Shown here: positions 1 through 64,000 of the stretch, one piece after another
How the letters are laid out: every line of letters starts with the position of its first letter
Position numbering within the stretch: the first letter of the stretch is position 1
Origin: a virus
Length of the DNA stretch: 64,000 bases
IMG/VR virus record: IMGVR_UViG_3300009161_000003
Span: 48,923 to 112,922 of that record
Direction: 5' to 3' (one strand)
The notes under the pieces: generated by a model
The model's database searches: none
Seen by the model: only the letters and a program-made list of their open reading frames with translations
What the model was told of the DNA's origin: nothing
Program-made: the position numbers and the translations under genes

Positions 1-472
1 TATTATTTACATTATGGTTATCAACATTTTTTCCATGAACAATATAGTGTGTTGTTGATGGTTCTGCATTGATTGAATAGTACCCATGAAAACGAGGTGC
101 TGGGAATGGACCATGATCATGCCAATCTAATTTTCCCTTTTTTGTAAAATTAACATTAAACCAACCTTGAACCATAAACTTTTGTTTGCTAAAATCAATA
201 TCATAGTATTCACAAGCCTCTTTAATTAATTCAGAAAGACCTGTGTATACATTATAAATTTCTGGATTATAAAATTGAAAAACATTGTAATCTCTCCATT
301 TTATGGTAGAAATACTTTGAGAATCAACAAAGTTATCTGACTTAGGGTCTAATGGAGTAATTCCTTTAATTTGTTCATTTTGTATTTCATCGTAAGTTTT
401 AAGCAAAAAACCTTTTAATTTATCAAGATCATTGTCTAAAAATCTTTCAAAAAACTTATGTTCTTTTTTCAT
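1..472 (-). CDS. 2OG-Fe(II) oxygenase-like protein, 3' end runs off the window; paralog of 2726..3442
   Basis: Not in the ORF track. Manual translation from ATG at 472: MKKEHKFFERFLDNDL...WFNVNFTKKGKLDWHDH...FHGYYSINAEPSTTHY, closely similar to 2726..3442. TGATATACT promoter-like motif at 497-505. Confidence 0.75.
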   Translation of the reverse strand, partial: MKKEHKFFERFLDNDLDKLKGFLLKTYDEIQNEQIKGITPLDPKSDNFVDSQSISTIKWRDYNVFQFYNPEIYNVYTGLSELIKEACEYYDIDFSKQKFMVQGWFNVNFTKKGKLDWHDHGPFPAPRFHGYYSINAEPSTTHYIVHGKNVDNHNVNN

Positions 473-502
473 AACAAAACCTTTCTATTTCTAATAAGTA
501 TA

Positions 503-1237
503 TCATAAATACGTCTTCTTTTGCCATGTAGTTTTTCTGTAATACCCAGTTACATTTGTCCTTCTTTTCTCTTCAGATATATTTTTTTTTGCATACTCTT
601 TTTCATCAATCACAATCTCTTTTTGCCAAGGCTCCCTTTTTATTGGCAGCATCTGGCATATAGGAGTTCCTTTTGGAATAATTCCAAAGAAATTCTTTTT
701 TATAAAAATTGGAATAAAGGCAGGCAGACCCCAGATATCTGAATCAACAACGGCAGATGAAGTATAAAATGGTAAATCATATCTATTGAATGGATGAGTA
801 ATTAAAATAGAGTACCCTTTAGGTGTTTCATAAAACCAATTCATTTTTATACCAAAATGAATAGGATGGCATTCTAGTGGAATAGCCATATCTACAGCGG
901 GTCTTTTGTCTACTAAAATTATTCCACTATTCCACGAAAGAGAAGGAATTCCATCCTTATCTAATTCTACTAATAGGTCCTCCTCTAAACAATACATATA
1001 CCCCATTACCATTGCGTCAAAAAAAGGTAAACAAAGTTTAGTAGACACATTGCTTCCATCTACCCCTCTATCGTTGATTGGTGCCAAATCTTTTAATTTA
1101 TTGCTTGCTCCTCCATATGGAGATAAATCTTTATACCAATCTGGAAGGCACTTTATAGCCTCTACTGGAGGAGACAACCTTTTAGTAAAATCAGAAGCAC
1201 CTTCACTTGCAACAAAAGTTATTTTTTTATTTTTCAC
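503..1237 (-). CDS. Conserved phage protein (DUF6065-like, possibly dUTPase-like beta fold); paralog of 58357..59073
   Basis: Shares LPDWYKD, C.PFFDA..GY, TPKGYS, SAVVDSD, KGTP..Q..P.KR..W and W.KK.Y motifs with 58357..59073. Confidence 0.6.
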   Translation of the reverse strand: MKNKKITFVASEGASDFTKRLSPPVEAIKCLPDWYKDLSPYGGASNKLKDLAPINDRGVDGSNVSTKLCLPFFDAMVMGYMYCLEEDLLVELDKDGIPSLSWNSGIILVDKRPAVDMAIPLECHPIHFGIKMNWFYETPKGYSILITHPFNRYDLPFYTSSAVVDSDIWGLPAFIPIFIKKNFFGIIPKGTPICQMLPIKREPWQKEIVIDEKEYAKKNISEEKRRTNVTGYYRKTTWQKKTYL

Positions 1238-1883
1238 TGTACTCCTTTATAATTTTTTTTATAATAACCTTATCTTTAATAATGATATCAAATGCTGGAG
1301 TATTGTTTTCAATAATAAAAAAACCATCTTTTATCATTGATTCTTGTTTCTTAATTAAAAAATATATCCACTTTGGGTAAATATGTTTTAGTTTTATATC
1401 TATTTTATTTAATTTAATTGTTTCTGGAAAAACAAAAAACGGAGAACTTAAAATATTTCTGATCTCAACATCAACATCTTCATCAATAATCCATTGTGTA
1501 TACATCTTGTATTGTGCTAAGTAGCAGTCATCTTTATCTTGTAAAACCCTATCTGATGGATAAAATTGTCTTAGCCATGTTTTATCTAATGCATAAATAT
1601 TATGAACACCTTTTCTTTCAACCCATATGTCTGCATGTGTATGTTGTCTTAAAACAATGTAATCATTTTCTAAGATTAATTCTGGCCTTATTCCAAAGTT
1701 AAGGGCATAAGCATTAACAGGTTTTACTATATTATTTTTGTATTTACTATTTAAAACCCCTTCAATTTTTGTCCACTTTCTAGGCACATTTGAAATATTT
1801 TGAATTTCATAAAAATCAATATTCGCAGAGTTAAGCCAAAATTTTGATCCAACTATATTGTTAAGCACATTATCATGAGACAT
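1227..1883 (-). CDS. Hypothetical protein
   Basis: 218-aa AT-rich ORF overlapping the start of the next gene; no recognisable motif. Confidence 0.6.
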   Translation of the reverse strand: MSHDNVLNNIVGSKFWLNSANIDFYEIQNISNVPRKWTKIEGVLNSKYKNNIVKPVNAYALNFGIRPELILENDYIVLRQHTHADIWVERKGVHNIYALDKTWLRQFYPSDRVLQDKDDCYLAQYKMYTQWIIDEDVDVEIRNILSSPFFVFPETIKLNKIDIKLKHIYPKWIYFLIKKQESMIKDGFFIIENNTPAFDIIIKDKVIIKKIIKEYSEK

Positions 1884-1887
1884 ATTG

Positions 1888-1958
1888 AGCCTCTTGCAGG
1901 AATCGAACCTGCACCATCCGCTTACAAGGCGGAAGCACTGCCACTATGCTAAAGAGGC
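1888..1958 (-). tRNA. tRNA-Thr (anticodon UGU), CCA not encoded
   Basis: Full cloverleaf: acceptor GCCTCTT/AAGAGGC, D arm GCAT/GTGC, anticodon arm TCCGC-CTTGTAA-GCGGA, T arm GCAGG-TTCGATT-CCTGC; followed by CAA. Confidence 0.93.
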
Positions 1959-1970
1959 ATTTTTTTGTTC

Positions 1971-2150
1971 TTATTCTAATATCTTGAATACTACTTGGCA
2001 TGGATCTCCACCTTCGTCCCACTCCTGTGCTTCTTCTGGAGTCATATGAGGATCTCCATCATGTGTATTACAAAATGGTGTCGTTATCCATCCCCTTGAA
2101 ATTCCGTTATTAATCCATATATCAAACTCTAATTCTTCTGTTTTGTCCAT
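1971..2150 (-). CDS. Small hypothetical protein (59 aa), possibly metal binding
   Basis: Manual translation MDKTEELEFDIWINNGISRGWITTPFCNTHDGDPHMTPEEAQEWDEGGDPCQVVFKILE. Fills the intergenic gap; TACAAT lies 5 nt upstream of the ATG. Confidence 0.7.
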   Translation of the reverse strand: MDKTEELEFDIWINNGISRGWITTPFCNTHDGDPHMTPEEAQEWDEGGDPCQVVFKILE

Positions 2151-2164
2151 AATATATTGTATCC

Positions 2165-2689
2165 CTAAATACTCACTGTGTCAATTGGACCAAGACATGA
2201 TGTAGAAAATTTAATGGCAGATGAAACAGCATTTATAGATCTTTTGCGAGCATCTTTTTGATTTTCAGTAGCGTGTAAATTTCCTAATGCATATTGCATT
2301 CCAGATCCCATTACTAAATAATCTCCAGTGTATTGTGTTAAAGACATATCCGCAGCACTGTGCTCAAAGATCTTTCCTTTAACGCAAATAATCATTCCAA
2401 AATCAGAATCTTTTGATACATCTACCCACCACTCATTATAAAAATCACGAAGTTCTTTAATAAATTTAGTGTACATAAATTTTTCAATATTATTTCCAGT
2501 TGGAATTGATGGTTTAAAATTATGTTTTATTCTATCGCCATCCATAGTTCCTGCGTATCCAAATAGGTATGGACCTTGTTGCCAAACTTTTGAGGTGGCA
2601 CATTGAAGTATGATTTCATCGTCAGATACGCCTCTTTCGCCAGACATATAAATTTTTTCATCTTTGCGAACAACGACAATACAAGTCAT
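2165..2689 (-). CDS. HslV/proteasome-beta-like Ntn-hydrolase (threonine protease)
   Basis: N-terminal M-T-C-I-V places Thr as nucleophile after Met removal; FGYAG and VMGSGMQYALG motifs; 174 aa. Confidence 0.7.
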   Translation of the reverse strand: MTCIVVVRKDEKIYMSGERGVSDDEIILQCATSKVWQQGPYLFGYAGTMDGDRIKHNFKPSIPTGNNIEKFMYTKFIKELRDFYNEWWVDVSKDSDFGMIICVKGKIFEHSAADMSLTQYTGDYLVMGSGMQYALGNLHATENQKDARKRSINAVSSAIKFSTSCLGPIDTVSI

Positions 2690-2725
2690 GCTACTCCCTT
2701 AGTTTTGTTATTTTTTTTAATATTA

Positions 2726-3442
2726 TTATGCTTCATCATAGATCTGAGGTAATGGAAAATAATGTTGTTCCCAAAAAGTTTCATGTTCTTGAAATTTAGA
2801 ATTAAGAAAATCTTTTTGTAAAGCCATATTTAATGGAATTATATCGTATGCAATTGTAATTCTTGGACCATCAAAATTCCAATCAGACATTGCGTGTGGA
2901 AAACCAACTAAAGACAATATTGCACGATTATTAATGTTATGATTTATTTTTATATCTCCATTAATATTATAATGTGTTTCAGAAGGTTCTGCACTTACAG
3001 AATAATATCCATGAAGAGCAAAAACTTTACGATCTGGATGCACATGATCATGCCAATTTAACTTTCCACCCTTTTCATTATTGTTAATATTAAACCATGA
3101 TTGACATACAAATTTTTGACTATTATAGTCCACATCATAATACTTACAGGCTTCTCTTGTCATGTCAACAACAGAGGAATAAAGGTCATGGATAAATGGG
3201 TAGTACATTTTAAAAGCATTATATTCTCTAGATTTTATTGTAGAAATAGAATTTGATTCTTTAAAAAATTCATTTTCTGGATGAAGAGTATCAAACTTTT
3301 TTACTCCACGCATTTCACCATTAAGAATTCTATCATATTCAAATTCTAAAACTTCTGTTGCTTCTTTTAAATCTATATTTAAATCTCTATAAAAAAACTT
3401 TTGTGGCTTATAGTTTTTATTAAAATAAGGTACCTTGCCCAT
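2726..3442 (-). CDS. 2OG-Fe(II) oxygenase-like protein
   Basis: WFNIN...WHDH...HGYY...FPHAM...RITIAYD fits a DSBH fold with His ligands and a C-terminal Arg. Confidence 0.65.
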   Translation of the reverse strand: MGKVPYFNKNYKPQKFFYRDLNIDLKEATEVLEFEYDRILNGEMRGVKKFDTLHPENEFFKESNSISTIKSREYNAFKMYYPFIHDLYSSVVDMTREACKYYDVDYNSQKFVCQSWFNINNNEKGGKLNWHDHVHPDRKVFALHGYYSVSAEPSETHYNINGDIKINHNINNRAILSLVGFPHAMSDWNFDGPRITIAYDIIPLNMALQKDFLNSKFQEHETFWEQHYFPLPQIYDEA

Positions 3443-3445
3443 AAA

Positions 3446-3499
3446 ACCCCTTCAGTAGTAGATACATTAATTGTACCACTTAAAGGGGTCTTATGTCAA
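3446..3499 (-). promoter_or_regulatory. Sigma70-type promoter (TTGACA-N18-TACAAT) embedded in a terminator-like hairpin that covers the downstream SD
   Basis: -35 at 3494-3499 and -10 at 3470-3475; inverted repeat ACCCCTT..AGTGGTA / TACTACT..AAGGGGT followed by TTT and the ATG. Confidence 0.7.
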
Positions 3500-3515
3500 C
3501 TAAGGGGATTTGTCC

Positions 3516-3806
3516 TTATTTAGACTTTTTGTCCACTGACGAGAATGCTGCATTAATTTCTTGAATTGTAAGTTTGCCATCGTCAAGAAACCCTCTAGCC
3601 AGTCTTTCAACTACAGTTGCCACTCCTAGCGTTCCAGCCAGAATAACAGCCTTTGTTGTACTAATTCCCACTACTGCTCCAGCACCTATTACAGATAGTC
3701 CTGATGCTGCAAATACCGCAACAATTCGCATAACAATATTATTTATGCTTGCAATTGCTCCTGATCCGACTTGGGTAGCCTCTTCAATTTGTTTTGCTCT
3801 TGCCAT
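3516..3806 (-). CDS. Small membrane protein with C-terminal DDGKL motif
   Basis: Two hydrophobic segments; C-terminus LDDGKLTIQEINAAF. Confidence 0.7.
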   Translation of the reverse strand: MARAKQIEEATQVGSGAIASINNIVMRIVAVFAASGLSVIGAGAVVGISTTKAVILAGTLGVATVVERLARGFLDDGKLTIQEINAAFSSVDKKSK

Positions 3807-3808
3807 TT

Positions 3809-3979
3809 TTATTCCTCCTTTTTATTTCTGATTGGATAACTTATCATCCAAGCAATAAATGTACCTATAATTGCATAACCAACTACTGTTTTAGCACTTC
3901 CGTCTAAAACAACCCAGGCAATGAACATGCCAAGGATGGTCCAAAGTTGATCTATCATATCTTTTAGTATTTTTACCAT
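3809..3979 (-). CDS. Small two-TM membrane protein (56 aa)
   Basis: Manual translation [56 protein letters not shown]. Start overlaps the upstream stop codon; its 3' end supplies GGAGG as SD for the next gene. Confidence 0.7.
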
Positions 3980-6267
3980 CTCTCATTCCTCCTTGACCCT
4001 GATGAGCCACTGCCTGACCCTCCAGAATTTCCTCCTCCAGTTGACCCACCTGAAGATCCTGCTGCGCCTGCTGCTCCTGTGGCTGCTCCAACAGCATTAA
4101 TTGCTGCTCCTGCAGCGATAACTGTTGCAACAACTGCGTCTGTAGATTCATTTCTTTCTTCATCACTCATGTCTGCTCCAACATTTCCAAATGCTGCCAA
4201 TGCTGCTCCTGGATCTGAAAATGCTGCTGATAACAACGCTCCTGGGTCTGTCAATAACTCTAAAGAAACAGCAACTTCTGCTGTAATCACAACTTCATTT
4301 CCATTCACATCTGTACGAACCTCAACTGGAGTTTCTGGTGGAAGATCTTGTAACTGAATGCCTGCTTCAGCAACCTGTTCTTTTGTAAGGTTTTCTCCTG
4401 GCGCTACAGATTGAATAAGAGCGTCAGCAACAATATTTTTTTCTGCTTCAGATAACTTTCCATCTCCACTTACTAAATCAATAATTGCTTTTAAATCTTC
4501 TTTTGAAACTTCTCCATCTGAAGCAAGTGCATCTAATACTGCTTCTTTATCTGCCAATGAAAGTTTTCCATCTTTTGCTAATGCTTCAATTAATTGATTA
4601 GTTTCTTTTGTATCAATTTTTCCATCTGCAGACATTACATCTGCAATATCTGAAACTTCTGAACTATCTAATTTACCATCAGACAATGCATCAGACACAG
4701 TGTTATTTACTGCTTCTTGAGTTCCATTATCTATAGCATCTGCTTCAGCCTGTGCATTTGCTTCTTCTTGTGCCAGTGCTTCAGACTCTGCTTTAGCATT
4801 CGCCTCTTCTTGTGCTAATGCTTCGGCTTCTGCCTGAGCATCCGCTTCTGCTTGTGCTTGAGCCTCTGCTTCTGCTTTAGCGTCTGCCTCAGCCTGCGCT
4901 AGTGCTTCGGCCTCTGCTTGGGCATCAAGTGTTGCTTGTGCTAATGCCTCAGCCTCCGCTCTTGCATCCGCTTCTGCTTGTGCTTGAGCCTCTGCCTCTG
5001 CTTGTGCTTGAGCCTCTGCCTCTGCTTGTGCTTGTGCATCTGCAATTGCTTGCGCTTGAGCCTCTGCTTGTGCTTGTGCTGCATTTGCTGCTGCTATTGC
5101 AGCATTTTGTGCAGCAACTTGTGCGTTATATGCAGCAATGGCTGCTTCGGCCTCTGCTTGGGCTTGTGCTGCTTGTTGTGCAATTAATCTTGCTGCTTCT
5201 TCTTCTAGTCTTGCAATTTCAGCAAGTCTAGCAATTTCTGCTAACCTGTCTATCTCAGCAAGTCTAGCAACCTCAGCAAGTCTAGCAACTTCCGCAAGAC
5301 GTGCAATCTCTGCTAATCGTGCAACCTCTGCTAAACGGGCAACCTCTGCAAGTCTGGCTTCCTCTGCTTGTGCATCAATGATCGCTTGCGCTGCTGCAAT
5401 TTCTTCTGCAGTAAGACCTATCTTTAATGTAACAACGTTTGAATTTGCAGAATACATTTGCAATGTATCGTTATCTGATCTAATATTAAATGACCAAACC
5501 GTTCCACTTGGCTTTAGATTTGTTAGTACTGAGTGGTTAATTGTTATTGTTGTATTAAGAGAGTTGGGTTCTCCAACATTTCCTGTTGCTATTCCCCATC
5601 CCCCGCCATCTGCGCTAAAAGAAATAGCATATCTTTCTGGCTGAGTATTACCAGTATTAGGTGCTTCCCAAGTTAATACTGTTGATGTTTCTCCATCTAC
5701 TACTGTTAAATTTCTTGGGGCACCTATAGTTAGGGGTGCTTGTGAAGTAAAGGCTTCTGCTGGAATAATTTGCATTGATCCAGATTGATTCCAATATAGG
5801 AACACATTTGCTCCCCCACCATTTTCGTAATACATTAATTCTATAGTTTTAGGAACTCCTGCTGTAAAAGAAACTGGAGCACTTGTAGTTCCTCCACCAC
5901 CCTTATCACGCCAGTCGTTTGTTATTAAAGTGCCATCAAGATATAATTTAGTTCCATCATCTGCTGTTGCTAAAAACGATATGTTTTGGGTAGTGTTGCT
6001 AAGTATTGATCCTGTAAATCTTACAATTACGTCTTCTGAAGGTCCTCCAAGAACACTTCCACTTCCCCATTGAAAATTAATATTGGGCACAGTTGTTATT
6101 AAAGTTGGAGACATTCCTTGTGGTATATAGGGAGCAGCATTTTGACCTTGCACATTATAGACTTCTGCAGTTAAACCCTCTGTTGCATGGGCTTTTTCTG
6201 AGTACCCGAAAAATAAAGACCCGACGACAAGGCCTAAAACAATTAACGTTCTAAGTGATTTTTTCAG
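3973..6267 (-). CDS. Secreted/membrane-anchored protein: signal peptide, PA14 domain, FN3 domain, Ala/Glu/Gln coiled-coil stalk, DGK repeats, C-terminal hydrophobic anchor
   Basis: PA14 motifs ([31 protein letters not shown]); FN3 (APRNL..LTWEAP...Y). The frame stays open upstream of 6153 to CTG at 6267, after AGGAG, giving signal peptide (M)[27 protein letters not shown]. Confidence 0.8.
4740..5362 (-). repeat. Intragenic low-complexity repeats: [12 protein letters not shown] hexapeptides and AQAEAEA-type repeats
   Basis: Visible directly in DNA and protein (18-nt and 24-nt imperfect units). Confidence 0.85.
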
Positions 6268-6320
6268 TTCCCCTTCTCCTAGGTCAACATTGTTGACTAT
6301 TATATTATAACATTATATTA

Positions 6321-6438
6321 AAAAGTGAGCAGTTTATAGACAACTACTCGGGTCTATCGTTCACGGTATTAACCTAACGACTCTCATATAGAGCATCCGT
6401 ATTAAATATAGCCGATCAATGTTTCATAATCTCTATAA
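6321..6438 (-). ncRNA. Putative structured small RNA, or complex terminator with pseudoknot potential
   Basis: TATAAT at 6445-6450 and no ORF. Helices TATAGAG/CTCTATA, GTCGTT/AACGAT, GAGTAG/CTGCTC, plus ATAGAC/GTCTAT cross-pairing; ends in a U tract. Confidence 0.4.
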
Positions 6439-6455
6439 CTATATATTATACAGAA

Positions 6456-6872
6456 TTATTTGATTTTTATAGATTTTGGTTTCTTTTCTTCTGGAATATT
6501 GCGTGTAACTTTAACATTTAACATTCCATCCGTAAGATCAGCAGTTGTTACTTCCATATATTCACCAAGAGCAAATGAACGAGTAAACTTACGAGCAGCA
6601 ATTCCTTTATGTAATACTTCTGCATCAGTTACTGTTGCCTGTTCTCCCTTGATAATTAAGGTTCCTTTATCTACCGCAATATCAAGGCTTTCTTTGCTAA
6701 ACCCTGCTACTGCTAGAGTAATAATATAATTATCATCATCTAGTTTAAGTAGATCATATGGTGGAAATCCACCTGCATTAATTGAATGTGCTTGGTTTAA
6801 TCTATCTAATTCTCGATTAAATCCAATAAAAAAAGGATCTTTAAAAAGATCCATAGCGAACGTTGTTACCAT
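6456..6872 (-). CDS. hsp20: Small heat-shock protein (Hsp20/IbpA family)
   Basis: FPPYD, LAVAGF, HKGIAARKFTRSF and DGML motifs; C-terminal I-x-I. Confidence 0.95.
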   Translation of the reverse strand: MVTTFAMDLFKDPFFIGFNRELDRLNQAHSINAGGFPPYDLLKLDDDNYIITLAVAGFSKESLDIAVDKGTLIIKGEQATVTDAEVLHKGIAARKFTRSFALGEYMEVTTADLTDGMLNVKVTRNIPEEKKPKSIKIK

Positions 6873-6937
6873 TTTCTTTCTCCTTTTCAGCGAGTTAATT
6901 TATATCCCCGTTAGGCAGATACTATATTATTATAACA
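6873..6937 (-). promoter_or_regulatory. hsp20 promoter (TGTTATAAT) and ROSE-like RNA thermometer 5' UTR
   Basis: CTC-G-CT-GAAA-AG-GAG hairpin (6880-6894) with a bulged G opposite the SD; second hairpin at 6902-6922. Confidence 0.65.
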
Positions 6938-6938
6938 C

Positions 6939-6968
6939 AAAAGGCAGGGAACTTATGTTACCCTGCCC
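6939..6968 (-). terminator. Rho-independent terminator after the S-layer-like gene
   Basis: GGCAGGG-TAACATAAGTT-CCCTGCC followed by TTTT on the minus strand. Confidence 0.8.
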
Positions 6969-6983
6969 TAAGTGTTGGACTAT

Positions 6984-9563
6984 TTACTTCTTTTGTAGTT
7001 TTGCTACTGCTTTAGTCAATGCATTAACAGACTTCATCAATGATGCAATCTGTGTAGTCAATGAATCGATCAAGGTTGCAACTGAGGCTTGTAGCACAGT
7101 TACCTGTGTTGCAAGAGCCTTAACTGCTGCGTTTGCAGTTGCTACGTCAGCCTTGACTGCTGTTACGTCAGTCTTGACAGATGTCACTGAATCAATAACG
7201 TTAACTGCTGGAAGAGATACGATTGCAATTGCAGTGTTTTCTCCTTTAGCAAAACCAGTTACTGGAGTGTCTGCTATATCTGCTGACTGTGCAATAGTTA
7301 CAAGAGATGCAATGATTCCAGCATCTGCAAGTTTTCCATCAAAGGATTGTAATATTGCAGAGGCATTTCCATTAGCATCAGTTACTGCTGAAGTTGAAGT
7401 TACTCCGTTGCCAAAGATTCCCTTAGAATCAACTGCAAAGTTAACACTAATTCCTTTAACTGGATTTCCCCAACCATCTTTAACAGTTGCAGTTACTTTT
7501 CCACTAGCAGTTGTTAATGTAATGTTTCTTGCTGTTGTTGCAACTGCATCATTAACAGTAAAGGTTGCAGTTTGTGTCAATCCTCCACCAACAACAGTTA
7601 CTGTTGCAAGTCCAGGTTTCGTTCCAATTGCTGTAAATTCTTGTCCGCTTCCGATAGTAACAGTCTTCAAATCTCCTGTTAATGGACGAACAGTAGGTGC
7701 AGAAGTTCTAAGAACAACTCCGTCAGATGCAGTAACAACAAGTGCTACTCCAGAGACAGAAGTTCCTGAAGCATTCTTTAATGATGTTGCAATGGTTACT
7801 GCAGATGCAGTTCCTGCTGTTGTTGCTTGAACATCTTTTAATACTTTAACAGTCTCTGTGCTTCCACCAGTTAGTGTTAGTGAGGCATATGATCCCGTTG
7901 CAGAATAGGTAACTGTAAGAACATTTGCAGACGTTAGCAGACCAGTTGAAGTTCCTGGCGCAGTAACCTGAATGGTCAATGCATCAACAAAGTTTGTTGT
8001 TGAAGTGCTTGAATCTTTAAATGTAATTGTTGCATCTCCATTAATATCAGTAACTGAAGTTGCAATTGTTGTTCCAAAGTTTCTGCTTGAAGAAGACAAT
8101 GTTCCAGTAACAAAATAATATTGCTGAGCAGTGTCAAAGTTATTCTTTACATTAATCTTAAGGCTTGTGGTATCTCCACTTTTAACTACAGAGTTTGTAA
8201 TTGATGCACTTAATAGTGATGTAGAAATTCCAGTTGTTCCTAATGCACCTTGAGAAACTGAAGGAGCAGTATAGGTAACTGTAACAACAGAGTTTCCTGT
8301 TGCTAGGGCAACTGTAATTGTGAATGATCCACTAGCAGTAGTAGCAGAAGTAACATATGTTCCAATTCCATTCGTTCCAATAACTACTGGATATGTTCCA
8401 TTTGTAATTCCAGCAACGCTAGAAGATGTAATCTTAGCATTAACAATCGATCCTGCTGTTCCACTAATGGACCAACCAAGTGTTGATGCAGAAGAAGTGC
8501 TAGCAAAATATGTTGTTGATGTTGGTGTTTCAATTGCAACTGGAGCAACATACTTAACTGTAGATGTTGAAACTCCGATGGCAGTTGAAAGAGCAACCTT
8601 TGTTGCAGTTGCTACTGGATTTGTTGTAAATGTTACGACTTTGGCAACTGATGGAGTTAAAATTCCACCCAAGTTAAATGTAAGAGCAGAACTTGTTGAA
8701 CCACTATGCTTAGCATGAAGATCATAGGATCCTGTTGATGCTGTAAGTGAGTCTGTTGACTCTAAGAATGTATTTGTTGTTGGTGTTCCAGATCGTGAAG
8801 CAGTTGTTAAAACACTTCCTGGAGCAGTTAACTTACCTTTTGTTACTGTTAATGTTTCTGTTGATCCAACTGCAATAGTTGAAGAAACTGTAATTCTTTC
8901 TAGAGAATTACGAAGCAATGTTGGAATACCACTAGTATCTTTAAGTGTAATTCCAAGATCAACTGACACATCCCCTGCTGTTACTAAAGAAGAAGAACTT
9001 GTTTCTAATGAAACTGGAGTTCCTCCAACTTTAACATCTGCAGTAAAGTAAGCCTCTCCACCATCAATGGTTGAGTTTCCGCCAATTGTGTTTCCCACAT
9101 TGTCAATCCATAATAAAATTTTATATGTTCCTGGAGTTCTAAATGCGTTTGATAAAACGCTTACAGAATCAACCGTAACTGTTTCATCACTTCCGCCTAG
9201 AACAACAGTTGCTGCAGTGTTGTTTGATAAAGTTGCAAGAGCCACAAGAGTGTCTCCAACTGTAATTTGAGTTGTTGCATCGACTGTTGCTGGTGTTGGA
9301 TTTGAAATAATACGACCACGAACAGTTACTGTCTCACTTGCTCCAGATGTATCTGAAAGAGCAATCATCGATACAGAAATCTTGTTGTCTGCAGCAGTTG
9401 CTGTAGCAACGCCACTAGATAATGATGATGAACGGTTTGGAACGGTATCTACTGATAAAATTCCAGTAATTGCTGCATTGGCTGGGGCTGATGTAATTAC
9501 AGACACTCCAGACAGGGCAAGCGCACTAACTGCTGTAACAGCAATCTTTTTAAATAAGTTCAT
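6984..9563 (-). CDS. Large secreted Ser/Thr/Val-rich S-layer-like protein with Ig-like (Big) domains and C-terminal coiled coil
   Basis: Signal peptide MNLFKKIAVTAVSALAL...APANA after AGGAG; Big-1-like motif VTATVKDGWGNPV.G..VNF...TDANG.A; amphipathic C-terminal helix. Confidence 0.7.
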   Translation of the reverse strand: MNLFKKIAVTAVSALALSGVSVITSAPANAAITGILSVDTVPNRSSSLSSGVATATAADNKISVSMIALSDTSGASETVTVRGRIISNPTPATVDATTQITVGDTLVALATLSNNTAATVVLGGSDETVTVDSVSVLSNAFRTPGTYKILLWIDNVGNTIGGNSTIDGGEAYFTADVKVGGTPVSLETSSSSLVTAGDVSVDLGITLKDTSGIPTLLRNSLERITVSSTIAVGSTETLTVTKGKLTAPGSVLTTASRSGTPTTNTFLESTDSLTASTGSYDLHAKHSGSTSSALTFNLGGILTPSVAKVVTFTTNPVATATKVALSTAIGVSTSTVKYVAPVAIETPTSTTYFASTSSASTLGWSISGTAGSIVNAKITSSSVAGITNGTYPVVIGTNGIGTYVTSATTASGSFTITVALATGNSVVTVTYTAPSVSQGALGTTGISTSLLSASITNSVVKSGDTTSLKINVKNNFDTAQQYYFVTGTLSSSSRNFGTTIATSVTDINGDATITFKDSSTSTTNFVDALTIQVTAPGTSTGLLTSANVLTVTYSATGSYASLTLTGGSTETVKVLKDVQATTAGTASAVTIATSLKNASGTSVSGVALVVTASDGVVLRTSAPTVRPLTGDLKTVTIGSGQEFTAIGTKPGLATVTVVGGGLTQTATFTVNDAVATTARNITLTTASGKVTATVKDGWGNPVKGISVNFAVDSKGIFGNGVTSTSAVTDANGNASAILQSFDGKLADAGIIASLVTIAQSADIADTPVTGFAKGENTAIAIVSLPAVNVIDSVTSVKTDVTAVKADVATANAAVKALATQVTVLQASVATLIDSLTTQIASLMKSVNALTKAVAKLQKK

Positions 9564-9610
9564 TTTTCTCCTATAAGTTAACATGATTTTAGCCTTTATG
9601 ACTATACCTT

Positions 9611-9640
9611 ATTATAGCAGATATATGAGAACTGTGTCAA
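9611..9640 (-). promoter_or_regulatory. Consensus sigma70/SigA promoter TTGACA-N18-TATAAT with extended TG
   Basis: Exact hexamers at 9635-9640 and 9611-9616. Confidence 0.85.
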
Positions 9641-9645
9641 ACTGA

Positions 9646-11433
9646 CTATAATAAATTAAACTTTCCTAAAAACTCTTCAACATCTTTTGGCATCTGCATA
9701 TTACGCTTCTCTTCTCTTTCTTGAAACTCCTGCCGATTTCTTTCTTTTGCAGCACTGCCCCAAGTGTGTACATCAATTTCTAAGTTTAAATCTTTTTGTG
9801 TGTGTGCAATTGCTCCATAGACTGCACCACAAACAGCATCTGCTAAATCTTTAGATAACTTACGTGGGTGGTCCACTCTGTTACCTTTCATAATTTTTAA
9901 CTCAGAAAGTTCCTGAAGCAATAAATCAATTTGTGGCATTGCAATTCTTTCTTCATAAACCATCATTGCTAAATCTTCATAATGTTTTTTAGCAACTGAA
10001 ACTGTATCTGTATTTATTCCAACAGCCTTAAGTTCATTTTGAATATCAAATGATTGCCATCTATCAAAGGATACAATACCAATGTTAAATCCTTGCCTTC
10101 TTAGGTTAATAATCCATTGTTTTACTTCAGATAAGTTTACTGGCCCCTCAATTTTTGGCTCCCACCATGCAACGGCATCTACAACAACAACTGGTGCAAC
10201 CTGTTCATAGTCTTTAATAACTTGAATGTTAACCCATTTGTCAACGTGTGCAATAGCAACAGCACACTTATCATGCTTCTGTGCAAGGTCTGCGTGTATA
10301 TAATATGTTTTGTCTGGATCTGGTTTAAAAGATTCATCAAACCTTCTATTAGAATCTAGTGGATTTCTTAGCGTCATACACTTAACTAACTTATCTTTTT
10401 GTTTAAAGAATGCGTCTGATGAAAATGTTGGGATACATGCAAAGCGCATCATTGCATCACCCAAGTCTGTATAGAATGCATGTTTAAAATCTTCAATACT
10501 TCTTGTTGGGTTTACTTCCCATGTTGGTCTTTTTAATGCTAAGATTCCAGGAAACTTATATGAAATAATATAATCTTCATCCCAGGAAATTTCAAATGAG
10601 TTGTCTGGAGTATCTCCTAGTTCTGGATTTAAAATAAACTTATGGGTTCTTTCAACAACTTCTTTTTCAGCAATTACACTGTCATATTTTTCAGAGATAA
10701 AGTCTCCTGGATATCTAGGAAATGAAAGCAATACAACTTTTCCAAGATCTGGGAAACGAGAATCGACTGATCCACGAAACGCTTTATAAATATTTTCTGC
10801 AGTTTTACCTTGTTCATTACCAGTTCCAACTTCAGATGCAAAACCAGAAATCTCATCAAGAACTGCAAGCAATAGGTTTAAACCTTCATGTGATTCTCTT
10901 TCTGAGTGTCCAGAATAAACAGTTATCGATTGATCAAATTCAATAGAGTCTGCTTTTGCATTATACTTTCCCGCAAACCAAGGAGATTTTTCAATTTTAT
11001 TTTTAAATCCTTTAAAAAAAACGTTCTTTGCTTGTTGAGCATTTATAGCAACGTTAATTAAATCTATTGCGTCTCCGCTTGGTTTTCCGAAGTATCTTGC
11101 CGGGTCTTTAAGACATAGTAACTTATAAACAATATAGGCACAAGCCACAGTCGAAGTAAAGTCCTTGCCACTACCCTTCCCAAGTTGTAAAATAATTTCG
11201 TTTTTAGTAAATTTTTCATAATATTTTTTACCTTCCACTGTTCCCATTATTTTTTCTAAATCTTCTTTTTTATAAATCTGACTCATTGCTTCAACAATTT
11301 CATATTGTATTTTTGACAATGGCGGTTGGCCTAAATAGTTTGGAGACTCAATAAATGTTTTTGCATCTACTGGAACCTCTAAAAAATTATTGTCTTCAAG
11401 TACTTCTAGAAACTCATTGAACATCGTGGACAA
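9646..11433 (-). CDS. terL: Terminase large subunit
   Basis: Walker A GKGSGKD, Walker B LAVLDE, nuclease motifs HADLA and DH...KDLADA. Confidence 0.88.
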   Translation of the reverse strand: MSTMFNEFLEVLEDNNFLEVPVDAKTFIESPNYLGQPPLSKIQYEIVEAMSQIYKKEDLEKIMGTVEGKKYYEKFTKNEIILQLGKGSGKDFTSTVACAYIVYKLLCLKDPARYFGKPSGDAIDLINVAINAQQAKNVFFKGFKNKIEKSPWFAGKYNAKADSIEFDQSITVYSGHSERESHEGLNLLLAVLDEISGFASEVGTGNEQGKTAENIYKAFRGSVDSRFPDLGKVVLLSFPRYPGDFISEKYDSVIAEKEVVERTHKFILNPELGDTPDNSFEISWDEDYIISYKFPGILALKRPTWEVNPTRSIEDFKHAFYTDLGDAMMRFACIPTFSSDAFFKQKDKLVKCMTLRNPLDSNRRFDESFKPDPDKTYYIHADLAQKHDKCAVAIAHVDKWVNIQVIKDYEQVAPVVVVDAVAWWEPKIEGPVNLSEVKQWIINLRRQGFNIGIVSFDRWQSFDIQNELKAVGINTDTVSVAKKHYEDLAMMVYEERIAMPQIDLLLQELSELKIMKGNRVDHPRKLSKDLADAVCGAVYGAIAHTQKDLNLEIDVHTWGSAAKERNRQEFQEREEKRNMQMPKDVEEFLGKFNLL

Positions 11434-11950
11434 TTGTTATTACCTCATTTGCCTTAGCGATAGATGATAATCTTTTCATAATTTCATCTCTTACCTGTGG
11501 ATATTCAGAAGCAATATCACGCAAGATTTCAATTAATACTTCTTGCTTTTGTTCAACCTCTAAGATCTCTTCTGCTAGTTCTTTATTTTCTAGCAGCCCT
11601 GCTTTTTGTAGCATATCAATTCTTTTTGATTCAATGTCTAATACTAATTTAATTGCATTAGTCTTTGCTCCAAGATTATTATTTAATCCAGCCTCATCAA
11701 TAACCTCGTAGGCTTTAGAAATTAACTTACCATAGTGTTGGTCTGCTGCTGCTAATGCTTCTTTTGCTCTACCTCGAATTGCATCGTTAGCAGAAGCCAT
11801 AACTTTCCACTCATTTATAAGTGCAACAACTCTAACTCTAGGCATACTTAAATCTTTTGAAATCTTGGTTGGGTCACTACCCTTTAAATATTCTTCTACT
11901 ACTTTATTTATTTGATCTAAGTGTTCAATAAGTTCAACTTCAGTTGACAT
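11414..11950 (-). CDS. Helical protein with N-terminal HTH, candidate terminase small subunit
   Basis: Immediately upstream of and overlapping terL; HTH-like N-terminus followed by coiled coil. Confidence 0.45.
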   Translation of the reverse strand: MSTEVELIEHLDQINKVVEEYLKGSDPTKISKDLSMPRVRVVALINEWKVMASANDAIRGRAKEALAAADQHYGKLISKAYEVIDEAGLNNNLGAKTNAIKLVLDIESKRIDMLQKAGLLENKELAEEILEVEQKQEVLIEILRDIASEYPQVRDEIMKRLSSIAKANEVITIVHDVQ

Positions 11951-12185
11951 GATTTATTCCTTCAATTCTATAGATTTCATCTTGAATATAAAAAATTGCT
12001 TTCTTTAAATCTTCAACATGTTTCTCTTCGTTTTTTAATCCTGCTCTCCAAAGATACTTAATAGCATTGCCTATATTAAAATTTCTATGTCTAGTTATTT
12101 CTAAGCACTCAACGCCAGATGGATCGCTAGTATAATGTTCTGGATGGCTAACTTGATCAACCGTAATTTTTAAATGATCGCTCAT
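11940..12185 (-). CDS. DUF3310 family phage protein
   Basis: V.HP.HY...G.EC.E, GNAIKYLWRAGLK and EDLKKA.FY motifs. Confidence 0.85.
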   Translation of the reverse strand: MSDHLKITVDQVSHPEHYTSDPSGVECLEITRHRNFNIGNAIKYLWRAGLKNEEKHVEDLKKAIFYIQDEIYRIEGINHVN

Positions 12186-12337
12186 CGCTTAGACTTCCTT
12201 AATCCAAATTTTGCAAGGTAAACGTAAACAGTCTCTACTGTACATCCACACTCCTTAGCAATCTCCTCTGGAGTCTTTTTATCCATAACATATCGTTTAC
12301 GCATAAAGACTTCTGATGTATACAGTTTAGCAGCCAT
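12182..12337 (-). CDS. Small HTH DNA-binding protein
   Basis: MAAKLYTSE...KKTPEEIAKECGCTVETVYVYLAKFGL; start refined to the ATG at 12337, just after the upstream stop. Confidence 0.7.
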   Translation of the reverse strand: MAAKLYTSEVFMRKRYVMDKKTPEEIAKECGCTVETVYVYLAKFGLRKSKR

Positions 12338-12341
12338 ATCG

Positions 12342-12986
12342 TTATTTGTCAACTTCTGTCTCAAGGATATCATAGTTGTATGCGTTTGAGTCTTCAAGCG
12401 TCCATTTATCATAACTTTCAACATCCCATTTATTTGTATTAATAAGTCTTTGTATTACTAGATCTTTTTTTGTTACAAAAGATGGTTCTTTTAACCTTAC
12501 CCTGTTATTTGGCTGTATTGCAAAGTTTCCATCATCTCTTTGAATTACATGCCCACACTTGTGCTGTCCTGGATTTTCAGAGTATCCATCATCAAGTATG
12601 TTACTTTCTGGACTATGCCAATCAAGTGTAAATAAATATTTTCCAGGAACATTTGTTTTATTTCTATCAAGATATGAAATTCTCATGTTACTTAAATTTT
12701 CAAATTTTGTAACTGAAATATATGGACTAAAAGAATTCCATAAAACTAAATTATGAATTGGCTCTTCTGGAACATTTGGTTTTGTACAAAAAGCATTAAT
12801 TGGCATTCTCCACCACATTCCACCATCTTCCATTAATAAATGAAATAGTGGACTTCTTCCCTTAACAGTTGCAACTCCAAATATAACACATGGAAAATAT
12901 TGATCATGACTGTCTTCTTGATCTCTTAAAAAATTTCCACGAACATAACATTCTATTGGTGGTATGTTTGCATTTAACTCTGGCAT
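12342..12986 (-). CDS. Conserved hypothetical phage protein
   Basis: 214-aa ORF translationally coupled to its neighbours; HKCGH and QPNNR motifs. Confidence 0.7.
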   Translation of the reverse strand: MPELNANIPPIECYVRGNFLRDQEDSHDQYFPCVIFGVATVKGRSPLFHLLMEDGGMWWRMPINAFCTKPNVPEEPIHNLVLWNSFSPYISVTKFENLSNMRISYLDRNKTNVPGKYLFTLDWHSPESNILDDGYSENPGQHKCGHVIQRDDGNFAIQPNNRVRLKEPSFVTKKDLVIQRLINTNKWDVESYDKWTLEDSNAYNYDILETEVDK

Positions 12987-13576
12987 TACTTGTCAACTCC
13001 CATTGCTTTATCCCAGTTTTTTATAGCCCAATGCCCAATACCACAAGCATCTGCTACATCATTGTCAGTTATAGATCTATCATACTGCATATTAATAAAC
13101 CTTATTGTTCTTTCTTTGCGTAAATTTCTTTCATAGGTTTTATACCAAGACTCTGACTTTCCAGGATTTGCTGATCGTATAGCAAACTTTTCATCCTTGT
13201 CAATTTTTTTATTACCAATAAAGTTTTGCCAAGTTATTGGAGAAACTGTTCCTATAACTTTTGTGCCAGTTAGTCCTGCTGCCCCTAACAAGGCTCCTTG
13301 AACAAGCGCTAAGTCTGCAGCAACCTTTGGACTATTCATGAATACAGTATGTTCAATAACTATTGCTTCAAACCCTCCGTAATGATCTAAGAATGATTTA
13401 GTCTTATTACATGCATCCATAACCTTTTCATAATTTGTTTTACCTTCAAAATTAATCTTACCAACTGTTCCAAGAACATTATCATTAAATACAGCAAAGG
13501 CAAGGCTGTTTGTACTAGCATCAATGGCACATATTGTTTTTGGCTTAATAGCAAAGCCCCACTTATTCTTGTTCAT
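12986..13576 (-). CDS. RuvC-like Holliday junction resolvase
   Basis: AIDAS (D), IVIEH (E) and DNDVADA (D..D) form the RNase H-fold catalytic pattern. Confidence 0.8.
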   Translation of the reverse strand: MNKNKWGFAIKPKTICAIDASTNSLAFAVFNDNVLGTVGKINFEGKTNYEKVMDACNKTKSFLDHYGGFEAIVIEHTVFMNSPKVAADLALVQGALLGAAGLTGTKVIGTVSPITWQNFIGNKKIDKDEKFAIRSANPGKSESWYKTYERNLRKERTIRFINMQYDRSITDNDVADACGIGHWAIKNWDKAMGVDK

Positions 13577-13853
13577 ATTGCATATAACCTTTAATTTGAT
13601 TAAGCATTCTATGTAATTCTTTTGGATCTACCGTGCAATTTGGACAATAGTTAACGTCGTTGTACATTGAAAGGGTAGTTCCACAACCTCTGGCACATTT
13701 TCTATCTTTGCCAATTCTTTTTTTTCTTTTATTTAATGCCTGCTTGTTAGCAATTTTTACTTTTGTTGCTTCATTTCTACAAGTTGGACTACAGTAAATT
13801 TGATAACTTACTGTAGCATCAAACATATTCTCGCACCAACTACACGGCTTCAC
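13563..13853 (-). CDS. Cys-rich zinc-finger protein
   Basis: CSWC, YCSPTC, CARGC and CPNC motifs. Confidence 0.7.
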   Translation of the reverse strand: MKPCSWCENMFDATVSYQIYCSPTCRNEATKVKIANKQALNKRKKRIGKDRKCARGCGTTLSMYNDVNYCPNCTVDPKELHRMLNQIKGYMQYEQE

Positions 13854-14655
13854 TTAGACCCTCTAGTGGAGCAATTTTAATTACTCCTGGTCCTGCATCA
13901 GCGCAGGCCTTTTGGACTGGACAAGCCTTACAAATTTTTGAATTTGCACGATAGTTTTTATTAGGAAGAGTTCTATCTTCCCAGGCCTTGCGTACTTCCC
14001 TTAGCCAGTTAAATGTATTGTCTATCCATTGTCTATAATGGTCATTGACGCTTATTGGAATTGCAAGAAGTTCATGGCTATTTTTATTTTCATATAATAA
14101 AACTCCATCTTTCTTCTTAAGAATTTTCATATACAGCAATATCTGAATAATGTGACCTTTTTTAGCCTTATTCATTCTTTTATAATACTGAAATGCTTCT
14201 TCTCCGCATGTTTTAATTTCTAACACAACTTCTTCATCATTAATAACTAAAATACCATCTCCATATCCAAAGATTGGAGGATCTTGGTTACTAATTTTAA
14301 ATTCAGTTGTTGGCTTGCCAGTCTTTTCATCAGTAAATACTTTTGCTATTCCAGAATTAAGAATTGCGTCTTGAATTCTTCCATGAGATAACGTACCATT
14401 GCCCATATTTGCAGCAGAGAATGGAGTAGTCAAGTCATCAAACTCGTTGCCATCAAAGGCTAAGTACCAATATCTAGCACACTCACCAAACCCATAAGCA
14501 ATTGTTGATGGAGCAAATGTTTTCTTTTGAACAAACTTTTTGTCACGACCTACAAGATAGCCTTTTTCAATAGCCTCAACTAAAGATTTAGTATCTATGT
14601 GACTTTCTGCCTTTGTTTGTTTTACCATTACTTGTTGTAGTAAACTTTTAGTCAT
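13840..14655 (-). CDS. Cas4-like PD-(D/E)XK exonuclease
   Basis: PS...CARY, G...H, GYGDG, EIKT, Q..LYM and C-terminal CKACP...C (four Cys for an Fe-S cluster). Confidence 0.8.
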   Translation of the reverse strand: MTKSLLQQVMVKQTKAESHIDTKSLVEAIEKGYLVGRDKKFVQKKTFAPSTIAYGFGECARYWYLAFDGNEFDDLTTPFSAANMGNGTLSHGRIQDAILNSGIAKVFTDEKTGKPTTEFKISNQDPPIFGYGDGILVINDEEVVLEIKTCGEEAFQYYKRMNKAKKGHIIQILLYMKILKKKDGVLLYENKNSHELLAIPISVNDHYRQWIDNTFNWLREVRKAWEDRTLPNKNYRANSKICKACPVQKACADAGPGVIKIAPLEGLSEAV

Positions 14656-14683
14656 TATATTCCTTTGTTTAGACAAGTATACA

Positions 14684-14989
14684 CTATCTGGTGATATATT
14701 TCAGTGCTGACACTAAATTGTTTACTGCTTCTGCTGCAGTATAATAAATGTTTTTCTTTCCCCTGTTACTTTTATCAACATTTGCCATCCAGGTTGCTTT
14801 CAATGCCAACTTAGCAGCAATAGCCTGAAGTCTAACAATTTCTAAAGTTGCAACTTGAATAGGAATGTCTGGTTTAATAATAAGTTTAGCAATCATAGTC
14901 AGTGCAGTTGTAAGATCTTCATCTTGCATGTACTCTGCTATGTCTGATAGATCATTAAGTTGTTCTAGTGTTGTATTGTTTTGTTCCAA
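14684..14989 (-). CDS. Hypothetical helical protein
   Basis: 101-aa ORF in the recombination module. Confidence 0.65.
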   Translation of the reverse strand: MEQNNTTLEQLNDLSDIAEYMQDEDLTTALTMIAKLIIKPDIPIQVATLEIVRLQAIAAKLALKATWMANVDKSNRGKKNIYYTAAEAVNNLVSALKYITR

Positions 14990-15007
14990 AGTTTAACTAC
15001 TTTCTAT

Positions 15008-15679
15008 TTATTTTAACAATGAGTCTTTTTTGTAATATTCTTCTTGATATCTTAAAAAGTTTTTATTTTTAACCCAAGAATTCATTCTTTTTTCTCTTTC
15101 TTCTTGGGCTCTTGCTACAAAATTTAACTCTTCAAAATCTTTTCTTGTTGAAAAATGCATAGTTAAAACTTCAGTATTGTCTCCATCATTAAACAATATT
15201 GGATCTCTCCAATGAATTGTACCTGCACCCCAAAAAAGAAGAAGGTCTCCATATTCAAGACTAAATTCATCTTCTTCAATAATAATTGGCCAATCAATAT
15301 TTTTATCTAATTGATAATCAAGCGTTAGTTTACTATAGTAATTATCAGAATCAAAATGTGGTGGAAGTTTTGGATTTACATCATCACCATGAATTTTATT
15401 ATAACTTAAATAAGAATTATGACTCATAAAAACTTCTTCACCAATAATTTCACAGGCAAATGCTTCAAGTTTTTTTCTTATTTTTTCTGGATACAAAATT
15501 TCAATTTGCATTCTTGACATTTTTGGTATAACCAATGGTCTATAAAATTCAGGCAAAGAATCGTCAACTTTTTGTTTTTCTACAATTGCCAATATTTCAT
15601 CAAGTTCTTCTTTGGTAAAGAAATCTTTTATAATATGTGGAGTTATGCTATTCTTAGGTTTATAATTATCTAGATACAT
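15008..15679 (-). CDS. 2OG-Fe(II) oxygenase-like protein, probably leaderless
   Basis: IIKDFFTKEE N-terminus, LPPHFD (HxD) and distal HWR; TATAAT 6 nt upstream of the ATG at 15679. Confidence 0.7.
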   Translation of the reverse strand: MYLDNYKPKNSITPHIIKDFFTKEELDEILAIVEKQKVDDSLPEFYRPLVIPKMSRMQIEILYPEKIRKKLEAFACEIIGEEVFMSHNSYLSYNKIHGDDVNPKLPPHFDSDNYYSKLTLDYQLDKNIDWPIIIEEDEFSLEYGDLLLFWGAGTIHWRDPILFNDGDNTEVLTMHFSTRKDFEELNFVARAQEEREKRMNSWVKNKNFLRYQEEYYKKDSLLK

Positions 15680-15686
15680 ATATATA

Positions 15687-15971
15687 TTATACACCATCTA
15701 CAAATTGTTCAAGTACTGCTAATTCAGTTATTGCAAGTCTGACCTTATTTGTCCCTTCGCCAATAATAACAATTATGGCTGGGTCATTATTATTTTTAAT
15801 AGCGTCAGTGGTTGCTTTGGCCCAAACTTTTTGATTAAGGGTAAAAGATTTTCCAACTTCTTTAAAATCTACCGTAAAATTTTTCCAAGTGGCATCGCCC
15901 TTATGGGTATTTCTTCCACTATTCTTATGCTGTTTGGCGCCTATTTTTTTTGATTCTGATCTCTCACTCAT
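15687..15971 (-). CDS. Small PD-(D/E)XK nuclease, Holliday junction resolvase-like
   Basis: E......GA..HKNSG....KGDA.....VDFKE..KSF pattern. Confidence 0.6.
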   Translation of the reverse strand: MSERSESKKIGAKQHKNSGRNTHKGDATWKNFTVDFKEVGKSFTLNQKVWAKATTDAIKNNNDPAIIVIIGEGTNKVRLAITELAVLEQFVDGV

Positions 15972-16140
15972 CTTCATAGTCCCTTTTTCCTTTTGGAATA
16001 AGACTAACTTTTGATATATGTTTTTTAGTACACATCCAAGTTAAATCTCTTGTTTCTGTCCATAATCTACAAACAATAACTTCTTCATTACATTTTTGAC
16101 AAACAAACTTTCCTTTATATGTAGAAAAATTGTTAAGCAT
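15964..16140 (-). CDS. Small zinc-ribbon protein (58 aa)
   Basis: Manual translation MLNNFSTYKGKFVCQKCNEEV...WMCTKKHISKV...; overlaps both neighbours. Confidence 0.7.
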   Translation of the reverse strand: MLNNFSTYKGKFVCQKCNEEVIVCRLWTETRDLTWMCTKKHISKVSLIPKGKRDYEDE

Positions 16141-17146
16141 TCTCTACCTTTAGTTTTAATTGTTCTTGTAAGTCTAAATCTTCTCTTACTCTGTCAATAA
16201 ATGCATCTCTACCCTGAACTTTTGTGCCATCATCAAGTTGATACCAAGCACCAGTTCTATTTACCATACCCATTTGTTCTGCGGTATCAACAAGATCGCC
16301 TATCTTATCAATCCCAATATCATTACCTCTAAAATAAAAATCATACTCACCAGACTGAAAGCCAGGAGAGGTTTTAGAGAATTGTAACTCCCATCTAATT
16401 TTTCTACCAATTTTTTCTTCAATTAATTTATCTCCTATTTTAATTTTTCCTTTGATTGCTTGATTGTCTGATTCCGATGAGAATAATTTAATAACGCAAG
16501 AGGAATAAAACTTAGTAGCCTGCCCACCAGAAGGCTGCTGACTAGTATACATAGCGTTAATATTATTACGAGACTGAGAAATAAGTACAAGCATAGTCGG
16601 CTTAACTTTGTTATTAGCATAGTTAAGCATTTTCCAAGCGTTGCTAAAGTCACGTGACTCTGCTCCAATCTGTTTTGTATTTTCTAAAGCCTTCATATCG
16701 TCTGTATCTTTTTCAAAGTAAATGGCAGGAAGCATTGATGTAATACTATCAATTACAATTAAATCAACTCCAGCATTAATAAGGCCTACTCCTACATCTA
16801 CCATATCGCTAATTGTTCGTGCTTGTGAATAGATTAGTTTTTTTGGATCTACCCCAAGTTTTATAGCCCAGTCTTCTGAGTATGACATCTCTGAGTCAAT
16901 CCATGCACAAATCTTTCCTTCTGCCTGTGCCATTGCAATCATTTGCAGACACATAGAGGACTTTGCACTTGACTTGCTACCCCAGATCAAAACCTGTCTT
17001 CCATACGGTAAACCGCCACCAAGAGCCTTGTTAAGACCATAACTGGGAGTAGGCTGGTATTCAAAAGTAATTCCTTCTCCAGTACCCAAACGTTTTCTAA
17101 GTTTAGGATCTAGTAATGCTAAAACATCTTCTACGCTAACTGACAT
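16133..17146 (-). CDS. recA: RecA/UvsX-like recombinase
   Basis: LNKALGGGLPYGR, variant Walker A GSKSSAKS, WIDSE, IVIDS, SGGQATKFYSS and GAWY motifs. Confidence 0.9.
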   Translation of the reverse strand: MSVSVEDVLALLDPKLRKRLGTGEGITFEYQPTPSYGLNKALGGGLPYGRQVLIWGSKSSAKSSMCLQMIAMAQAEGKICAWIDSEMSYSEDWAIKLGVDPKKLIYSQARTISDMVDVGVGLINAGVDLIVIDSITSMLPAIYFEKDTDDMKALENTKQIGAESRDFSNAWKMLNYANNKVKPTMLVLISQSRNNINAMYTSQQPSGGQATKFYSSCVIKLFSSESDNQAIKGKIKIGDKLIEEKIGRKIRWELQFSKTSPGFQSGEYDFYFRGNDIGIDKIGDLVDTAEQMGMVNRTGAWYQLDDGTKVQGRDAFIDRVREDLDLQEQLKLKVENA

Positions 17147-20100
17147 GAACATCCTCCAAAGTTATAGTCCCATCTTTTGTTTTGCCAAAATCAAACTTAT
17201 AGGTATTGCCCTCTTTAATATGCATATAGGCTTTTGCAAAAGATGTTGGGAATACTGTTATAGAATGTAAGTCTCTTGATGAATCTGCTAAAGTTAATAA
17301 TGCCATCTTCTTTCCAGTTTTTGTTGTTCTTGGTTTAAATGATATCACAAACATCTCTTCTTCTGCAAATGGCAATTGCTTATAATTTAAAAATCTAACT
17401 AAAGCATTTGGTGAAGTTTTAATTTCATCAACTGGTGTGGCAGAAACAATCCTATTGTCAGATGCTAATAGCAGATAAGTTTTACCAATCTCAATGGTAG
17501 TGTTCTCATCATCAAATATTCCAATTGATCCCGTTTTGTCTAACACATCAACACGAGACCATCCTGTTCCTCTTTTAATTGATTTAATCATTCCCATTAA
17601 AATAAAAGATCCTTTTTCTTCAAAATCTTCTGTTGATTGAATGAATGAATGATATTGTGTTGGCACTGTCATATTAAATTCTGGCAAATTTAAATACTCA
17701 TATAAATTTTCTTTGATCTCTTGATCATTTCTTGGGTTATCAGAAAAGGTAGCAGCACCAGTAATCCTTAGTGACTGTAAGGCTCTGCTATTTACTCCGT
17801 TTCCTTTTGTAAAAGTAAATTCTTCAAGTTGTTTGTATGATGTGAATGGTCGCGCTTGGATATATCTTTCTGCAATCTTGTCAGATATATATTTAACAGA
17901 ACTAAGTCCAAATCTAATACCTTTACCCTCAATTTTAAAATCCATATCCGAATCGTTAATGTGAGGTAACTTAATGCTAATGCCCATTCTTTTCGCTTCA
18001 ATAAGATACTCAGTTCTTCCATCTTTATCCTTTTCATTTTTTAAAAGGGCAAACATAAATTCAAGTGGATAATAATACTTTAACCAAGCGGTCCAATACG
18101 AGACCGTAGAGTAAGCAACCGCATGAGACTTGTTGAACGAATACCCCGCATGTGCTTCAAAGTCATGCCATAAATCCAAAGCAGAATTAGGACTAATGTA
18201 CTTAGAAGCACCATTAACAAACTTTTCTTTAAACTGATCAAATTCTTTAGCATCTTTCTTCTTTCCAATAATTTTACGTACCTTGTCTGCTTCTGCCATT
18301 GTCATTCCACCAAGTTCAACACAGGCTTGCATAACCTGCTCTTGATACAAAACACAACCGTATGTATCTATTGTAATGGGTTTCATAACCTTATTTAAAT
18401 AATCAATATTTTGCTTGCCGTGCTTTCTTGCAATATAGTCTTTGCCAATAGTATTCATTGCTCCTGGGCGAACCAATGCGTTAGATGCTGCAAGTTCATT
18501 TAGATTCTTCACACCCATTTTAATCAAAAGGCTTGTATATGGTGCAGCCTCACACTGAAAAACTCCTTTAGTATATCCATCTGAAATCATTTCATAAACT
18601 TTAGGATCTTCTAAATCAATTTCTAATAAATTAATTTCTTTATAATGATTCTTTTTAATTTCTGCAATAGCATCTTGAATAACACTAAGAGTTTTTAATC
18701 CAAGTGCGTCAATCTTAATTAGGCCAATTCTTTCTGCTTCTTCCATATCAACACCAACCACTGGAATTCTTTCGTCAGATCCTGGAGATGATCTTGTTTC
18801 TAGTGGTGCATATCTAAAAATTGGGTTCTTGCTTGTCACAACTCCTGCAGCATGAATTCCAGTTCCACGAATACGTCCTCGCAACTGATCTCCATATACT
18901 TCTACTTCTGGATATTTTTCTCTAAACCATAATGTTGTTTTTGAATAACAAAAATCTTCCCATGTGTCAACTTGCTTTAGTGCTTTGTTTACATCTGACA
19001 AAGGAATATTTAAAACTCTAGCGACATCTCTAACTACACCTTTGCCTTTAAACTCTAAGAAAGTAGCAATAGATGCAACGTGCCTATACTGTCTAACTAA
19101 ATAATCTTTTACTTCTTCACGACGAGTATCTTGAATGTCTGTATCAATATCTGGAAAGTCATTTCTTTCTGGATTAATAAATCGAAAAAACAGCAGTCCA
19201 TATTTAATTGGATCTATGTCTGTAATTCCAAGTGCAAAGCAGACTAAAGATCCAGCAGAGGATCCACGACCTGGACCTACCATAATTCCTTCCTTCTTTG
19301 CCCAAGCAATCATGCTTTGAACAACTAAGAAATATGGTGCAAATTTTTTATTTTTAACAATTTCTAATTCTTCACGTAATCTATTAACATATTCTTCATT
19401 ATCTTGCAGACCTTTAAGTGTCAAACCTTCAAAAGCAATCTTTTCTAATTCACTATCTGGACTTTTATATTGAACTGGTAAAAGATCAAGTCCATCTTGA
19501 ATATCATAGTCTTCTACTGTGTCTGCTAGTAGGAGTGTGTTTGAGTATATGTCTGGTCTATCTATCCCCTGTTTTTCCATTGCTAATTTAATTTCATCAT
19601 ATGATAGTAAATGTATATCAAATTTATTAAAGGTAATTTGACGATCTTCTCCGTACAGGTAGTCAAGTCTTTGCATCATATTAGTTTTCTTTTTAGACTT
19701 TTCATATGTTGCTTCTTTATTAACTTTGCCGTGAGTATTCATCAATAATTTAAACTCTTGGATTTCTTTTTGTGATGTGTCTGAATGATGACAGTCTGGA
19801 GTTACAACAACCTTAATGTTAAATTCATCTGCAAGTTCAATCAAAGCCTTATTTATTTCTGGGGTATTGTGTGGCATTACCTCAATATAATAATCATTAC
19901 CAAAATTATTCTTAAACCATTTAATATTTTTCTTTGCAATAGCAAACTCATTTTCTTCTAATGCTTTTACAATAACACTACTTGGACATGCTGAAGTTAC
20001 AATAATACCTTCACGATATTTTTCAAGTATCTTAAAATCAAATCTTGGTTTCTTAAAAAACCCATCAGTCCAGGAAACTTCACTAATTTTATTTAAATTT

Positions 20101-20411
20101 TCTAAACCAATCTGATTCTTTGCTAGAAGAACAATGTGATTATAAACAAGGTCTTGTTGACCTTCTCTTTCAGACTTATCTCGTGTATCAGATATGTCTG
20201 CACACATATATCCTTCTAGCCCAAGAATTGGTTTAATGCCTTTGGATTTTGCGGTACGATAAAACTCACGATGTCCTGAAAGTGTGCCGTGATCTGTTAT
20301 TGCCAATGCTGGCATTTTAAGATCTACGGCACGACTTAGATACTCTTCTGGAGTTGCAATTCCATCGAACAGAGAATAGTGAGTGTGTACGTGTAATCCT
20401 GCGTAGTTCAT
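17136..20411 (-). CDS. dnaE: DNA polymerase III alpha subunit (family C)
   Basis: PHP motifs HVHTHYS and TDHG, then GPGRGSSAGSLV, FPDIDTD, GIHAAGVV and YSFNKSHA. Confidence 0.97.
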   Translation of the reverse strand: MNYAGLHVHTHYSLFDGIATPEEYLSRAVDLKMPALAITDHGTLSGHREFYRTAKSKGIKPILGLEGYMCADISDTRDKSEREGQQDLVYNHIVLLAKNQIGLENLNKISEVSWTDGFFKKPRFDFKILEKYREGIIVTSACPSSVIVKALEENEFAIAKKNIKWFKNNFGNDYYIEVMPHNTPEINKALIELADEFNIKVVVTPDCHHSDTSQKEIQEFKLLMNTHGKVNKEATYEKSKKKTNMMQRLDYLYGEDRQITFNKFDIHLLSYDEIKLAMEKQGIDRPDIYSNTLLLADTVEDYDIQDGLDLLPVQYKSPDSELEKIAFEGLTLKGLQDNEEYVNRLREELEIVKNKKFAPYFLVVQSMIAWAKKEGIMVGPGRGSSAGSLVCFALGITDIDPIKYGLLFFRFINPERNDFPDIDTDIQDTRREEVKDYLVRQYRHVASIATFLEFKGKGVVRDVARVLNIPLSDVNKALKQVDTWEDFCYSKTTLWFREKYPEVEVYGDQLRGRIRGTGIHAAGVVTSKNPIFRYAPLETRSSPGSDERIPVVGVDMEEAERIGLIKIDALGLKTLSVIQDAIAEIKKNHYKEINLLEIDLEDPKVYEMISDGYTKGVFQCEAAPYTSLLIKMGVKNLNELAASNALVRPGAMNTIGKDYIARKHGKQNIDYLNKVMKPITIDTYGCVLYQEQVMQACVELGGMTMAEADKVRKIIGKKKDAKEFDQFKEKFVNGASKYISPNSALDLWHDFEAHAGYSFNKSHAVAYSTVSYWTAWLKYYYPLEFMFALLKNEKDKDGRTEYLIEAKRMGISIKLPHINDSDMDFKIEGKGIRFGLSSVKYISDKIAERYIQARPFTSYKQLEEFTFTKGNGVNSRALQSLRITGAATFSDNPRNDQEIKENLYEYLNLPEFNMTVPTQYHSFIQSTEDFEEKGSFILMGMIKSIKRGTGWSRVDVLDKTGSIGIFDDENTTIEIGKTYLLLASDNRIVSATPVDEIKTSPNALVRFLNYKQLPFAEEEMFVISFKPRTTKTGKKMALLTLADSSRDLHSITVFPTSFAKAYMHIKEGNTYKFDFGKTKDGTITLEDVHVS

Positions 20412-20412
20412 A

Positions 20413-21069
20413 CTACCAATCTGTGTTGGTTGATGAAGTAGTTGATGGTGAGTCAAAGCCTAGATAAAAGGCTTCTTGCTCTGCATAAGGAACTTTGCGA
20501 AGTGCAAGTTCAATTTGGAATGGCTCGATTCCAGACCAATCAAATGGTTCTTTATCTGGTGCTGCTGGAATCATTGTGTAATTTGTTTCAGTACCCTGAC
20601 CATTACGCTTCATTTTCCAAACAACGTTTGAAATGCTACCAGTCTCAAGTGCATATTCACGAATTGTATTAAAAGATGATTGCTTGCTGATTCCCATAGA
20701 CCAAATGGCTACATATGGTTTTTCAATTCCATCATCTACTAGTACGTTACAGTAAAAGCGAAGACGACCACGCCATCCAGCCTTTGGGTCTTTACGGTGC
20801 ATTTCTTCTGCCCAGTCACGACCTTCTGTGTCCATAGTGTCTACTGCTTTGCGCTTGTAATCTTTTGGATTTACGTGTTCTTTGACAACTAGAGAGAGTC
20901 CACGAGATGCACTATAATTTGCAGAGTCTTCGTCTAGTTCTTCAATAAAGCGAATCTTTACTGATTGTCCATCAGCAAGTTTAAGCCATCTTACCTTTGG
21001 TGAGTTTTCATCGTATTTTGGTTTGTCGAGCAGGGCGTTGATGTTTTTTAATCCCTTTACTACGCTCAT
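20413..21069 (-). CDS. Single-stranded DNA-binding protein (gp32-like)
   Basis: Located next to the polymerase; WLKL.DG..VKIRF and R.G.GT.T.Y motifs; acidic tail ending in W. Confidence 0.7.
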   Translation of the reverse strand: MSVVKGLKNINALLDKPKYDENSPKVRWLKLADGQSVKIRFIEELDEDSANYSASRGLSLVVKEHVNPKDYKRKAVDTMDTEGRDWAEEMHRKDPKAGWRGRLRFYCNVLVDDGIEKPYVAIWSMGISKQSSFNTIREYALETGSISNVVWKMKRNGQGTETNYTMIPAAPDKEPFDWSGIEPFQIELALRKVPYAEQEAFYLGFDSPSTTSSTNTDW

Positions 21070-21083
21070 ATCTTTCTCCTTTT

Positions 21084-22547
21084 TTATATTGTTATTTTAA
21101 AATCATCATACTGCTCTGCAGCACTATTGATTTTTTCTACTATTTTATTATACTCTTCCAATTCATTTTTGTCAAATGAATCTTTAGAAACTTTAAAACT
21201 ATTTCCAGCATATAAAGATATCCAACTGTACAATAGCCAAGAAGGTGGTTGCATCAAATAAGAAAAATTCTGTTTGTTTGTTTCCATATCATTAATAAAT
21301 CTTTTTATATTATAATGTTCATATTCTGGCATTGGATGTTTTAGTAAAAATTCTGACCAAAAATTGGTATTAGTTTTGTTTGTAACATAATGCATATATA
21401 GATAGGTTGTTATTGATTGTGCCATTCGTTCATTTAAATCATTAAAATAATCTATTTCCATATCAGCAATAGTATTATTAATATATTTATAGAAATAATT
21501 ATCTAAAAATAAATATAATGCATTAATCATTCCTGATATTGCAGTAGCCTCCATTGGTTCAAAGAATGATGTAGAAAGTCCTATACCTAAACAATTATTT
21601 ATTAATATTTTTTTTGCATAACCTGGAGTAAAGTTAAAAGTTTTTATAATTTCTAAATCTTTTCCAAAAAACTTATAGGCTTCTTTTATTGCATCATCTT
21701 CACTAATATAATTATTATCATAAACATATCCACAACCATATCTATTTTGTAGTGGAACTTTCCATGCCCAACCATAATTCATTGCAATTGCTTGTGTATA
21801 TGGAACTTCTTTGCCATCTAAAGGAAGTTTGCAGGCAATTGCTGATGTTGCTGGAAGAAATTTAGATGTGTCAATCCACTCAACGTTATAAGTATTATCT
21901 AAAAATAATCTAGAAAATCCAGATGCATCAATTAAAAAATCTAGACTAATGCTTGTTTCATTATCTAATGATAATTCTACAATATCACCATTATTATTTG
22001 TTTTAGTATCAACAACAATGGCATCAATAATTTCTATATTTTTTTTAACTACCTCATTTTCTAAAAAATCTCCAAGCAGTTTTGCATCTAAATGCAATGA
22101 GTATTCTTTTTTACTATTAATTGAATGAACTTTATTTTTATAAGATATCTGTGCATTTAAATTAATAGAATCTAAATTTCCATGTTCTTGCATTGCCATA
22201 TGACAAAGTTTAAAAATATTAATATTATCATAAAAAGGACGATCTTCAAAAAAATTATTAAACCCATGAAACCATGATTGGTTTTCATTGTTCCATCCAG
22301 AAAAAACAACACCATTTTTGATAGTTGCATTTGTATATTTAATTATATCTTCAACATCAAGTTTTAAATCTTTACAAATTTTATGTATGCTTGTTGTTAA
22401 CCCTTCGCCAGGTCCAAGAACTCCTATTTGTTTACTTCGCACCATTGTTATTTTTAACTTTGGATACCTTTTGTTTAACAAAAGTGCACTTAAACAACCA
22501 GCAGTTCCTCCACCAACAACAACAACATTTTTAATATCTCTGATCAT
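21084..22547 (-). CDS. Flavin-dependent (tryptophan) halogenase family protein
   Basis: VVGGGTAG, G.GEG, ATIKNG (catalytic Lys position), HLDA, IDASGF, WAWKVPLQNR.G.GY and FFEPMEAT motifs; start refined to 22547. Confidence 0.88.
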   Translation of the reverse strand: MIRDIKNVVVVGGGTAGCLSALLLNKRYPKLKITMVRSKQIGVLGPGEGLTTSIHKICKDLKLDVEDIIKYTNATIKNGVVFSGWNNENQSWFHGFNNFFEDRPFYDNINIFKLCHMAMQEHGNLDSINLNAQISYKNKVHSINSKKEYSLHLDAKLLGDFLENEVVKKNIEIIDAIVVDTKTNNNGDIVELSLDNETSISLDFLIDASGFSRLFLDNTYNVEWIDTSKFLPATSAIACKLPLDGKEVPYTQAIAMNYGWAWKVPLQNRYGCGYVYDNNYISEDDAIKEAYKFFGKDLEIIKTFNFTPGYAKKILINNCLGIGLSTSFFEPMEATAISGMINALYLFLDNYFYKYINNTIADMEIDYFNDLNERMAQSITTYLYMHYVTNKTNTNFWSEFLLKHPMPEYEHYNIKRFINDMETNKQNFSYLMQPPSWLLYSWISLYAGNSFKVSKDSFDKNELEEYNKIVEKINSAAEQYDDFKITI

Positions 22548-23055
22548 AACCAACTTTATTGATCTGTTCTGCAGAAGGAATCCATGTTTCAGAATTTTCT
22601 TGAACACCATGACCTTCAACAATTCTATTAAAGAAATTAAAAGCAGAGCAAACTGCAACAGCATCTTTAACTTGTTCTTGTGTAAATCCAGCCTCATAGC
22701 ATTCATCATATAATTTCTTAGTCATACTTGCTGGATGCTTGGTTAACTGTTCTACTAAATTAAAAATTGTCGTCAATCTATTTGGAGTTGATTGAATCCC
22801 ACCATCTAAAATCTCAATCTCAGCATTTATTGATTCTGCAAAAACACGGTGCGATCCATAACAAAACCTACATCCATTTAGATATGATGTATATGCTGCA
22901 ATAATTTCTCTATCTTGTGGAGACAATGATGAAGCCTCTCGCAAGACTTCTTGTGCAAATGAAAGCATCATCATATATTTTTTTTGATTTTCCATAAAGA
23001 CATCAACGATTGTTGAATTTTCTTTAATTGAATCAAACACATTTTTTACGCTCAC
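22531..23055 (-). CDS. AhpD/carboxymuconolactone decarboxylase family peroxidase-related protein
   Basis: RE.IA..TS.LNGCRFC..SH and C-terminal FN.FNR motifs. Confidence 0.85.
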   Translation of the reverse strand: MSVKNVFDSIKENSTIVDVFMENQKKYMMMLSFAQEVLREASSLSPQDREIIAAYTSYLNGCRFCYGSHRVFAESINAEIEILDGGIQSTPNRLTTIFNLVEQLTKHPASMTKKLYDECYEAGFTQEQVKDAVAVCSAFNFFNRIVEGHGVQENSETWIPSAEQINKVGYDQRY

Positions 23056-23057
23056 AA

Positions 23058-24002
23058 CTACCTCAACATTTCTAATATAGAGTTATCAATCGAACTACTT
23101 AACTTAATTATATCAGAATCTTGCATATCTCCAATATCTTTATACTTGGTGTCTAACTGTATTATTGATACCCTCGATTTTAATTTATCAATCATTTTTT
23201 TAGACATTGATTTTCCAGCCTCATCATTATCTGCTATTAGATAGATCTCATTGAAATATTTTTCTAACAACTCTACTTGGCTTTTTGAAATTGTTGCTCC
23301 AAGCGTAGCCACTGCTGGCATACCTACTTGATCTAATCTTATAGCATCAAAAGATGACTCTACAACATAGACTCTATCATTTGCTTTTACCCTATGCAGA
23401 TTAAACAAAGTTTTGCTTTTTGGAAGTCCTGGAGTATTCTTAAAATCTTTTCCTTCAACACTTCTACCCACAAAACCAATTACCATTCCTTCTGGGGAGT
23501 GAACTGGAATTGTAACCATATCCTGCTTCTCTGAATAACCTAGATTAAACTTATTAACTGATGACTTAGTTACTAGTCTGCCATCAAAATATCTCATTGC
23601 TCTTGGTGATTCAAGTGCTTGTGAGTTCAGTCTCTTAATAATAACTTCATCATATTGAACAAATACAGGTGGGGTATATAGTTGTTTTGCTACTATTTGA
23701 GTAATATCAGACTCTTGTTCTTTGCTTTTTATATACCGCAAACTTTCAAAATATGATCTGTTGCTCATCTTCATTACTAATTCTTGTAGGTTAGCAACTT
23801 GTTGGCATCCAAAACAAAAAAACAATCCACTTTCCTTTGATACTTCTCCAGCAGGAGTTCTGTTGTTATTATGATATGGACAGAAAATTATGTAGTCAGA
23901 ATCTACTTCTGATTGTATTGTGATTCCAGAACCGATGAGAACTCTTTTAATTTGATCTTCTGTGTATATATCGGATTGTACCCGTCTGCCGCGATCATCC
24001 AT
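23058..24002 (-). CDS. DNA primase (zinc finger plus TOPRIM)
   Basis: CPYH...CFGC, GFVGR, VVES.FDA and ADNDEAG motifs. Confidence 0.92.
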   Translation of the reverse strand: MDDRGRRVQSDIYTEDQIKRVLIGSGITIQSEVDSDYIIFCPYHNNNRTPAGEVSKESGLFFCFGCQQVANLQELVMKMSNRSYFESLRYIKSKEQESDITQIVAKQLYTPPVFVQYDEVIIKRLNSQALESPRAMRYFDGRLVTKSSVNKFNLGYSEKQDMVTIPVHSPEGMVIGFVGRSVEGKDFKNTPGLPKSKTLFNLHRVKANDRVYVVESSFDAIRLDQVGMPAVATLGATISKSQVELLEKYFNEIYLIADNDEAGKSMSKKMIDKLKSRVSIIQLDTKYKDIGDMQDSDIIKLSSSIDNSILEMLR

Positions 24003-24244
24003 TCAATATTCTTTTTCCCTACGTAGATTCCATATACCGTTAATTTAAATTCAAACCAGTCTTTGCTTTCATTATAGTATACCGTAAAGTCTGGCTCTAT
24101 GTCAATTCTTGGAACATAGGCACATTCTTTCATTTGTACTATTAATAATCTAATATACTCTTCTTTTAGCCTGTATATGTTTGACTCATCTTTGATGTTG
24201 CCATCTAGTTTAAAACACTTTATAGGCTTATGATGAATAGACAC
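23903..24244 (-). CDS. Hypothetical protein
   Basis: 113-aa ORF between helicase and primase, overlapping the primase 5' end. Confidence 0.6.
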   Translation of the reverse strand: MSIHHKPIKCFKLDGNIKDESNIYRLKEEYIRLLIVQMKECAYVPRIDIEPDFTVYYNESKDWFEFKLTVYGIYVGKKNIEWMIAADGYNPIYTQKIKLKEFSSVLESQYNQK

Positions 24245-24250
24245 ATCTTA

Positions 24251-25477
24251 TTATAACTGCTTATCTTCATAATCCTTGTAACGATAGTAACCTTTGTCAA
24301 AATCTACCTGTACTAAGAACTCACCCATAAAGCCATTTCTATTTTTTCTGAAGGCACATTCAATAATATCGCTGTTAGATGCTCTGCCAAGAGCAATTAC
24401 CCAGTCTGCATCATAGGCAATCTGTCTTGACCAAGCAGTTTGTCCAAGTGTTGGAACACTGCTAAGATCATTTACATCATCTGGAGTTGCAGAAGATATT
24501 GCAATAATAGGAACTTCTTCTCCAATAGCCATTAATTTTAGTTCACGGGAAAGGTTTTTCATTCTTACTGTCTCATTGTCTGATTTTTGGTTTGGACTCA
24601 TTAACTGTAAGTAGTCAACAATAACAAAATCTGGACGGTATTGATCTATTTTTCCACGTAGAACTGATGGACTTATCTCTCCACCCTGATCATTTGAAAT
24701 GATATGAAATGGATTCTTTCCAGTAACCTTATCTTTGTGCCAAGTTTTAAACATTTCTGGTTCAATGTGGCCCTGACTAATTTTTCTATGTGACCAAAGG
24801 CCTTCACCCATAATTGTAAATACACGGTTTCTAACTTCAGTCTCGGACATTTCAAGGCTAATTACTAATGGGGTTTTGCCTTGCTTCCATGCTTGTACCG
24901 CAAAATAAAGAGCAAGCCACGACTTGCCAATGCCTGGATAGGCTAAAAAAACTCCCAGTTGGCCTGGAGCGATACCACTTGGAAGATAGTTATCAAATCC
25001 TGGCAATCCAGTTTTAATCCCTGTAATCCCAGCCTCTTCCATTTTACGCAAATGATCAAAGTAGGCAGCAGCGGATTCAAAGTCAGTAGCATCAATATCT
25101 CTAACGGAGGATGTATTCTTTTTAAGTTCTGAGGTTTGAGTAATTAGAGAATCTAGGGCAACTACTGAATTGCCACTTTGTACTTCTCCTGCTGCAGATC
25201 TTAGGATTGTTTTAAGACTATCGTTTAAATAGTCACCCTGTAATTCTGAAAGGTGATGCTTCGTTGCTCCAATATCATCGACTACTTCAAAATCTCTAAA
25301 CTTTTCAATTACTAAAGATAGTGGTGGAACGGAACTGTTTGCCTCAAAGTATTTTCTAATGAATGTCCATACATCTAAATGTGTTCGTAGAAGTCCGTCA
25401 ACATTTGCTTGTAATAAAACATGAATCTGTTTATCTTTTAATACTGCATTTAATACTTTTGATTCAATGCTAGCCAT
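24251..25477 (-). CDS. dnaB: DnaB-like replicative helicase
   Basis: AYPGIGKS, SLEM, VDYLQLM, YDAD and KNRNG motifs. Confidence 0.93.
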   Translation of the reverse strand: MASIESKVLNAVLKDKQIHVLLQANVDGLLRTHLDVWTFIRKYFEANSSVPPLSLVIEKFRDFEVVDDIGATKHHLSELQGDYLNDSLKTILRSAAGEVQSGNSVVALDSLITQTSELKKNTSSVRDIDATDFESAAAYFDHLRKMEEAGITGIKTGLPGFDNYLPSGIAPGQLGVFLAYPGIGKSWLALYFAVQAWKQGKTPLVISLEMSETEVRNRVFTIMGEGLWSHRKISQGHIEPEMFKTWHKDKVTGKNPFHIISNDQGGEISPSVLRGKIDQYRPDFVIVDYLQLMSPNQKSDNETVRMKNLSRELKLMAIGEEVPIIAISSATPDDVNDLSSVPTLGQTAWSRQIAYDADWVIALGRASNSDIIECAFRKNRNGFMGEFLVQVDFDKGYYRYKDYEDKQL

Positions 25478-25778
25478 TGAGCCACTCCTTTGCCATCAAT
25501 CTTCTCTCTGCACGTTCTTTATCATCTTGATCTTTATCTTTTTTAGCCTTAATAATTTTTTCTGCCTGGTATGCAAAAGTATTCCAAGATGGACTCTCAG
25601 TAACCTTAAAATAGTATTCTAAAATATCGTAACATCCTTCAATTCCATACGACTGAATAAGAGCATCTGCTGCCCATTGTTCAACGTTAAGATTCATTGA
25701 TGGCTTTACATCATATCTTTCTTTGTGGTATTTGCTATACCTTGAAAGCAAAGCCATTCGGTCTTTGCGCTCTGGCAT
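25470..25778 (-). CDS. Hypothetical protein (possible helicase loader or initiator)
   Basis: Coupled directly upstream of the helicase; function inferred from position only. Confidence 0.55.
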   Translation of the reverse strand: MPERKDRMALLSRYSKYHKERYDVKPSMNLNVEQWAADALIQSYGIEGCYDILEYYFKVTESPSWNTFAYQAEKIIKAKKDKDQDDKERAERRLMAKEWLNG

Positions 25779-25984
25779 TACTCAGAGATTTCTGCTTTGG
25801 CTTCGTTAATTTTGTCAGTTAACTTATCTTCAACAAACTTGTAAACACGTTCCATTGCTTCGTTAGTTGTCTCTCCATCTTTCTTAGAGTCAACAACTCC
25901 AAGATCAAGTCTTAATGATTGGAAGTTTCCAAGATTAAGTGTGTAGCCTAAAGTTACAGAAACCTTAGTGTTATCGTTTTCCAT
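25778..25984 (-). CDS. Conserved small phage protein
   Basis: V.VTLGYTLNLGNFQSLRLD motif. Confidence 0.7.
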   Translation of the reverse strand: MENDNTKVSVTLGYTLNLGNFQSLRLDLGVVDSKKDGETTNEAMERVYKFVEDKLTDKINEAKAEISE

Positions 25985-26003
25985 TTTACATCCATTCAGT
26001 TAG

Positions 26004-26546
26004 TTAGATACTCTCCGACCATATCGGAATAAAACGTCCATCTTCAGTTCTCGTATATGTAAGTATACCATCGCCCATTCTCCTAGTCAACTCTTGTTTA
26101 GTGGGAGTCATGTTGTTTGTTACAAGGCCATCTTTTCTTGGTTGACCAATATGAATTGATGCCAATATGTCCCTTATTTCCCTTATGTGACTTTCTGAAT
26201 AATAACATCTTATTTGCCAGCCACGCTTTCCACCTATGCTAGATCCTATTGGTGCTGGAATTGTTCCACGTTTAATAAGAGTAGGAATATATTTCTTATG
26301 TCTGTTAATAAGTATAGCAGTTTCTCCAATAGTATATGCCTTTTCTCTTTTCTTTTTAAATTCCGCAATAAAACAAGTTTCAATTCTATCTTTATTTATA
26401 TTATAAAGCGCAACAATTCCGTCTGATCTGTTTCTGTGATGCACTTTGACTAAATCATTATTTAAAAACCAAATAGTTTTATTACCTGAAACTATAGCGG
26501 ACTGATTGTAGTTTTGGCCCTCAATATTTCCTGTTGTAGAATCCAT
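26004..26546 (-). CDS. DNA-binding protein with MerR/excisionase-like HTH
   Basis: YTIGETA.LINRH...I...IKRG.IP.P...R.YYSE..I motif. Confidence 0.6.
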   Translation of the reverse strand: MDSTTGNIEGQNYNQSAIVSGNKTIWFLNNDLVKVHHRNRSDGIVALYNINKDRIETCFIAEFKKKREKAYTIGETAILINRHKKYIPTLIKRGTIPAPIGSSIGGKRGWQIRCYYSESHIREIRDILASIHIGQPRKDGLVTNNMTPTKQELTRRMGDGILTYTRTEDGRFIPIWSESI

Positions 26547-26680
26547 GATCCCTCTTTGCTGCTGTCTGGTGGATGGTAAAATTTTCTTTTACCACAAATT
26601 ACACAATAAACTTCAATATGTTCTTTGGTGCTGTACTGTCTGTCAACAAAAACAATACCACCGCATCTTGAACATTTCAC
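26492..26680 (-). CDS. Small zinc-ribbon protein
   Basis: CSRC...CVICG. Confidence 0.7.
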   Translation of the reverse strand: MKCSRCGGIVFVDRQYSTKEHIEVYCVICGKRKFYHPPDSSKEGSWILQQEILRAKTTISPL

Positions 26681-27135
26681 TAATTTGAAGACCCAACCAA
26701 AGGTGCTTTTCCAATAGCAAGAATATTAATTTTTGTATTTGCAACTCCTTTAGTATTATATCTTACAAGAAAAGAAGCATTTGTATTTGTAACTGATGTA
26801 ATAACTACAGAAACATCTTGACCTGCTGCTGTTTTTTCACTATCAAAAGGAGTTGCAACCACCATTGGAGTATTTTGAAAGTTATAGGTAATTGAAAATG
26901 CTTCCTGTTGTCCTGCAGAAACATCTTTTGATGTACCAAGAACATATGTTTTTGCAAAAACAGCCATTGTATTGATTGATCCTCCAGTAGGCTCTCCAGT
27001 TTCTGAAATAATTTTAAAAGTTCCATTACCCGAACTTGATAGCCTGTCAGAAAGTTCATTTACGGCTGCAACAATGTCATAAACATACGAAACGTCTAAA
27101 GGTTGCCCTCTTTGCGGTACAATTAATCTTCCCAT
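26680..27135 (-). CDS. Putative virion/tail-tip protein (H-type-lectin-like C-terminus)
   Basis: F.NTP.VVAT...V.ITSVT.T...F...INILAIG pattern; last gene of the tail module. Confidence 0.5.
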   Translation of the reverse strand: MGRLIVPQRGQPLDVSYVYDIVAAVNELSDRLSSSGNGTFKIISETGEPTGGSINTMAVFAKTYVLGTSKDVSAGQQEAFSITYNFQNTPMVVATPFDSEKTAAGQDVSVVITSVTNTNASFLVRYNTKGVANTKINILAIGKAPLVGSSN

Positions 27136-27159
27136 GATTCCTCCATTATATCATTTAAC

Positions 27160-27636
27160 TTACGGTATTGATATTACACTACTCTCGTGTAAGGTTAACG
27201 CTGTAATTCTTTCTTTTGTGATTCCTTCTGGTTGAACCGCAATCCTTAATGTTGTTGCCGTTGTTGCCGTATTAGCAAAGGTGTAAGTTGTCGTGGCTGT
27301 ATTTCCAGAAAGAGTTGTTTGATTGGTTGTTCCATGATAAGAATATGAGTCAGATCCATATTTAATAAAAATATCAAGTTTTCCTCTACCTCTAGAATCT
27401 ACGGTTCTAATAGAAATTGTTCCTGCGGTAGGAGAAACAGTTACTGCATTTTTGGTAGTTTCTGCAGTAAGGCCATTTAGTGGAACGGAATCAACATAAT
27501 AAATTTTAGACCATGCTGATGTTCTATTAAAGTCATCAGAAATAATTCTATATCTTAATACGTGTTTGTTGCTAGAATTTACTGGTGGCAAATCTTTTTT
27601 TAATATTGTTATTTTTTTTATGCCTTTATCTACCAT
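27160..27636 (-). CDS. Putative minor tail protein
   Basis: Beta-rich sequence; RYRI....NRTS.WS motif; tail module position. Confidence 0.5.
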   Translation of the reverse strand: MVDKGIKKITILKKDLPPVNSSNKHVLRYRIISDDFNRTSAWSKIYYVDSVPLNGLTAETTKNAVTVSPTAGTISIRTVDSRGRGKLDIFIKYGSDSYSYHGTTNQTTLSGNTATTTYTFANTATTATTLRIAVQPEGITKERITALTLHESSVISIP

Positions 27637-28766
27637 TAAGAAATATCTCCAATAGTTCCAATATCTAAAGCCATTCTAAATTCAACATAGTTGTTTGTAT
27701 TTGTAGATTTGGTAATTGGTTCTCCATCTGCATTTTTAACAACAGTATATCCAACCAGTCCATACAAAGGATTAACTGTGTTTATATTATCAAACCTAAT
27801 TGCATCAAAAGCAATGTAGTGTGTGTTTACTTCGTTTCCTGAATCTACAACACATGAATAAATTTTTGCAGTTTTAATTGTTGCCCAGGAAAACCCTTGC
27901 TCTAAAACAAAATTTCCTAATGTTTTTGAAATTGCAAAATATCTGTTAGTATTAAAATTAACTCCGCCTGCTCCGTCAACTAAATCAACTAAACATCTTG
28001 CATACTTGTTATTACTGTCTATAAATTCTAAAATTATTTTAAGACTATCTGGGTTTGTATAACTGGAAGCATTTTTGTTTACAAGAGAAAATGCAATTTT
28101 AATTTGATCAGATAATGAATTTTGAGACAAATTAAGATTAAGTCCAGTTTTTTGTATGTGATACTGTCCTGTTAAACTAGAAGCAACATTTGTAATGTCT
28201 TTAATTTGACTATAATCTCCTTTTATAAAAATCATATTATTAAAAAATCTACATCTTTCATTTTTTTCATTTCTATTTGCTTTAAAAAATATAGAATTGT
28301 CTGCTGCTGCCTGAAAAACATTTAAGGCTGTTGCAATAATATTGTCATCTAGTGGATAGTCAAGGGATGTTGTAATTGGCGAAGTAACATTTTCAAAAGT
28401 AGTATTGCCGTATTGCCATTGTTCTTCTTCTGTAAATAATAATAATGGTCTGCTATCAAAGCCAGAAGCATCTGGATTACCTCCCGCAGAAAAAATACCA
28501 ATTTCAGTAATTTCATATCTTTCTGTTGTTGGAAGTTCTGAAGTAAATACTATTTTATTAACTCCATCTTCTTCTACATATCCCCTTGAAGAAATGGGAA
28601 CTCTAAACATTTCAAAGTCTAAAACCTCTTTAGTAGAATACTGTCCAAAAAATTGTCCAGTTGTTAATGGTTTAGCCCCACAACCAAAAGCCATATAAGA
28701 TGCGTAGGCAGGCGTGATTCCTATTAAATATTTTGCAATAATATCTTTTCCTTTGTTAGTTATCAC
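27636..28766 (-). CDS. Putative minor tail/baseplate protein
   Basis: MITNKGK..IAKY...A.G.G...L.FE..R and ITEIGIF motifs of tail-tip proteins. Confidence 0.6.
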   Translation of the reverse strand: MITNKGKDIIAKYLIGITPAYASYMAFGCGAKPLTTGQFFGQYSTKEVLDFEMFRVPISSRGYVEEDGVNKIVFTSELPTTERYEITEIGIFSAGGNPDASGFDSRPLLLFTEEEQWQYGNTTFENVTSPITTSLDYPLDDNIIATALNVFQAAADNSIFFKANRNEKNERCRFFNNMIFIKGDYSQIKDITNVASSLTGQYHIQKTGLNLNLSQNSLSDQIKIAFSLVNKNASSYTNPDSLKIILEFIDSNNKYARCLVDLVDGAGGVNFNTNRYFAISKTLGNFVLEQGFSWATIKTAKIYSCVVDSGNEVNTHYIAFDAIRFDNINTVNPLYGLVGYTVVKNADGEPITKSTNTNNYVEFRMALDIGTIGDIS

Positions 28767-29350
28767 GATTCCTCATTTCCAAGATTTGTCTTATATATTG
28801 TACCACTTTGAAGAGTTTCAATCTGAATATTTTCTCTTGGCCCTAAATTTATTGCTTCTATAACTATTGCGCCCATTGTTAGATCTGACACAATTATGCC
28901 ACCTTGATCATTTCTATAAACATTTATTCCATCTGGTCCATTTCCCACATTTGGAACTTTTGTTTCTAATTTAATTGGAAAATTTAAAAAGTATTTGTCT
29001 GAAGTATCTTGCAATGCAATAATGTTTTTAGGGTTTAAGGCTCTTATTGTTTCTGCCATATTTGAAATTGGTTGATAAGAAATTGTGCCAGTATCTAATT
29101 TTGCACTATTTGTTAAAGATAGCAAGGCTACACCATTAATCTGTTCAAAAAAAATTAACTTAATAAAGTCTTGGTCTGGTTCTGCATCGCCTTCTTTATC
29201 TCTATTAAATTTAACATATTGTGGAGTTGCAATTTTTACTGGAGATTTTACAACTAAGTTAGGTGATAAATTAACAGAAGGTGGAACTGGCATTACTTCA
29301 TATTCATATTGATACTCTCCATCTGAAATTAATGGCACGTTACACCTCAC
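28763..29350 (-). CDS. Putative minor tail protein
   Basis: Coupled ORF within the tail module. Confidence 0.5.
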   Translation of the reverse strand: MRCNVPLISDGEYQYEYEVMPVPPSVNLSPNLVVKSPVKIATPQYVKFNRDKEGDAEPDQDFIKLIFFEQINGVALLSLTNSAKLDTGTISYQPISNMAETIRALNPKNIIALQDTSDKYFLNFPIKLETKVPNVGNGPDGINVYRNDQGGIIVSDLTMGAIVIEAINLGPRENIQIETLQSGTIYKTNLGNEES

Positions 29351-32300
29351 TCAAATATATAGTCATGTCTGGTCCACTTAAACTTCTTGAATACTCTATA
29401 TTATAAACAACAAATCTTGAAGTAGAAGATGCTACAAGATCTAGACCATTATTGTTTTTATAATCAATTGAAATAATATCCCCTAATTGAATTGTTGGAT
29501 TAGCAAAAATTTTTAATCCAATTGATTTTTTAGGAACTATTAGTTTATCAAGCAGCCAACCAATTAATTCCTCTGCCTCTTCTGTTGTTTGTATGTATTC
29601 AACATTTATGTTAAAGTCTGTTCTTCCATGTTTAAGTCTGCTTAATTTAATATTATCATATTTTTCTTTTTCTAATTTTGGTGAATAAACTATTACATCA
29701 CCTTTAAGTTCTGGGTCTGAAAAGTTTGATCGTTTTTTAAAATAATCATCTACTGTTAGTTCGCTACTGCTATCACTAGTAAAAGCAATACCCATAATTT
29801 GCAAAGTATTAGATGTATCTGTACCAAGATTTAAAAGACTATCTGTTGCATTAAATACCAAAAACTCTGCTCCATAAGCATTTGCTTGGAATCCAGAGAC
29901 TGTATATTCTTTTAGTTTATCTGGTGCCATTACTATTTTTGCATATAGTGCTGGATATGCATTATCAAATTTAGCATTAATGTATGCACACTCTCTCATT
30001 ATAGTTCCAAATTCATCATAAAAAATATTAAATTTTGGTGTTGTCAATGTGTTAATGCCTTTTAAATAAGACTCTTGTAAAATTCCACTTAGTGCGTATT
30101 TTTTAATAGCATCATTTGCTGTAATTGATCTGTTTGAAAACGTTCTCGATATTTGATTATTAATTTCAAATCCTGTATTTTTTGAATAGTTGTCTGATAA
30201 AGCATAAATATTTTCAAACATACATTTTGAAGAACCACGAACAAACAAAGCCGTTGATTGATAGTTTGGCAAAGGATCTAAGTCGTCAACTTGAGCAATA
30301 AGTTCATTATTAATATACAAATAAAACCTTCTTATATTACTATTTGCTAAGTCTTCATACTCTACGGCTAAGTCGTATATGCTAGTGTTTTCTTCATTGT
30401 ATTTTCTTGATATACCAAAAAATTCTCCCGAATCATAATTAATTGTTTCATCATAAGTACTAAATAGTTTAACTGGAACTGCTTTACTTTCACCAACACC
30501 TGCAACAACTTTATAAAAGATAACATTGTGTGTATCTGTTGTTGCATTGTCTAATGCAATTATTTCAAAATAATATCCTAAATTTGTTGTTGGATTTAAC
30601 AAAACTGCAATTCCTCCAGAGTTTCCAGAAATATTAATTTTTTCTTCTGGCGCTGCTGTATTGTTGCCTTGTTTAGACGCATTGTTTTCATAATAAGTCA
30701 TTCCATTTAATGGAATTGATTTAATAACTACTTTGCCATCTGCTGTAGTTGTTTGACCTTGTGGTTCTCCAACAATTCTAATTCTAGTTCCAAAATGTTT
30801 AAAAACAGATTGATCTAATGTTTTATAAACATAAGACAAGTTATCTCTTGGAGAAAGGTCTGTTGTAACAAAGTCTTTACCTTTAAAAACAAGAGCAGAG
30901 GATTGAACAAGTCCTTTATTTTTTGTTGGGTCTATAATTGTAACAGATGCTCTTTCTGTTTCTGTAAGTGCATACTCTGATAAAAATCTTTTAATTACTC
31001 CATTTACTGATGCTGCTTCTGCAGAAGTAATTCCAGCAGCAACTGTACCATTTAAAGTCCCTTCAAACTCTGTTCCTCCAAATAAATATTGAGAAGACAT
31101 AAGAACGCCTTTACGATTATCTTTATTGCTCCAATAGGGGTCTAAAGATGCTGTATGGTTTTGAATAACAGTTCCAAATTGAGCCCTTCCACTTTGAACA
31201 ACTGGACCATTAACCATTCTAGTAACTCCATTAATAGTTTCATAGTATGGTTCTGCAAAAATTCTTACTTTTCCCGTTGGAAAAATTTTTCCACCAAATT
31301 TTAATTTATTTAAATAATTTTTATATTCAGAGTCACTACTTATAAAAACATTTCCAAATCCTTCAACTGAGTGCTCTACAGCATCGTATCTAATTATTTC
31401 TCCACTTGAATAAAAATATCCTTGCTGCCTAGATATTAAATAAATCCCTTCGCCAAAATCAATAATATTATTAATAAGTTGATTGTTGACTACGGTTGGA
31501 AGTACTTGGGGAAGGGTTGAGTTTAAAGCAAGTGCAGAAAGGGTAAATCCACTTGACCTACTATCTTTTAGTTCTTCTTGATTTGAAATTTCCCATAAAG
31601 CAGATGGTTTGTATACCCAATATTTATTTTCTGCACTTGATGCAATCTGCTCGCCAAATGCAGAATATGTTTTATCAATGTATCTTGTTGTATAACTAAT
31701 CTTGCCATCATTGTATATTTTTTTATCTTGTGAAGCAATACTAATTATGTTAGCAAGTTTTTTGTTAGGCAGTGTTTTATTTTGAATAATATTTGCTGTA
31801 CTTTCTGCAAGAGAGGGAGAACCTCCTAAATTTATTTCATCCCATTCAGTAGTGCTATAAGATCCAGCATCCACAGTTTCAGTTGGCTCAGTGCTATATG
31901 TTGAAGCATCATCAAAATCTGTAATAATCTCTGGAACTGGTCCTGTAACTTTAGAACCAATCATTACAGTATCAACAGATCTTTGTGTTGCTGTTGGCAT
32001 TAAATAATTTTTACTCATTGCAATAAAATTATTATATTCATCAAAAAACATTGCAGTTTGTGTTGAAGTAGCCAAACTATTTAAAACTTGTGCAACGTTG
32101 GTATCAGGACCCACATAAAAATAAGGAATAATTGGATCTGATTCTCCTTCAATTCTTTTATAAATATAGTTACTAAAACCAATAGAGTCTAACAAAATTG
32201 ATATTGCATAACTAATAGATATATTTGTAAGAAATAGTTTTGGTGCTGTTATTGATTCAAAATAAAAATAAAAATCTCTTAACTCTAAGGAGATTGTTCC

Positions 32301-33851
32301 TCCAGTTATATCTGCTTGTGGCATTCCTTCTGCATATAATGTTTTAATTGGAACGCTATAGTTTTTATTACTTACATTTAAGAATGTTTCATAAAAATTA
32401 AATTTAAGGTTTTTGGTAACATATTTAGCAATAATACTATTTGTATTGTTTTCATTAAACGCTTGATCGTCATCAAATATTGATATGTTTCCAGTAGAAG
32501 CCAGCAACTGTCCAACTGGCAAAGAGCCATTGCCAAGATCAGACAACTGCTTAGTTATAGAATAACTAATAGTTTTATTTGATATATTGGCAACTAATCT
32601 TGGAGACATTTCAATTAAATCAAAAGTAGCCTCGTACTTGTTCATTTGTTCTGCAACAATTCTTACACCTTGAATATATTGAAATTCACGATATACTCTT
32701 TGATTGTTTTTAATAAAATATTCTGGAGATGTAAAATCTGTAACAAAGTTTGTTTCTTTGGTTAAATCTAAATTTGTTAATTGCCATCCATAGTCTGGCA
32801 CAAATGTATCGTAAACTTTTGTTGTGTCGTTCCATACATAATAAATTCCTTGATCTGTTGCACTTGAAGAAAGCAAATAGGCATATCCATCAATTGATCT
32901 TGTTGGTAGTACGGTAGTAGAAGATATTTTTTCAACATGTCTAAATCTAGTTTTAAAATCATTTGGAATAATTAAACCATAAGACAATTCTACATAACCA
33001 TCTTCTTTAATTATAACGGTTGAGTCATCTCTTAAAGAGTTTGCATTAAAAGTTTTTGCTGAGACCCAAGAATTATTTAACAAATATTCAATACGCCAAA
33101 CAACAGGAACTTGTTTATTAGAGTTTCCAAAAAGTGGATCTGCAATGGGACTTGTGACAGTGTTGAAAGGGCCAAGATCTTTTGTTCCAACATGTGTTTG
33201 CATTTTGACAACAATTCGATTTGCTGGAACTGTTTCTTTATATACTACAAATGGTGCAGCATCTTCAATTGGATATTGATTATTTACAGATTTTTTTGAT
33301 ATACCCCGTTCTGTTGTGGTAAAGGATGTAGCACTTTCTTTTTCTGTTCTAAACGATGTCCAATATTTAAACTCATCATATCTTGATCCTATATAGTATC
33401 TTGGTCTTTGTGTAAAAAAACTAGTTGCTCCAATAGTAGAATCAGCAAAGACTTGATTATTAATTAAGTTAGTATTAAAATTATGAAGATATCTTCCTTG
33501 AATATAAAACGCTTTGTTGATTCCTGATCTTGGTCGGAAAGGTTTAAGACAGTCTTCTAAAGAATAAAGTCCTGCATATTGTTCTTTAAGTGTTGAAAAT
33601 AATGCTGGCTGGTCACTATTAGTAAAACCATTATCAACTACAATATCTGCATCTGTTGCTCCCGTGTAAGAATTGCCAACATCATTTGCATCAAATGAAA
33701 GTGGTGCTTTTCCTGTATCTCTATTTCTATAATTTCCTAATTTAAAAATGTTATCTGGAACATTCATATTCCACTCTGCTAAAATAGTTGAACGGGTTTC
33801 AACTGTTGCAGAATTTTCTAAATGGTTCTTTAAAGTTGTATCAAGAAACAT
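29340..33851 (-). CDS. Large tail-tip/hub protein (1503 aa)
   Basis: Second gene after the TMP; hub-like motifs A.FFDEYNNF and C-terminal NP.IQLGD.I.I. Confidence 0.65.
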   Translation of the reverse strand: MFLDTTLKNHLENSATVETRSTILAEWNMNVPDNIFKLGNYRNRDTGKAPLSFDANDVGNSYTGATDADIVVDNGFTNSDQPALFSTLKEQYAGLYSLEDCLKPFRPRSGINKAFYIQGRYLHNFNTNLINNQVFADSTIGATSFFTQRPRYYIGSRYDEFKYWTSFRTEKESATSFTTTERGISKKSVNNQYPIEDAAPFVVYKETVPANRIVVKMQTHVGTKDLGPFNTVTSPIADPLFGNSNKQVPVVWRIEYLLNNSWVSAKTFNANSLRDDSTVIIKEDGYVELSYGLIIPNDFKTRFRHVEKISSTTVLPTRSIDGYAYLLSSSATDQGIYYVWNDTTKVYDTFVPDYGWQLTNLDLTKETNFVTDFTSPEYFIKNNQRVYREFQYIQGVRIVAEQMNKYEATFDLIEMSPRLVANISNKTISYSITKQLSDLGNGSLPVGQLLASTGNISIFDDDQAFNENNTNSIIAKYVTKNLKFNFYETFLNVSNKNYSVPIKTLYAEGMPQADITGGTISLELRDFYFYFESITAPKLFLTNISISYAISILLDSIGFSNYIYKRIEGESDPIIPYFYVGPDTNVAQVLNSLATSTQTAMFFDEYNNFIAMSKNYLMPTATQRSVDTVMIGSKVTGPVPEIITDFDDASTYSTEPTETVDAGSYSTTEWDEINLGGSPSLAESTANIIQNKTLPNKKLANIISIASQDKKIYNDGKISYTTRYIDKTYSAFGEQIASSAENKYWVYKPSALWEISNQEELKDSRSSGFTLSALALNSTLPQVLPTVVNNQLINNIIDFGEGIYLISRQQGYFYSSGEIIRYDAVEHSVEGFGNVFISSDSEYKNYLNKLKFGGKIFPTGKVRIFAEPYYETINGVTRMVNGPVVQSGRAQFGTVIQNHTASLDPYWSNKDNRKGVLMSSQYLFGGTEFEGTLNGTVAAGITSAEAASVNGVIKRFLSEYALTETERASVTIIDPTKNKGLVQSSALVFKGKDFVTTDLSPRDNLSYVYKTLDQSVFKHFGTRIRIVGEPQGQTTTADGKVVIKSIPLNGMTYYENNASKQGNNTAAPEEKINISGNSGGIAVLLNPTTNLGYYFEIIALDNATTDTHNVIFYKVVAGVGESKAVPVKLFSTYDETINYDSGEFFGISRKYNEENTSIYDLAVEYEDLANSNIRRFYLYINNELIAQVDDLDPLPNYQSTALFVRGSSKCMFENIYALSDNYSKNTGFEINNQISRTFSNRSITANDAIKKYALSGILQESYLKGINTLTTPKFNIFYDEFGTIMRECAYINAKFDNAYPALYAKIVMAPDKLKEYTVSGFQANAYGAEFLVFNATDSLLNLGTDTSNTLQIMGIAFTSDSSSELTVDDYFKKRSNFSDPELKGDVIVYSPKLEKEKYDNIKLSRLKHGRTDFNINVEYIQTTEEAEELIGWLLDKLIVPKKSIGLKIFANPTIQLGDIISIDYKNNNGLDLVASSTSRFVVYNIEYSRSLSGPDMTIYLSEV

Positions 33852-34478
33852 TTACACTTCTTCCATAGAAACCGATACGTCCCATAAGTCATGGTTGGTT
33901 TGACCACGTTTTGTAACGGTATATGAAAAATCAGAAATATAAACTTCAACAATTTCAGTATATTGATCTAAGTGTGCATATCTATCATCGGTTTGATCAT
34001 CCGCAAAATTGTTAAACTTGTCATACGATAGGAACATCCAAAATGGTCCAGTGTGGTTCTCATACCAATCTAGCATTTCTACACCGCCAGCACCCCCGTC
34101 AGCCGTGTATTCTGACCCCTGTGTAGTTACTCCAGTAGAGTCTACCCAGTCTGGTCTTCCACCATATGATCTTGAAGGAATGTTATTCCAACTTGTGCTA
34201 ATTGTATTTTTATCAGCAATATGAAAAGACCTCATGTTGCCATTTACCATTCTTTGCCTTTGTTCAATTCTTTCTGTTTTAAAATCTAATGGTGCTCTGT
34301 TGTGATCAGATAAGATTAAAAATTTATTTAGATTTGTAGTAGCAGTTGTATATGCACCTATTTCAATTCCGTCTGGAACGTAAATTCCATTTTGTAATGT
34401 ACCTGGATTTTCTGACCAGATAATGGCTTGTGGTCTTCCAAAACGTTTTCTTCCTGCGGTATATGCTGCGGTAGCCAT
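33852..34478 (-). CDS. Distal-tail-like protein
   Basis: Immediately after the TMP; RM.NG.MR....ADK..I..SW motif and C-terminal V.MEEV. Confidence 0.6.
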   Translation of the reverse strand: MATAAYTAGRKRFGRPQAIIWSENPGTLQNGIYVPDGIEIGAYTTATTNLNKFLILSDHNRAPLDFKTERIEQRQRMVNGNMRSFHIADKNTISTSWNNIPSRSYGGRPDWVDSTGVTTQGSEYTADGGAGGVEMLDWYENHTGPFWMFLSYDKFNNFADDQTDDRYAHLDQYTEIVEVYISDFSYTVTKRGQTNHDLWDVSVSMEEV

Positions 34479-37400
34479 TAGTAACCCCTAATTCTTTGAT
34501 TTTCAATCATCTTAATTTGATTGATAACTGTTCGTGCAATATCATTTGGATTGGCATTACTGTTAGAAACATTAACGCTAAGGTTATAATTATACAGGGT
34601 TTTGGAATTATTTACTTCTGTTTGTGACCCACTAAGATTTTTAATAGAGGACATTGCTTCAGGAGTTGTAAATGTTGGTGAGTTTATAGCACCAAGAAGA
34701 GGCCCAAAACTTTGTGTTGCTTTTTTATTAACAACATATTCTCCAGGAGTAAGCATTGCTGGAACAGTATCAGTTCCACGAGCCAGACCACCAGATGCCA
34801 TGTATTTAGGAACCATTCCACCCATTGCACCAGTAAATCCAGGAATGCCGAGATAGTTTAAAGGGTTGTAGGATGATGTTTTGGGTGCAGTCTGCTTTTT
34901 GGGCATATCGCCAACCCCACCCAAATATCTGCCAAATTGGGTGGCCCAATCAAGTGCTGGTGCTGGTGCTGCCGAAACTAAAGTCGCTGCTGCTGCTTGG
35001 GCTGCTGCTTGCGCTGCTGCTGCTTCTTTTGCTTTAATTGCATCTTCTGCTTTTTGATCAGCAAATGTTGTATTACCTTTAGTTCCAAGTTCTGCTTTTG
35101 CTGCTTTCATTGCAGCATCTGCTGCCTGGATAGATTTTGTTACATCAGTTAATGCAAGTATTGTTGAGTCAGCATCTCCCTTTACATTCTTAAGAATATT
35201 TCCAAGGAATTTAGAATCATTTGGATCAATACCTGCTTCTAATGCTAACTTAATAGCACTACCTGCTGCTGCAATTTCAACTCTTGTTAGTCCTAAAGTA
35301 TCTTTAAGAGTTAAATCAAGTTTATCTTTTGCAAGTCTAATGTTGTTTGTTATATCACTTAAACGATCTGCAATAACTTTATTGTCTGCCTCAATTTGAA
35401 CTCTGGTTAATCCGTTTGGAGAAGTAACAGATTCAAGTGCATTTGTTTTTGCTTTTTGCAAGGCTTCCATTCTTGTTTTTGCAACTTGTTGAATTTTTGC
35501 ATTTCGGTAATCTTGCATTGCACTGCTTGCTGCACTAATATCTCCCTTTGCAAGTGCATCAGCAATTGACATTTTTGTTGAAATAAGTTGATTATTTTTT
35601 TCAGCAAGAGCATTGATCTCTTCTAATGCTGAAATCTGTTTATCATAAGTTTCGTTTATCTTATCTTCTTGCCTTGAAATTAAATCTAAATTATAGTTAT
35701 TATCATTTTGTTTTGTTTCTAATTTAGATTGCTCAAGAACATATTGGTTTTCAATTAGTTTTTCTTGCAATGCCACAAACTTCTCAACTATATTAAATCT
35801 TGCAACTTGACCATCCATCTCATCCATTAATGCTATCTTTTGAGCATTATCATATTGTTTTTGTGCTGCAGTTAATTCTTCTGTTTGTGTTAATAATTCT
35901 TTAAGTTGGGCTGGGCTAAGTTCTTTATTGGCAATAGCAAGTGCAATGGTTTGATCACTTGCTAACTCCATAGCCTGTGCATAACTAAATCCAGCATTAC
36001 GCAAAACAGACATAGCGCCTACTTGGTTTTTAATTCCAGCAATTTTATCTGTTAGTTGGGTTTGATATTCTCCCAATTTAATTGCTGTAAATGCTTTATT
36101 TAATGCATTTCCCAATTCAGTTAATTTCATTGAAGCAGTGCCTGCACCAGTAGTAATTTTGGCTAAATCTTCTTGCAATCCTTGTGGGCTCATAGCATCT
36201 ACAAAGTCTAAGAAATCTCTGCTTACTTTTCCATCTGCCATTAATTTTTGATCAATACCTTTAAATTGTGTTATTGATGCATTTTTGCCCATTACTTTTT
36301 TTAATTCTTCTGCTCCACCAATTGCATTAATTGTTGAGTTTTGAACAAGTTTAAGTTTCTTAAGTGTGTCATCATATGTAGTATCTCTTTCGCCACCGCC
36401 ACCTTTTTTTCCTGGTTTAAATGCTTTACTAGCATCTTTTGCTGCTTCAGTTATTTTGTTTGCTTTGTCTGTTGCCATTAAATCCGTTACTTGTTTTGCG
36501 GTTGTTAATTTTACACTTTTTTTATAACCTTTAGGATTAAACTTTCTGTCTTTTGCATCTCCTGTTAAAGTTCCTACTTTATTTTTATTAAATGTTAGTC
36601 CTTTTTCACCCATAAAATTTTTAACATCTTGGCTATTTAGATCAATAGTTTCTGTTGTAGTTACCAGTGCTGTCATGTATATCTTTTTTTGTTCATCTGG
36701 AAGTTTGTTGTAATACTCTAAATCAGTGTTTAATGCGCTTAGTGCTTTTGGATTTGCTCCTAACAATTTTGTGGTAACTTTCATGTCAATTTTACCTTTT
36801 TGTTTTTGTATCTGTGCTATTGTTGTTTGCAAAGCAGCAGCACCAAGTTTATTTTTTTCAACGTAGTTACCAATAACTTCCATATCTAAAACAGTTCCCA
36901 TTTTTCCAAGCGTTCCATAAAAATCTATAAGTTTTTGTGCTTCTTCAGGGGTTTTTCCGTGAACACTTAAAACAAGATCTTTTTGTATTTGATCTAAATC
37001 TTTTCCTGTGCCTTTTTCAGTAAACATAGAAGCAACTGCCATAGCCTCATTTCCAACTACTGCACCAAATCTTGTCGTTATATCCATAAACTTTTGTGCG
37101 CCTGCTTTGTCTCCAGTAAACATATCAACCATATTTAATACTTGCATTGGATCCATTTGACCAGACGACAACTGCATGTTGATTAAATATTCATGTTCTT
37201 TATTTAATCCTAAACTTTGTATTTGTTTTGATGCTTCTTCGGCAACTGGTGCTAGAGCAGTTCCTTTATATTTATCAATTGCAGCGCTTCTTGCTCCTTT
37301 TAATAATAAAGTTTGTACTTTTCCATCACTTGCTTTTTTATAAGAATTTAATATATCTGTATTAAGTGATGCATTTGTGGCAAGCAGTTTTATTCTTCCA

Positions 37401-40400
37401 GTTTCATATTCCCCTCTTAATTTTTCTGCCTCTACAAGTTTTCCTTCTGATTCAAGTAATTGTATTTTCTTTTGATTTTCAAGATCATAAGAATCTAAAA
37501 GTTCTTGACTTTGTTCTAAAGCAATTTTTTGCATTGCAACGGATGCTCCAGTTGATTTTGCAATTCTATCATTTCTTTGTTTGGCTCCTATTATTGCTCC
37601 TCCTATTCCGCCAATAATAGTTCCAGCAACGGCTCCAATAGCAGTTCCTATTAATGGAACAATACTACCAACTATTGCACCTGCTGCTGCGCCAGCGCCC
37701 ATACCAGCAGCAACACTACCTACCCCAATTACAATATCTTTTGGATTTTTTTTAAAACTTCCTGAAGCATTTGCTGCATTAGATGCAATATCCATTCTGG
37801 TTTTACTATCTTGAATAAGTTGTGTTTTAATTGTTAAAGGATCTTTAAGAAGGTTTTCACCTTTTGGTCCAAATAAATCAATTAGTTTGGCGTTTACAGT
37901 TATGCCAAGTGCTCTATCACCCATTGCTTCACCAATATTTGCAGCAACACTTCTTGCTTGTGCTGGTGTCATAATTCCGCTAGATATTGCTGTTGCAAGT
38001 TGAGCAGTTAATTCGCTTTGTGCAAGTTGTTGTCCACCTGGGCCGCCATCTTTTATTCTTTGTCCAAAATCTTTAACCATTTGTTGTCCTTTTTCACCTT
38101 CAACAAATGATTCTCCAAATGTTTTTTTGCCTGTTTTAATTTGAAATTGAGATAGTTTATCATTTCTTCTTCTATCCATAATTTCTCTTGCAGAAACTTT
38201 TCCAGTTGTTTCTGCTAGTTCTTTCATAGATTTTGCCCCTGCGCCCATATTAACTGTTGTCTCTATTGTTTTCTTTAATAATGCTTCATTTGATTTCTTT
38301 AAAATAAAATATGTTGCAGCAAGTCCAACAATTCCTACTGCTAGCGCACTCTTTGGTCCTTGAATCATTGTCATGGCCATTGTTGCTGCAGTTAATCCAC
38401 CCAAGGCTCCTTGATATTTTTGAGCAGTTTCATTACCCATCATACCTAGTGCCATGTTTCCCATCATAACTGTTGACATTGCCATGCTAGAACGTTGCAT
38501 CATTTTTTGGCTTCTTGCCTGTTGTGCTGCCCTTGTTTGTTCATCTACAGGTGCAGAAGATTTGTTAAAATTAAATCTAGATTTTTGTGTTTTTTCTTCT
38601 TCGTTTGTCAGTGCTTGAGCCCTTGCTTTTGATGCTGCAATTGTTGCTGCCTTTGATGCTGCAGTTGCTTTTTTTGTTTTGTTACTTTTAGAACGAATGT
38701 CACCAGTTTTCCTGTATTGAATATTTCCAGAATTCATTGCTTGAAGAATTGGACCATGTTTTTGTGTTGCTGCTTTATTTACTACAAACTCTCCAGGTGT
38801 TAGTAATGCTGGTACAGTGTCCTTTTCTCCATACCCTGGAACTGAACCACCAGACGCAAATTTCTTTGCTGTACTAAAATTTTTAAATCCGATTCCTTGT
38901 CTCATTTTTAAATAGTTATAAATCATATTTGGTGCTCTTAACATTTTTTGATGTGATTCTGGTAGTAAATCAAAATCTTTTTGGCTTCTAGGGAAAAGCC
39001 CCATAAGAGCAGTAGCATTAGGAGATTTAGCAATCATTGCATTTGCTGCTTTGACAACGTGAGAACTAATACCACCAATTTGTTTTAATCTTGCCACTCC
39101 TTTGTTAGGATCTACCTTACCTCTAGATGTCATTCCTTTATCTGCAGATCTTCCTGCTCTGTAATCGCTTGCAGCAAGTTTAACTATATTTTTTGTTATA
39201 TCTGCTGTACTATTTCCTTGAATAGCCATAAAACGTTTGTATAGTCTTTTATAGGTTGGACCATTTATGCCTTCTCCTTCAGACATTGCACCAGCAAGGG
39301 CATATCTCATTCCCATTTCTTTTTTCCATTTAGTAGGATTTGAATGTATTTTTAAATTAGTGTCAAGATCTGCTAAGGCCATTTTCATAAATTTAGTATC
39401 TTGTTCTAATTTTATTGCACTTTGTTTATTAGGTGGTTGTGGTGGTCTTGATGTAAGTTCTGCTAATCTATTTTCAATACTTTTCTTTGATTTTACTGCA
39501 TCTTGATAAGTTAAAGGATATGGTTTTGCAACATCAAGGCCACTTTGTTCACTAATTTGATTATAGCCGTGATTTCCTAAAATAGTAAAACCACTGTCAA
39601 TCTTTTTTCCAAACTTTGAACCAGCAGCAGTATGTAAGTTTGAATCTTTTCCACTTGTAAAATGTAATTTTTCTAAAGAGTTTAAGGTTGGATCATATTC
39701 TCCTCTTAATCTAAAACCTCTAGAAACCAATATTTTTCTAAATGCTGGATCTTTAATTGAAACTCTATGACCCTTTTCTCCTGGTCTTTGAACGGGTTGA
39801 GTTGTTGGTTTTTTAATGTTTTGAGTTTTTCCTTCAGCGTGTATTTTATGAATTTCTTTCCAGTTAATCTTCTTAGCGTCTTCAACTCTTTGAACCATCT
39901 GAGAGTAAGCAACTTTTTCTTCTGGGTTAAGATTAAAAGACCCAATAGAAGATTTTAATTTAGGAAGAACTCTATCTAATTCTTGTATCATTGCTTTTTC
40001 ATATTGTGCAGGAGTCATTGATTGTGCTATTGATCTTGTTGCATCAGCAAAGTATCTTTTTGCCCCACCTTTTACTCCTAGGAAGTTTACCATTGCTTGA
40101 TCTTTTACTGGAAGCATTCCTCCAAAGTTTCTTTTTCCAGATGCAGTTCCAAAAACTCCAGCAGGCCCTACGTCAGCAAGAATACTTCCAGACAAATTTG
40201 ATTTTGATAAATCTTTGTCTCCTCTAACAACAGAAGCAACTGCCTGCTTAACAAAATCAGATTTTGTAAATTCACCACTCATTGCTGCAAATCTTGGATC
40301 AAACTTAGACTCTAGAACTATTAACCTTCTACTTGGATTATTTGGATCAACCATTGTGGATAACTTTTGTTCTGGTGAAACTAATCCATGAACATCTCTT

Positions 40401-42967
40401 GCAATTGTTGTTCCACGCATTTCTGCTAAAGCAGATTTTTCATCTAAGAATGGTTTAACAAAAACTTTAGATCCGTCTGGTCTTTCATAAATACCACCAA
40501 TTCCAGGAACTGGAAAACTTCTTCCACTTGATTCTGCAACTAACTTTCCAAAGTTTTTTGGTCTAACTTTACCAAGATTACTATTTTTAACTTCATTATC
40601 AATTTCATCTAATACTGCATCTTGTTGTCTTACATCTTGAACTTGTTTAAAATTATTAGGCATTCCTAAAAATAATTTTTTCTTTTCTGCTTGTGCTTTT
40701 TGTTTTGCAACAAGTGCTTTAGCATATTCTATTGATCCTACACGGAATTGTGGTAATGTTGGATCATATCTTGGTCCACCCTTTATTTCTCCAGCATAAG
40801 GATCTCCTCCAGTTCCATTACCACGTAAAACAAATCCACCTTTATTTAATCTTTGTAAAAATCCTTTATTTTCTTGTGCTGCGTCTTTTGTTACAACAAA
40901 TTCTCCTGGAGTTAATACTGCTGGAACTGTATCTTTATTTCCCGTTCCAGGAACAAAACCTCCTGATGCAAATTTTTTTGGACCTAATCCGCCCTTCATC
41001 ATTCCTGGATTTATTCTTGCAAAATTTATTCCTGCAACGTTTGCTTTTTGGTATGCTGCTGCCAAAGCGGTTGCTGCTGCAGTTTCTGCTGTAAATGTTT
41101 GAATTAATCTTGAGTGTGATTGATTAAGGGCTGTAGCAACTGTTGCTGCTTCAATTTGTTCAGAAGACATGTATCTAGTTTGATTACCTAAAAAGTTAGA
41201 TTCTTTTCCTAATCCTAAAAATCCATTTCTTAGTGTTAAAAATAATTTAATTATATTTGCTGCACCGTTGGCAATTAAACCAAAGGTCATGAGCAATGCT
41301 GGTCCTACTAATCCAACTGCTCCAATTAACATTACAATTGCTTTTTTACTTCCATCTCCAAGCCCGTTAAATTTTTCTAATATTTTTCCAATAAATTCTA
41401 CAATAGGAGTTATTGCTTTAAGGAATTGTTGTCCAACTGGAGCAAGCGAAACTTTAAGGTTTTCTAATGATTTTTTAAATTTAGTTCCAGTTGCATTTTC
41501 TACTTTTGCAAGTTCTCTTTCTGAAAGAATTGCAAGTTCTTCTATTGATGCTCCTGCTAAATCTAGTGTCTTTGAAGCCTGTGTTCCACTTTGTGTAACG
41601 TTTTGAAATAATGTTGATAAACGTGAAAATTGAAACTTGCCAAACAATTGTTCAATGGCTCTTGATCTTTCTAGTGGAGCAAGTGTATCGAGTGCTTGTG
41701 CAAACTGGATAACAGTATCTTTAATATTACCTTTGTTTGATTCAACAATTCCATTAATGTTAATGCCTAAATCTAAAAGAAACGCTGATGCTTTCTTTGA
41801 TGGATTAATTAATGATGCAAGACCAGATTTTAGTGCGTTAGCACCTTCTGAAGCATTGATTCCACCTTCTTTCATTGCAGTCATAAAGAATGCAAGATCT
41901 TCAACATCTCCACCAAGTTGACGAATAACTGGTCCTGCTTTAGGAACTGCTATAGTCAAGTCTTCAATATTTAAAACTGTTTGGTTTTCTACAGCGTTAA
42001 GAAAATCAATTTTACCTTTTAATTTATCTGCTTGTATTCCAAATGCATTTGTTAATGATATGGTAGTTTTTAAAGCATCTGCTTGTTCAACGCCACCAAG
42101 AACGGCAAGCCTTGTTGCTTCCGCAACTTGCGCCATTAAATCAGAACCCATCTTTCCGGTAGCAGCAGCGTCTGCAGCCATCTCCATTGTTTTCTCAACA
42201 GCAACGCCATACTTTGTAAATGATAAGGCTAATAGTTGTACTTCTTTTAATGCTTTTTCTGCTTCTCCAGAAGTTGTAAACATTTCTCCATATACACGTT
42301 TAAATCTAACTGCTTGTTTTTCCAAAGCCATAAATGTTTTTCCTGCTGTTGTTCCAAGCATTGTTAGTGGAACGGTAAAACCAACCATCAACTGACGTCC
42401 AGCCCATTGAGTATTTTTACCAAAGTTTAATAGGTTAGTAGAACCTTGTTTTAATAGTTGTCCAAATAATTGTTGTTTCTGTGCAGCAATAGCAGTCTTT
42501 GTTGCTAAATGATCCATGTCTAATGCAAGCGGTCTTACTGCTATTGATTGAATTGCACCGTTTGCTGTTCTACCCATTTTAATATATTGGGTCTGCATTG
42601 TTTTAAGACGTTCTTCTGATACCTTGCCAATTGTGTCATACTCTTGTTTGAAAAGCCTACTAAATGTTTTTGTTGCACCACCAGCATATCTAAAATATTC
42701 TCTAGTGGAAAACTTGTTTCTTTCTAATGAATCGGTAAAACTGTCAGCAGAACTTTTTATTGTCGTAAGACCTGCTGAAAACTTTCCAGTAGCATTTACT
42801 GAATTTATAAGATTGCTTTGTAGATTTGCTTGTGCTTTCGCAGCAGCGGAACTTGTAGTTGCAACTGAAGCATGAAAATTTGCAAGTTGTCTTTGAAGTG
42901 CTTTTAATTGTCCAAGTGCTTGAGAGGCGTCGAGATTAACCTCAATATTGGATTGTACATCAGCCAC
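34478..42967 (-). CDS. Tape measure protein (TP901-like core) with an inserted kinase-like cargo region
   Basis: 2829 aa, Ala/Gly/Lys-rich and helical, with hydrophobic segments; follows the tail chaperones; three GG..PG.G..DTVPA.LTPGE(F/Y)VV repeats. Confidence 0.92.
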   Translation of the reverse strand: MADVQSNIEVNLDASQALGQLKALQRQLANFHASVATTSSAAAKAQANLQSNLINSVNATGKFSAGLTTIKSSADSFTDSLERNKFSTREYFRYAGGATKTFSRLFKQEYDTIGKVSEERLKTMQTQYIKMGRTANGAIQSIAVRPLALDMDHLATKTAIAAQKQQLFGQLLKQGSTNLLNFGKNTQWAGRQLMVGFTVPLTMLGTTAGKTFMALEKQAVRFKRVYGEMFTTSGEAEKALKEVQLLALSFTKYGVAVEKTMEMAADAAATGKMGSDLMAQVAEATRLAVLGGVEQADALKTTISLTNAFGIQADKLKGKIDFLNAVENQTVLNIEDLTIAVPKAGPVIRQLGGDVEDLAFFMTAMKEGGINASEGANALKSGLASLINPSKKASAFLLDLGININGIVESNKGNIKDTVIQFAQALDTLAPLERSRAIEQLFGKFQFSRLSTLFQNVTQSGTQASKTLDLAGASIEELAILSERELAKVENATGTKFKKSLENLKVSLAPVGQQFLKAITPIVEFIGKILEKFNGLGDGSKKAIVMLIGAVGLVGPALLMTFGLIANGAANIIKLFLTLRNGFLGLGKESNFLGNQTRYMSSEQIEAATVATALNQSHSRLIQTFTAETAAATALAAAYQKANVAGINFARINPGMMKGGLGPKKFASGGFVPGTGNKDTVPAVLTPGEFVVTKDAAQENKGFLQRLNKGGFVLRGNGTGGDPYAGEIKGGPRYDPTLPQFRVGSIEYAKALVAKQKAQAEKKKLFLGMPNNFKQVQDVRQQDAVLDEIDNEVKNSNLGKVRPKNFGKLVAESSGRSFPVPGIGGIYERPDGSKVFVKPFLDEKSALAEMRGTTIARDVHGLVSPEQKLSTMVDPNNPSRRLIVLESKFDPRFAAMSGEFTKSDFVKQAVASVVRGDKDLSKSNLSGSILADVGPAGVFGTASGKRNFGGMLPVKDQAMVNFLGVKGGAKRYFADATRSIAQSMTPAQYEKAMIQELDRVLPKLKSSIGSFNLNPEEKVAYSQMVQRVEDAKKINWKEIHKIHAEGKTQNIKKPTTQPVQRPGEKGHRVSIKDPAFRKILVSRGFRLRGEYDPTLNSLEKLHFTSGKDSNLHTAAGSKFGKKIDSGFTILGNHGYNQISEQSGLDVAKPYPLTYQDAVKSKKSIENRLAELTSRPPQPPNKQSAIKLEQDTKFMKMALADLDTNLKIHSNPTKWKKEMGMRYALAGAMSEGEGINGPTYKRLYKRFMAIQGNSTADITKNIVKLAASDYRAGRSADKGMTSRGKVDPNKGVARLKQIGGISSHVVKAANAMIAKSPNATALMGLFPRSQKDFDLLPESHQKMLRAPNMIYNYLKMRQGIGFKNFSTAKKFASGGSVPGYGEKDTVPALLTPGEFVVNKAATQKHGPILQAMNSGNIQYRKTGDIRSKSNKTKKATAASKAATIAASKARAQALTNEEEKTQKSRFNFNKSSAPVDEQTRAAQQARSQKMMQRSSMAMSTVMMGNMALGMMGNETAQKYQGALGGLTAATMAMTMIQGPKSALAVGIVGLAATYFILKKSNEALLKKTIETTVNMGAGAKSMKELAETTGKVSAREIMDRRRNDKLSQFQIKTGKKTFGESFVEGEKGQQMVKDFGQRIKDGGPGGQQLAQSELTAQLATAISSGIMTPAQARSVAANIGEAMGDRALGITVNAKLIDLFGPKGENLLKDPLTIKTQLIQDSKTRMDIASNAANASGSFKKNPKDIVIGVGSVAAGMGAGAAAGAIVGSIVPLIGTAIGAVAGTIIGGIGGAIIGAKQRNDRIAKSTGASVAMQKIALEQSQELLDSYDLENQKKIQLLESEGKLVEAEKLRGEYETGRIKLLATNASLNTDILNSYKKASDGKVQTLLLKGARSAAIDKYKGTALAPVAEEASKQIQSLGLNKEHEYLINMQLSSGQMDPMQVLNMVDMFTGDKAGAQKFMDITTRFGAVVGNEAMAVASMFTEKGTGKDLDQIQKDLVLSVHGKTPEEAQKLIDFYGTLGKMGTVLDMEVIGNYVEKNKLGAAALQTTIAQIQKQKGKIDMKVTTKLLGANPKALSALNTDLEYYNKLPDEQKKIYMTALVTTTETIDLNSQDVKNFMGEKGLTFNKNKVGTLTGDAKDRKFNPKGYKKSVKLTTAKQVTDLMATDKANKITEAAKDASKAFKPGKKGGGGERDTTYDDTLKKLKLVQNSTINAIGGAEELKKVMGKNASITQFKGIDQKLMADGKVSRDFLDFVDAMSPQGLQEDLAKITTGAGTASMKLTELGNALNKAFTAIKLGEYQTQLTDKIAGIKNQVGAMSVLRNAGFSYAQAMELASDQTIALAIANKELSPAQLKELLTQTEELTAAQKQYDNAQKIALMDEMDGQVARFNIVEKFVALQEKLIENQYVLEQSKLETKQNDNNYNLDLISRQEDKINETYDKQISALEEINALAEKNNQLISTKMSIADALAKGDISAASSAMQDYRNAKIQQVAKTRMEALQKAKTNALESVTSPNGLTRVQIEADNKVIADRLSDITNNIRLAKDKLDLTLKDTLGLTRVEIAAAGSAIKLALEAGIDPNDSKFLGNILKNVKGDADSTILALTDVTKSIQAADAAMKAAKAELGTKGNTTFADQKAEDAIKAKEAAAAQAAAQAAAATLVSAAPAPALDWATQFGRYLGGVGDMPKKQTAPKTSSYNPLNYLGIPGFTGAMGGMVPKYMASGGLARGTDTVPAMLTPGEYVVNKKATQSFGPLLGAINSPTFTTPEAMSSIKNLSGSQTEVNNSKTLYNYNLSVNVSNSNANPNDIARTVINQIKMIENQRIRGY

Positions 42968-42990
42968 TCATAGCACCTCTTTACTTTATT

Positions 42991-43308
42991 TTATATATTA
43001 ATTAAAGCACTATCTGACATGTTTGTTCCAGATGCTGCTTCAATAATTTTGTAAACTGTAGGTAAGTCTAGATTTTCCTCAAGAGACTTTAGGTCTTCTG
43101 ATAAATCAGGCTTATACTGTTGCATAGCAATTTGAACACATTCCATAAGAATACTCATTGACTTATCGTTGTCTTCTGCTACTGCTGCAATACCCTCAAA
43201 TTTCTTCATAAAAGGACGGAGTAGGGAAATCTTTAAAGGTCTAACTGAAACCTTTGTTCCGTCAATAAGAACTACAACGTTCTCATCTGCCTTTGTTGCT
43301 GCTGCCAT
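42991..43308 (-). CDS. Tail assembly chaperone (G-like, short form)
   Basis: Directly upstream of the TMP; homologous to the N-half of 43354..44073. Confidence 0.65.
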   Translation of the reverse strand: MAAATKADENVVVLIDGTKVSVRPLKISLLRPFMKKFEGIAAVAEDNDKSMSILMECVQIAMQQYKPDLSEDLKSLEENLDLPTVYKIIEAASGTNMSDSALINI

Positions 43309-43353
43309 TTGTTTCTCCTTTTGTTAAGTTAGTTAATTATATCACGAATAGGT

Positions 43354-44073
43354 TTATTTTTTAGTTAAATCTTCGTAATCTAAGCCCATTCCAATACCAA
43401 ACCCTGCTCTTGCTGCATTAGGACCTTGTAAAGACAATACATCGTTACCATCACTTGTTTGTCCACCACTGAAGACTCTTGCTTTCATGTCTTCCCATTC
43501 TTTTTGTCCCCTGCCATTTTCTGAATTTTTATCTAAATCTACTCCTTGAATTGCTGCTAAAAACTTTTTTTCTTCATAGTCTAAATCTCTTCTTGAGGAC
43601 AAGGTTTGCATTAATTCTGGAATAGAAAGAGATGCCTCTAACTCTTCATAGTTTTTCCATATGCCTAAAGTAAAAACCTCTGACTCTAGTTTTGCTAAAT
43701 CTAATTCAAACCAACCTTCATCTTTATCTTTTGAAATTTCTTTAATTGGTTTTATTTCTTTCTTATCAAGGTCTTCACCTTCTTTATTTTTTTGTTTTAT
43801 GTTAATTCCCGCAGCAATTTCAATAATATCGTATAGAGTATTAAGATCAATGTGTTCATCTAAATCTAAAAACAAATCTGGACTATATTGTTTCATGCAT
43901 ATTCTACAACATTCCAACAAAATATCAATAGATTCTTCATCATTTTGTGATTTTTCAAGAAGGACAAATATATCCATAAACTCTCTCATATATTTAATCT
44001 TTAAAGGAGAGCACTCAAGAACTTGATTGTTTAATAATACAATTTGAGATGTTTTAAAAACTTTTGTAGCCAT
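43354..44073 (-). CDS. Tail assembly chaperone (GT-like, long form)
   Basis: Between major tail and TMP. N-half PLKI...R.FM...QY.PDL...DL.T.Y.IIE.A.G matches 42991..43308; has an extra C-terminal domain. Confidence 0.6.
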   Translation of the reverse strand: MATKVFKTSQIVLLNNQVLECSPLKIKYMREFMDIFVLLEKSQNDEESIDILLECCRICMKQYSPDLFLDLDEHIDLNTLYDIIEIAAGINIKQKNKEGEDLDKKEIKPIKEISKDKDEGWFELDLAKLESEVFTLGIWKNYEELEASLSIPELMQTLSSRRDLDYEEKKFLAAIQGVDLDKNSENGRGQKEWEDMKARVFSGGQTSDGNDVLSLQGPNAARAGFGIGMGLDYEDLTKK

Positions 44074-44090
44074 TAGTTAATTTTAGCATA

Positions 44091-44140
44091 AAACAATAAA
44101 ACCCACTCCCGTTATGAGAGTGGGTTATTGTTTACTTTTT
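44091..44140 (-). terminator. Rho-independent terminator after the major tail gene
   Basis: AAACAATAA-AACCCACTC...GAGTGGGTT-ATTGTTT long inverted repeat with T tracts on both strands. Confidence 0.8.
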
Positions 44141-44142
44141 AC

Positions 44143-44808
44143 TTAGGCTCCGATGTAGTTTGTGCCAGATCCATCATAGTAGGTACGATCAACGATCTTA
44201 CCATATGTTGCTGTTGTGTCATCTGGAAGCATACGGAATGAAACTTCAAACATAGAAGCCTCTTCACGCTTTGCTGAAACTGTAACGGCCTCAATTGAAA
44301 GAGCACGGTATCCAACATAGACACGCTCTACTGAGTCAGACTTATCGCCATCACCAGTTCCTGGACCTACTGCAACAAGACCACGCTCAAGTGGTACTTC
44401 TCCAATGTCTCCTGCTGATAGTTGAAGGGTACGACCTGCTGATGTGTTCTTTGTTCCAGTTAATGCTGTATCTTTTCCTGCGGTTGCAAGAAGTAAATTT
44501 TCTAATGTTGCTTCGGCGAAAGCGGTAGCAAGAGTAACTTGCATTCCCTGCTTGTATAGTTTAGCAACGTCAAGAACCTGATCTACGGCTACCTCGCCGA
44601 AATCTGGTGTGAAGGTCAATTCAAGACCATTCATTGTGTATCCTACGTTGTCAAAATTTGGATTTGCTGACAAGGTGGACTTATAAGATTCTGAAGATAC
44701 AAATGCAGGAACTGCATGTGCGCCTGTTGGTGTAAGTTTGTAGTCTGCAACGAAAATTGCTGCTGCACCTACGATAATATTTGTGGATGTACCACGTGAA
44801 TATGCCAT
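44143..44808 (-). CDS. Major tail (tube) protein
   Basis: NIIVGAA, VGYT..G.E, V.VDQ and EATLENL motifs; own promoter, SD and terminator. Confidence 0.8.
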   Translation of the reverse strand: MAYSRGTSTNIIVGAAAIFVADYKLTPTGAHAVPAFVSSESYKSTLSANPNFDNVGYTMNGLELTFTPDFGEVAVDQVLDVAKLYKQGMQVTLATAFAEATLENLLLATAGKDTALTGTKNTSAGRTLQLSAGDIGEVPLERGLVAVGPGTGDGDKSDSVERVYVGYRALSIEAVTVSAKREEASMFEVSFRMLPDDTTATYGKIVDRTYYDGSGTNYIGA

Positions 44809-44893
44809 ATTTAACTCCCTTTTTCAATTTTTTTTCTATATTAAGTTATCAAAGCATTACTAATGCCTTCTCTAAACTATTATATCAGCCTTT

Positions 44894-45481
44894 TTATGTA
44901 TAATATGGGGCTGGGTCATTTATAGTATGATAGTCATACTCAATAATAAATTTATTTAAAGTCAGTCCTCGCAGAGAAGAAAGTTCTGTTAAATCTCTAA
45001 CCTCTTCTAGTTGATAGACCTTGATATCATGAAAATATACATTTCTAATTAAGGGCACTGTTAAGTCTAAAAGAGGAGAGTCTCCATCTTGTTTTTTCAT
45101 TGTCCACCTATTTAGGTCTTCTGCTGCTGCATCTGATCTATCTAATAATTGAGATAAAATTGTGCTAACATCTAAAATTTTGCTGGGAGTTGAATATACA
45201 TAATATAATAACTGCTCACACCTAAGAGGATACAAACCACTTCTTCTATATCTAATAAGTCTGTCATATTGGACAATTACATCTGGCTGTGTATTTAATG
45301 CAATTCCTTCATCGTCATATTGTGTTGGTATGTCCACTCTGTTTTTACTTAAATCATCAATTGCTGCTGCATTAGATGGTATTGTTAAAACACTAAAGCC
45401 ATATTCATTTAATGCTGCTTGAATAAAAGCATTTATCCAGATTGGTGGAAAAGGTAGATTTACTACATCTTTGGTTGCCAT
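44894..45481 (-). CDS. Putative tail terminator/completion protein
   Basis: Position immediately upstream of the major tail gene. Confidence 0.5.
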   Translation of the reverse strand: MATKDVVNLPFPPIWINAFIQAALNEYGFSVLTIPSNAAAIDDLSKNRVDIPTQYDDEGIALNTQPDVIVQYDRLIRYRRSGLYPLRCEQLLYYVYSTPSKILDVSTILSQLLDRSDAAAEDLNRWTMKKQDGDSPLLDLTVPLIRNVYFHDIKVYQLEEVRDLTELSSLRGLTLNKFIIEYDYHTINDPAPYYT

Positions 45482-45482
45482 T

Positions 45483-46160
45483 TTACTCTACCCCCACATT
45501 AATGTTTGTAATCCAACGATAGCCAACTTCTCTACCCTTTGATTTTCCAATGTTTGATCCTGCTTGTAAGTTTTTTTTGTATACTTGTGGATTGCTTAAA
45601 TGATCATAAATTCCAGAAGCCCTTAAAAATGTTTGTTTAAAATAATAATTCATAAAGTTATCAAATGTTTTTTCATAAGAACCTTGAACCCAGTCTCCTC
45701 CAGGATTTGAAACATTAACTGGATTTTTTGTAAAAATTTGTTCTCCACCAACATTAAAAGAAAGTACGGAAGCATTTCTTGGTTTAATTACAACTGGTTG
45801 ACCATACTCCATAATTCTTGCCTTGTTATAGAACGGAACCAAAGATCCCTGTTTAATTGATGTTGATTGTTTAAAGTCAGACTTAATAGATAATCCAAGA
45901 TTGCTTACGGTATGTGTAACTTCAAAAAGTCTTTTAGATGCCATTCCAACCTTGCCCCATTCATAAACATGATGCATAGACATTGGATCCATTTTTGCAT
46001 TTGCATCAACAAACATCTTTAATGCTTCTACTGTGTCTCTTCCTAAGTTATTTAAAAATACCGTTTTTCCTTTTTGTGCCCCTTCAAAAAATCCAAAAGA
46101 ATAATCAACAATATTATTCATCTTTTTCATAAATTTTTTATCATCAAATTTAACTTGCAT
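45483..46160 (-). CDS. Putative neck/tail completion protein
   Basis: Position in the head-tail joining cluster; KA.IMEYG motif reminiscent of HK97 gp10-like proteins. Confidence 0.5.
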   Translation of the reverse strand: MQVKFDDKKFMKKMNNIVDYSFGFFEGAQKGKTVFLNNLGRDTVEALKMFVDANAKMDPMSMHHVYEWGKVGMASKRLFEVTHTVSNLGLSIKSDFKQSTSIKQGSLVPFYNKARIMEYGQPVVIKPRNASVLSFNVGGEQIFTKNPVNVSNPGGDWVQGSYEKTFDNFMNYYFKQTFLRASGIYDHLSNPQVYKKNLQAGSNIGKSKGREVGYRWITNINVGVE

Positions 46161-46606
46161 TAGTCAGCCCCACTTTGGTTTTCTGTTCTTCGTAAAACAA
46201 CTTTATAATAATCTATTGTACCAAAAGGGTTTACTACTGGATCATAAGTAGCAATTTCATAAATTGTACCCTTTCCAGAACGCTCTCCAGAAGTTTCTTG
46301 ATATATGAGTTCATCCATACTGTTTCTTATGTTTGTAATAATAATATTTGTAAGTGAATTATTATCTTTATTTGTTGACTTACGAATGTCATTTTTAATT
46401 CTTCCAATAAGCATGTTTTCATTTTTTGTAAAAACCTTTGCCTTAATATCTTCTGCTAATGCAGTTCCTCCTGAAGTAAAATTAACAATAACGCTTTTGT
46501 CAAAAATCCAATTCTTTAAACCAGATCCATACATATCACGTTGAATAGTTGGATAGTATATGTCTGCAATCATTGGATACAAAAAATCTGTTGCTTCGCA
46601 TGACAT
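46160..46606 (-). CDS. Putative head closure (stopper) protein
   Basis: 148-aa beta-rich protein following the adaptor gene. Confidence 0.5.
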   Translation of the reverse strand: MSCEATDFLYPMIADIYYPTIQRDMYGSGLKNWIFDKSVIVNFTSGGTALAEDIKAKVFTKNENMLIGRIKNDIRKSTNKDNNSLTNIIITNIRNSMDELIYQETSGERSGKGTIYEIATYDPVVNPFGTIDYYKVVLRRTENQSGAD

Positions 46607-47760
46607 TACAATACTCCGATTTTAACTCTGGAATCCGATATATATTTTGAAAGAATTTTATCAACTAAAAGATTTCCAGTACCATCTAATATTGATTTAT
46701 GAAACTGAAGTTTAAATTGATCTGTATTATAAGTAGTAACATATCTCTTGTAGTAATCAAGTTTGCCACAACGAATGTCATCTATTAACATTAATGTTGC
46801 TTCTTTAATATCAAGTGGTACTACCTTATATCCCGTTTCTAAAACAAAAGTAAAGTCTGATTGGTTATCAAAAGAGTTACCGTAACCAATTGGTCCAAGC
46901 CAATCTGATTGAGCAGTTGGCAAAAACAATGGAGCCTGCTCTGATCTATTATACTCTTCTCCTGGTATATCTTTAATAATTGCAGTACCATTATCACTTA
47001 ACTTATAGGTAATTCCAAAAATTGCAGGAGTTGCTAAACTGCTGTCATACCAGAGGATATTATCTTGATACACTTTTAAAACTTTGTGACTTTTATAATT
47101 TATTGGAACATAGTCAGTTCCAAGTCCTACGTGCTCGGTTGTTTTCTTTTTATAATAAAATCCTTCTTGGAGAACTGCATCAATAATAGATCTGGCTAAA
47201 AATTCTTGTTTTTTATATTCTGCTATTTCTGTCGCTGTGCTGGCTAGAGAATTTGGATCTACATATGGTCTTTTAATCTCAAGTGCATCTTCTACTACAA
47301 TGTCTCCTGAAACTTTTGCAACTCTTCCAACTGGAGAAACTGCTGCTGCAACAACGTTCGTTGCTGTTTTTGCGTAAGATATAGTCGTAGATGTTTTTGC
47401 AGTAATTGTTTGTGTACCATTAAAAGTTTGACTAACTCCAGTTACAATAACTGAGTCTCCAACAACAAAAGGGTGGGCAGCCGATGTTGTTAATGTGGCA
47501 ACATTTGAAGTCAATGATCTGTTTGTTATAGAAGCAAAGTCAATTTCTTTAATAGATAAAGGATAAACTTTGTCGTACATATGCCATTCGTCAGTTTCAA
47601 AAGTATAATTTATTTTTTTGCCTGTGGTTGATGTAAGTCTTTTTTCTAAAAGAATTTCTTTTGTATCTTCTTCTTCAATAATTAGATCATATACTGCAGA
47701 TGCTGCTGGAACGTCATAGGAGATGCTTAATGGATATGGTGGAAGTCTCAGTACTTGCAT
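46606..47760 (-). CDS. Head-tail adaptor protein with an inserted Thr-rich beta domain
   Basis: C-terminal GY..VP.DIKEA...L...VDKIL.KY adaptor motif; downstream of the capsid gene. Confidence 0.6.
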   Translation of the reverse strand: MQVLRLPPYPLSISYDVPAASAVYDLIIEEEDTKEILLEKRLTSTTGKKINYTFETDEWHMYDKVYPLSIKEIDFASITNRSLTSNVATLTTSAAHPFVVGDSVIVTGVSQTFNGTQTITAKTSTTISYAKTATNVVAAAVSPVGRVAKVSGDIVVEDALEIKRPYVDPNSLASTATEIAEYKKQEFLARSIIDAVLQEGFYYKKKTTEHVGLGTDYVPINYKSHKVLKVYQDNILWYDSSLATPAIFGITYKLSDNGTAIIKDIPGEEYNRSEQAPLFLPTAQSDWLGPIGYGNSFDNQSDFTFVLETGYKVVPLDIKEATLMLIDDIRCGKLDYYKRYVTTYNTDQFKLQFHKSILDGTGNLLVDKILSKYISDSRVKIGVL

Positions 47761-47984
47761 TATTTAATACCGTAGTGCTTTGCAAGTTCTAAAGCGCTAG
47801 CCTCTCTAACTGATTTATGTTGTAGGTATATATCAATAAATTCTGTTTTAACAATATTATAGCCTTGATCTATGTGTCCATATTTATCAAAATAAAGGTT
47901 TTTATCAGAGTAGATTACTGCCTGACTGTTTTGTTCTTTTACTTCAACAATCTTTTCTGGTGTTGTTTTTTTTACAGTTGACAT
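47760..47984 (-). CDS. Small hypothetical protein (head region)
   Basis: 74-aa ORF with SD and its own TGATATAAT promoter at 48003-48011. Confidence 0.6.
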   Translation of the reverse strand: MSTVKKTTPEKIVEVKEQNSQAVIYSDKNLYFDKYGHIDQGYNIVKTEFIDIYLQHKSVREASALELAKHYGIK

Positions 47985-48020
47985 TTTACTCCCTTTGTTC
48001 TTATTATATCAGGTTTAATT

Positions 48021-48053
48021 AAAAAGGGCAGAGAACGAATCCCCTGCCCTAAA
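48021..48053 (-). terminator. Rho-independent terminator after the capsid gene
   Basis: AGGGCAG-GGGATTCGTTCT-CTGCCCT-TTTT on the minus strand. Confidence 0.8.
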
Positions 48054-48067
48054 TAATTGCTTAATGA

Positions 48068-49189
48068 TTAGGAAGCAGCAATGTCCTTATAGGCAATTGC
48101 GTCTTCTTCTTCAATTTGAACACCAAAACGTACGAATACGGTGTATTCAATTGTATCTTTCTTTGGAACATATTGACGATTGACGGTAATATCCCGTTGG
48201 AATCCCCAAATACGGTTCTGTGGGAAAGTAAGATCGACATAATCTTCTGGATAGTAAGGAACTTCCATTACGTCAACGCCAAGTACACGAGTGGTACGGG
48301 CTCCTCCGAATGTCTGTCCTACACCATCAAGATAGTCTTGACGATTTGCTTGTGTGCTACCGTTACGGCTTGAGAAAGCCTCAGAGATAGCATCTGCAAG
48401 GGTACCGTTATTTTTAACGATACTTTGGAATACGTCTGTACCTGCATAGAACTTAAGATTGTTCTTAAGTGCACGATACTTACGTGGCATTGCATTGATA
48501 ATGCCTTGCATAACTGGAGTTGTCCAGTTATCTGATACAACTGCTGGGAGAACTGCATCGTGTGCTTGTCCCGCTCCAGTTCCTGTTACAATTTTTTTCT
48601 TAAAGCCTTCCATAATAGAAAGGAATGATCCTGTTGAACCATCTCCGTTAATAGCCAAATCTTCGATATCATTACCGAATGCGTTGGTCATCAAACGAAC
48701 AAGATGATCTTCAAGAGCAGCACCTTCAATATTATCTTCTAGACCTTCTGATGTAACTTCCCAATCAAGACGAATCTTTTTGGTTGTTAATTCTACTTTA
48801 GAAAAAGTAGCACCAGCGTTTGTATATGCACCACTGCCTTGAGCAGCAGCACGAATTACACGCTCACCAACGTTAACTTTTTCAAGTTCCATTGTATTTG
48901 CTCGCATTGTAACTCTACGTCCATCTTTTGCAAGAACAGTTGCATCCCAAACATAGTCAATAAATTGACGAGCCTGCTCAGGTCGTAGAATTCCACTACC
49001 TGCTGCACCCGAAGGATTTACAGCGTTTGGTCCAGTTGTGACTCCGGAAAGAGCAGTAGGAATATTTCCTAAAACTCCTGATGCTGGAGTTGATACTCCA
49101 CCAATTCCACCAGAGGCGAATCCACCTTCAGCGTTATAAGCGCCTACAACGGAGTTTCCTGGTTGGTTTTTAATAATTTCTTCTGACAT
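48068..49189 (-). CDS. Major capsid protein (HK97 fold)
   Basis: G.LRPEQA..FID, LTTKKIRL.WE...E.LEDNIEG and FGND.EDLAINGD motifs; GGAGG SD; follows the protease and precedes a terminator. Confidence 0.9.
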   Translation of the reverse strand: MSEEIIKNQPGNSVVGAYNAEGGFASGGIGGVSTPASGVLGNIPTALSGVTTGPNAVNPSGAAGSGILRPEQARQFIDYVWDATVLAKDGRRVTMRANTMELEKVNVGERVIRAAAQGSGAYTNAGATFSKVELTTKKIRLDWEVTSEGLEDNIEGAALEDHLVRLMTNAFGNDIEDLAINGDGSTGSFLSIMEGFKKKIVTGTGAGQAHDAVLPAVVSDNWTTPVMQGIINAMPRKYRALKNNLKFYAGTDVFQSIVKNNGTLADAISEAFSSRNGSTQANRQDYLDGVGQTFGGARTTRVLGVDVMEVPYYPEDYVDLTFPQNRIWGFQRDITVNRQYVPKKDTIEYTVFVRFGVQIEEEDAIAYKDIAAS

Positions 49190-49212
49190 ATTGTTCACCT
49201 CCAAGTGAATTT

Positions 49213-50511
49213 CTACTTAAACAGGTCGGAGTCTGTGAGGAACCGTCCGCCCCATATTGACTTTTGAACCATTTCTGGTTCCTGAATAATCTCACCGAGA
49301 TCACCAGACTTGCGGAAAGCGGTGTCTTGCTCTACAGCATCGACTCTCTTTCCAAATACATCGTAAGTATCCTTAACTTCTTTAACCTCACCGGAAATGT
49401 TTTGGATTGACTTACTTAGATCAGCAATTTGAGTCTGTAGGTTGAGTACAGTCTCTTCGTTTAATGATTTAACCATTGCTGTTAGATCGCCAAAGGCATT
49501 AGCAAGAGTATTCTTGATTTCAGCAATTGCGTCAACTGTAGCGTCATCAGACTTAGCGATCTCTTCTGTTTTTTCAACAGTCTCGACAACTTCTTCTGAT
49601 TTAACAATCTCAGTTTCAACAACTGCTTCATTTGTTTCAACTGCAACAGTTTCTGCAACTTCAGCATCTACGCTTTTAGTTACAACTGTCTCAGTTGCCT
49701 CTGGTACGACCTCAACATTATCAACAACGTTTGTTGTCTCTTCTGTCATAGGACTTACCTCCTTTTGCATCTTAATTGCACTAATGCCTTTTGCACTATC
49801 AACTAAGAACTTTATCATTTTATCTTTGTCTGTATCAGACTTTTCAACAAAACCTATATTTTTCATTTGACTTCCGCTTGTAGGACTTAATTCAAAATCA
49901 TTTTCTGAAATCATAATTAATCCAGATTCTTTATCCCAAAAAACATTTTCTACGGCTAAGTCGGCGATGTCGCCTTTCATAATATTTACACCATTAACCT
50001 TTTCAATTGATACAACACTGGCAAATTGATTTGCTGGACTATCAACAAGAGATAGTTCAAATAAATCATAATCTTTAATAATTCTAATTGGGCGATCTAC
50101 TTTTTCATCATATCCATCGTCCCATTTATTCATAATTCCACCAATTGAAAATCCAGAAAGGGTACCGTCTAAAACCTTTTCCCAAGTGTTTTGTGCTCCT
50201 TTTGAAACATAAGCAGAAACAAAAACTCCTGAATAAAACTTCTTTGAGTCGGCATCGAAGTATTTATCTTCTTTAAATGAAACCATTTTACCAACTGCAG
50301 ATGGTTGATGCATTTCTCTTATGTTTCCTTTAAACGCAGCAAATGCTTTTATGCTTGCATCGCTTGTTACAATGTCATTTTGTTTGTCTAAATTATCAAG
50401 AGTTGCAAATCCCGAAACAATTCTGCGCTCTTGATCAATCTTTGAGATTGGCATAGACAATCTAAGATTGTTGCCATCCGATTTCCAATGCGCTTTATTA
50501 ATGATATCCAT
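49213..50511 (-). CDS. Prohead protease fused to acidic scaffold domain
   Basis: IREMH (His), GFSIGG (Ser) and ELSLVDSPAN motifs; Glu/Val/Thr-rich C-half. Confidence 0.88.
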   Translation of the reverse strand: MDIINKAHWKSDGNNLRLSMPISKIDQERRIVSGFATLDNLDKQNDIVTSDASIKAFAAFKGNIREMHQPSAVGKMVSFKEDKYFDADSKKFYSGVFVSAYVSKGAQNTWEKVLDGTLSGFSIGGIMNKWDDGYDEKVDRPIRIIKDYDLFELSLVDSPANQFASVVSIEKVNGVNIMKGDIADLAVENVFWDKESGLIMISENDFELSPTSGSQMKNIGFVEKSDTDKDKMIKFLVDSAKGISAIKMQKEVSPMTEETTNVVDNVEVVPEATETVVTKSVDAEVAETVAVETNEAVVETEIVKSEEVVETVEKTEEIAKSDDATVDAIAEIKNTLANAFGDLTAMVKSLNEETVLNLQTQIADLSKSIQNISGEVKEVKDTYDVFGKRVDAVEQDTAFRKSGDLGEIIQEPEMVQKSIWGGRFLTDSDLFK

Positions 50512-50548
50512 ATCCTTACTATTATACCAACTATTTTAATACTTTTTA

Positions 50549-52156
50549 TTACTGAGAGGATCTGCCTTCGCCTTGTGCATTTCTTCCAGCAATTGTGGAT
50601 GGGCTATCAGAGTTATTGTTTGCTCTTTGTGAATCTCTTTCTCTGTTTCCTGCTAAGTTTGCTCTAGCATCTGTTGCCTGTCTTGGAGTCATTTCAAATG
50701 GAGTGTCTCCATCTTTAATCATTGGTAATCCAAGTTTTTCTCTTGCTTCATTTGGCATCATTACTTGAGTTTTTACATACCGTTCAAGAATTTGAGACTG
50801 AGAAATTTCATCAGTAAGCGTAAGTTCGTTAAATTTAAGTTCAAGAATATCGGTCTTTTCACGAACAATTTTGTTAATTAGTTTTGATATTTCGTTCTGT
50901 GCTGGACGAGAAACTTGTTCTTTAAATGTACGATCTTGTGCAAGTGCATTAGCAATTGATCCAGAATCTCCCCCACCTAATTTAGACAATGGAACTTGAT
51001 GGGCCACTAGAATATCATTTCTATTTTGAAGTCTGTATTCTTTAAAAGATCCTTCTTGAACGCCATTTTCAATTGGCTTCATGTCAAACTCAACCTTACT
51101 ATTTTCAGTATCTCCTGGAAGCGGAATATACAAAGTTCTGTGAGACTGGCCCTTTAATCCAGTTTGTAAGAATCTAAACATTTTGTCTTCTGCATCTGGA
51201 CTTAACTTGGCACCTTTAAGTGTAATGATATATCTTGGAACTGCCTTGTTCTCAAAGTAATCAATATTGTAGTTTGATGCAAGTTGATCACCAATAAGTG
51301 AAGAAAGGGCTGAAATAATATCTGGAACTCCATAAAAAGTATTTAATGGAGAGTATTGTTTAAAATGAATAACCTCATTTGGTCTTGTGTCTGTTGTTAC
51401 TGGGTTTTGATTCTTTGCCCCAAAATTTCTAAAGTATGTAACTGCTGGCTGGATAATCTGAACATATCCGTCATTTAATCTGCGAACACGCATTGTTGTT
51501 GATGGAATGTGACCAATGTAACCAATTTCTCCTGTTACTTTACGACCAACTTCCATGTATCCGTTTCCAGTTGCCTGAACGTCTACATAAATTTTTTCCA
51601 TAATTTTTGTAAAACTATCATCATCATTAAGATTTTCTAACCAATCACGCATTTCAATCTTTGCTCTTTCAATTCTTTTGCGAGCACGGCCAAGAGAATT
51701 TTCGTCCTCAACGTTTTCAAGTTTTAGCATGGTACGTGAAGAAACAACAAAATCATAGCCAAGACCAACAACGTTTTCTACTTTAGCGTCAATTGCTGCG
51801 TGGTTTGCAAAAGATGTATCATAAAAATTTGCTAATTCATAAAGGTTGTAAGGAGGTGTAATTACATCAAAAAGTCCATAACCATTTCTAACTGCTGTTC
51901 CTGGATTTATGGCTTTTGATTTTGTATTGTCTGTTCCAGACTGAACCGCATTTGCGCTATCTAAATATGCGGTGTTTGGATCTATTGCTTTGCCAATAGT
52001 ACGAGCAACACGTCTTTTAAAGTTTTGATCAAGATTGTTTAAATTTTTAATAAAATCCCAGTTTTTATTAAAAGGATCGTTCTTTTTAAATTCATCATCT
52101 TTGTCTGCAAGATTGTCAATACTTGCACCAATGTAGTACTCTTCTTCATCAATCAT
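50549..52156 (-). CDS. Portal protein
   Basis: TGNGY.EV, EVIHFK, FYGVPD, YFEN.AVP and M.PNEAREKLGLP motifs. Confidence 0.92.
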   Translation of the reverse strand: MIDEEEYYIGASIDNLADKDDEFKKNDPFNKNWDFIKNLNNLDQNFKRRVARTIGKAIDPNTAYLDSANAVQSGTDNTKSKAINPGTAVRNGYGLFDVITPPYNLYELANFYDTSFANHAAIDAKVENVVGLGYDFVVSSRTMLKLENVEDENSLGRARKRIERAKIEMRDWLENLNDDDSFTKIMEKIYVDVQATGNGYMEVGRKVTGEIGYIGHIPSTTMRVRRLNDGYVQIIQPAVTYFRNFGAKNQNPVTTDTRPNEVIHFKQYSPLNTFYGVPDIISALSSLIGDQLASNYNIDYFENKAVPRYIITLKGAKLSPDAEDKMFRFLQTGLKGQSHRTLYIPLPGDTENSKVEFDMKPIENGVQEGSFKEYRLQNRNDILVAHQVPLSKLGGGDSGSIANALAQDRTFKEQVSRPAQNEISKLINKIVREKTDILELKFNELTLTDEISQSQILERYVKTQVMMPNEAREKLGLPMIKDGDTPFEMTPRQATDARANLAGNRERDSQRANNNSDSPSTIAGRNAQGEGRSSQ

Positions 52157-52517
52157 CAGAACCATGCTCCTTTATTGTTTGTTGTGCTGCATGAACTGCG
52201 CCCAAATCATTCATATTAGGAATGAGTCCTTCTTTCATTCTAGAAATTTGCTCAGAGTATTCCATCTCACTTACACGATTTACTCCAGGATGAAAAACTG
52301 GTTTTCCTTCTGGCTGACCCCAATATTCTGCTGCTTTGCGTAATTCCATAATCTTTTCAAGATCACCTTTACGTGCAGGAATGTTTAAAAGGTTTCCGTG
52401 ACCATCTCCAAAAACCTTGCCATTGGGTTTTTCCCAAAAATATAAACCCCAGTCATACTGTTTTTCAAGTACTTTAATCTTAGATTTACCAACTTCTCCT
52501 GGTTTTTTCTCTCTCAT
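52149..52517 (-). CDS. Conserved hypothetical protein upstream of the portal
   Basis: About 122 aa; TGGTATACT 7 nt upstream of the ATG at 52517. Confidence 0.65.
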   Translation of the reverse strand: MREKKPGEVGKSKIKVLEKQYDWGLYFWEKPNGKVFGDGHGNLLNIPARKGDLEKIMELRKAAEYWGQPEGKPVFHPGVNRVSEMEYSEQISRMKEGLIPNMNDLGAVHAAQQTIKEHGSDD

Positions 52518-52535
52518 AACCATTAGTATACCATA

Positions 52536-55500
52536 TTATGCTGGAGGTAATACAGAACTTTGCCAAATAGCGTCTTTAATTACAGAAACCTCATCTGTTT
52601 CTATGTAAATTCCTTCATTATCATCTATAATAATTTTATTTGTTCCAGTATAGTTGTTATAAACCTCACCAGCATTAACAATATACCTACTGTCCCTTCT
52701 TTTAACTAAAACGTTATTCCAATCTGCAATTGCAAAAGCACTTGTAATATTGTCCCAATATCCCCAACTTTCTTCCTCAACCTCTTCCCAAGACCTGTAA
52801 ACGTTGGACAATTCCAACTGTGATCTTGTTCCTTTATAAAAAGAAATATTGTTAAATGTCATAAGATTTCTTAAATTAATCTTTCCATTAAAAGTATTAA
52901 AGTTTAAGTTTGTTGGAAAAGACATGCCTAAAACTGTCCATCTCTGAATACTAAGCGTTGGATCAGAAACATACAATCCGTCTACATAATAATCAATTAA
53001 ATTATAAGGAAGGTTGTCAGATTTTGTTTTTGCAAAAATTCTTCCTCTATCTGCATTTGATGAGTTAGCCTGAATATAAAATTGTAAAGTATCAACAGCA
53101 TTTTCTATTTCAAATATTAAAACTGGGTTTTGTGGAAAACCCCATAAATCTAATCTTAAAAATAATTGCATTGCACTTATAGAAAAAAGATCTATTTCTG
53201 TTGGATTAACATCAATAGATATTCCACGATATAAGTTAGTTGTTCCTCCTATTAATTCAATACCGCTTTTTCTTGTTAGGTAAAGATATGGTGCACTTTC
53301 TTTGTCAATTAAGTATGAGTTTTGAGCCTTGTAATCATACAATTCTGTTGATCCAGATTCTTGCTCTAAAACATACGGCTCTATATCTATTGCGTATCTA
53401 GTTGTTATTGGATTAGGAACTGTTGCATTAAAAGTTTTTGCAGCAAGTTCTAATTTTCTTAAAGAAACTTGATTGTGTAAAATGCCAAAAACTTTAAAGG
53501 TTAAAAGATAAACTATTGCAAGATTATTAAAGTCAACTGTTTTTGATGGATAGATTAAGTAGTTGTCAACAATTTCAAACCTTTTTGTTTCCCAATTTGC
53601 TTCTTCATTTAAATCAAGAATTTTATTTTTAAGTGCTGGCATTGTTGTTGTGTATTCAAAATCTGTTTGTGTAACATTTTCTAAAATATTTTGAAAAGTA
53701 ACAAATGCTCTTACGTTAGAATTATCTGTATTAATTGACTCACTATTATCTATCCAATATCCAGACTCTTCTCCACTTTCTTCATCTTGAACTTCTGATG
53801 GTGATGGATAGTCAAGATTAAATTGAATAAAATCAATGTCTAAAACTGTTTCTTCTAAAATATTTAAAGAGTTTTTTGCAAGGGACGACAATGGAGTATA
53901 AGATTCCCAATAACCAAATGTTGCAATATCAATAAAAAATCCACCATAGTCTTCAAAAGAAAACAGGCTATAACTTCCAACATGATCAATAAAATTAGCA
54001 TTTGCAACTGCAGTTCCGTCTTCTTCAAAATAAGTGCTTATTGTATTTGTATGTTTAAAAGTATTTAAAGATACTTTATAAATATTGCCAGTAAACATAT
54101 TTGATGCATTAGGCCTACTTCCAACATATAACTTTAATGACGATGGGTTTGAAAAAAATTGAGATAATCCATCTACTAGACTTTCTTCAAGTAACTTTGA
54201 TATTTGAATTCCCGCAGAAAAAATTCCTGTTGGACAGGCTACTGTTTTAATAACTACTGATGGATCTCCTGGAGCAAGATTGTGTCTAAATAAATATTTT
54301 AAATTTCCTGATTCTCTTTCAATACTAAAACTGCTACTTTCTTTTTGTAAAAACAATAAAGTTCCATTTGTATTTTCTGTAACTTTAAAAGTTCCAACAA
54401 TTGAATCTAAAGAGTTAGAAAGAAAGGAAAGGTTTTCAAAATAAACATAAGAATTGCCAGTCCATTGATTGGATGGTTTTAAAGTAAAAAATTTATTTGT
54501 TTCATTTTGAATTAATTTATTATCGGCTTCTAATTCTCTGATAGTCTTTGTTCCAGAAGATCCAGTTAGAACAAAGTTGGGCAGGCTATAGTTTGGTGTT
54601 TTTAATCTTACAACATCTGGAATTAGTGTATCTGCTGATCCAGAACTCCAGGCTCTAGTGGTTGGAAAAGTAACGTTGTTACTATAATTTGCAAAAGAAT
54701 AATCTATTTCTGCAGTAGAACCCCCATAATATGAATCTATAATCTGTGGTGTTCTTGGAACTCCCTGACCTAAAATATAATGAATTTTTGCAGCATTGTT
54801 TAAAATAGAATAAGGATATATAGCAATACAATCTATTTTAATTTGATCTACAAGAGTTTCATAAGCGTAAATTCCAATCCAATCATTACTCTTGGTAGAG
54901 TATTCAACTGAATATTCAGGTGGGAGGGTCATGGTAGAAGTGTTTATTGAAAGAGTTCCAACATCTTCTCCGTTTACCATAAGTGTTGCTTGATCTCTAA
55001 TAAGTTTAATATGAATAATCATTGGCCTAAACCATTCGCCAACATAATGTGAAACAAAGTTTCCATCAATAGCAAGAGTTAAAAAACAATCTTTTACATA
55101 TAAACCATCTGTTGATGATATTGGACCTAAAATTCTTTTTGCATCTACTGTGTTTGCATCTGCTTGTAACCAAAATTCTAAAGTATAATTATTGTTTCTT
55201 CCAGATTCATTTAAAAATCCATATCCTGGAAAAATAAATGATGGTTTAGTATTAATAATTAAATCTTGTTCTTCTGTAAAAAATTTAACATCTGTCCATG
55301 ATTCTTGTTGATCTTCCCAATAACTCCAACTTTCATCTTGAACTTGATCCCAGGTTCTATAATCAATTACCTCTGAGTGTGGAATTATTTCAACAGCCCT
55401 AGCAGAACCATAGACAAGGGGAACACCAAAATTTTTGGCAGTTAAAGAATTATGTTCTACAACATAATATCCTTTTTCTGCATTAAGTCCATAAGCATCT

Positions 55501-56183
55501 GCATCAAGAACTGCTTCCAATGACAAATTTATGTTAGTTGGAAAAGTTCCTTTTGTTTGACCCAATGATGTTGCATTAAACTCTTCGCTATGTTGACCTA
55601 TAGCAATACCATTAAATTGAACATCATAATCTCCTGCGGACCCTCCATTAGAAGATATAATTTTAAAAACAATTTTAAACTCTGCATTAATATTTTTTGG
55701 AAATGTAAATGTTTTTGAAATTGGAATCCAGCCATTTAATTCAATATCTGTAATAGTTTCAAATACTGAAGTTACTACTGCTGGATTTCCACTTGAGTAT
55801 TCATATCCAATAGCAATAGATTGAATCTTTGAGGTTTTTGCATAATAGTATGTGCTTATAGCAAAAGTTTGCAGTGGAGCATTTAACTCTTGAAAGTTTA
55901 TTAAATTTGCACTTTTTAAATAAGAGGTTACTGCTGCACCAGTAGGAGTTGTTGGAACAAAAACCTTACGATGACTATTTGTAAAAGGCTCTGTTTGCTC
56001 TATAAAATTTTCTACTGGAACTGATCCTGATGTGACTGTTCCGTTTGTTAGAGTCCAAGTACTGATATTTCTTTGTACTTCTGATATTAAAGATATGTAA
56101 TCTGCTGAATCATCTAATGGCCAAATTGCAAGCGGATGCTCGGCAAAAATTTTCTCGGCATATAAATTAGAAGCAGTAGTCAT
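52536..56183 (-). CDS. Large putative virion protein with LamG/ConA-like domains
   Basis: P.AIWPLDD N-terminus; YTLEFW, L.VNGE and LYVG LamG-like motifs; 1215 aa. Confidence 0.55.
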   Translation of the reverse strand: MTTASNLYAEKIFAEHPLAIWPLDDSADYISLISEVQRNISTWTLTNGTVTSGSVPVENFIEQTEPFTNSHRKVFVPTTPTGAAVTSYLKSANLINFQELNAPLQTFAISTYYYAKTSKIQSIAIGYEYSSGNPAVVTSVFETITDIELNGWIPISKTFTFPKNINAEFKIVFKIISSNGGSAGDYDVQFNGIAIGQHSEEFNATSLGQTKGTFPTNINLSLEAVLDADAYGLNAEKGYYVVEHNSLTAKNFGVPLVYGSARAVEIIPHSEVIDYRTWDQVQDESWSYWEDQQESWTDVKFFTEEQDLIINTKPSFIFPGYGFLNESGRNNNYTLEFWLQADANTVDAKRILGPISSTDGLYVKDCFLTLAIDGNFVSHYVGEWFRPMIIHIKLIRDQATLMVNGEDVGTLSINTSTMTLPPEYSVEYSTKSNDWIGIYAYETLVDQIKIDCIAIYPYSILNNAAKIHYILGQGVPRTPQIIDSYYGGSTAEIDYSFANYSNNVTFPTTRAWSSGSADTLIPDVVRLKTPNYSLPNFVLTGSSGTKTIRELEADNKLIQNETNKFFTLKPSNQWTGNSYVYFENLSFLSNSLDSIVGTFKVTENTNGTLLFLQKESSSFSIERESGNLKYLFRHNLAPGDPSVVIKTVACPTGIFSAGIQISKLLEESLVDGLSQFFSNPSSLKLYVGSRPNASNMFTGNIYKVSLNTFKHTNTISTYFEEDGTAVANANFIDHVGSYSLFSFEDYGGFFIDIATFGYWESYTPLSSLAKNSLNILEETVLDIDFIQFNLDYPSPSEVQDEESGEESGYWIDNSESINTDNSNVRAFVTFQNILENVTQTDFEYTTTMPALKNKILDLNEEANWETKRFEIVDNYLIYPSKTVDFNNLAIVYLLTFKVFGILHNQVSLRKLELAAKTFNATVPNPITTRYAIDIEPYVLEQESGSTELYDYKAQNSYLIDKESAPYLYLTRKSGIELIGGTTNLYRGISIDVNPTEIDLFSISAMQLFLRLDLWGFPQNPVLIFEIENAVDTLQFYIQANSSNADRGRIFAKTKSDNLPYNLIDYYVDGLYVSDPTLSIQRWTVLGMSFPTNLNFNTFNGKINLRNLMTFNNISFYKGTRSQLELSNVYRSWEEVEEESWGYWDNITSAFAIADWNNVLVKRRDSRYIVNAGEVYNNYTGTNKIIIDDNEGIYIETDEVSVIKDAIWQSSVLPPA

Positions 56184-56216
56184 TATTACTCTATTTTACC
56201 ACACTAAGGCTTAATT

Positions 56217-58256
56217 TTAGTTACTAGTTTCTAATTTTATTTCACAGTAATCTGTTGTGCAATACATTTCTCCAACGGAATCAAGATTCTCAATACCGTC
56301 ATAAATTGCATCAAAATTAATGTGAGAAACCTTTCCAACATAGCCATCATATTCTTCTTTAGTGATTTGTGTGTATGGCTGTTGTGGATAAGTATGATTT
56401 CCCATTGGAAGGAAAGAAACTGCTTTTAATTGACCTTCGTACATATGAAGTGCTGGAGCAATATGTTTTGTTTCTGTTTCTTTGTCAAAAGACAAGGTTA
56501 CAGATACTCCATTGTCTGACCAATACTTCTGTGTTGTTGCAGCAAGACCAATCTTTTCAAACAAACTTACATCCTTCTCTGATCTTGGATGTCCGGAAGA
56601 TACTGGGAAGTATACTACTGTAGTATTTGCTGATACTAAATCGTCTTCAATTCTATATCCTGCTGCTTTAAATAAATGTAGCATTGGATCTGTATTTCCA
56701 AAACGAATTGCACGTAAGAAGTATTCTCCACCAACAGACCAGTGAACTCCTGGAGATGCTCCAGAAAGTAATGAAACTGATCCTGAAGGTTTCACGGTAG
56801 TTACACGAATTGATTCACGAACACATAGCCATTCTGAATATCGCTTATCATAATGACGAATCTTGTTGTATCCTTCGTCCATCCACTGTCTGGTTGTTGG
56901 CATTCCGTTTGTATCAGTAAATGATGCAATGCCAGTTAACGATGTTCCAATTCTACGGTTTCTTTGCATAATACCGTTTGTAATTTGCCAATGTGTTGGA
57001 AGCAATGTTACAGTCTTTCCATAAAGATATGCAAACTTTAAAGTACGCATAAAATCTTCTTTATCTGTATGACGATTTAAATGAACCTCAACTAATGTAC
57101 ATAACTCATAAGATTCTAGTGGTTGTTCTGCACAAGGATTGAATCCCATAACACGATAGTCTTTTCCATCTGCTGGATCTGCTAGTCTTCCATAATTTCT
57201 TGCAACATCAAGCCAAATAAAACCAGGCTCTCCATTATCTGCAATTAAATCCACATAATCTTCATAATGAGTTCCAACTTCAGCAGAAATAGAGTTATTG
57301 CTCATCCATGCCCATCCTGGATTTTCTGAATCAAACGAGTTACGATCTGGAAATAGTTCTGAATTTTTAAGATTAATAAAATCTTTATCGTTTGGATTTC
57401 CAAGAGCAAGTGTTGCAGATCTGCGAACATTGCCAGAAACAACACACGTTCCAATAAGATTTACAATATCTACAATTGCTCTAGAATCAAACTTCTCTCC
57501 TGCTCTAGAGCCAATTACTTTACGGATCATTGTATGTAGATCTATTAATGGTTTTGGACCGCTTGCAACGCCACCAAAGCCCTTAATTGGGGCTCCTAGA
57601 GGGCGTATCAGATCATAGTTAAATTCTTGAATTGTTTGATTTGCTCTTAAGAATGAATTGAGCAAAAGTCTAACGGATTCTACCCATCCTTCACGAGTAT
57701 CTGGAATTTCATATACAGATGCTGGTTCTGTTGGTGCATAAATAGATAGATCTTTTTCTTGACCTACCGTGTCAAATCCAACTCCAATACCAAGCATTAA
57801 TGCATCCATAACCCAAGCAAATAAAGATCCTGGATCGTTACGATCAATATCTCTTGTTGAAACCATTGCACAGTTCTGAAGAGATGCAGAGTTTTTTCTT
57901 TCCATTGTCATTGGGGTACCAAAAGCCCAAAGACCTCTTCCTGGAGGTGTCCACTTAAGATTAAACATACGGTCATATGCTTCTTGTGCTGATTTTTGTG
58001 CTTTATAATCATTCCAAGGCAGTCTGTTTTCTTTTGCGTGATTCTTCTGTACTGAATACATACCCTCGATTACTCTTTTACAAACCTCATACCATCTTTC
58101 CTTAGTGCCATCATCTTTTACACGGGAGTAAGTACGAACAAAAGTAATCTCTCCTAATGAGTTTCCACCTGCATCTTTGAACCCAAATGGTGGTTCAATC
58201 TCTATATATTTGTTTACAAAATCATCAGAAAAGCGAAAAGAAAATACGTCAGACAC
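56217..58256 (-). CDS. nrdJ: Class II (adenosylcobalamin-dependent) ribonucleotide reductase, monomeric RTPR type
   Basis: RTYSR, PPGRGLW, NC, GNVRRSA, NPCAEQ.L, TVKPSG motifs and C-terminal C...C. Confidence 0.95.
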   Translation of the reverse strand: MSDVFSFRFSDDFVNKYIEIEPPFGFKDAGGNSLGEITFVRTYSRVKDDGTKERWYEVCKRVIEGMYSVQKNHAKENRLPWNDYKAQKSAQEAYDRMFNLKWTPPGRGLWAFGTPMTMERKNSASLQNCAMVSTRDIDRNDPGSLFAWVMDALMLGIGVGFDTVGQEKDLSIYAPTEPASVYEIPDTREGWVESVRLLLNSFLRANQTIQEFNYDLIRPLGAPIKGFGGVASGPKPLIDLHTMIRKVIGSRAGEKFDSRAIVDIVNLIGTCVVSGNVRRSATLALGNPNDKDFINLKNSELFPDRNSFDSENPGWAWMSNNSISAEVGTHYEDYVDLIADNGEPGFIWLDVARNYGRLADPADGKDYRVMGFNPCAEQPLESYELCTLVEVHLNRHTDKEDFMRTLKFAYLYGKTVTLLPTHWQITNGIMQRNRRIGTSLTGIASFTDTNGMPTTRQWMDEGYNKIRHYDKRYSEWLCVRESIRVTTVKPSGSVSLLSGASPGVHWSVGGEYFLRAIRFGNTDPMLHLFKAAGYRIEDDLVSANTTVVYFPVSSGHPRSEKDVSLFEKIGLAATTQKYWSDNGVSVTLSFDKETETKHIAPALHMYEGQLKAVSFLPMGNHTYPQQPYTQITKEEYDGYVGKVSHINFDAIYDGIENLDSVGEMYCTTDYCEIKLETSN

Positions 58257-58356
58257 AATACTCCTTAAATTTAATTATATGTTTTATTATAGCAGAGTTT
58301 TTATTTTATAACAACTCTCAATGTTTAGAATAGGTAGAGATTTTATTTTTATAAAA

Positions 58357-59073
58357 CTATTTATAACTTTTTTTATGCCAATAAAATTTTTTATATCCTC
58401 CAGTAAATAAACTTCTAACCTTTTTTCTTTGTTTAACTATAATATTAAAATCAAAATCTTTATTAAAATCTGCAACCCAATCATTTCTTTTAAATGGAAA
58501 CACTTGAACCAATGGAGTTCCTTTTTTAATTGTTCCTTTAAATTCTTTATCTACAAAAAATGAAAACAAACCATCTGATAAAAGAGTGTCTGTATCAATA
58601 ATTGCAGAAACTGCATGCAATGGAATATAATCTTGGTGTTGTGGCTCCATAAATAAACAACTATATCCTTTTTCTGTTCCTACTACCCAAGCCATATTAA
58701 CTCTAAATAAATACTCTGTAAAAAAATTATGATTAAATGGATAATGAGATATTTGCCCCATCTTGTGAGAACCAATAAGAGGTGTATTTAATTTTTTATA
58801 TTCTTCTGGTATGTTAAAAATTTTATTATTTTCAGTCGTATCAATTTCTATATCTACTGGACATAACAATAAATATCCACTAGTTATTATATCAAAAATT
58901 GCTTGGCAACCTTTTATTGTTGTTACATCAACTGGTTGATTTTCTTGCACAATATAACTAGGTTGGTCCTTATACCATTGCGGAATATTTTTTGACATTG
59001 GTATTGGTGCAGGAAAAACATCAATCATTTTTGGATAAAGATAATTAAATGATATTTTTTTATTTTCTTCCAT
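58357..59073 (-). CDS. Conserved phage protein (DUF6065-like), paralog of 503..1237; leaderless
   Basis: Shares motifs with 503..1237; TGCTATAAT 6 nt upstream of the ATG. Confidence 0.6.
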   Translation of the reverse strand: MEENKKISFNYLYPKMIDVFPAPIPMSKNIPQWYKDQPSYIVQENQPVDVTTIKGCQAIFDIITSGYLLLCPVDIEIDTTENNKIFNIPEEYKKLNTPLIGSHKMGQISHYPFNHNFFTEYLFRVNMAWVVGTEKGYSCLFMEPQHQDYIPLHAVSAIIDTDTLLSDGLFSFFVDKEFKGTIKKGTPLVQVFPFKRNDWVADFNKDFDFNIIVKQRKKVRSLFTGGYKKFYWHKKSYK

Positions 59074-59088
59074 TAATAAATTATAGCA

Positions 59089-60345
59089 TTAGTCTGGTCG
59101 GTCAAATGCTAACATGTTTTCAGTAAAGAAGTTATCATATGGTTCACAGTTAATAGATATTTTATCCATTTGAACTTCTATATTTTCAATTCCTGAAATA
59201 GGTACCCAAGTTCCTTGTGCATAGTTATAAACTTCATAAGTACTATCTATGTTTGGTGTTTGTAAAAATTGTGTAATTCCATCTTTTTTAACTAAAACAT
59301 AGTGTCCGTGTGTGTATAAAGTTCCATTGATATAAATAAAACTTTCAGCAGTTCCTGGAATTACAGACATAACAGTTGTTTCAACAACACGATCATTTGT
59401 TAAATCTATGTCAGAAGATGTCCACTCTGTCCAATTTGTTGTTACTGTATCTTCACCTAAATCCATTGCATATATAACATCTCCAACAACTAAATCTTCA
59501 ATAAACTTAGTGCCTGTTGGTGTCAATACTTTTGTTTGAACTGCAATTGAATCTCCCCAAGAATGATATCCAAAGAAATATGCACCGAAGGCACCGAAGG
59601 CACCAAAGGCACCGAAGGCACCGAAGGCACCGAAGGCACCGAAGGCACCGAAAGCACCAAAGGCACCGAAGGCACCGAAGGCACCGAAGGCACCGAAGGC
59701 ACCGAATGGAGTAAAACTAAATGCTGCAGGTGTTGTTACTACATTAGAGGATGCTGAGTTTGCTGAGTTTCCATTAGCATTTGTTGAAAATACTTGATAG
59801 GATTGTGATGTACCTGCAGTTTCTGCAACTAATAATGTTATGACTGCTGCTCCAACAGCATATGTTGGCCCATCAGAAGAAACTACTGTATTACCAGTAA
59901 TGGCACTTCCGCCTGTTGCATTAATTGTCCAGTTAACTGTGTCTCCTTGTGGAGCATCTCCATATGTTGTAGTGGTTCCAATTGTTGGTGCTTGAGGTAC
60001 TGTTGTTGCAGTAATAGAAGCAGATGCACTTGATTCAGCAGATGATCCATAAGCACTATTTGCTACTACTGTAAATGTATATGCTGTGTTTGATTGAAGT
60101 CCAGTAACTGTAATTGGGGATGTTGCTGATGTTCCAGTAAAAGATCCTGGAGAAGATGTCGCAGTATAGTCAGTTACTACAGCAGTATTTCCTGAAGTTG
60201 CAGGGGTAAAAGTAATAGTTGCAGAACCATTATTATATGGTCTTGAAGTTCCAACATTTGTTGCAGTGCCTATTGTTGGTGCATTTGGAGCAACAAAGTT
60301 ATCCTGTGCTGCTGACTTAATACCTTTTTTTCTACCTGCTGCCAT
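59089..60345 (-). CDS. FN3-domain protein with (FGA)14 tract and C-terminal Hint-like domain
   Basis: Two FN3-like units (P.APTIGT, ITVTGL...TAYTFTV.A). Hint-like blocks SIAVQTKVLTPTG.K.IEDL.VGD.I, ING...THGH.V.V and I.CEPYDNFF.EN.L. Confidence 0.8.
   Translation of the reverse strand: MAAGRKKGIKSAAQDNFVAPNAPTIGTATNVGTSRPYNNGSATITFTPATSGNTAVVTDYTATSSPGSFTGTSATSPITVTGLQSNTAYTFTVVANSAYGSSAESSASASITATTVPQAPTIGTTTTYGDAPQGDTVNWTINATGGSAITGNTVVSSDGPTYAVGAAVITLLVAETAGTSQSYQVFSTNANGNSANSASSNVVTTPAAFSFTPFGAFGAFGAFGAFGAFGAFGAFGAFGAFGAFGAFGAFGAFGAYFFGYHSWGDSIAVQTKVLTPTGTKFIEDLVVGDVIYAMDLGEDTVTTNWTEWTSSDIDLTNDRVVETTVMSVIPGTAESFIYINGTLYTHGHYVLVKKDGITQFLQTPNIDSTYEVYNYAQGTWVPISGIENIEVQMDKISINCEPYDNFFTENMLAFDRPD
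59581..59706 (-). repeat. 9-bp tandem repeat x14 (TTCGGTGCC) encoding (Phe-Gly-Ala)14
   Basis: 126 bp = 14 units; variants occur only at synonymous third positions. Confidence 0.97.
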
Positions 60346-60368
60346 TTTGTCCTCTTCCTATTAATTTA

Positions 60369-62528
60369 TTATGCTGACAAATCTCCCATTACAACCCATG
60401 TATCTGTTGCTCTTTTGAAAAGAGTTGCAGATGACCATTGTGTACGTAACTTTAATCCAGGAGTACTGTTTACTGTTACTCCTGCTGCTCCAGCAATTGT
60501 TACTTGTCCCGCTCCAGTTTGTAATACATCAATAGAAGTTCCTACTGGAAATGCTGTTGTTGCATTTGTTGGAATTGTTAAAGTAGTTCCGCTTGCGCTG
60601 CTAACTTCAATTAAGTTATCTCTAAGAGTTAATCCACCTGTTGATAAGTTATAAGATGCTGTTTGTTGAGAAATTGGTGTCCGTGATACAACACCTTCTT
60701 TAGTTTGTGTACCGTCGGTAAAAATAAATCCACCAGCAGTTGTGCTAAGAACCGCAGTTCCGTTAACCTTTAAATCTTTTCCTGAAGCAAGGTCAATATT
60801 CTCGGAAGATGTCCAAGAAGAAGTTGCATTAACCCAGTTAAAAGTTTTATTTGTTGCACCATTAAGTGTGATACCTCCACCATCAGCAGTGGTATTTGTA
60901 GGTGTTGCAACATCTCCAAGAACAATATTTTTATCTTCAATAACTAAGTTAGTTGAGTTAAGATTTGTAGTTGTTCCATTTACCGTCAAATCTCCAGAAA
61001 GAGTTAAGTTTACTGCTGTAGCAGTTCCAGTAAATGCTGGTGCTGCAAGTGGTGCCTTAGCGTCTAACTGTGTTTGAATTGCTGAAGTAACTCCATCAAC
61101 ATATCCAATTTCAGTAGAGGATACAGTTGAAGAAATACCAAGTTTGGTCCAGCCAATTGCTGCAGATGCGTTAATGTCAGCATCAACAATTGTTCCATCA
61201 AGAATTTTTGCAGAAGTAACTGCACCATCTGCTAAATCTCCAACAACAATTGTTCCATCAGCAATCATTGCAGATGTAACGGTTCCTGAAGGAAGAGTTA
61301 CTGTTCCTGTGAATGTAGGAGAGGCTAGTGGTGCTTTAGCATTTAATTGTGTTTGAATGGCTGAAGTTACGTTATCAAGATAACCAATTTCAGTTGAACT
61401 TACGGTTCCAATTGAGGTATTTGCAGGAAGAACGGTATCTCCAGTAAATGTTTTTGCTCCTCCAATTGTTTGAGCACCTGATTTAAGCACAATGTCGGAT
61501 GTGTCTGAAATACCGTGAACACTTGTTGTATCTTGTTCATGAGAGGTAACATCTGCTACTAGTGCAAATGTTCCTGTTGCATCTGGAATCATTATTGTAC
61601 GATCTGCTGTAGGATCTGTTACTGCTATGGTGGTTTCAAAAGCGTCTGCTGTTGTACCCTCAAAAGTAATACTTCCAGTAAATACTCCGGCATTTGTTAT
61701 ATCTGTTAAGTTTCCTGTTGTAATAACTGTTCCTGTTGCATCTGGAAGAGTAATGGTGCGGTCTGCAGTTGGGTCTGCTACTGCTAATGTAGTTTCAAAA
61801 GCATCTGCTGTAGCACCTTCAAAAAGAAGTGAAGTGGTAAAAGTTTGTCCCGATGCTACTGCACTATCTACATATGATTTATTTGCTGCATCTCCAGTTT
61901 GTGTTGGTGTTGCTATGTTAACAATCTTATAAGTATTATCTAAATCAATATTTCCAGTCATTACTCCGCCTGATTTTGCTAAACGAAGTAATACATCTGA
62001 TGATAATGCTACTGTGCCAGTTGCATCAGGTAATGTAATTGTGCGATCTGCTGTGGGATCTGTTACTGTTAAGGTAGTTTCAAAAGCGTCTGCTGTAGCG
62101 CCTTCAAAAACAATTCCTGTTGTAGCATTAATTGTTGTGCTGTTAATAGTAGTAGTTGTACCACTTACTGTTAAATCTCCTGATACTGTAACGTTTCCAC
62201 TACCGTCGGCCAAAACGACTGTACCTGTTGCGTTTGGAAGGGTAATGGTACGGTCTGCTGTAGGGTCTACTACTGCTAGGGTAGTTTCATAAGCGTTTGC
62301 TGTAGTACCTTCAAAAGAAATACTTGAACCAAATTGGGGATTTACTGTGCTGTCTGAGTCAATAAAGTAATCAAGGTTGATCCAGTGGTTTGTGCCATCA
62401 CCAATTTTAAACTTATTAGTATCTGACTCGTAACCGATTTCTCCGGCTGCAAGGATTGGGCCGTTGCCACTGTTGGTTGATATCCACTGGGCTGCAGTAC
62501 CCCTTCTCTGTTGCATTCTTGTTGCCAT
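60369..62528 (-). CDS. Tail fibre protein with Mtd/hyaluronidase-like N-terminal domain and internal repeats
   Basis: MQQRRGTAAQW...L.AGEIGYE.DT.KFKIGDG N-terminus; repeated fibre modules; C-terminal W...GDL. Confidence 0.8.
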   Translation of the reverse strand: MATRMQQRRGTAAQWISTNSGNGPILAAGEIGYESDTNKFKIGDGTNHWINLDYFIDSDSTVNPQFGSSISFEGTTANAYETTLAVVDPTADRTITLPNATGTVVLADGSGNVTVSGDLTVSGTTTTINSTTINATTGIVFEGATADAFETTLTVTDPTADRTITLPDATGTVALSSDVLLRLAKSGGVMTGNIDLDNTYKIVNIATPTQTGDAANKSYVDSAVASGQTFTTSLLFEGATADAFETTLAVADPTADRTITLPDATGTVITTGNLTDITNAGVFTGSITFEGTTADAFETTIAVTDPTADRTIMIPDATGTFALVADVTSHEQDTTSVHGISDTSDIVLKSGAQTIGGAKTFTGDTVLPANTSIGTVSSTEIGYLDNVTSAIQTQLNAKAPLASPTFTGTVTLPSGTVTSAMIADGTIVVGDLADGAVTSAKILDGTIVDADINASAAIGWTKLGISSTVSSTEIGYVDGVTSAIQTQLDAKAPLAAPAFTGTATAVNLTLSGDLTVNGTTTNLNSTNLVIEDKNIVLGDVATPTNTTADGGGITLNGATNKTFNWVNATSSWTSSENIDLASGKDLKVNGTAVLSTTAGGFIFTDGTQTKEGVVSRTPISQQTASYNLSTGGLTLRDNLIEVSSASGTTLTIPTNATTAFPVGTSIDVLQTGAGQVTIAGAAGVTVNSTPGLKLRTQWSSATLFKRATDTWVVMGDLSA
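61570..62320 (-). repeat. Four dispersed copies of a ~32-aa fibre module FEG.TA.A.ETT..V.DPTADRTI..P.ATGT
   Basis: Visible in both protein and DNA. Confidence 0.9.
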
Positions 62529-62574
62529 AATTTACTCCCCCTAGATTTTATTCTTTCTTTATTATAACATATGA

Positions 62575-63051
62575 TTAATTAAAGTTATCTAACGGACTTC
62601 CGCCATCATAACTAGTTAACCACTCTACTGAATCATAGAATCCTGCAATTTGTGCTGAAGAAAATACATCATCATATGCTCCTGCATCTTGAAAAACGGT
62701 AGTAATAAGTCCCGTTCCATCAATTGCAGTATCGTGAATATGTTGTCTCAAGTTTGCAGTATCATCAAAGGTAGCAATCATAATCCAGTCTGCAGCATCC
62801 GTTGAATATATTGAAAGATGCTGCGTAACTGTATCAAAGTATACTTGTCCATCTACTGGTGAAACTGGAGCAGTTGATTCCGTTGGAAAAACATTTGCAG
62901 AAATTCCTGCAATTGCGGTATCAACATATAATTTAGTTGTTGCATGAGCATTCTGAGTTGGGGTGGCAACTGTAACTACTCCACCAAAGGTACCAGTTGT
63001 GGCTACGTTTAAGCCATTCTTGACCTTGAAGTCTTTATCTACTGTTGCCAT
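62575..63051 (-). CDS. Putative fibre-associated virion protein
   Basis: KDFKVKNGL, A.TK.YVD and P.SP.DGQVYFDT fibre motifs; C-terminal DGGSP. Confidence 0.6.
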   Translation of the reverse strand: MATVDKDFKVKNGLNVATTGTFGGVVTVATPTQNAHATTKLYVDTAIAGISANVFPTESTAPVSPVDGQVYFDTVTQHLSIYSTDAADWIMIATFDDTANLRQHIHDTAIDGTGLITTVFQDAGAYDDVFSSAQIAGFYDSVEWLTSYDGGSPLDNFN

Positions 63052-63072
63052 TTACTACCCCCTATTTTTTTA

Positions 63073-64000
63073 TTAAGCCTCGATGTATGTTTTGTGAACT
63101 TTAACAACTGTGCTTGCTGATGTGCCAGTTACCTGAAGAAGAACGTTTCCAGCACTGTAAACAGCGTTTGTTGTTCCTAGTTCAGCATTGCTAACTACGT
63201 CAGCATACTCTGTTAAGTAAACGTTATTGTTTCCATCAACTGTTACAAGCATTTCAATTACTTCAATATCATTGCCAAGTTTCATTTGAACAAGATATTT
63301 AGCGCTTGAGTATGTTGCTGCTGACCAAGTGTCAATAGTTGTTGCTGATGTTGAAGCGGTTCCTGTTGCAGATCCTGAAAGTGAATCTGGATACTCCATA
63401 GATGTTGCCTTTGCTGCGCCAAGAGTTGGTGTAACAAAAGTTGGGCTATTGGTAAATGCTACTGTTGAAGATCCTGATTCATCAGTTAATGCTGTTGCAA
63501 GGTTTGCAGAAGATGGTGTTGCAAGAAATGTTGCTACGCCAGTTCCAAGACCTGAGATACCAGTTGCTACTGGAAGACCAGTTGCATTTGTAAGAACACC
63601 AGATGCTGGAGTTCCAAGTGCTGGTGTAGTAAGTACTGGTGATGTAAGAGTCTTGTTTGTAAGAGTTTCTGTTACATCTTTAAGTGCTGTTCCGTTTACA
63701 TAATATGACTTTCCTGAAGCAAGATTAAAATGCTCAGAAGATGTCCATGCATCGGTTGCGTCTACCCAGTTAAGTGTGTGATCTGTAGTACCTTTAAGAG
63801 TAATACCACCACCATCGGCACCTGCATCTGTTGGAGTTGCAACTGAACCAAGTGTAAGGTTCTTATCGTCAACTGTGATTTCTGTTGAGTTAATTGTGGT
63901 TGTTGTACCGTTTACTGTTAAATCCCCTGACAAAACAAGAGATGTACCAGTTGCAGCACCAATGTTTGGTGTTACAAGTGTTGGTGTATTAGCAAAAACA
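63073..64000 (-). CDS. Tail fibre-like protein, 5' end outside the window
   Basis: Frame is open from the window edge ([31 protein letters not shown]...); [10 protein letters not shown] motif and a module shared with 60369..62528. Confidence 0.75.

Follow-up and report, generated by a model that had tools for sequence, protein, structure and literature searches.

Cell-wall hydrolases are established cargo of tape measure proteins (TMPs), as is a virion RNA polymerase in one studied case, and the locus described here raises the question of whether a TMP can also carry a kinase into the host cell. The first-pass annotation of the window (the whole stretch of DNA analysed, 64,000 nucleotides) had placed a kinase-like domain of HipA/PI3-4K type at positions 39850-40520, inside a TMP. 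The peptide quoted for this domain lies in frame within an open reading frame of 2829 amino acids, of which that interval encodes aa 816-1039.

The reading frame, a single open frame at 34478-42967 on the minus strand, is a phage tail TMP, as its family matches, gene position, length and hydrophobic segments all fit. It matches PF10145 (E 1.1e-22, 81 bits where the cut-off is 33.2) and phrog_10030 (aa 46-660, E 4e-93) together with eight more PHROG TMP families, and its backbone belongs to a family of more than 4900 members. Outside the cassette described below, A, E, K, L and Q together account for 40-54% of the residues. The order of major tail protein, chaperones, TMP and minor tail proteins is that of the annotated Streptomyces phage Karimac, whose chaperone genes occupy the matching place upstream of the TMP. 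The features that place the gene are the following.

42991..44073, minus strand: two tail assembly chaperone-like genes immediately upstream of the TMP, both phrog_10504
41639..42214, minus strand: PF10145 PhageMin_Tail core of the TMP (aa 252-443), by Pfam match
41237..41350, minus strand: hydrophobic segment upstream of the cassette (aa 540-577; Kyte-Doolittle, 19-aa window, score <=2.29)
37583..38356, minus strand: downstream hydrophobic segment (aa 1538-1556) and glycine zipper (aa 1745-1795), by hydrophobicity scan and PF13488 (E 3e-5)
29340..34478, minus strand: minor tail protein genes immediately downstream of the TMP (phrog_10359, minor tail protein, E 4e-57)

A WhiB gene is present in this phage and its capsid protein is 43% identical to the counterpart in Streptomyces phages, from which the host is probably an actinobacterium.

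The kinase region was correctly located in the first-pass annotation, but the conserved domain starts somewhat earlier than proposed, taking in the LFLGMP block at aa 765 and the helix that spans aa 773-795, which gives the following extent.

39833..40675, minus strand: kinase-fold module (aa ~765-1045), from the AF2 model and its structural neighbours

Modelled by AF2 from 44 sequences without templates (pLDDT 85.9, pTM 0.83), the module has a predicted bilobal protein-kinase-like fold. When the model was compared with 48,161 chains by VIA-align, the best 50 neighbours were all protein-kinase-like folds, led by CotH (5jda; Z 12.2 over 218 aligned residues, rmsd 3.8 A) and including CtkA (Z 11.0), PI4KII-alpha (Z 10.5), MavQ (Z 10.2) and LepB and HipA (Z 9.8 each). 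PI3/PI4-kinase structures gave Z 8-10.5, with PI3K/PI4K-III enzymes among the best neighbours. CotH works in protein coat assembly, not as an injected effector. Foldseek searches of the PDB and BFVD likewise returned solely kinase matches, and TM-scores against eukaryotic-type protein kinases were just 0.22-0.29. The BFVD matches include phage proteins labelled 'PI3K/PI4K catalytic domain' as well as others annotated as portal, head morphogenesis or ART proteins, and the named Atlas clusters nearest to the module are LepB_N, PI3_PI4_kinase and HipA_2; one nearby cluster has HipA_2 in 46% of its members, which serves as a feature-level lead only. By all three approaches (AF2, Foldseek and VIA-align), the TMP segment thus adopts the kinase fold that had been anticipated, as a prediction. 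With protein kinases and lipid kinases alike among the neighbours, the fold does not decide the substrate class. The module is basic (pI 9.5) and is placed between the hydrophobic segments of the TMP.

The motifs assigned in the first reading, namely the Gly-rich loop, beta3 lysine, alphaC glutamate, D-x4-N loop and DVG, fall on the expected elements of the AF2 model, in canonical order along canonical secondary-structure elements. Their coordinates, confirmed by translation, are given below.

40487..40504, minus strand: Gly-rich loop GIGGIY (aa 822-827), immediately before model strand E66-69
40454..40456, minus strand: K838, candidate beta3 ATP-binding lysine (VFVKP), in model strand E75-81
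40421..40423, minus strand: E849, candidate alphaC glutamate (ALAE), in model helix H84-99
40196..40219, minus strand: catalytic loop DKDLSKSN (D917, D919, N924), after model helix H143-156
40166..40174, minus strand: D932-V-G934, equivalent of the DFG motif, from alignment and translation

The module has 165 homologous clusters at E<=1e-3, including 139 at E<=1e-30, which puts the observation far beyond chance. Across these homologues G825 is invariant and Y827 is kept in 97%. Lysine occupies the K838 column in 218/218 covering sequences and glutamate the E849 column in 222/222, the remainder of the 234 being gapped in each case; D919 is aspartate in 228/229 and N924 asparagine in 229/229, while D932 is aspartate in 228/228 covering sequences and G934 is kept in 97%. 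The full K-E-D-N-D set, on whose conservation in homologous TMPs the original proposal depended, is complete in 215 of the 216 homologues that cover all five positions, and the sequences in this count share only 31-55% overall identity. The spacing is D-x4-N followed by D-x-G 13 residues past the catalytic Asp. Taken together, the model and alignment suggest that the module keeps a complete predicted ATP/metal-binding and phosphotransfer site, comprising the Gly loop, K838, E849, D919, N924 and D932. Further invariants are specific to the family: G815, S817, Q908, R915, the A942-S943-G944 triplet, N961 and a GVKGGAK loop.

The assignment to known families is less straightforward. Searches of the kinase segment against Pfam, NCBIfam and PHROG models gave nothing relevant, and in the full set of PDB sequences neither phmmer nor two profile searches found a kinase, their only hits being chance ones on designed helical proteins and on LRR and WD40 proteins. 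Among Pfam families, neither the TMP nor 38 relatives matched HipA (PF07804 HipA_C and PF20613 HipA_2, at E<=1), PI3/PI4-kinase (PF00454), CotH (PF08757, also without a PDB profile match) or eukaryotic-type protein kinase (PF00069), and nothing in the whole phage genome matched PF07804. In the catalytic loop, D-L-S-K-S-N, the Asp is not followed by R-H as it is in the DRH of PF00454. A toxin-antitoxin context with a HipB/HipS partner is absent, since the domain is internal to the TMP and its neighbours are tail genes. By sequence, then, the module is assigned to neither the HipA nor the PI3/4K family, and the label 'HipA/PI3-4K-type' holds for fold and motif pattern but not for sequence, where HipA, PI3_PI4_kinase, CotH and Pkinase all fail to match, or for the best structural match, which is CotH. 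As no kinase-family sequence model matches, the kinase assignment rests on predicted structure; since the module goes unrecognised by the sequence models of Pfam, NCBIfam, PHROG and the PDB, it counts as a sequence family new to the kinase superfamily.

The module shares a cassette (aa 720-1425) with a variable region. The cassette follows the first copy of a bounding peptide and ends with the second, and a third copy lies further downstream in the TMP.

[quoted passage not shown]
38876..39772, minus strand: variable region X (aa 1066-1364), opening with the invariant peptide GHRVSIKDPAFRK-I/L-LV-x-RGF
38696..38875, minus strand: bounding peptide copy 2 (aa 1365-1424), cassette end
34637..34816, minus strand: bounding peptide copy 3, near the TMP C-terminus (aa 2718-2777)

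The C-terminal copy is found in nearly all full-length relatives. Direct DNA repeats driving cassette exchange were considered and dropped, as the peptide copies are merely ~73% identical as DNA; the same figure indicates that the bounding peptide was not recently duplicated. The kinase is the one enzyme module recognisable in this TMP, accompanied by region X, which has no confident fold (AF2 model from 6 sequences, mostly helical, pLDDT 53) and no Pfam match or usable Atlas match. Region X is common to just 4/150 kinase-bearing homologues, and the relative P0198 carries it without the kinase. An invariant GHRVSIKD peptide after the kinase was entertained as a pseudosubstrate and dropped; because the region also occurs in a kinase-less relative, the peptide belongs to region X, not to the kinase. 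Among close relatives the kinase is 76-97% identical, in contrast to 36-44% for the adjoining region X, a sequence comparison suggesting that the kinase module is under selection within this group.

Comparison of relatives shows the module to be optional. It is present in 77/120 of the TMPs closest by N-terminal sequence and missing from 43/120. The absence is clean in P0183 and P0198; in P0183 the sequence is 80% identical as far as aa 722, and the match resumes at aa 1417. TMP backbones 85-89% identical to this one bear kinase alleles just 44-50% identical. The module is therefore an optional one whose alleles are swapped between near-identical backbones, behaving in the manner of cargo, and some relatives of the TMP add Peptidase_M23, CHAP or LysM domains beside the kinase.

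At least 249 IMG/VR contigs carry the kinase module, and the phage group that has it is abundant in metagenomes. A tblastn search of 50,697 cultured phage records (INPHARED) gave no match, and a scan of 185,579 species genomes found no prophage copies. The nearest cultured relatives are Streptomyces BE-cluster phages; these are without the kinase module, and in the TMP of Karimac both the bounding peptide and the kinase are missing. Of the 26 proteins returned by a search for stand-alone forms, most look like TMP fragments because they lie on contigs just ~3x their own length. Four (P0096, P0153, P0160 and P0168) sit on longer contigs, and a split or stand-alone form of the kinase may exist there.

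What, then, might a kinase do inside a tape measure protein? The explanation we prefer, with an even chance of being right, is that the modelled domain is an active ATP-dependent phosphotransferase that is borne in the virion within the TMP, ejected, and used to phosphorylate a host protein early in infection. A self-contained optional module (aa ~746-1065) would ride within the TMP of the virion, exit the tail with it during genome ejection, refold at or just within the cytoplasmic membrane, between the hydrophobic segments of the TMP, and phosphorylate a host protein on Ser/Thr ahead of any phage gene expression, the putative purpose being takeover or counter-defence. Counting against this explanation, three TMP copies each bearing a folded 30-kDa domain would fit only tightly in the lumen of a siphovirus tail, where the domain would have to be unfolded or staggered and then fold again once ejected; the lack of any kinase-family sequence match and the role of CotH in coat assembly also weigh against it. 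We infer that the ejected module would again be a folded domain, would be catalytic in the compartment and on the substrate proposed here, and would benefit the phage. A broader reading, which we advance tentatively and below even confidence, regards the TMP of this very large, uncultured and probably actinobacterial phage group as a modular injection platform with exchangeable, peptide-fenced 'cargo bays'. Its commonest cargo would be a new family of active kinases, injected ahead of the DNA and phosphorylating a host protein or phosphatidylinositol before phage gene expression.

Alternative explanations differ in the substrate or in the cell where the module would act. A lipid or envelope kinase, modifying a membrane lipid or envelope precursor at the entry site so as to aid the TMP channel or disturb envelope synthesis, appears unlikely, even though PI4KII-alpha (Z 10.5), the Legionella lipid kinases MavQ (Z 10.2) and LepB (Z 9.8) and PI3K/PI4K-III are among the best neighbours, BFVD phage matches carry the name 'PI3K/PI4K catalytic domain', and the basic module (pI 9.5) lies between hydrophobic TMP segments. 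Actinobacteria have phosphatidylinositol in their membrane, and an actinobacterial host is backed by the WhiB gene and the 43% identity of the capsid protein to that of Streptomyces phages. [quoted passage not shown] Rather improbable is a role in the producing cell, where the kinase would act late in infection, either phosphorylating tail components, the TMP or chaperones to control tail assembly, as CotH does for the spore coat, or shutting down the dying host in the manner of HipA. Such a role would have ATP certainly at hand, would need no passage of a folded domain through the tail lumen, and would agree with an assembly kinase, CotH, being the best single structural neighbour. Yet 43/120 of the most similar TMPs are without the module and Streptomyces relatives build long tails without it, and an element that is optional among relatives is not required for assembly; the swapping of alleles on near-identical backbones is also more like host-interaction cargo than a co-adapted assembly factor.

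The remaining alternatives question the chemistry or the fold itself. Some kinase-fold proteins are known to perform AMPylation or glutamylation, and the module might be a pseudokinase, a nucleotide-binding scaffold or an enzyme of such other chemistry, which would be consistent with its lack of sequence similarity to characterised kinase families and with the family-specific invariants beyond the catalytic set (G815, S817, Q908, R915, A942-S943-G944, N961 and GVKGGAK). We judge this quite improbable, as a pseudokinase is not expected to retain all five catalytic residues in 215/216 homologues and D-x4-N with D-x-G 13 residues on is the arrangement of phosphotransfer. That the segment is merely a globular spacer in the ruler, and its fold an artefact of chance or modelling, is very hard to credit: although middling Z values are given to many models, with a typical best Z of 7-8 where there is no clear match, the Z of 12.2 exceeds this background, the best 50 neighbours all come from one superfamily, three independent fold searches agree, and invariance falls on precisely the catalytic residues, which are placed on the correct elements.

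If the kinase is indeed active and injected, a pre-made enzyme of signalling or toxin type would be at work from the first moment of infection, the kinase superfamily would gain a new sequence family, and the phage group would offer a concrete test system for folded enzymes travelling through a siphovirus tail. Invariant catalytic residues combined with allele swapping are the pattern expected of an arms-race effector. The searchable literature yielded no account of a TMP that has a kinase as its cargo.

Among structural relatives, CotH of Bacillus cereus (PDB 5jda, PF08757) shares the protein-kinase-like fold (Z 12.2) with the module at just 9% identity; it is a free-standing kinase of spore-coat assembly and belongs to no virion protein. 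CtkA, HipA/HipT, PI4KII-alpha, MavQ and LepB resemble the module at Z 9.3-11.0 and share the pattern in which a metal-binding Asp comes after G-x-x-D-x4-N. Four of them, HipA, CtkA, MavQ and LepB, act as toxins or effectors on targets of another cell or a host. The module differs from HipA in lacking its N-terminal subdomain and a HipB-like partner, and its D-L-S-K-S-N catalytic loop contrasts with D-R-H-x-x-N or D-x-H-x-K-N. Domains embedded in TMPs are familiar from muralytic enzymes (M23 peptidase, CHAP, LysM, lytic transglycosylase and Rpf), yet these act on peptidoglycan outside the membrane and independently of ATP, whereas a kinase depends on ATP and so would have to reach the cytoplasm. 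Polyvalent proteins are multidomain and virion-associated, with predicted delivery at entry of enzymes including Ser/Thr-type kinases (Iyer et al. 2017; PMC5512222), and they resemble this TMP in their modular, swappable cargo domains. Their kinases, however, are without a C-terminal lobe, occur chiefly in Verrucomicrobia-Chlamydia and Bacteroidetes prophages, and are associated with MuF or another head protein, unlike the TMP module; tape measure proteins have 0 occurrences in that study and lie outside the published polyvalent definition (PMC5512222).

[quoted passage not shown] In both systems a giant TMP with membrane or hydrophobic segments carries a non-muralytic enzyme, which in P23-45 is active early on cytoplasmic substrates and here would be so. 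In gp96 the enzyme is an N-terminal two-barrel RNA polymerase, experimentally demonstrated, whereas the present TMP has a predicted kinase-fold module that follows a conserved N-terminal part, is bounded by repeat peptides and is optional. By analogy with P23-45, delivery of the kinase is plausible, and the virion may carry a ready-made kinase into the host along with its DNA.

The kinase module lies within a single open reading frame of 2829 codons on the minus strand (window 34478-42967). Its product is identified as a tape measure protein (TMP) by PF10145 over residues 252-443 (E 1.1e-22) and by hits to nine PHROG TMP families within residues 1 to ~660, of which phrog_10030 is the strongest (E 4e-93). 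Two tail-chaperone-like genes stand immediately upstream and minor tail protein genes downstream, an arrangement shared with the annotated genome of Streptomyces phage Karimac. The adjoining genes upstream of the TMP at 42991-43308 and 43354-44073 both match phrog_10504, the longer carrying an extra C-terminal part that matches phrog_10474; they look like a chaperone pair derived from two paralogous genes, not from a frameshift. The source record is a complete IMG/VR virus of 112,922 bp with direct terminal repeats, and its host is likely an actinobacterium, given the WhiB gene in the phage and the 43% identity of the phage capsid protein with that of the ~130-kb Streptomyces BE-cluster phages. 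Farther along, a ribonucleotide reductase large subunit gene (56217-58256; phrog_367, E 1e-143) adjoins the structural gene block, and between it and the head genes is a 1215-residue ORF (52536-56183) with no PHROG match at E<=1e-3.

The first-pass annotation had placed a kinase-like segment at 39850-40520 (residues 816-1039). The peptide it quoted is in frame there, and the location held, but not the start: the conserved block begins slightly earlier, at residue ~765, and includes in its early part a helix at residues 773-795. The motifs, each checked by translation, are as follows.

40487-40504, minus strand, GIGGIY (residues 822-827)
40454-40456, minus strand, K838 in VFVKP
40421-40423, minus strand, E849 in ALAE
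40196-40219, minus strand, DKDLSKSN (residues 917-924)
40166-40174, minus strand, DVG (residues 932-934)

An AlphaFold2 model of the module, built from a 44-sequence alignment without templates (mean pLDDT 85.9, pTM 0.83), presents the elements of a kinase in canonical order. The order is the Gly loop, a strand, the K838 strand, the E849 helix, two long strands, a helix (residues 902-915), the loop D917-K-D919...N924, short strands, D932-V-G, an activation-loop-like stretch of lower confidence and a helical C-lobe. When compared with 48,161 representative chains by VIA-align, the model had only kinase-fold proteins among its top 50 neighbours, including CotH (5jda; Z 12.2, 218 residues, rmsd 3.8 A), PI4KII-alpha (Z 10.5), MavQ (Z 10.2), CtkA (Z 9.8) and HipA (Z 9.3), as well as Fam20C, actin-fragmin kinase, PI3K/PIKK, RIO and Bud32. 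The top Foldseek hit in the PDB was CtkA (E 9.5e-4, probability 1.0), and re-scoring of the Foldseek candidates gave CtkA (Z 11.0), PI4KII (Z 10.5), LepB (Z 9.8) and HipA/HipT (Z 9.3-9.8). In a viral model library Foldseek matched phage proteins that carry the annotation PI3K/PI4K catalytic domain (E 6e-6 to 1e-3) and, within the same range, large portal-, head-morphogenesis- and ART-annotated phage proteins; an ESM Atlas feature search added, purely as leads, clusters of LepB_N, PI3_PI4_kinase and HipA_2. The predicted kinase fold is very probably correct, and the model would place the module in the protein-kinase-like superfamily near the CotH, Fam20, CtkA, PI4KII and HipA cluster. CtkA and the Golgi casein kinase have been described as the nearest structural analogues of PI4KII-alpha (PMC3974213).

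Searches of Pfam, NCBIfam and PHROG found no family matching the kinase segment, a phmmer search and two profile searches of the complete PDB sequence set brought up chance matches only, and a Pfam scan of 38 relatives yielded no kinase family even at E<=1. Judged by those families' sequence models, the module falls outside HipA, PI3/PI4K, CotH and ePK; among kinase-fold proteins it is a new sequence family. The earlier label 'HipA/PI3-4K-type' is thus approximate only, borne out for the kinase fold and not by the family models.

A complete search through 1.84 billion cluster representatives identified 165 clusters homologous to the kinase segment at E<=1e-3, 139 of them at E<=1e-30. Proteins among the matches listed were mostly of 2000-4400 residues, the shorter homologues coming mostly from short contigs. 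Identity among domain copies is only 31-55% overall; across 128 aligned homologues conservation is 100% at G825, K838, E849, N924 and D932 and 99% at D919. We collected 234 copies, and in 215 of the 216 covering all five positions K-E-D-N-D is intact. The sole exception, the metagenomic protein P0093 (domain residues 357-644), has Val at the D919 position and could be a natural inactive form or a sequencing error. The invariant catalytic residue set of the module itself is complete. The first-pass annotation had made its reading depend on a kinase fold and on retention of these residues in homologous TMPs; because the fold is predicted and the residues are conserved, the reading survives on both counts.

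The module is an optional, exchangeable part of the TMP. The backbone family, queried with the N-terminal 660 residues, exceeds 4900 proteins at E<=1e-20; among the 120 closest (N-terminal identity 68-100%), 77 carry the kinase and 43 lack it, with median lengths of 2892 and 2477 residues, respectively. Backbones 85-89% identical to the TMP bear kinase alleles that share no more than 44-50% identity and in some cases sit at a different position, while other backbones, at 83% identity, bear alleles 82-85% identical, a disagreement indicating that modules have been exchanged between related backbones. PF10145 was present in 13 of 13 diverse full-length relatives scanned, and Peptidase_M23, CHAP or LysM each occurred in single relatives, held in other bays. 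The kinase domain is encoded on at least 249 contigs of IMG/VR; no copy was found in cultured phage records or in species-representative bacterial genomes.

The cassette that contains the module is bounded by a ~50-residue peptide present three times in the TMP, its core made up of ASGG and, beyond a short variable stretch, D-T-V-P-A-x-L-T-P-G-E-F/Y-V-V.

40811-40987, minus strand, bounding peptide, residues 661-719
38696-38875, minus strand, bounding peptide, residues 1365-1424
34637-34816, minus strand, bounding peptide, residues 2718-2777

These copies are only ~73% identical as DNA, the conservation being at the protein level; no Pfam or NCBIfam model matches them, and the sole family match is phrog_35029 (function unknown), over three stretches. 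The peptide may serve as a processing site, a folding unit or an anchor. Among 113 full-length relatives, a copy precedes the kinase in 99 (median gap 21 residues), nearly all have the C-terminal copy, and an additional copy often directly follows the kinase. The kinase-less relative P0183 is 80% identical to the TMP over residues 1-722 and resumes its match at residue 1417; therefore residues 723-1416, spanning the kinase, the variable region X (residues 1066-1364) and the second peptide copy, are a single peptide-bounded indel. The kinase (residues ~732-1065) is in turn separable from region X, because P0198, 73% identical over residues 1-731, has region X and the second copy without it. Both kinase junctions (40733-40843 and 39665-39790) contain G-F-V/R-L-R-G with Y-D-P-T-L no more than a few residues behind it, a pattern resembling the trace that an exchange of modules would leave at a conserved linker.

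Region X had no match in Pfam or Atlas searches, and we assign it no fold because its mostly helical model is of low confidence (pLDDT 53). Identity in the closest relatives is 76-97% for the kinase and only 36-44% for the region after it, within which the 20-residue peptide GHRVSIKDPAFRK-I/L-LV-x-RGF, immediately after the kinase (39713-39772, residues 1066-1085), is invariant; it is assigned to region X since region X occurs in a kinase-less TMP. A ~250-residue peptide-bounded bay related to region X, with no Pfam match, occupies residues ~720-970 of the kinase-less P0197, P0198 and P0205. The cassette (residues 720-1424) is preceded by a hydrophobic segment (residues 540-577) and followed by another (1538-1556) and a glycine-zipper (1745-1795). 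The Karimac TMP (L081, 9055-15354, 2099 residues) has neither bounding peptide nor kinase. Without its cassette the TMP would measure ~2120 residues against Karimac's 2099, a numerical coincidence; because these lengths are close, the cassette may contribute nothing to tail length.

TMPs fill the tail lumen and exit during infection. We infer that the module is an active ATP-dependent phosphotransferase which would be carried with the TMP to the cytoplasmic side of the membrane and there modify a host target ahead of phage gene expression. The main physical difficulty is fitting three copies of a 30-kDa domain into the tail lumen, where it would need to be unfolded or staggered and to refold later. 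This delivered protein-kinase scenario as a whole is evenly balanced between right and wrong.

There are four alternatives. The module might be a lipid or envelope kinase, as PI4KII, MavQ and LepB match its fold just as well and actinobacteria contain phosphatidylinositol. It might instead work inside the cell that makes the phage, much like CotH in the assembly of a coat, a reading weakened because 43 of the 120 closest relatives do without it. A kinase fold with other chemistry, or none, is set against a catalytic site that is probably competent, and an artefactual resemblance against a fold of still higher probability.

In its proposed function, the module comes closest to the RNA polymerase fused to a TMP and to phage polyvalent proteins. 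Our search for a kinase within a TMP found no description in the literature, with partial coverage, so novelty is unproven. Polyvalent proteins include a kinase type that differs from the TMP module in being C-lobe-less and linked to head proteins, and the paper describing them nowhere mentions tape measure proteins (PMC5512222). For Thermus phage P23-45, experiments support a TMP-fused enzyme that is present in the virion and works on the phage DNA by 5 min after infection (PMC10770324). Carriage of enzymes by tape measure proteins, the kind of arrangement to which the module belongs, is already known.

Follow-up and report, generated by a model that had tools for sequence, protein, structure and literature searches.

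A phage tail-fibre operon protein with two fibronectin type III domains, a Phe-Gly-Ala tract and an exchangeable C-terminal Hint domain, a candidate self-removing cap

The window analysed here is a stretch of 64,000 nucleotides (positions 48,923 to 112,922 of IMG/VR record IMGVR_UViG_3300009161_000003), and coordinates below are those of the window. The source phage genome is a single contig of 112,922 bp with 34% G+C, in which a 2829-aa open reading frame and portal, protease and capsid genes are also encoded. The last gene of its tail-fibre operon, here called the FN3-Hint gene (59089..60345, minus strand), was taken from the open reading frame list and encodes 418 aa followed by a stop codon; its ribosome-binding site, AGGAAGAGG, is located at 60351-60359, 5 nt upstream of the ATG. 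The operon is tightly packed: 23 nt separate the stop of a 719-aa fibre gene (60369..62528, minus strand; identified by Pfam Mtd_N, PHROG tail-fibre families and synteny) from the start of the FN3-Hint gene, and a 238-aa gene (58357..59073, minus strand) begins 15 nt downstream of it. The latter is DUF6065-like, as indicated by phrog_7084 and by protein-atlas clusters in which about 20% of the members carry DUF6065. This gene order is kept in 34 IMG/VR loci (fibres; 158-aa gene; 719-aa fibre; FN3-Hint gene; DUF6065-like gene; class II RNR; 1215-aa gene), and the last ~130 aa of the 719-aa fibre protein stay conserved beside the FN3-Hint gene in relatives. The DUF6065-like gene was considered as a Hint-specific partner or modifying enzyme and rejected, being present in loci with and without Hint; for the further proposal, made from the DNA alone, that the FN3-Hint product is chemically modified by phage-encoded enzymes, no evidence emerged.

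From N- to C-terminus, the protein consists of a basic peptide, two FN3 domains, a stretch reading ..FSFTP-(FGA)14-YFFGYHSWGD, and about 153 further residues. The basic N-terminal peptide (aa 1-22; 60280..60345, minus strand) was found conserved as ..KKGxKxxAQDNFxxP.. when the N-termini of 60 homologues were compared, and may be the virion-docking end. FN3 domain 1 (aa 24-113; 60007..60276, minus strand) and FN3 domain 2 (aa 120-205; 59731..59988, minus strand) are beta-sandwiches with pLDDT above 90 in the full-length AlphaFold model (61 homologues), and tandem FN3 pairs from NCAM and neogenin were matched to them by Foldseek (E 1.5e-9, ~207 columns). The Pfam fn3 profile matches aa 36-108 at E 4.7e-5, with 24 bits against a gathering score of 25 and thus 1 bit short of it, and titin FN3 tandems were aligned with aa 33-194 by phmmer, which covers the second domain. 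Both were assigned to the FN3 beta-sandwich on the just-subthreshold Pfam match, phmmer and Foldseek.

The aromatic low-complexity tract (aa 206-265; 59551..59730, minus strand) was delimited by repeat finding, AlphaFold and the composition of relatives; it ends ..YFFGYHSWGD, and Asp265 is its first charged residue. Within it, (FGA)14 is exact at aa 214-255 (59581-59706); Tandem Repeats Finder scores it 229, with a period of 9 and 13.9 copies. Eleven of the 14 DNA units read TTCGGTGCC, and the four differences among the units all fall at synonymous third positions, for which we estimate a chance of ~0.5% if four changes were random. The repeat uses the codons TTC/GGT/GCC, whereas TTT/GGA/GCA are used in the remaining gene. 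Judged by its near-identical units, its synonymous-only differences and codons unlike those of the rest of the gene, the FGA array looks recently expanded; stronger evidence that the repeat peptide matters comes from the relatives, not from the DNA repeat itself. In the FN3 subfamily the tract is always Phe-rich and built of units such as FGA, FGAFGFTP, FGFTP, FSPFGV, FFPP and FxPY. Copy number varies as well, from (FGA)12 in phages 87% identical to this one down to 9, 8 or 7 copies elsewhere. Composition is thus kept and repeat register is not, which suggests a flexible or cohesive tail rather than a collagen helix; AlphaFold gives no confident structure for aa 210-262 (pLDDT 34-50). The NCBIfam family HxsA4 (His-Xaa-Ser repeat) was matched at 25.9 bits, well short of its cut-off of 55, and the match was rejected as a low-complexity artefact. 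What the sequence-only reading had said of the repeat was confirmed: its DNA varies only synonymously (four of four differences). The comparison of homologues that it proposed showed a low-complexity tract at the same position, polymorphic across relatives against conserved FN3 and Hint domains. An uncharged, Phe-rich tail of this kind is a putative adhesive or assembly element.

The C-terminal domain (aa 266-418; 59092..59550, minus strand), whose core ends ..LAFD and is followed by the 3-residue tail RPD, is predicted by model and family profile to have the horseshoe-shaped, all-beta Hint fold. An AlphaFold model of aa 262-418 reached pLDDT 93.4 and pTM 0.88, and in the full-length model, too, the C-terminal domain is confident. 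For the model of aa 262-418 the best PDB match in Foldseek is the Tetrahymena bacterial-intein-like (BIL) domain BIL2 (6y75; E 9.5e-8, TM 0.70); further top matches are the Clostridium BIL domain (2lwy), gp41-1 and other inteins, and Hedgehog (1at0), all with probability 1.00 and TM ~0.7. A profile of 91 relatives, searched against the PDB, matches 2lwy at E 4.7e-12 and several inteins too; the 2lwy alignment pairs Ser266 with residue 1, TxxH with block B, and the C-terminus with the HN (His-Asn) block. Pfam families found among the 91 aligned relatives are Intein_splicing (22), PT-HINT (14), Hom_end_hint (8) and Hint_2 (3). By itself the query reaches only Hint_2 at E 0.16, and phmmer of the query against the PDB returned FN3 matches and no Hint; since single-sequence searches are too weak, the family alignment is needed for the Hint assignment. 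The nearest models in a viral structure library, at TM 0.82-0.89, belong to proteins of uncultured phages named automatically as 'Hint domain containing', 'PASTA_pknB' and 'Fibronectin type III'. A search of this genome for a second Hint copy found none. The architecture first read from the sequence was accordingly recovered by independent means: the two FN3-like domains by Pfam, phmmer, AlphaFold and Foldseek, and the C-terminal ~150 aa as a Hint fold with N-terminal nucleophile and block B by AlphaFold, Foldseek, profile and conservation.

The predicted nucleophile is Ser266 (codon 59548..59550, minus strand), and the predicted scissile bond is Asp265-Ser266; the assignment follows from alignment with residue 1 of 2lwy and from conservation. 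Of 212 relatives, 199 (94%) have Ser or Cys at position 1 (Ser 141, Cys 58; the others include Ala 12 and Thr 1), as do all 138 aligned members of a set of 142 viral-locus domains (Ser 77, Cys 61; four not aligned). Block B is represented by Thr345-His-Gly-His348 (TxxH; 59302..59313, minus strand), which aligns with block B of 2lwy; among 190 aligned domains, 97% have Ser or Thr at position 345 and 98% have His at position 348. The best-conserved columns of these 190 domains are Thr271, Gly278 and Val-Gly-Asp287-289 (block A), Ser/Thr345 and His348 (block B), and Glu401-Pro-x-Asp404, and they are those that Hint chemistry requires. A nucleophile at residue 1 and the block B Thr-x-x-His pattern are accordingly both present in the query, as Ser266, Thr345 and His348.

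At the other end of the domain, the penultimate position 414 is His in 91, Phe in 54 and Tyr in 27 of the 190 domains, and position 415 is Asp in 120 and Asn in 55. The query ends Phe414-Asp415, Arg-Pro-Asp, stop, so that the penultimate His is absent; it carries no C-extein, and the +1 position is unconserved across the aligned domains. C-extein, +1 nucleophile and terminal His-Asn, which define an intein, are therefore all lacking in the query. On these motifs, splicing and a Hedgehog-type adaptor region are excluded, and only N-terminal cleavage at Asp265/Ser266 would be possible, because there is no His-Asn end, no C-extein and no conserved +1 position. Cleavage at this bond is the chemistry to be expected from a Hint fold with intact nucleophile and block B and from the conservation of FN3 and Hint. 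In one clade, comprising 12 of the 212 relatives, Ala replaces the nucleophile at position 1 and the block A Thr (domain position 6) is lost too, yet the Hint domain is retained; the fold can thus persist without the nucleophile, which makes a non-catalytic role viable.

The full protein has more than 1500 protein homologues, and its scaffold occurs in more than 400 viral loci, so that the arrangement is common in uncultured phages. At the 50%-identity level, an exhaustive HMMER search with aa 262-418 gave 140 clusters, and nearly all of these have the Hint domain at the extreme C-terminus of proteins of 150-1300 aa. Cluster names of the relatives read only 'hypothetical protein'. Among INPHARED phage records no full-length relative was found, only distant Hint-domain relatives in Alexandravirus and a Yersinia phage (24-28% identity), and prokaryote genome contigs scanned with the Hint domain yielded no close relative. 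In Hint-bearing proteins more distant than the FN3 subfamily, the 40 residues before Hint consist of poly-Pro, poly-Gly or His/Tyr/Gly-rich sequence, with a mean sequence entropy of 2.77 bits against 3.63 bits inside the Hint domain.

The C-terminal end is exchangeable. Of 182 IMG/VR loci with the core of FN3 and aromatic tail, 137 end in Hint, 36 have no module, and 9 run off the locus; in the 36 module-less loci the core either stops shortly past the aromatic tract or continues into no more than a short or Cys-rich tail. A search with aa 1-265 alone likewise returned the same core with other ends: among the matches listed, seven proteins are only 235-237 aa long and stop a few residues past the tract, those examined ending, for example, ..FGFSPPFR. 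The possibility that the Hint-less forms are split genes was rejected for 32 of 33 loci examined, in which no Hint domain was found in any frame within ~5 kb; one locus, L134, has a frameshifted Hint. In 31 of the 33 the conserved C-terminal region of the fibre gene lies immediately upstream. Other modules occur at the same place. Two proteins, P0301 and P0323, carry Peptidase_S74 instead of Hint (E 7e-12 and 9e-13), and their junction, ..NWYS/DERVK.., has the Ser-x4-Lys spacing of the S74 catalytic dyad; the query itself has no match to Peptidase_S74 (PF13884). Two others, P0057 and P0118, carry another Hint domain, which is canonical and starts with Cys, and P0057 also ends His-Asn. The invariant unit is FN3-FN3 plus aromatic tail, and the C-terminal end is an exchangeable accessory. 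FN3 and Hint also vary independently of one another: in many loci the class II RNR is 96-99% identical to that of the window and the FN3 and Hint parts are 37 to 91% identical, FN3 standing at 40% and Hint at 76% in locus L006, and at 61% and 37%, respectively, in L012.

The closest known counterparts, by structure and by profile, are the BIL domains of Clostridium thermocellum (2lwy) and of Tetrahymena BUBL (BIL2; 6y75, 6tmm), which likewise belong to variable, non-conserved proteins and not to conserved enzymes, and whose cleavage of their flanks does not depend on splicing (PMC7765530). Type A BIL domains have a conserved C-terminal His-Asn, whereas type B domains have the intein N-terminal motifs, lack the C-terminal motif and cleave at the N-terminus (PMC7765530). 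With Phe-Asp in place of His-Asn the query departs from type A; its motif pattern, taken by itself, is compatible with type B. Unlike BIL domains, the query Hint is strictly C-terminal with a 3-residue tail, has Ser and not Cys as nucleophile, belongs to a phage fibre operon, and follows an aromatic repeat. The Hog/Hint domain of Hedgehog (1at0, 6tyy) shares the C-terminal placement and frees the polypeptide before it through an acyl shift at residue 1 of the domain; the query, in contrast, lacks a sterol-recognition region and a signal peptide, has Ser and not Cys, is encoded by a phage and gives no evidence of an adduct. The third counterpart is the Peptidase_S74 chaperone of endosialidases, the T5 L-shaped fibre and the GA-1 gp12 appendage, a C-terminal fibre or spike module that takes the place of Hint in P0301 and P0323. 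It is an established self-cleaving fibre chaperone with a Ser-Lys dyad, cut off after its job is done (PMC8326128). Fold and chemistry are unrelated, S74 acting through its dyad in a trimer and Hint through an acyl shift.

Ig-like and FN3 domains were reportedly found on tailed phages in a survey by Fraser et al. in 2006; T4 Hoc is an Ig-like decoration protein, and Ig/FN3 modules in structural operons are thought to give weak surface adhesion. Such decoration domains are, like the query, encoded in structural operons; we know of none that has a self-cleaving Hint end or an aromatic tail. Each component is known by itself (Hint and BIL domains, self-cleaving fibre chaperones), and the FN3-aromatic-Hint combination with an exchangeable end is new: a literature search found no description of an FN3-aromatic-Hint phage protein, of a C-terminal Hint domain on proteins of phage fibre modules, of a Hint/S74 exchange or of the Phe-rich tail.

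We consider it rather probable that the Hint domain is a removable, self-cleaving cap. Ser266 would attack the Asp265 carbonyl in an N-to-O acyl shift aided by Thr345 and His348, and water would resolve the resulting ester. A 265-aa protein of FN3-FN3 and aromatic tail would be released, with the tail, which might then bind a target, as its free C-terminus, and the Hint domain would be discarded. Until folding or assembly, the cap would keep an aggregation-prone, sticky tail soluble or inactive. This is the best reading because the end is exchangeable, an S74 variant included, and because nucleophile and block B are conserved; by analogy, its logic may be likened to that of the self-cleaving C-terminal chaperone of phage tailspikes. 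Against it stand the Ala-at-position-1 clade, which keeps the Hint domain; the missing penultimate His of the query (Phe414) and its Ser nucleophile, which gives an oxyester, slower to hydrolyse than a thioester; and the Hint-less forms, which make a cap dispensable and leave its benefit undefined. A place of such a protein on the virion is likewise putative: the virion appendage proposed in the sequence-only reading was not supported beyond operon position and the label 'virion structural protein' of a distant Alexandravirus relative, which is an annotation only, no mass spectrometry standing behind it in the paper on Dickeya phage AD1.

To our knowledge, self-cleaving C-terminal modules of phage fibres have so far come only from the S74 chaperone family. 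If cleavage is true, the Hint domain would be a second, independent solution to the capping and release of fibre ends, would give Hint a role in structural virology outside selfish inteins and toxins, and would provide small Ser-type, N-cleaving Hint modules that work beside extreme low-complexity sequence.

A nucleophile other than water could instead attack the Ser266 ester, for example a lipid, a virion-protein lysine or a component of the host envelope, in a Hedgehog-like transfer by which the C-terminus of the tail is ligated covalently and Hint serves as a single-use 'sortase'. A C-terminal Hint without C-extein is indeed the Hedgehog arrangement, Hedgehog is among the fold matches, and BIL domains cleave or ligate their flanks (PMC7765530). 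In most relatives examined, moreover, Hint follows a flexible stalk of low complexity, be it aromatic, poly-Pro or poly-Gly, which resembles the stalks upstream of anchoring signals. We nevertheless regard transfer as unlikely: only 3 residues follow the Hint core, with no sterol-recognition-like adaptor among them; where Hint is naturally missing from this genomic position, the protein simply finishes with a free tail; S74, which can replace Hint, does nothing but cleave; and no gene for a candidate acceptor or partner was seen to accompany Hint. Nothing specific favours transfer. If it were true, Hedgehog-type protein ligation would build or anchor a phage appendage, and the proteins of uncultured phages with a stalk and a C-terminal Hint would form a general self-anchoring system.

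The cap reading also has to be weighed against retention of the Hint fold as a distal structural or binding domain, a non-cleaving knob, with the 418-aa protein as the mature form. The Ala-at-position-1 clade, with its degenerate block A, keeps the domain, and the query lacks the penultimate His; the Hint part, too, evolves fast and independently of FN3 beside an RNR at or above 96% identity, as receptor-binding tips do. The residues conserved in the family, however, are catalytic (Ser/Cys at position 1, Thr271, TxxH, Glu-Pro-x-Asp) and do not form a surface patch, and the domain can be replaced by nothing or by a self-cleaving chaperone. A permanent knob is for these reasons held to be improbable.

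That the tract is a collagen-like triple helix, or otherwise part of an obligate trimeric fibre shaft with the C-terminal domain as its trimerisation nucleus, is very improbable: the query does have a strict period of 3 with Gly at every third residue and a weak Pfam Collagen match (E 0.009), cleavage in the lineages with S74 is by implication dependent on a trimer, and the Alexandravirus relative carries true GXY collagen repeats before Hint, but the Gly-X-Y helix proposed from the sequence is not supported, because repeat unit and copy number vary and the period is unconserved, running from 3 to 7 across relatives (FGFTP, 5; FSPFGV, 6; FFPP/FFPFFPP, 4/7), the Collagen score of 16.2 bits lies below the cut-off of 27.2, the query tract has no Pro in its repeat and no charged residue before Asp265, and its pLDDT is 34-50. 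We know of no Hint domain that acts as a trimerisation module; a three-copy co-fold of aa 1-265 scored 0.00 and gave no answer, speaking neither for nor against trimerisation.

A resemblance, and a resemblance only, is seen between the tract and the FG-repeats of nucleoporins, with which it has no homology, which are far longer and which stand outside the context of a phage fibre operon; they too are uncharged and Phe-Gly-rich, and in them too composition and not register is conserved.

Among the 91 aligned relatives of the Hint domain of the FN3 protein (window 59089-60345, minus strand) that were scanned against Pfam, PASTA domains take the place of FN3 in 20 proteins, true collagen repeats occur in one and Peptidase_S74 in one, indicating that the C-terminal Hint module serves several kinds of display domain. 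Collagen GXY repeats together with an Ig-like region are also found in the jumbo-phage protein gp108 of Dickeya phage AD1 (locus L001, 5017-6456; labelled 'virion structural protein') and in its Erwinia Alexandravirus relatives; these proteins end in a canonical Hint domain with Cys at position 1, TxxH, His-Asn, then Thr and a 9-residue tail.

Some Hint-less relatives, with the same FN3 and aromatic core, terminate in short Cys-rich tails, e.g., ..GCSGCVRSYCWQACPACCGGCGC or ..NWYGCAGWC (L153, L156, L157, L158, and L170, in which the aromatic tract repeats FFPP; L055, L080, L175; L040, L174, L176; L077). Such tails make up a third class of C-terminus for this protein.

Some related phages have a pair of genes that end in Hint, separated by about 6-12 kb (IMGVR_UViG_3300032326_001363, loci L020 and L024; IMGVR_UViG_3300042945_001689, loci L028 and L033); one of the two is shorter and encodes only one FN3 domain. 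The genome to which the window belongs has a single Hint-ended gene.

Upstream of the FN3 gene, the C-terminal part of the neighbouring 719-aa fibre (last ~130 aa; window 60369-60761, minus strand) remains ~55-80% identical beside the FN3 gene, even when the remainder of the fibre has diverged, and the basic N-terminal peptide of the FN3 protein (..AQDNF..P) is conserved too. These two segments may form a docking pair. Directly 3' of the FN3 gene lies a 238-aa gene (phrog_7084; window 58357-59073, minus strand), kept in synteny in most related loci, duplicated in some, and found beside the FN3 gene both with and without the Hint form. It gave no Pfam or NCBIfam matches; its closest protein-atlas clusters are viral, with DUF6065 in ~20% of the cluster members.

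The fibre operon is followed by a class II (B12-dependent) ribonucleotide reductase (window 56217-58256, minus strand) and, between this and the portal region, by a 1215-aa ORF (window 52536-56183, minus strand) for which searches of Pfam, PHROGs, and NCBIfam returned nothing above the thresholds applied. In many related contigs the reductase retains 96-99% identity, against 35-65% for the structural genes on either side of it.
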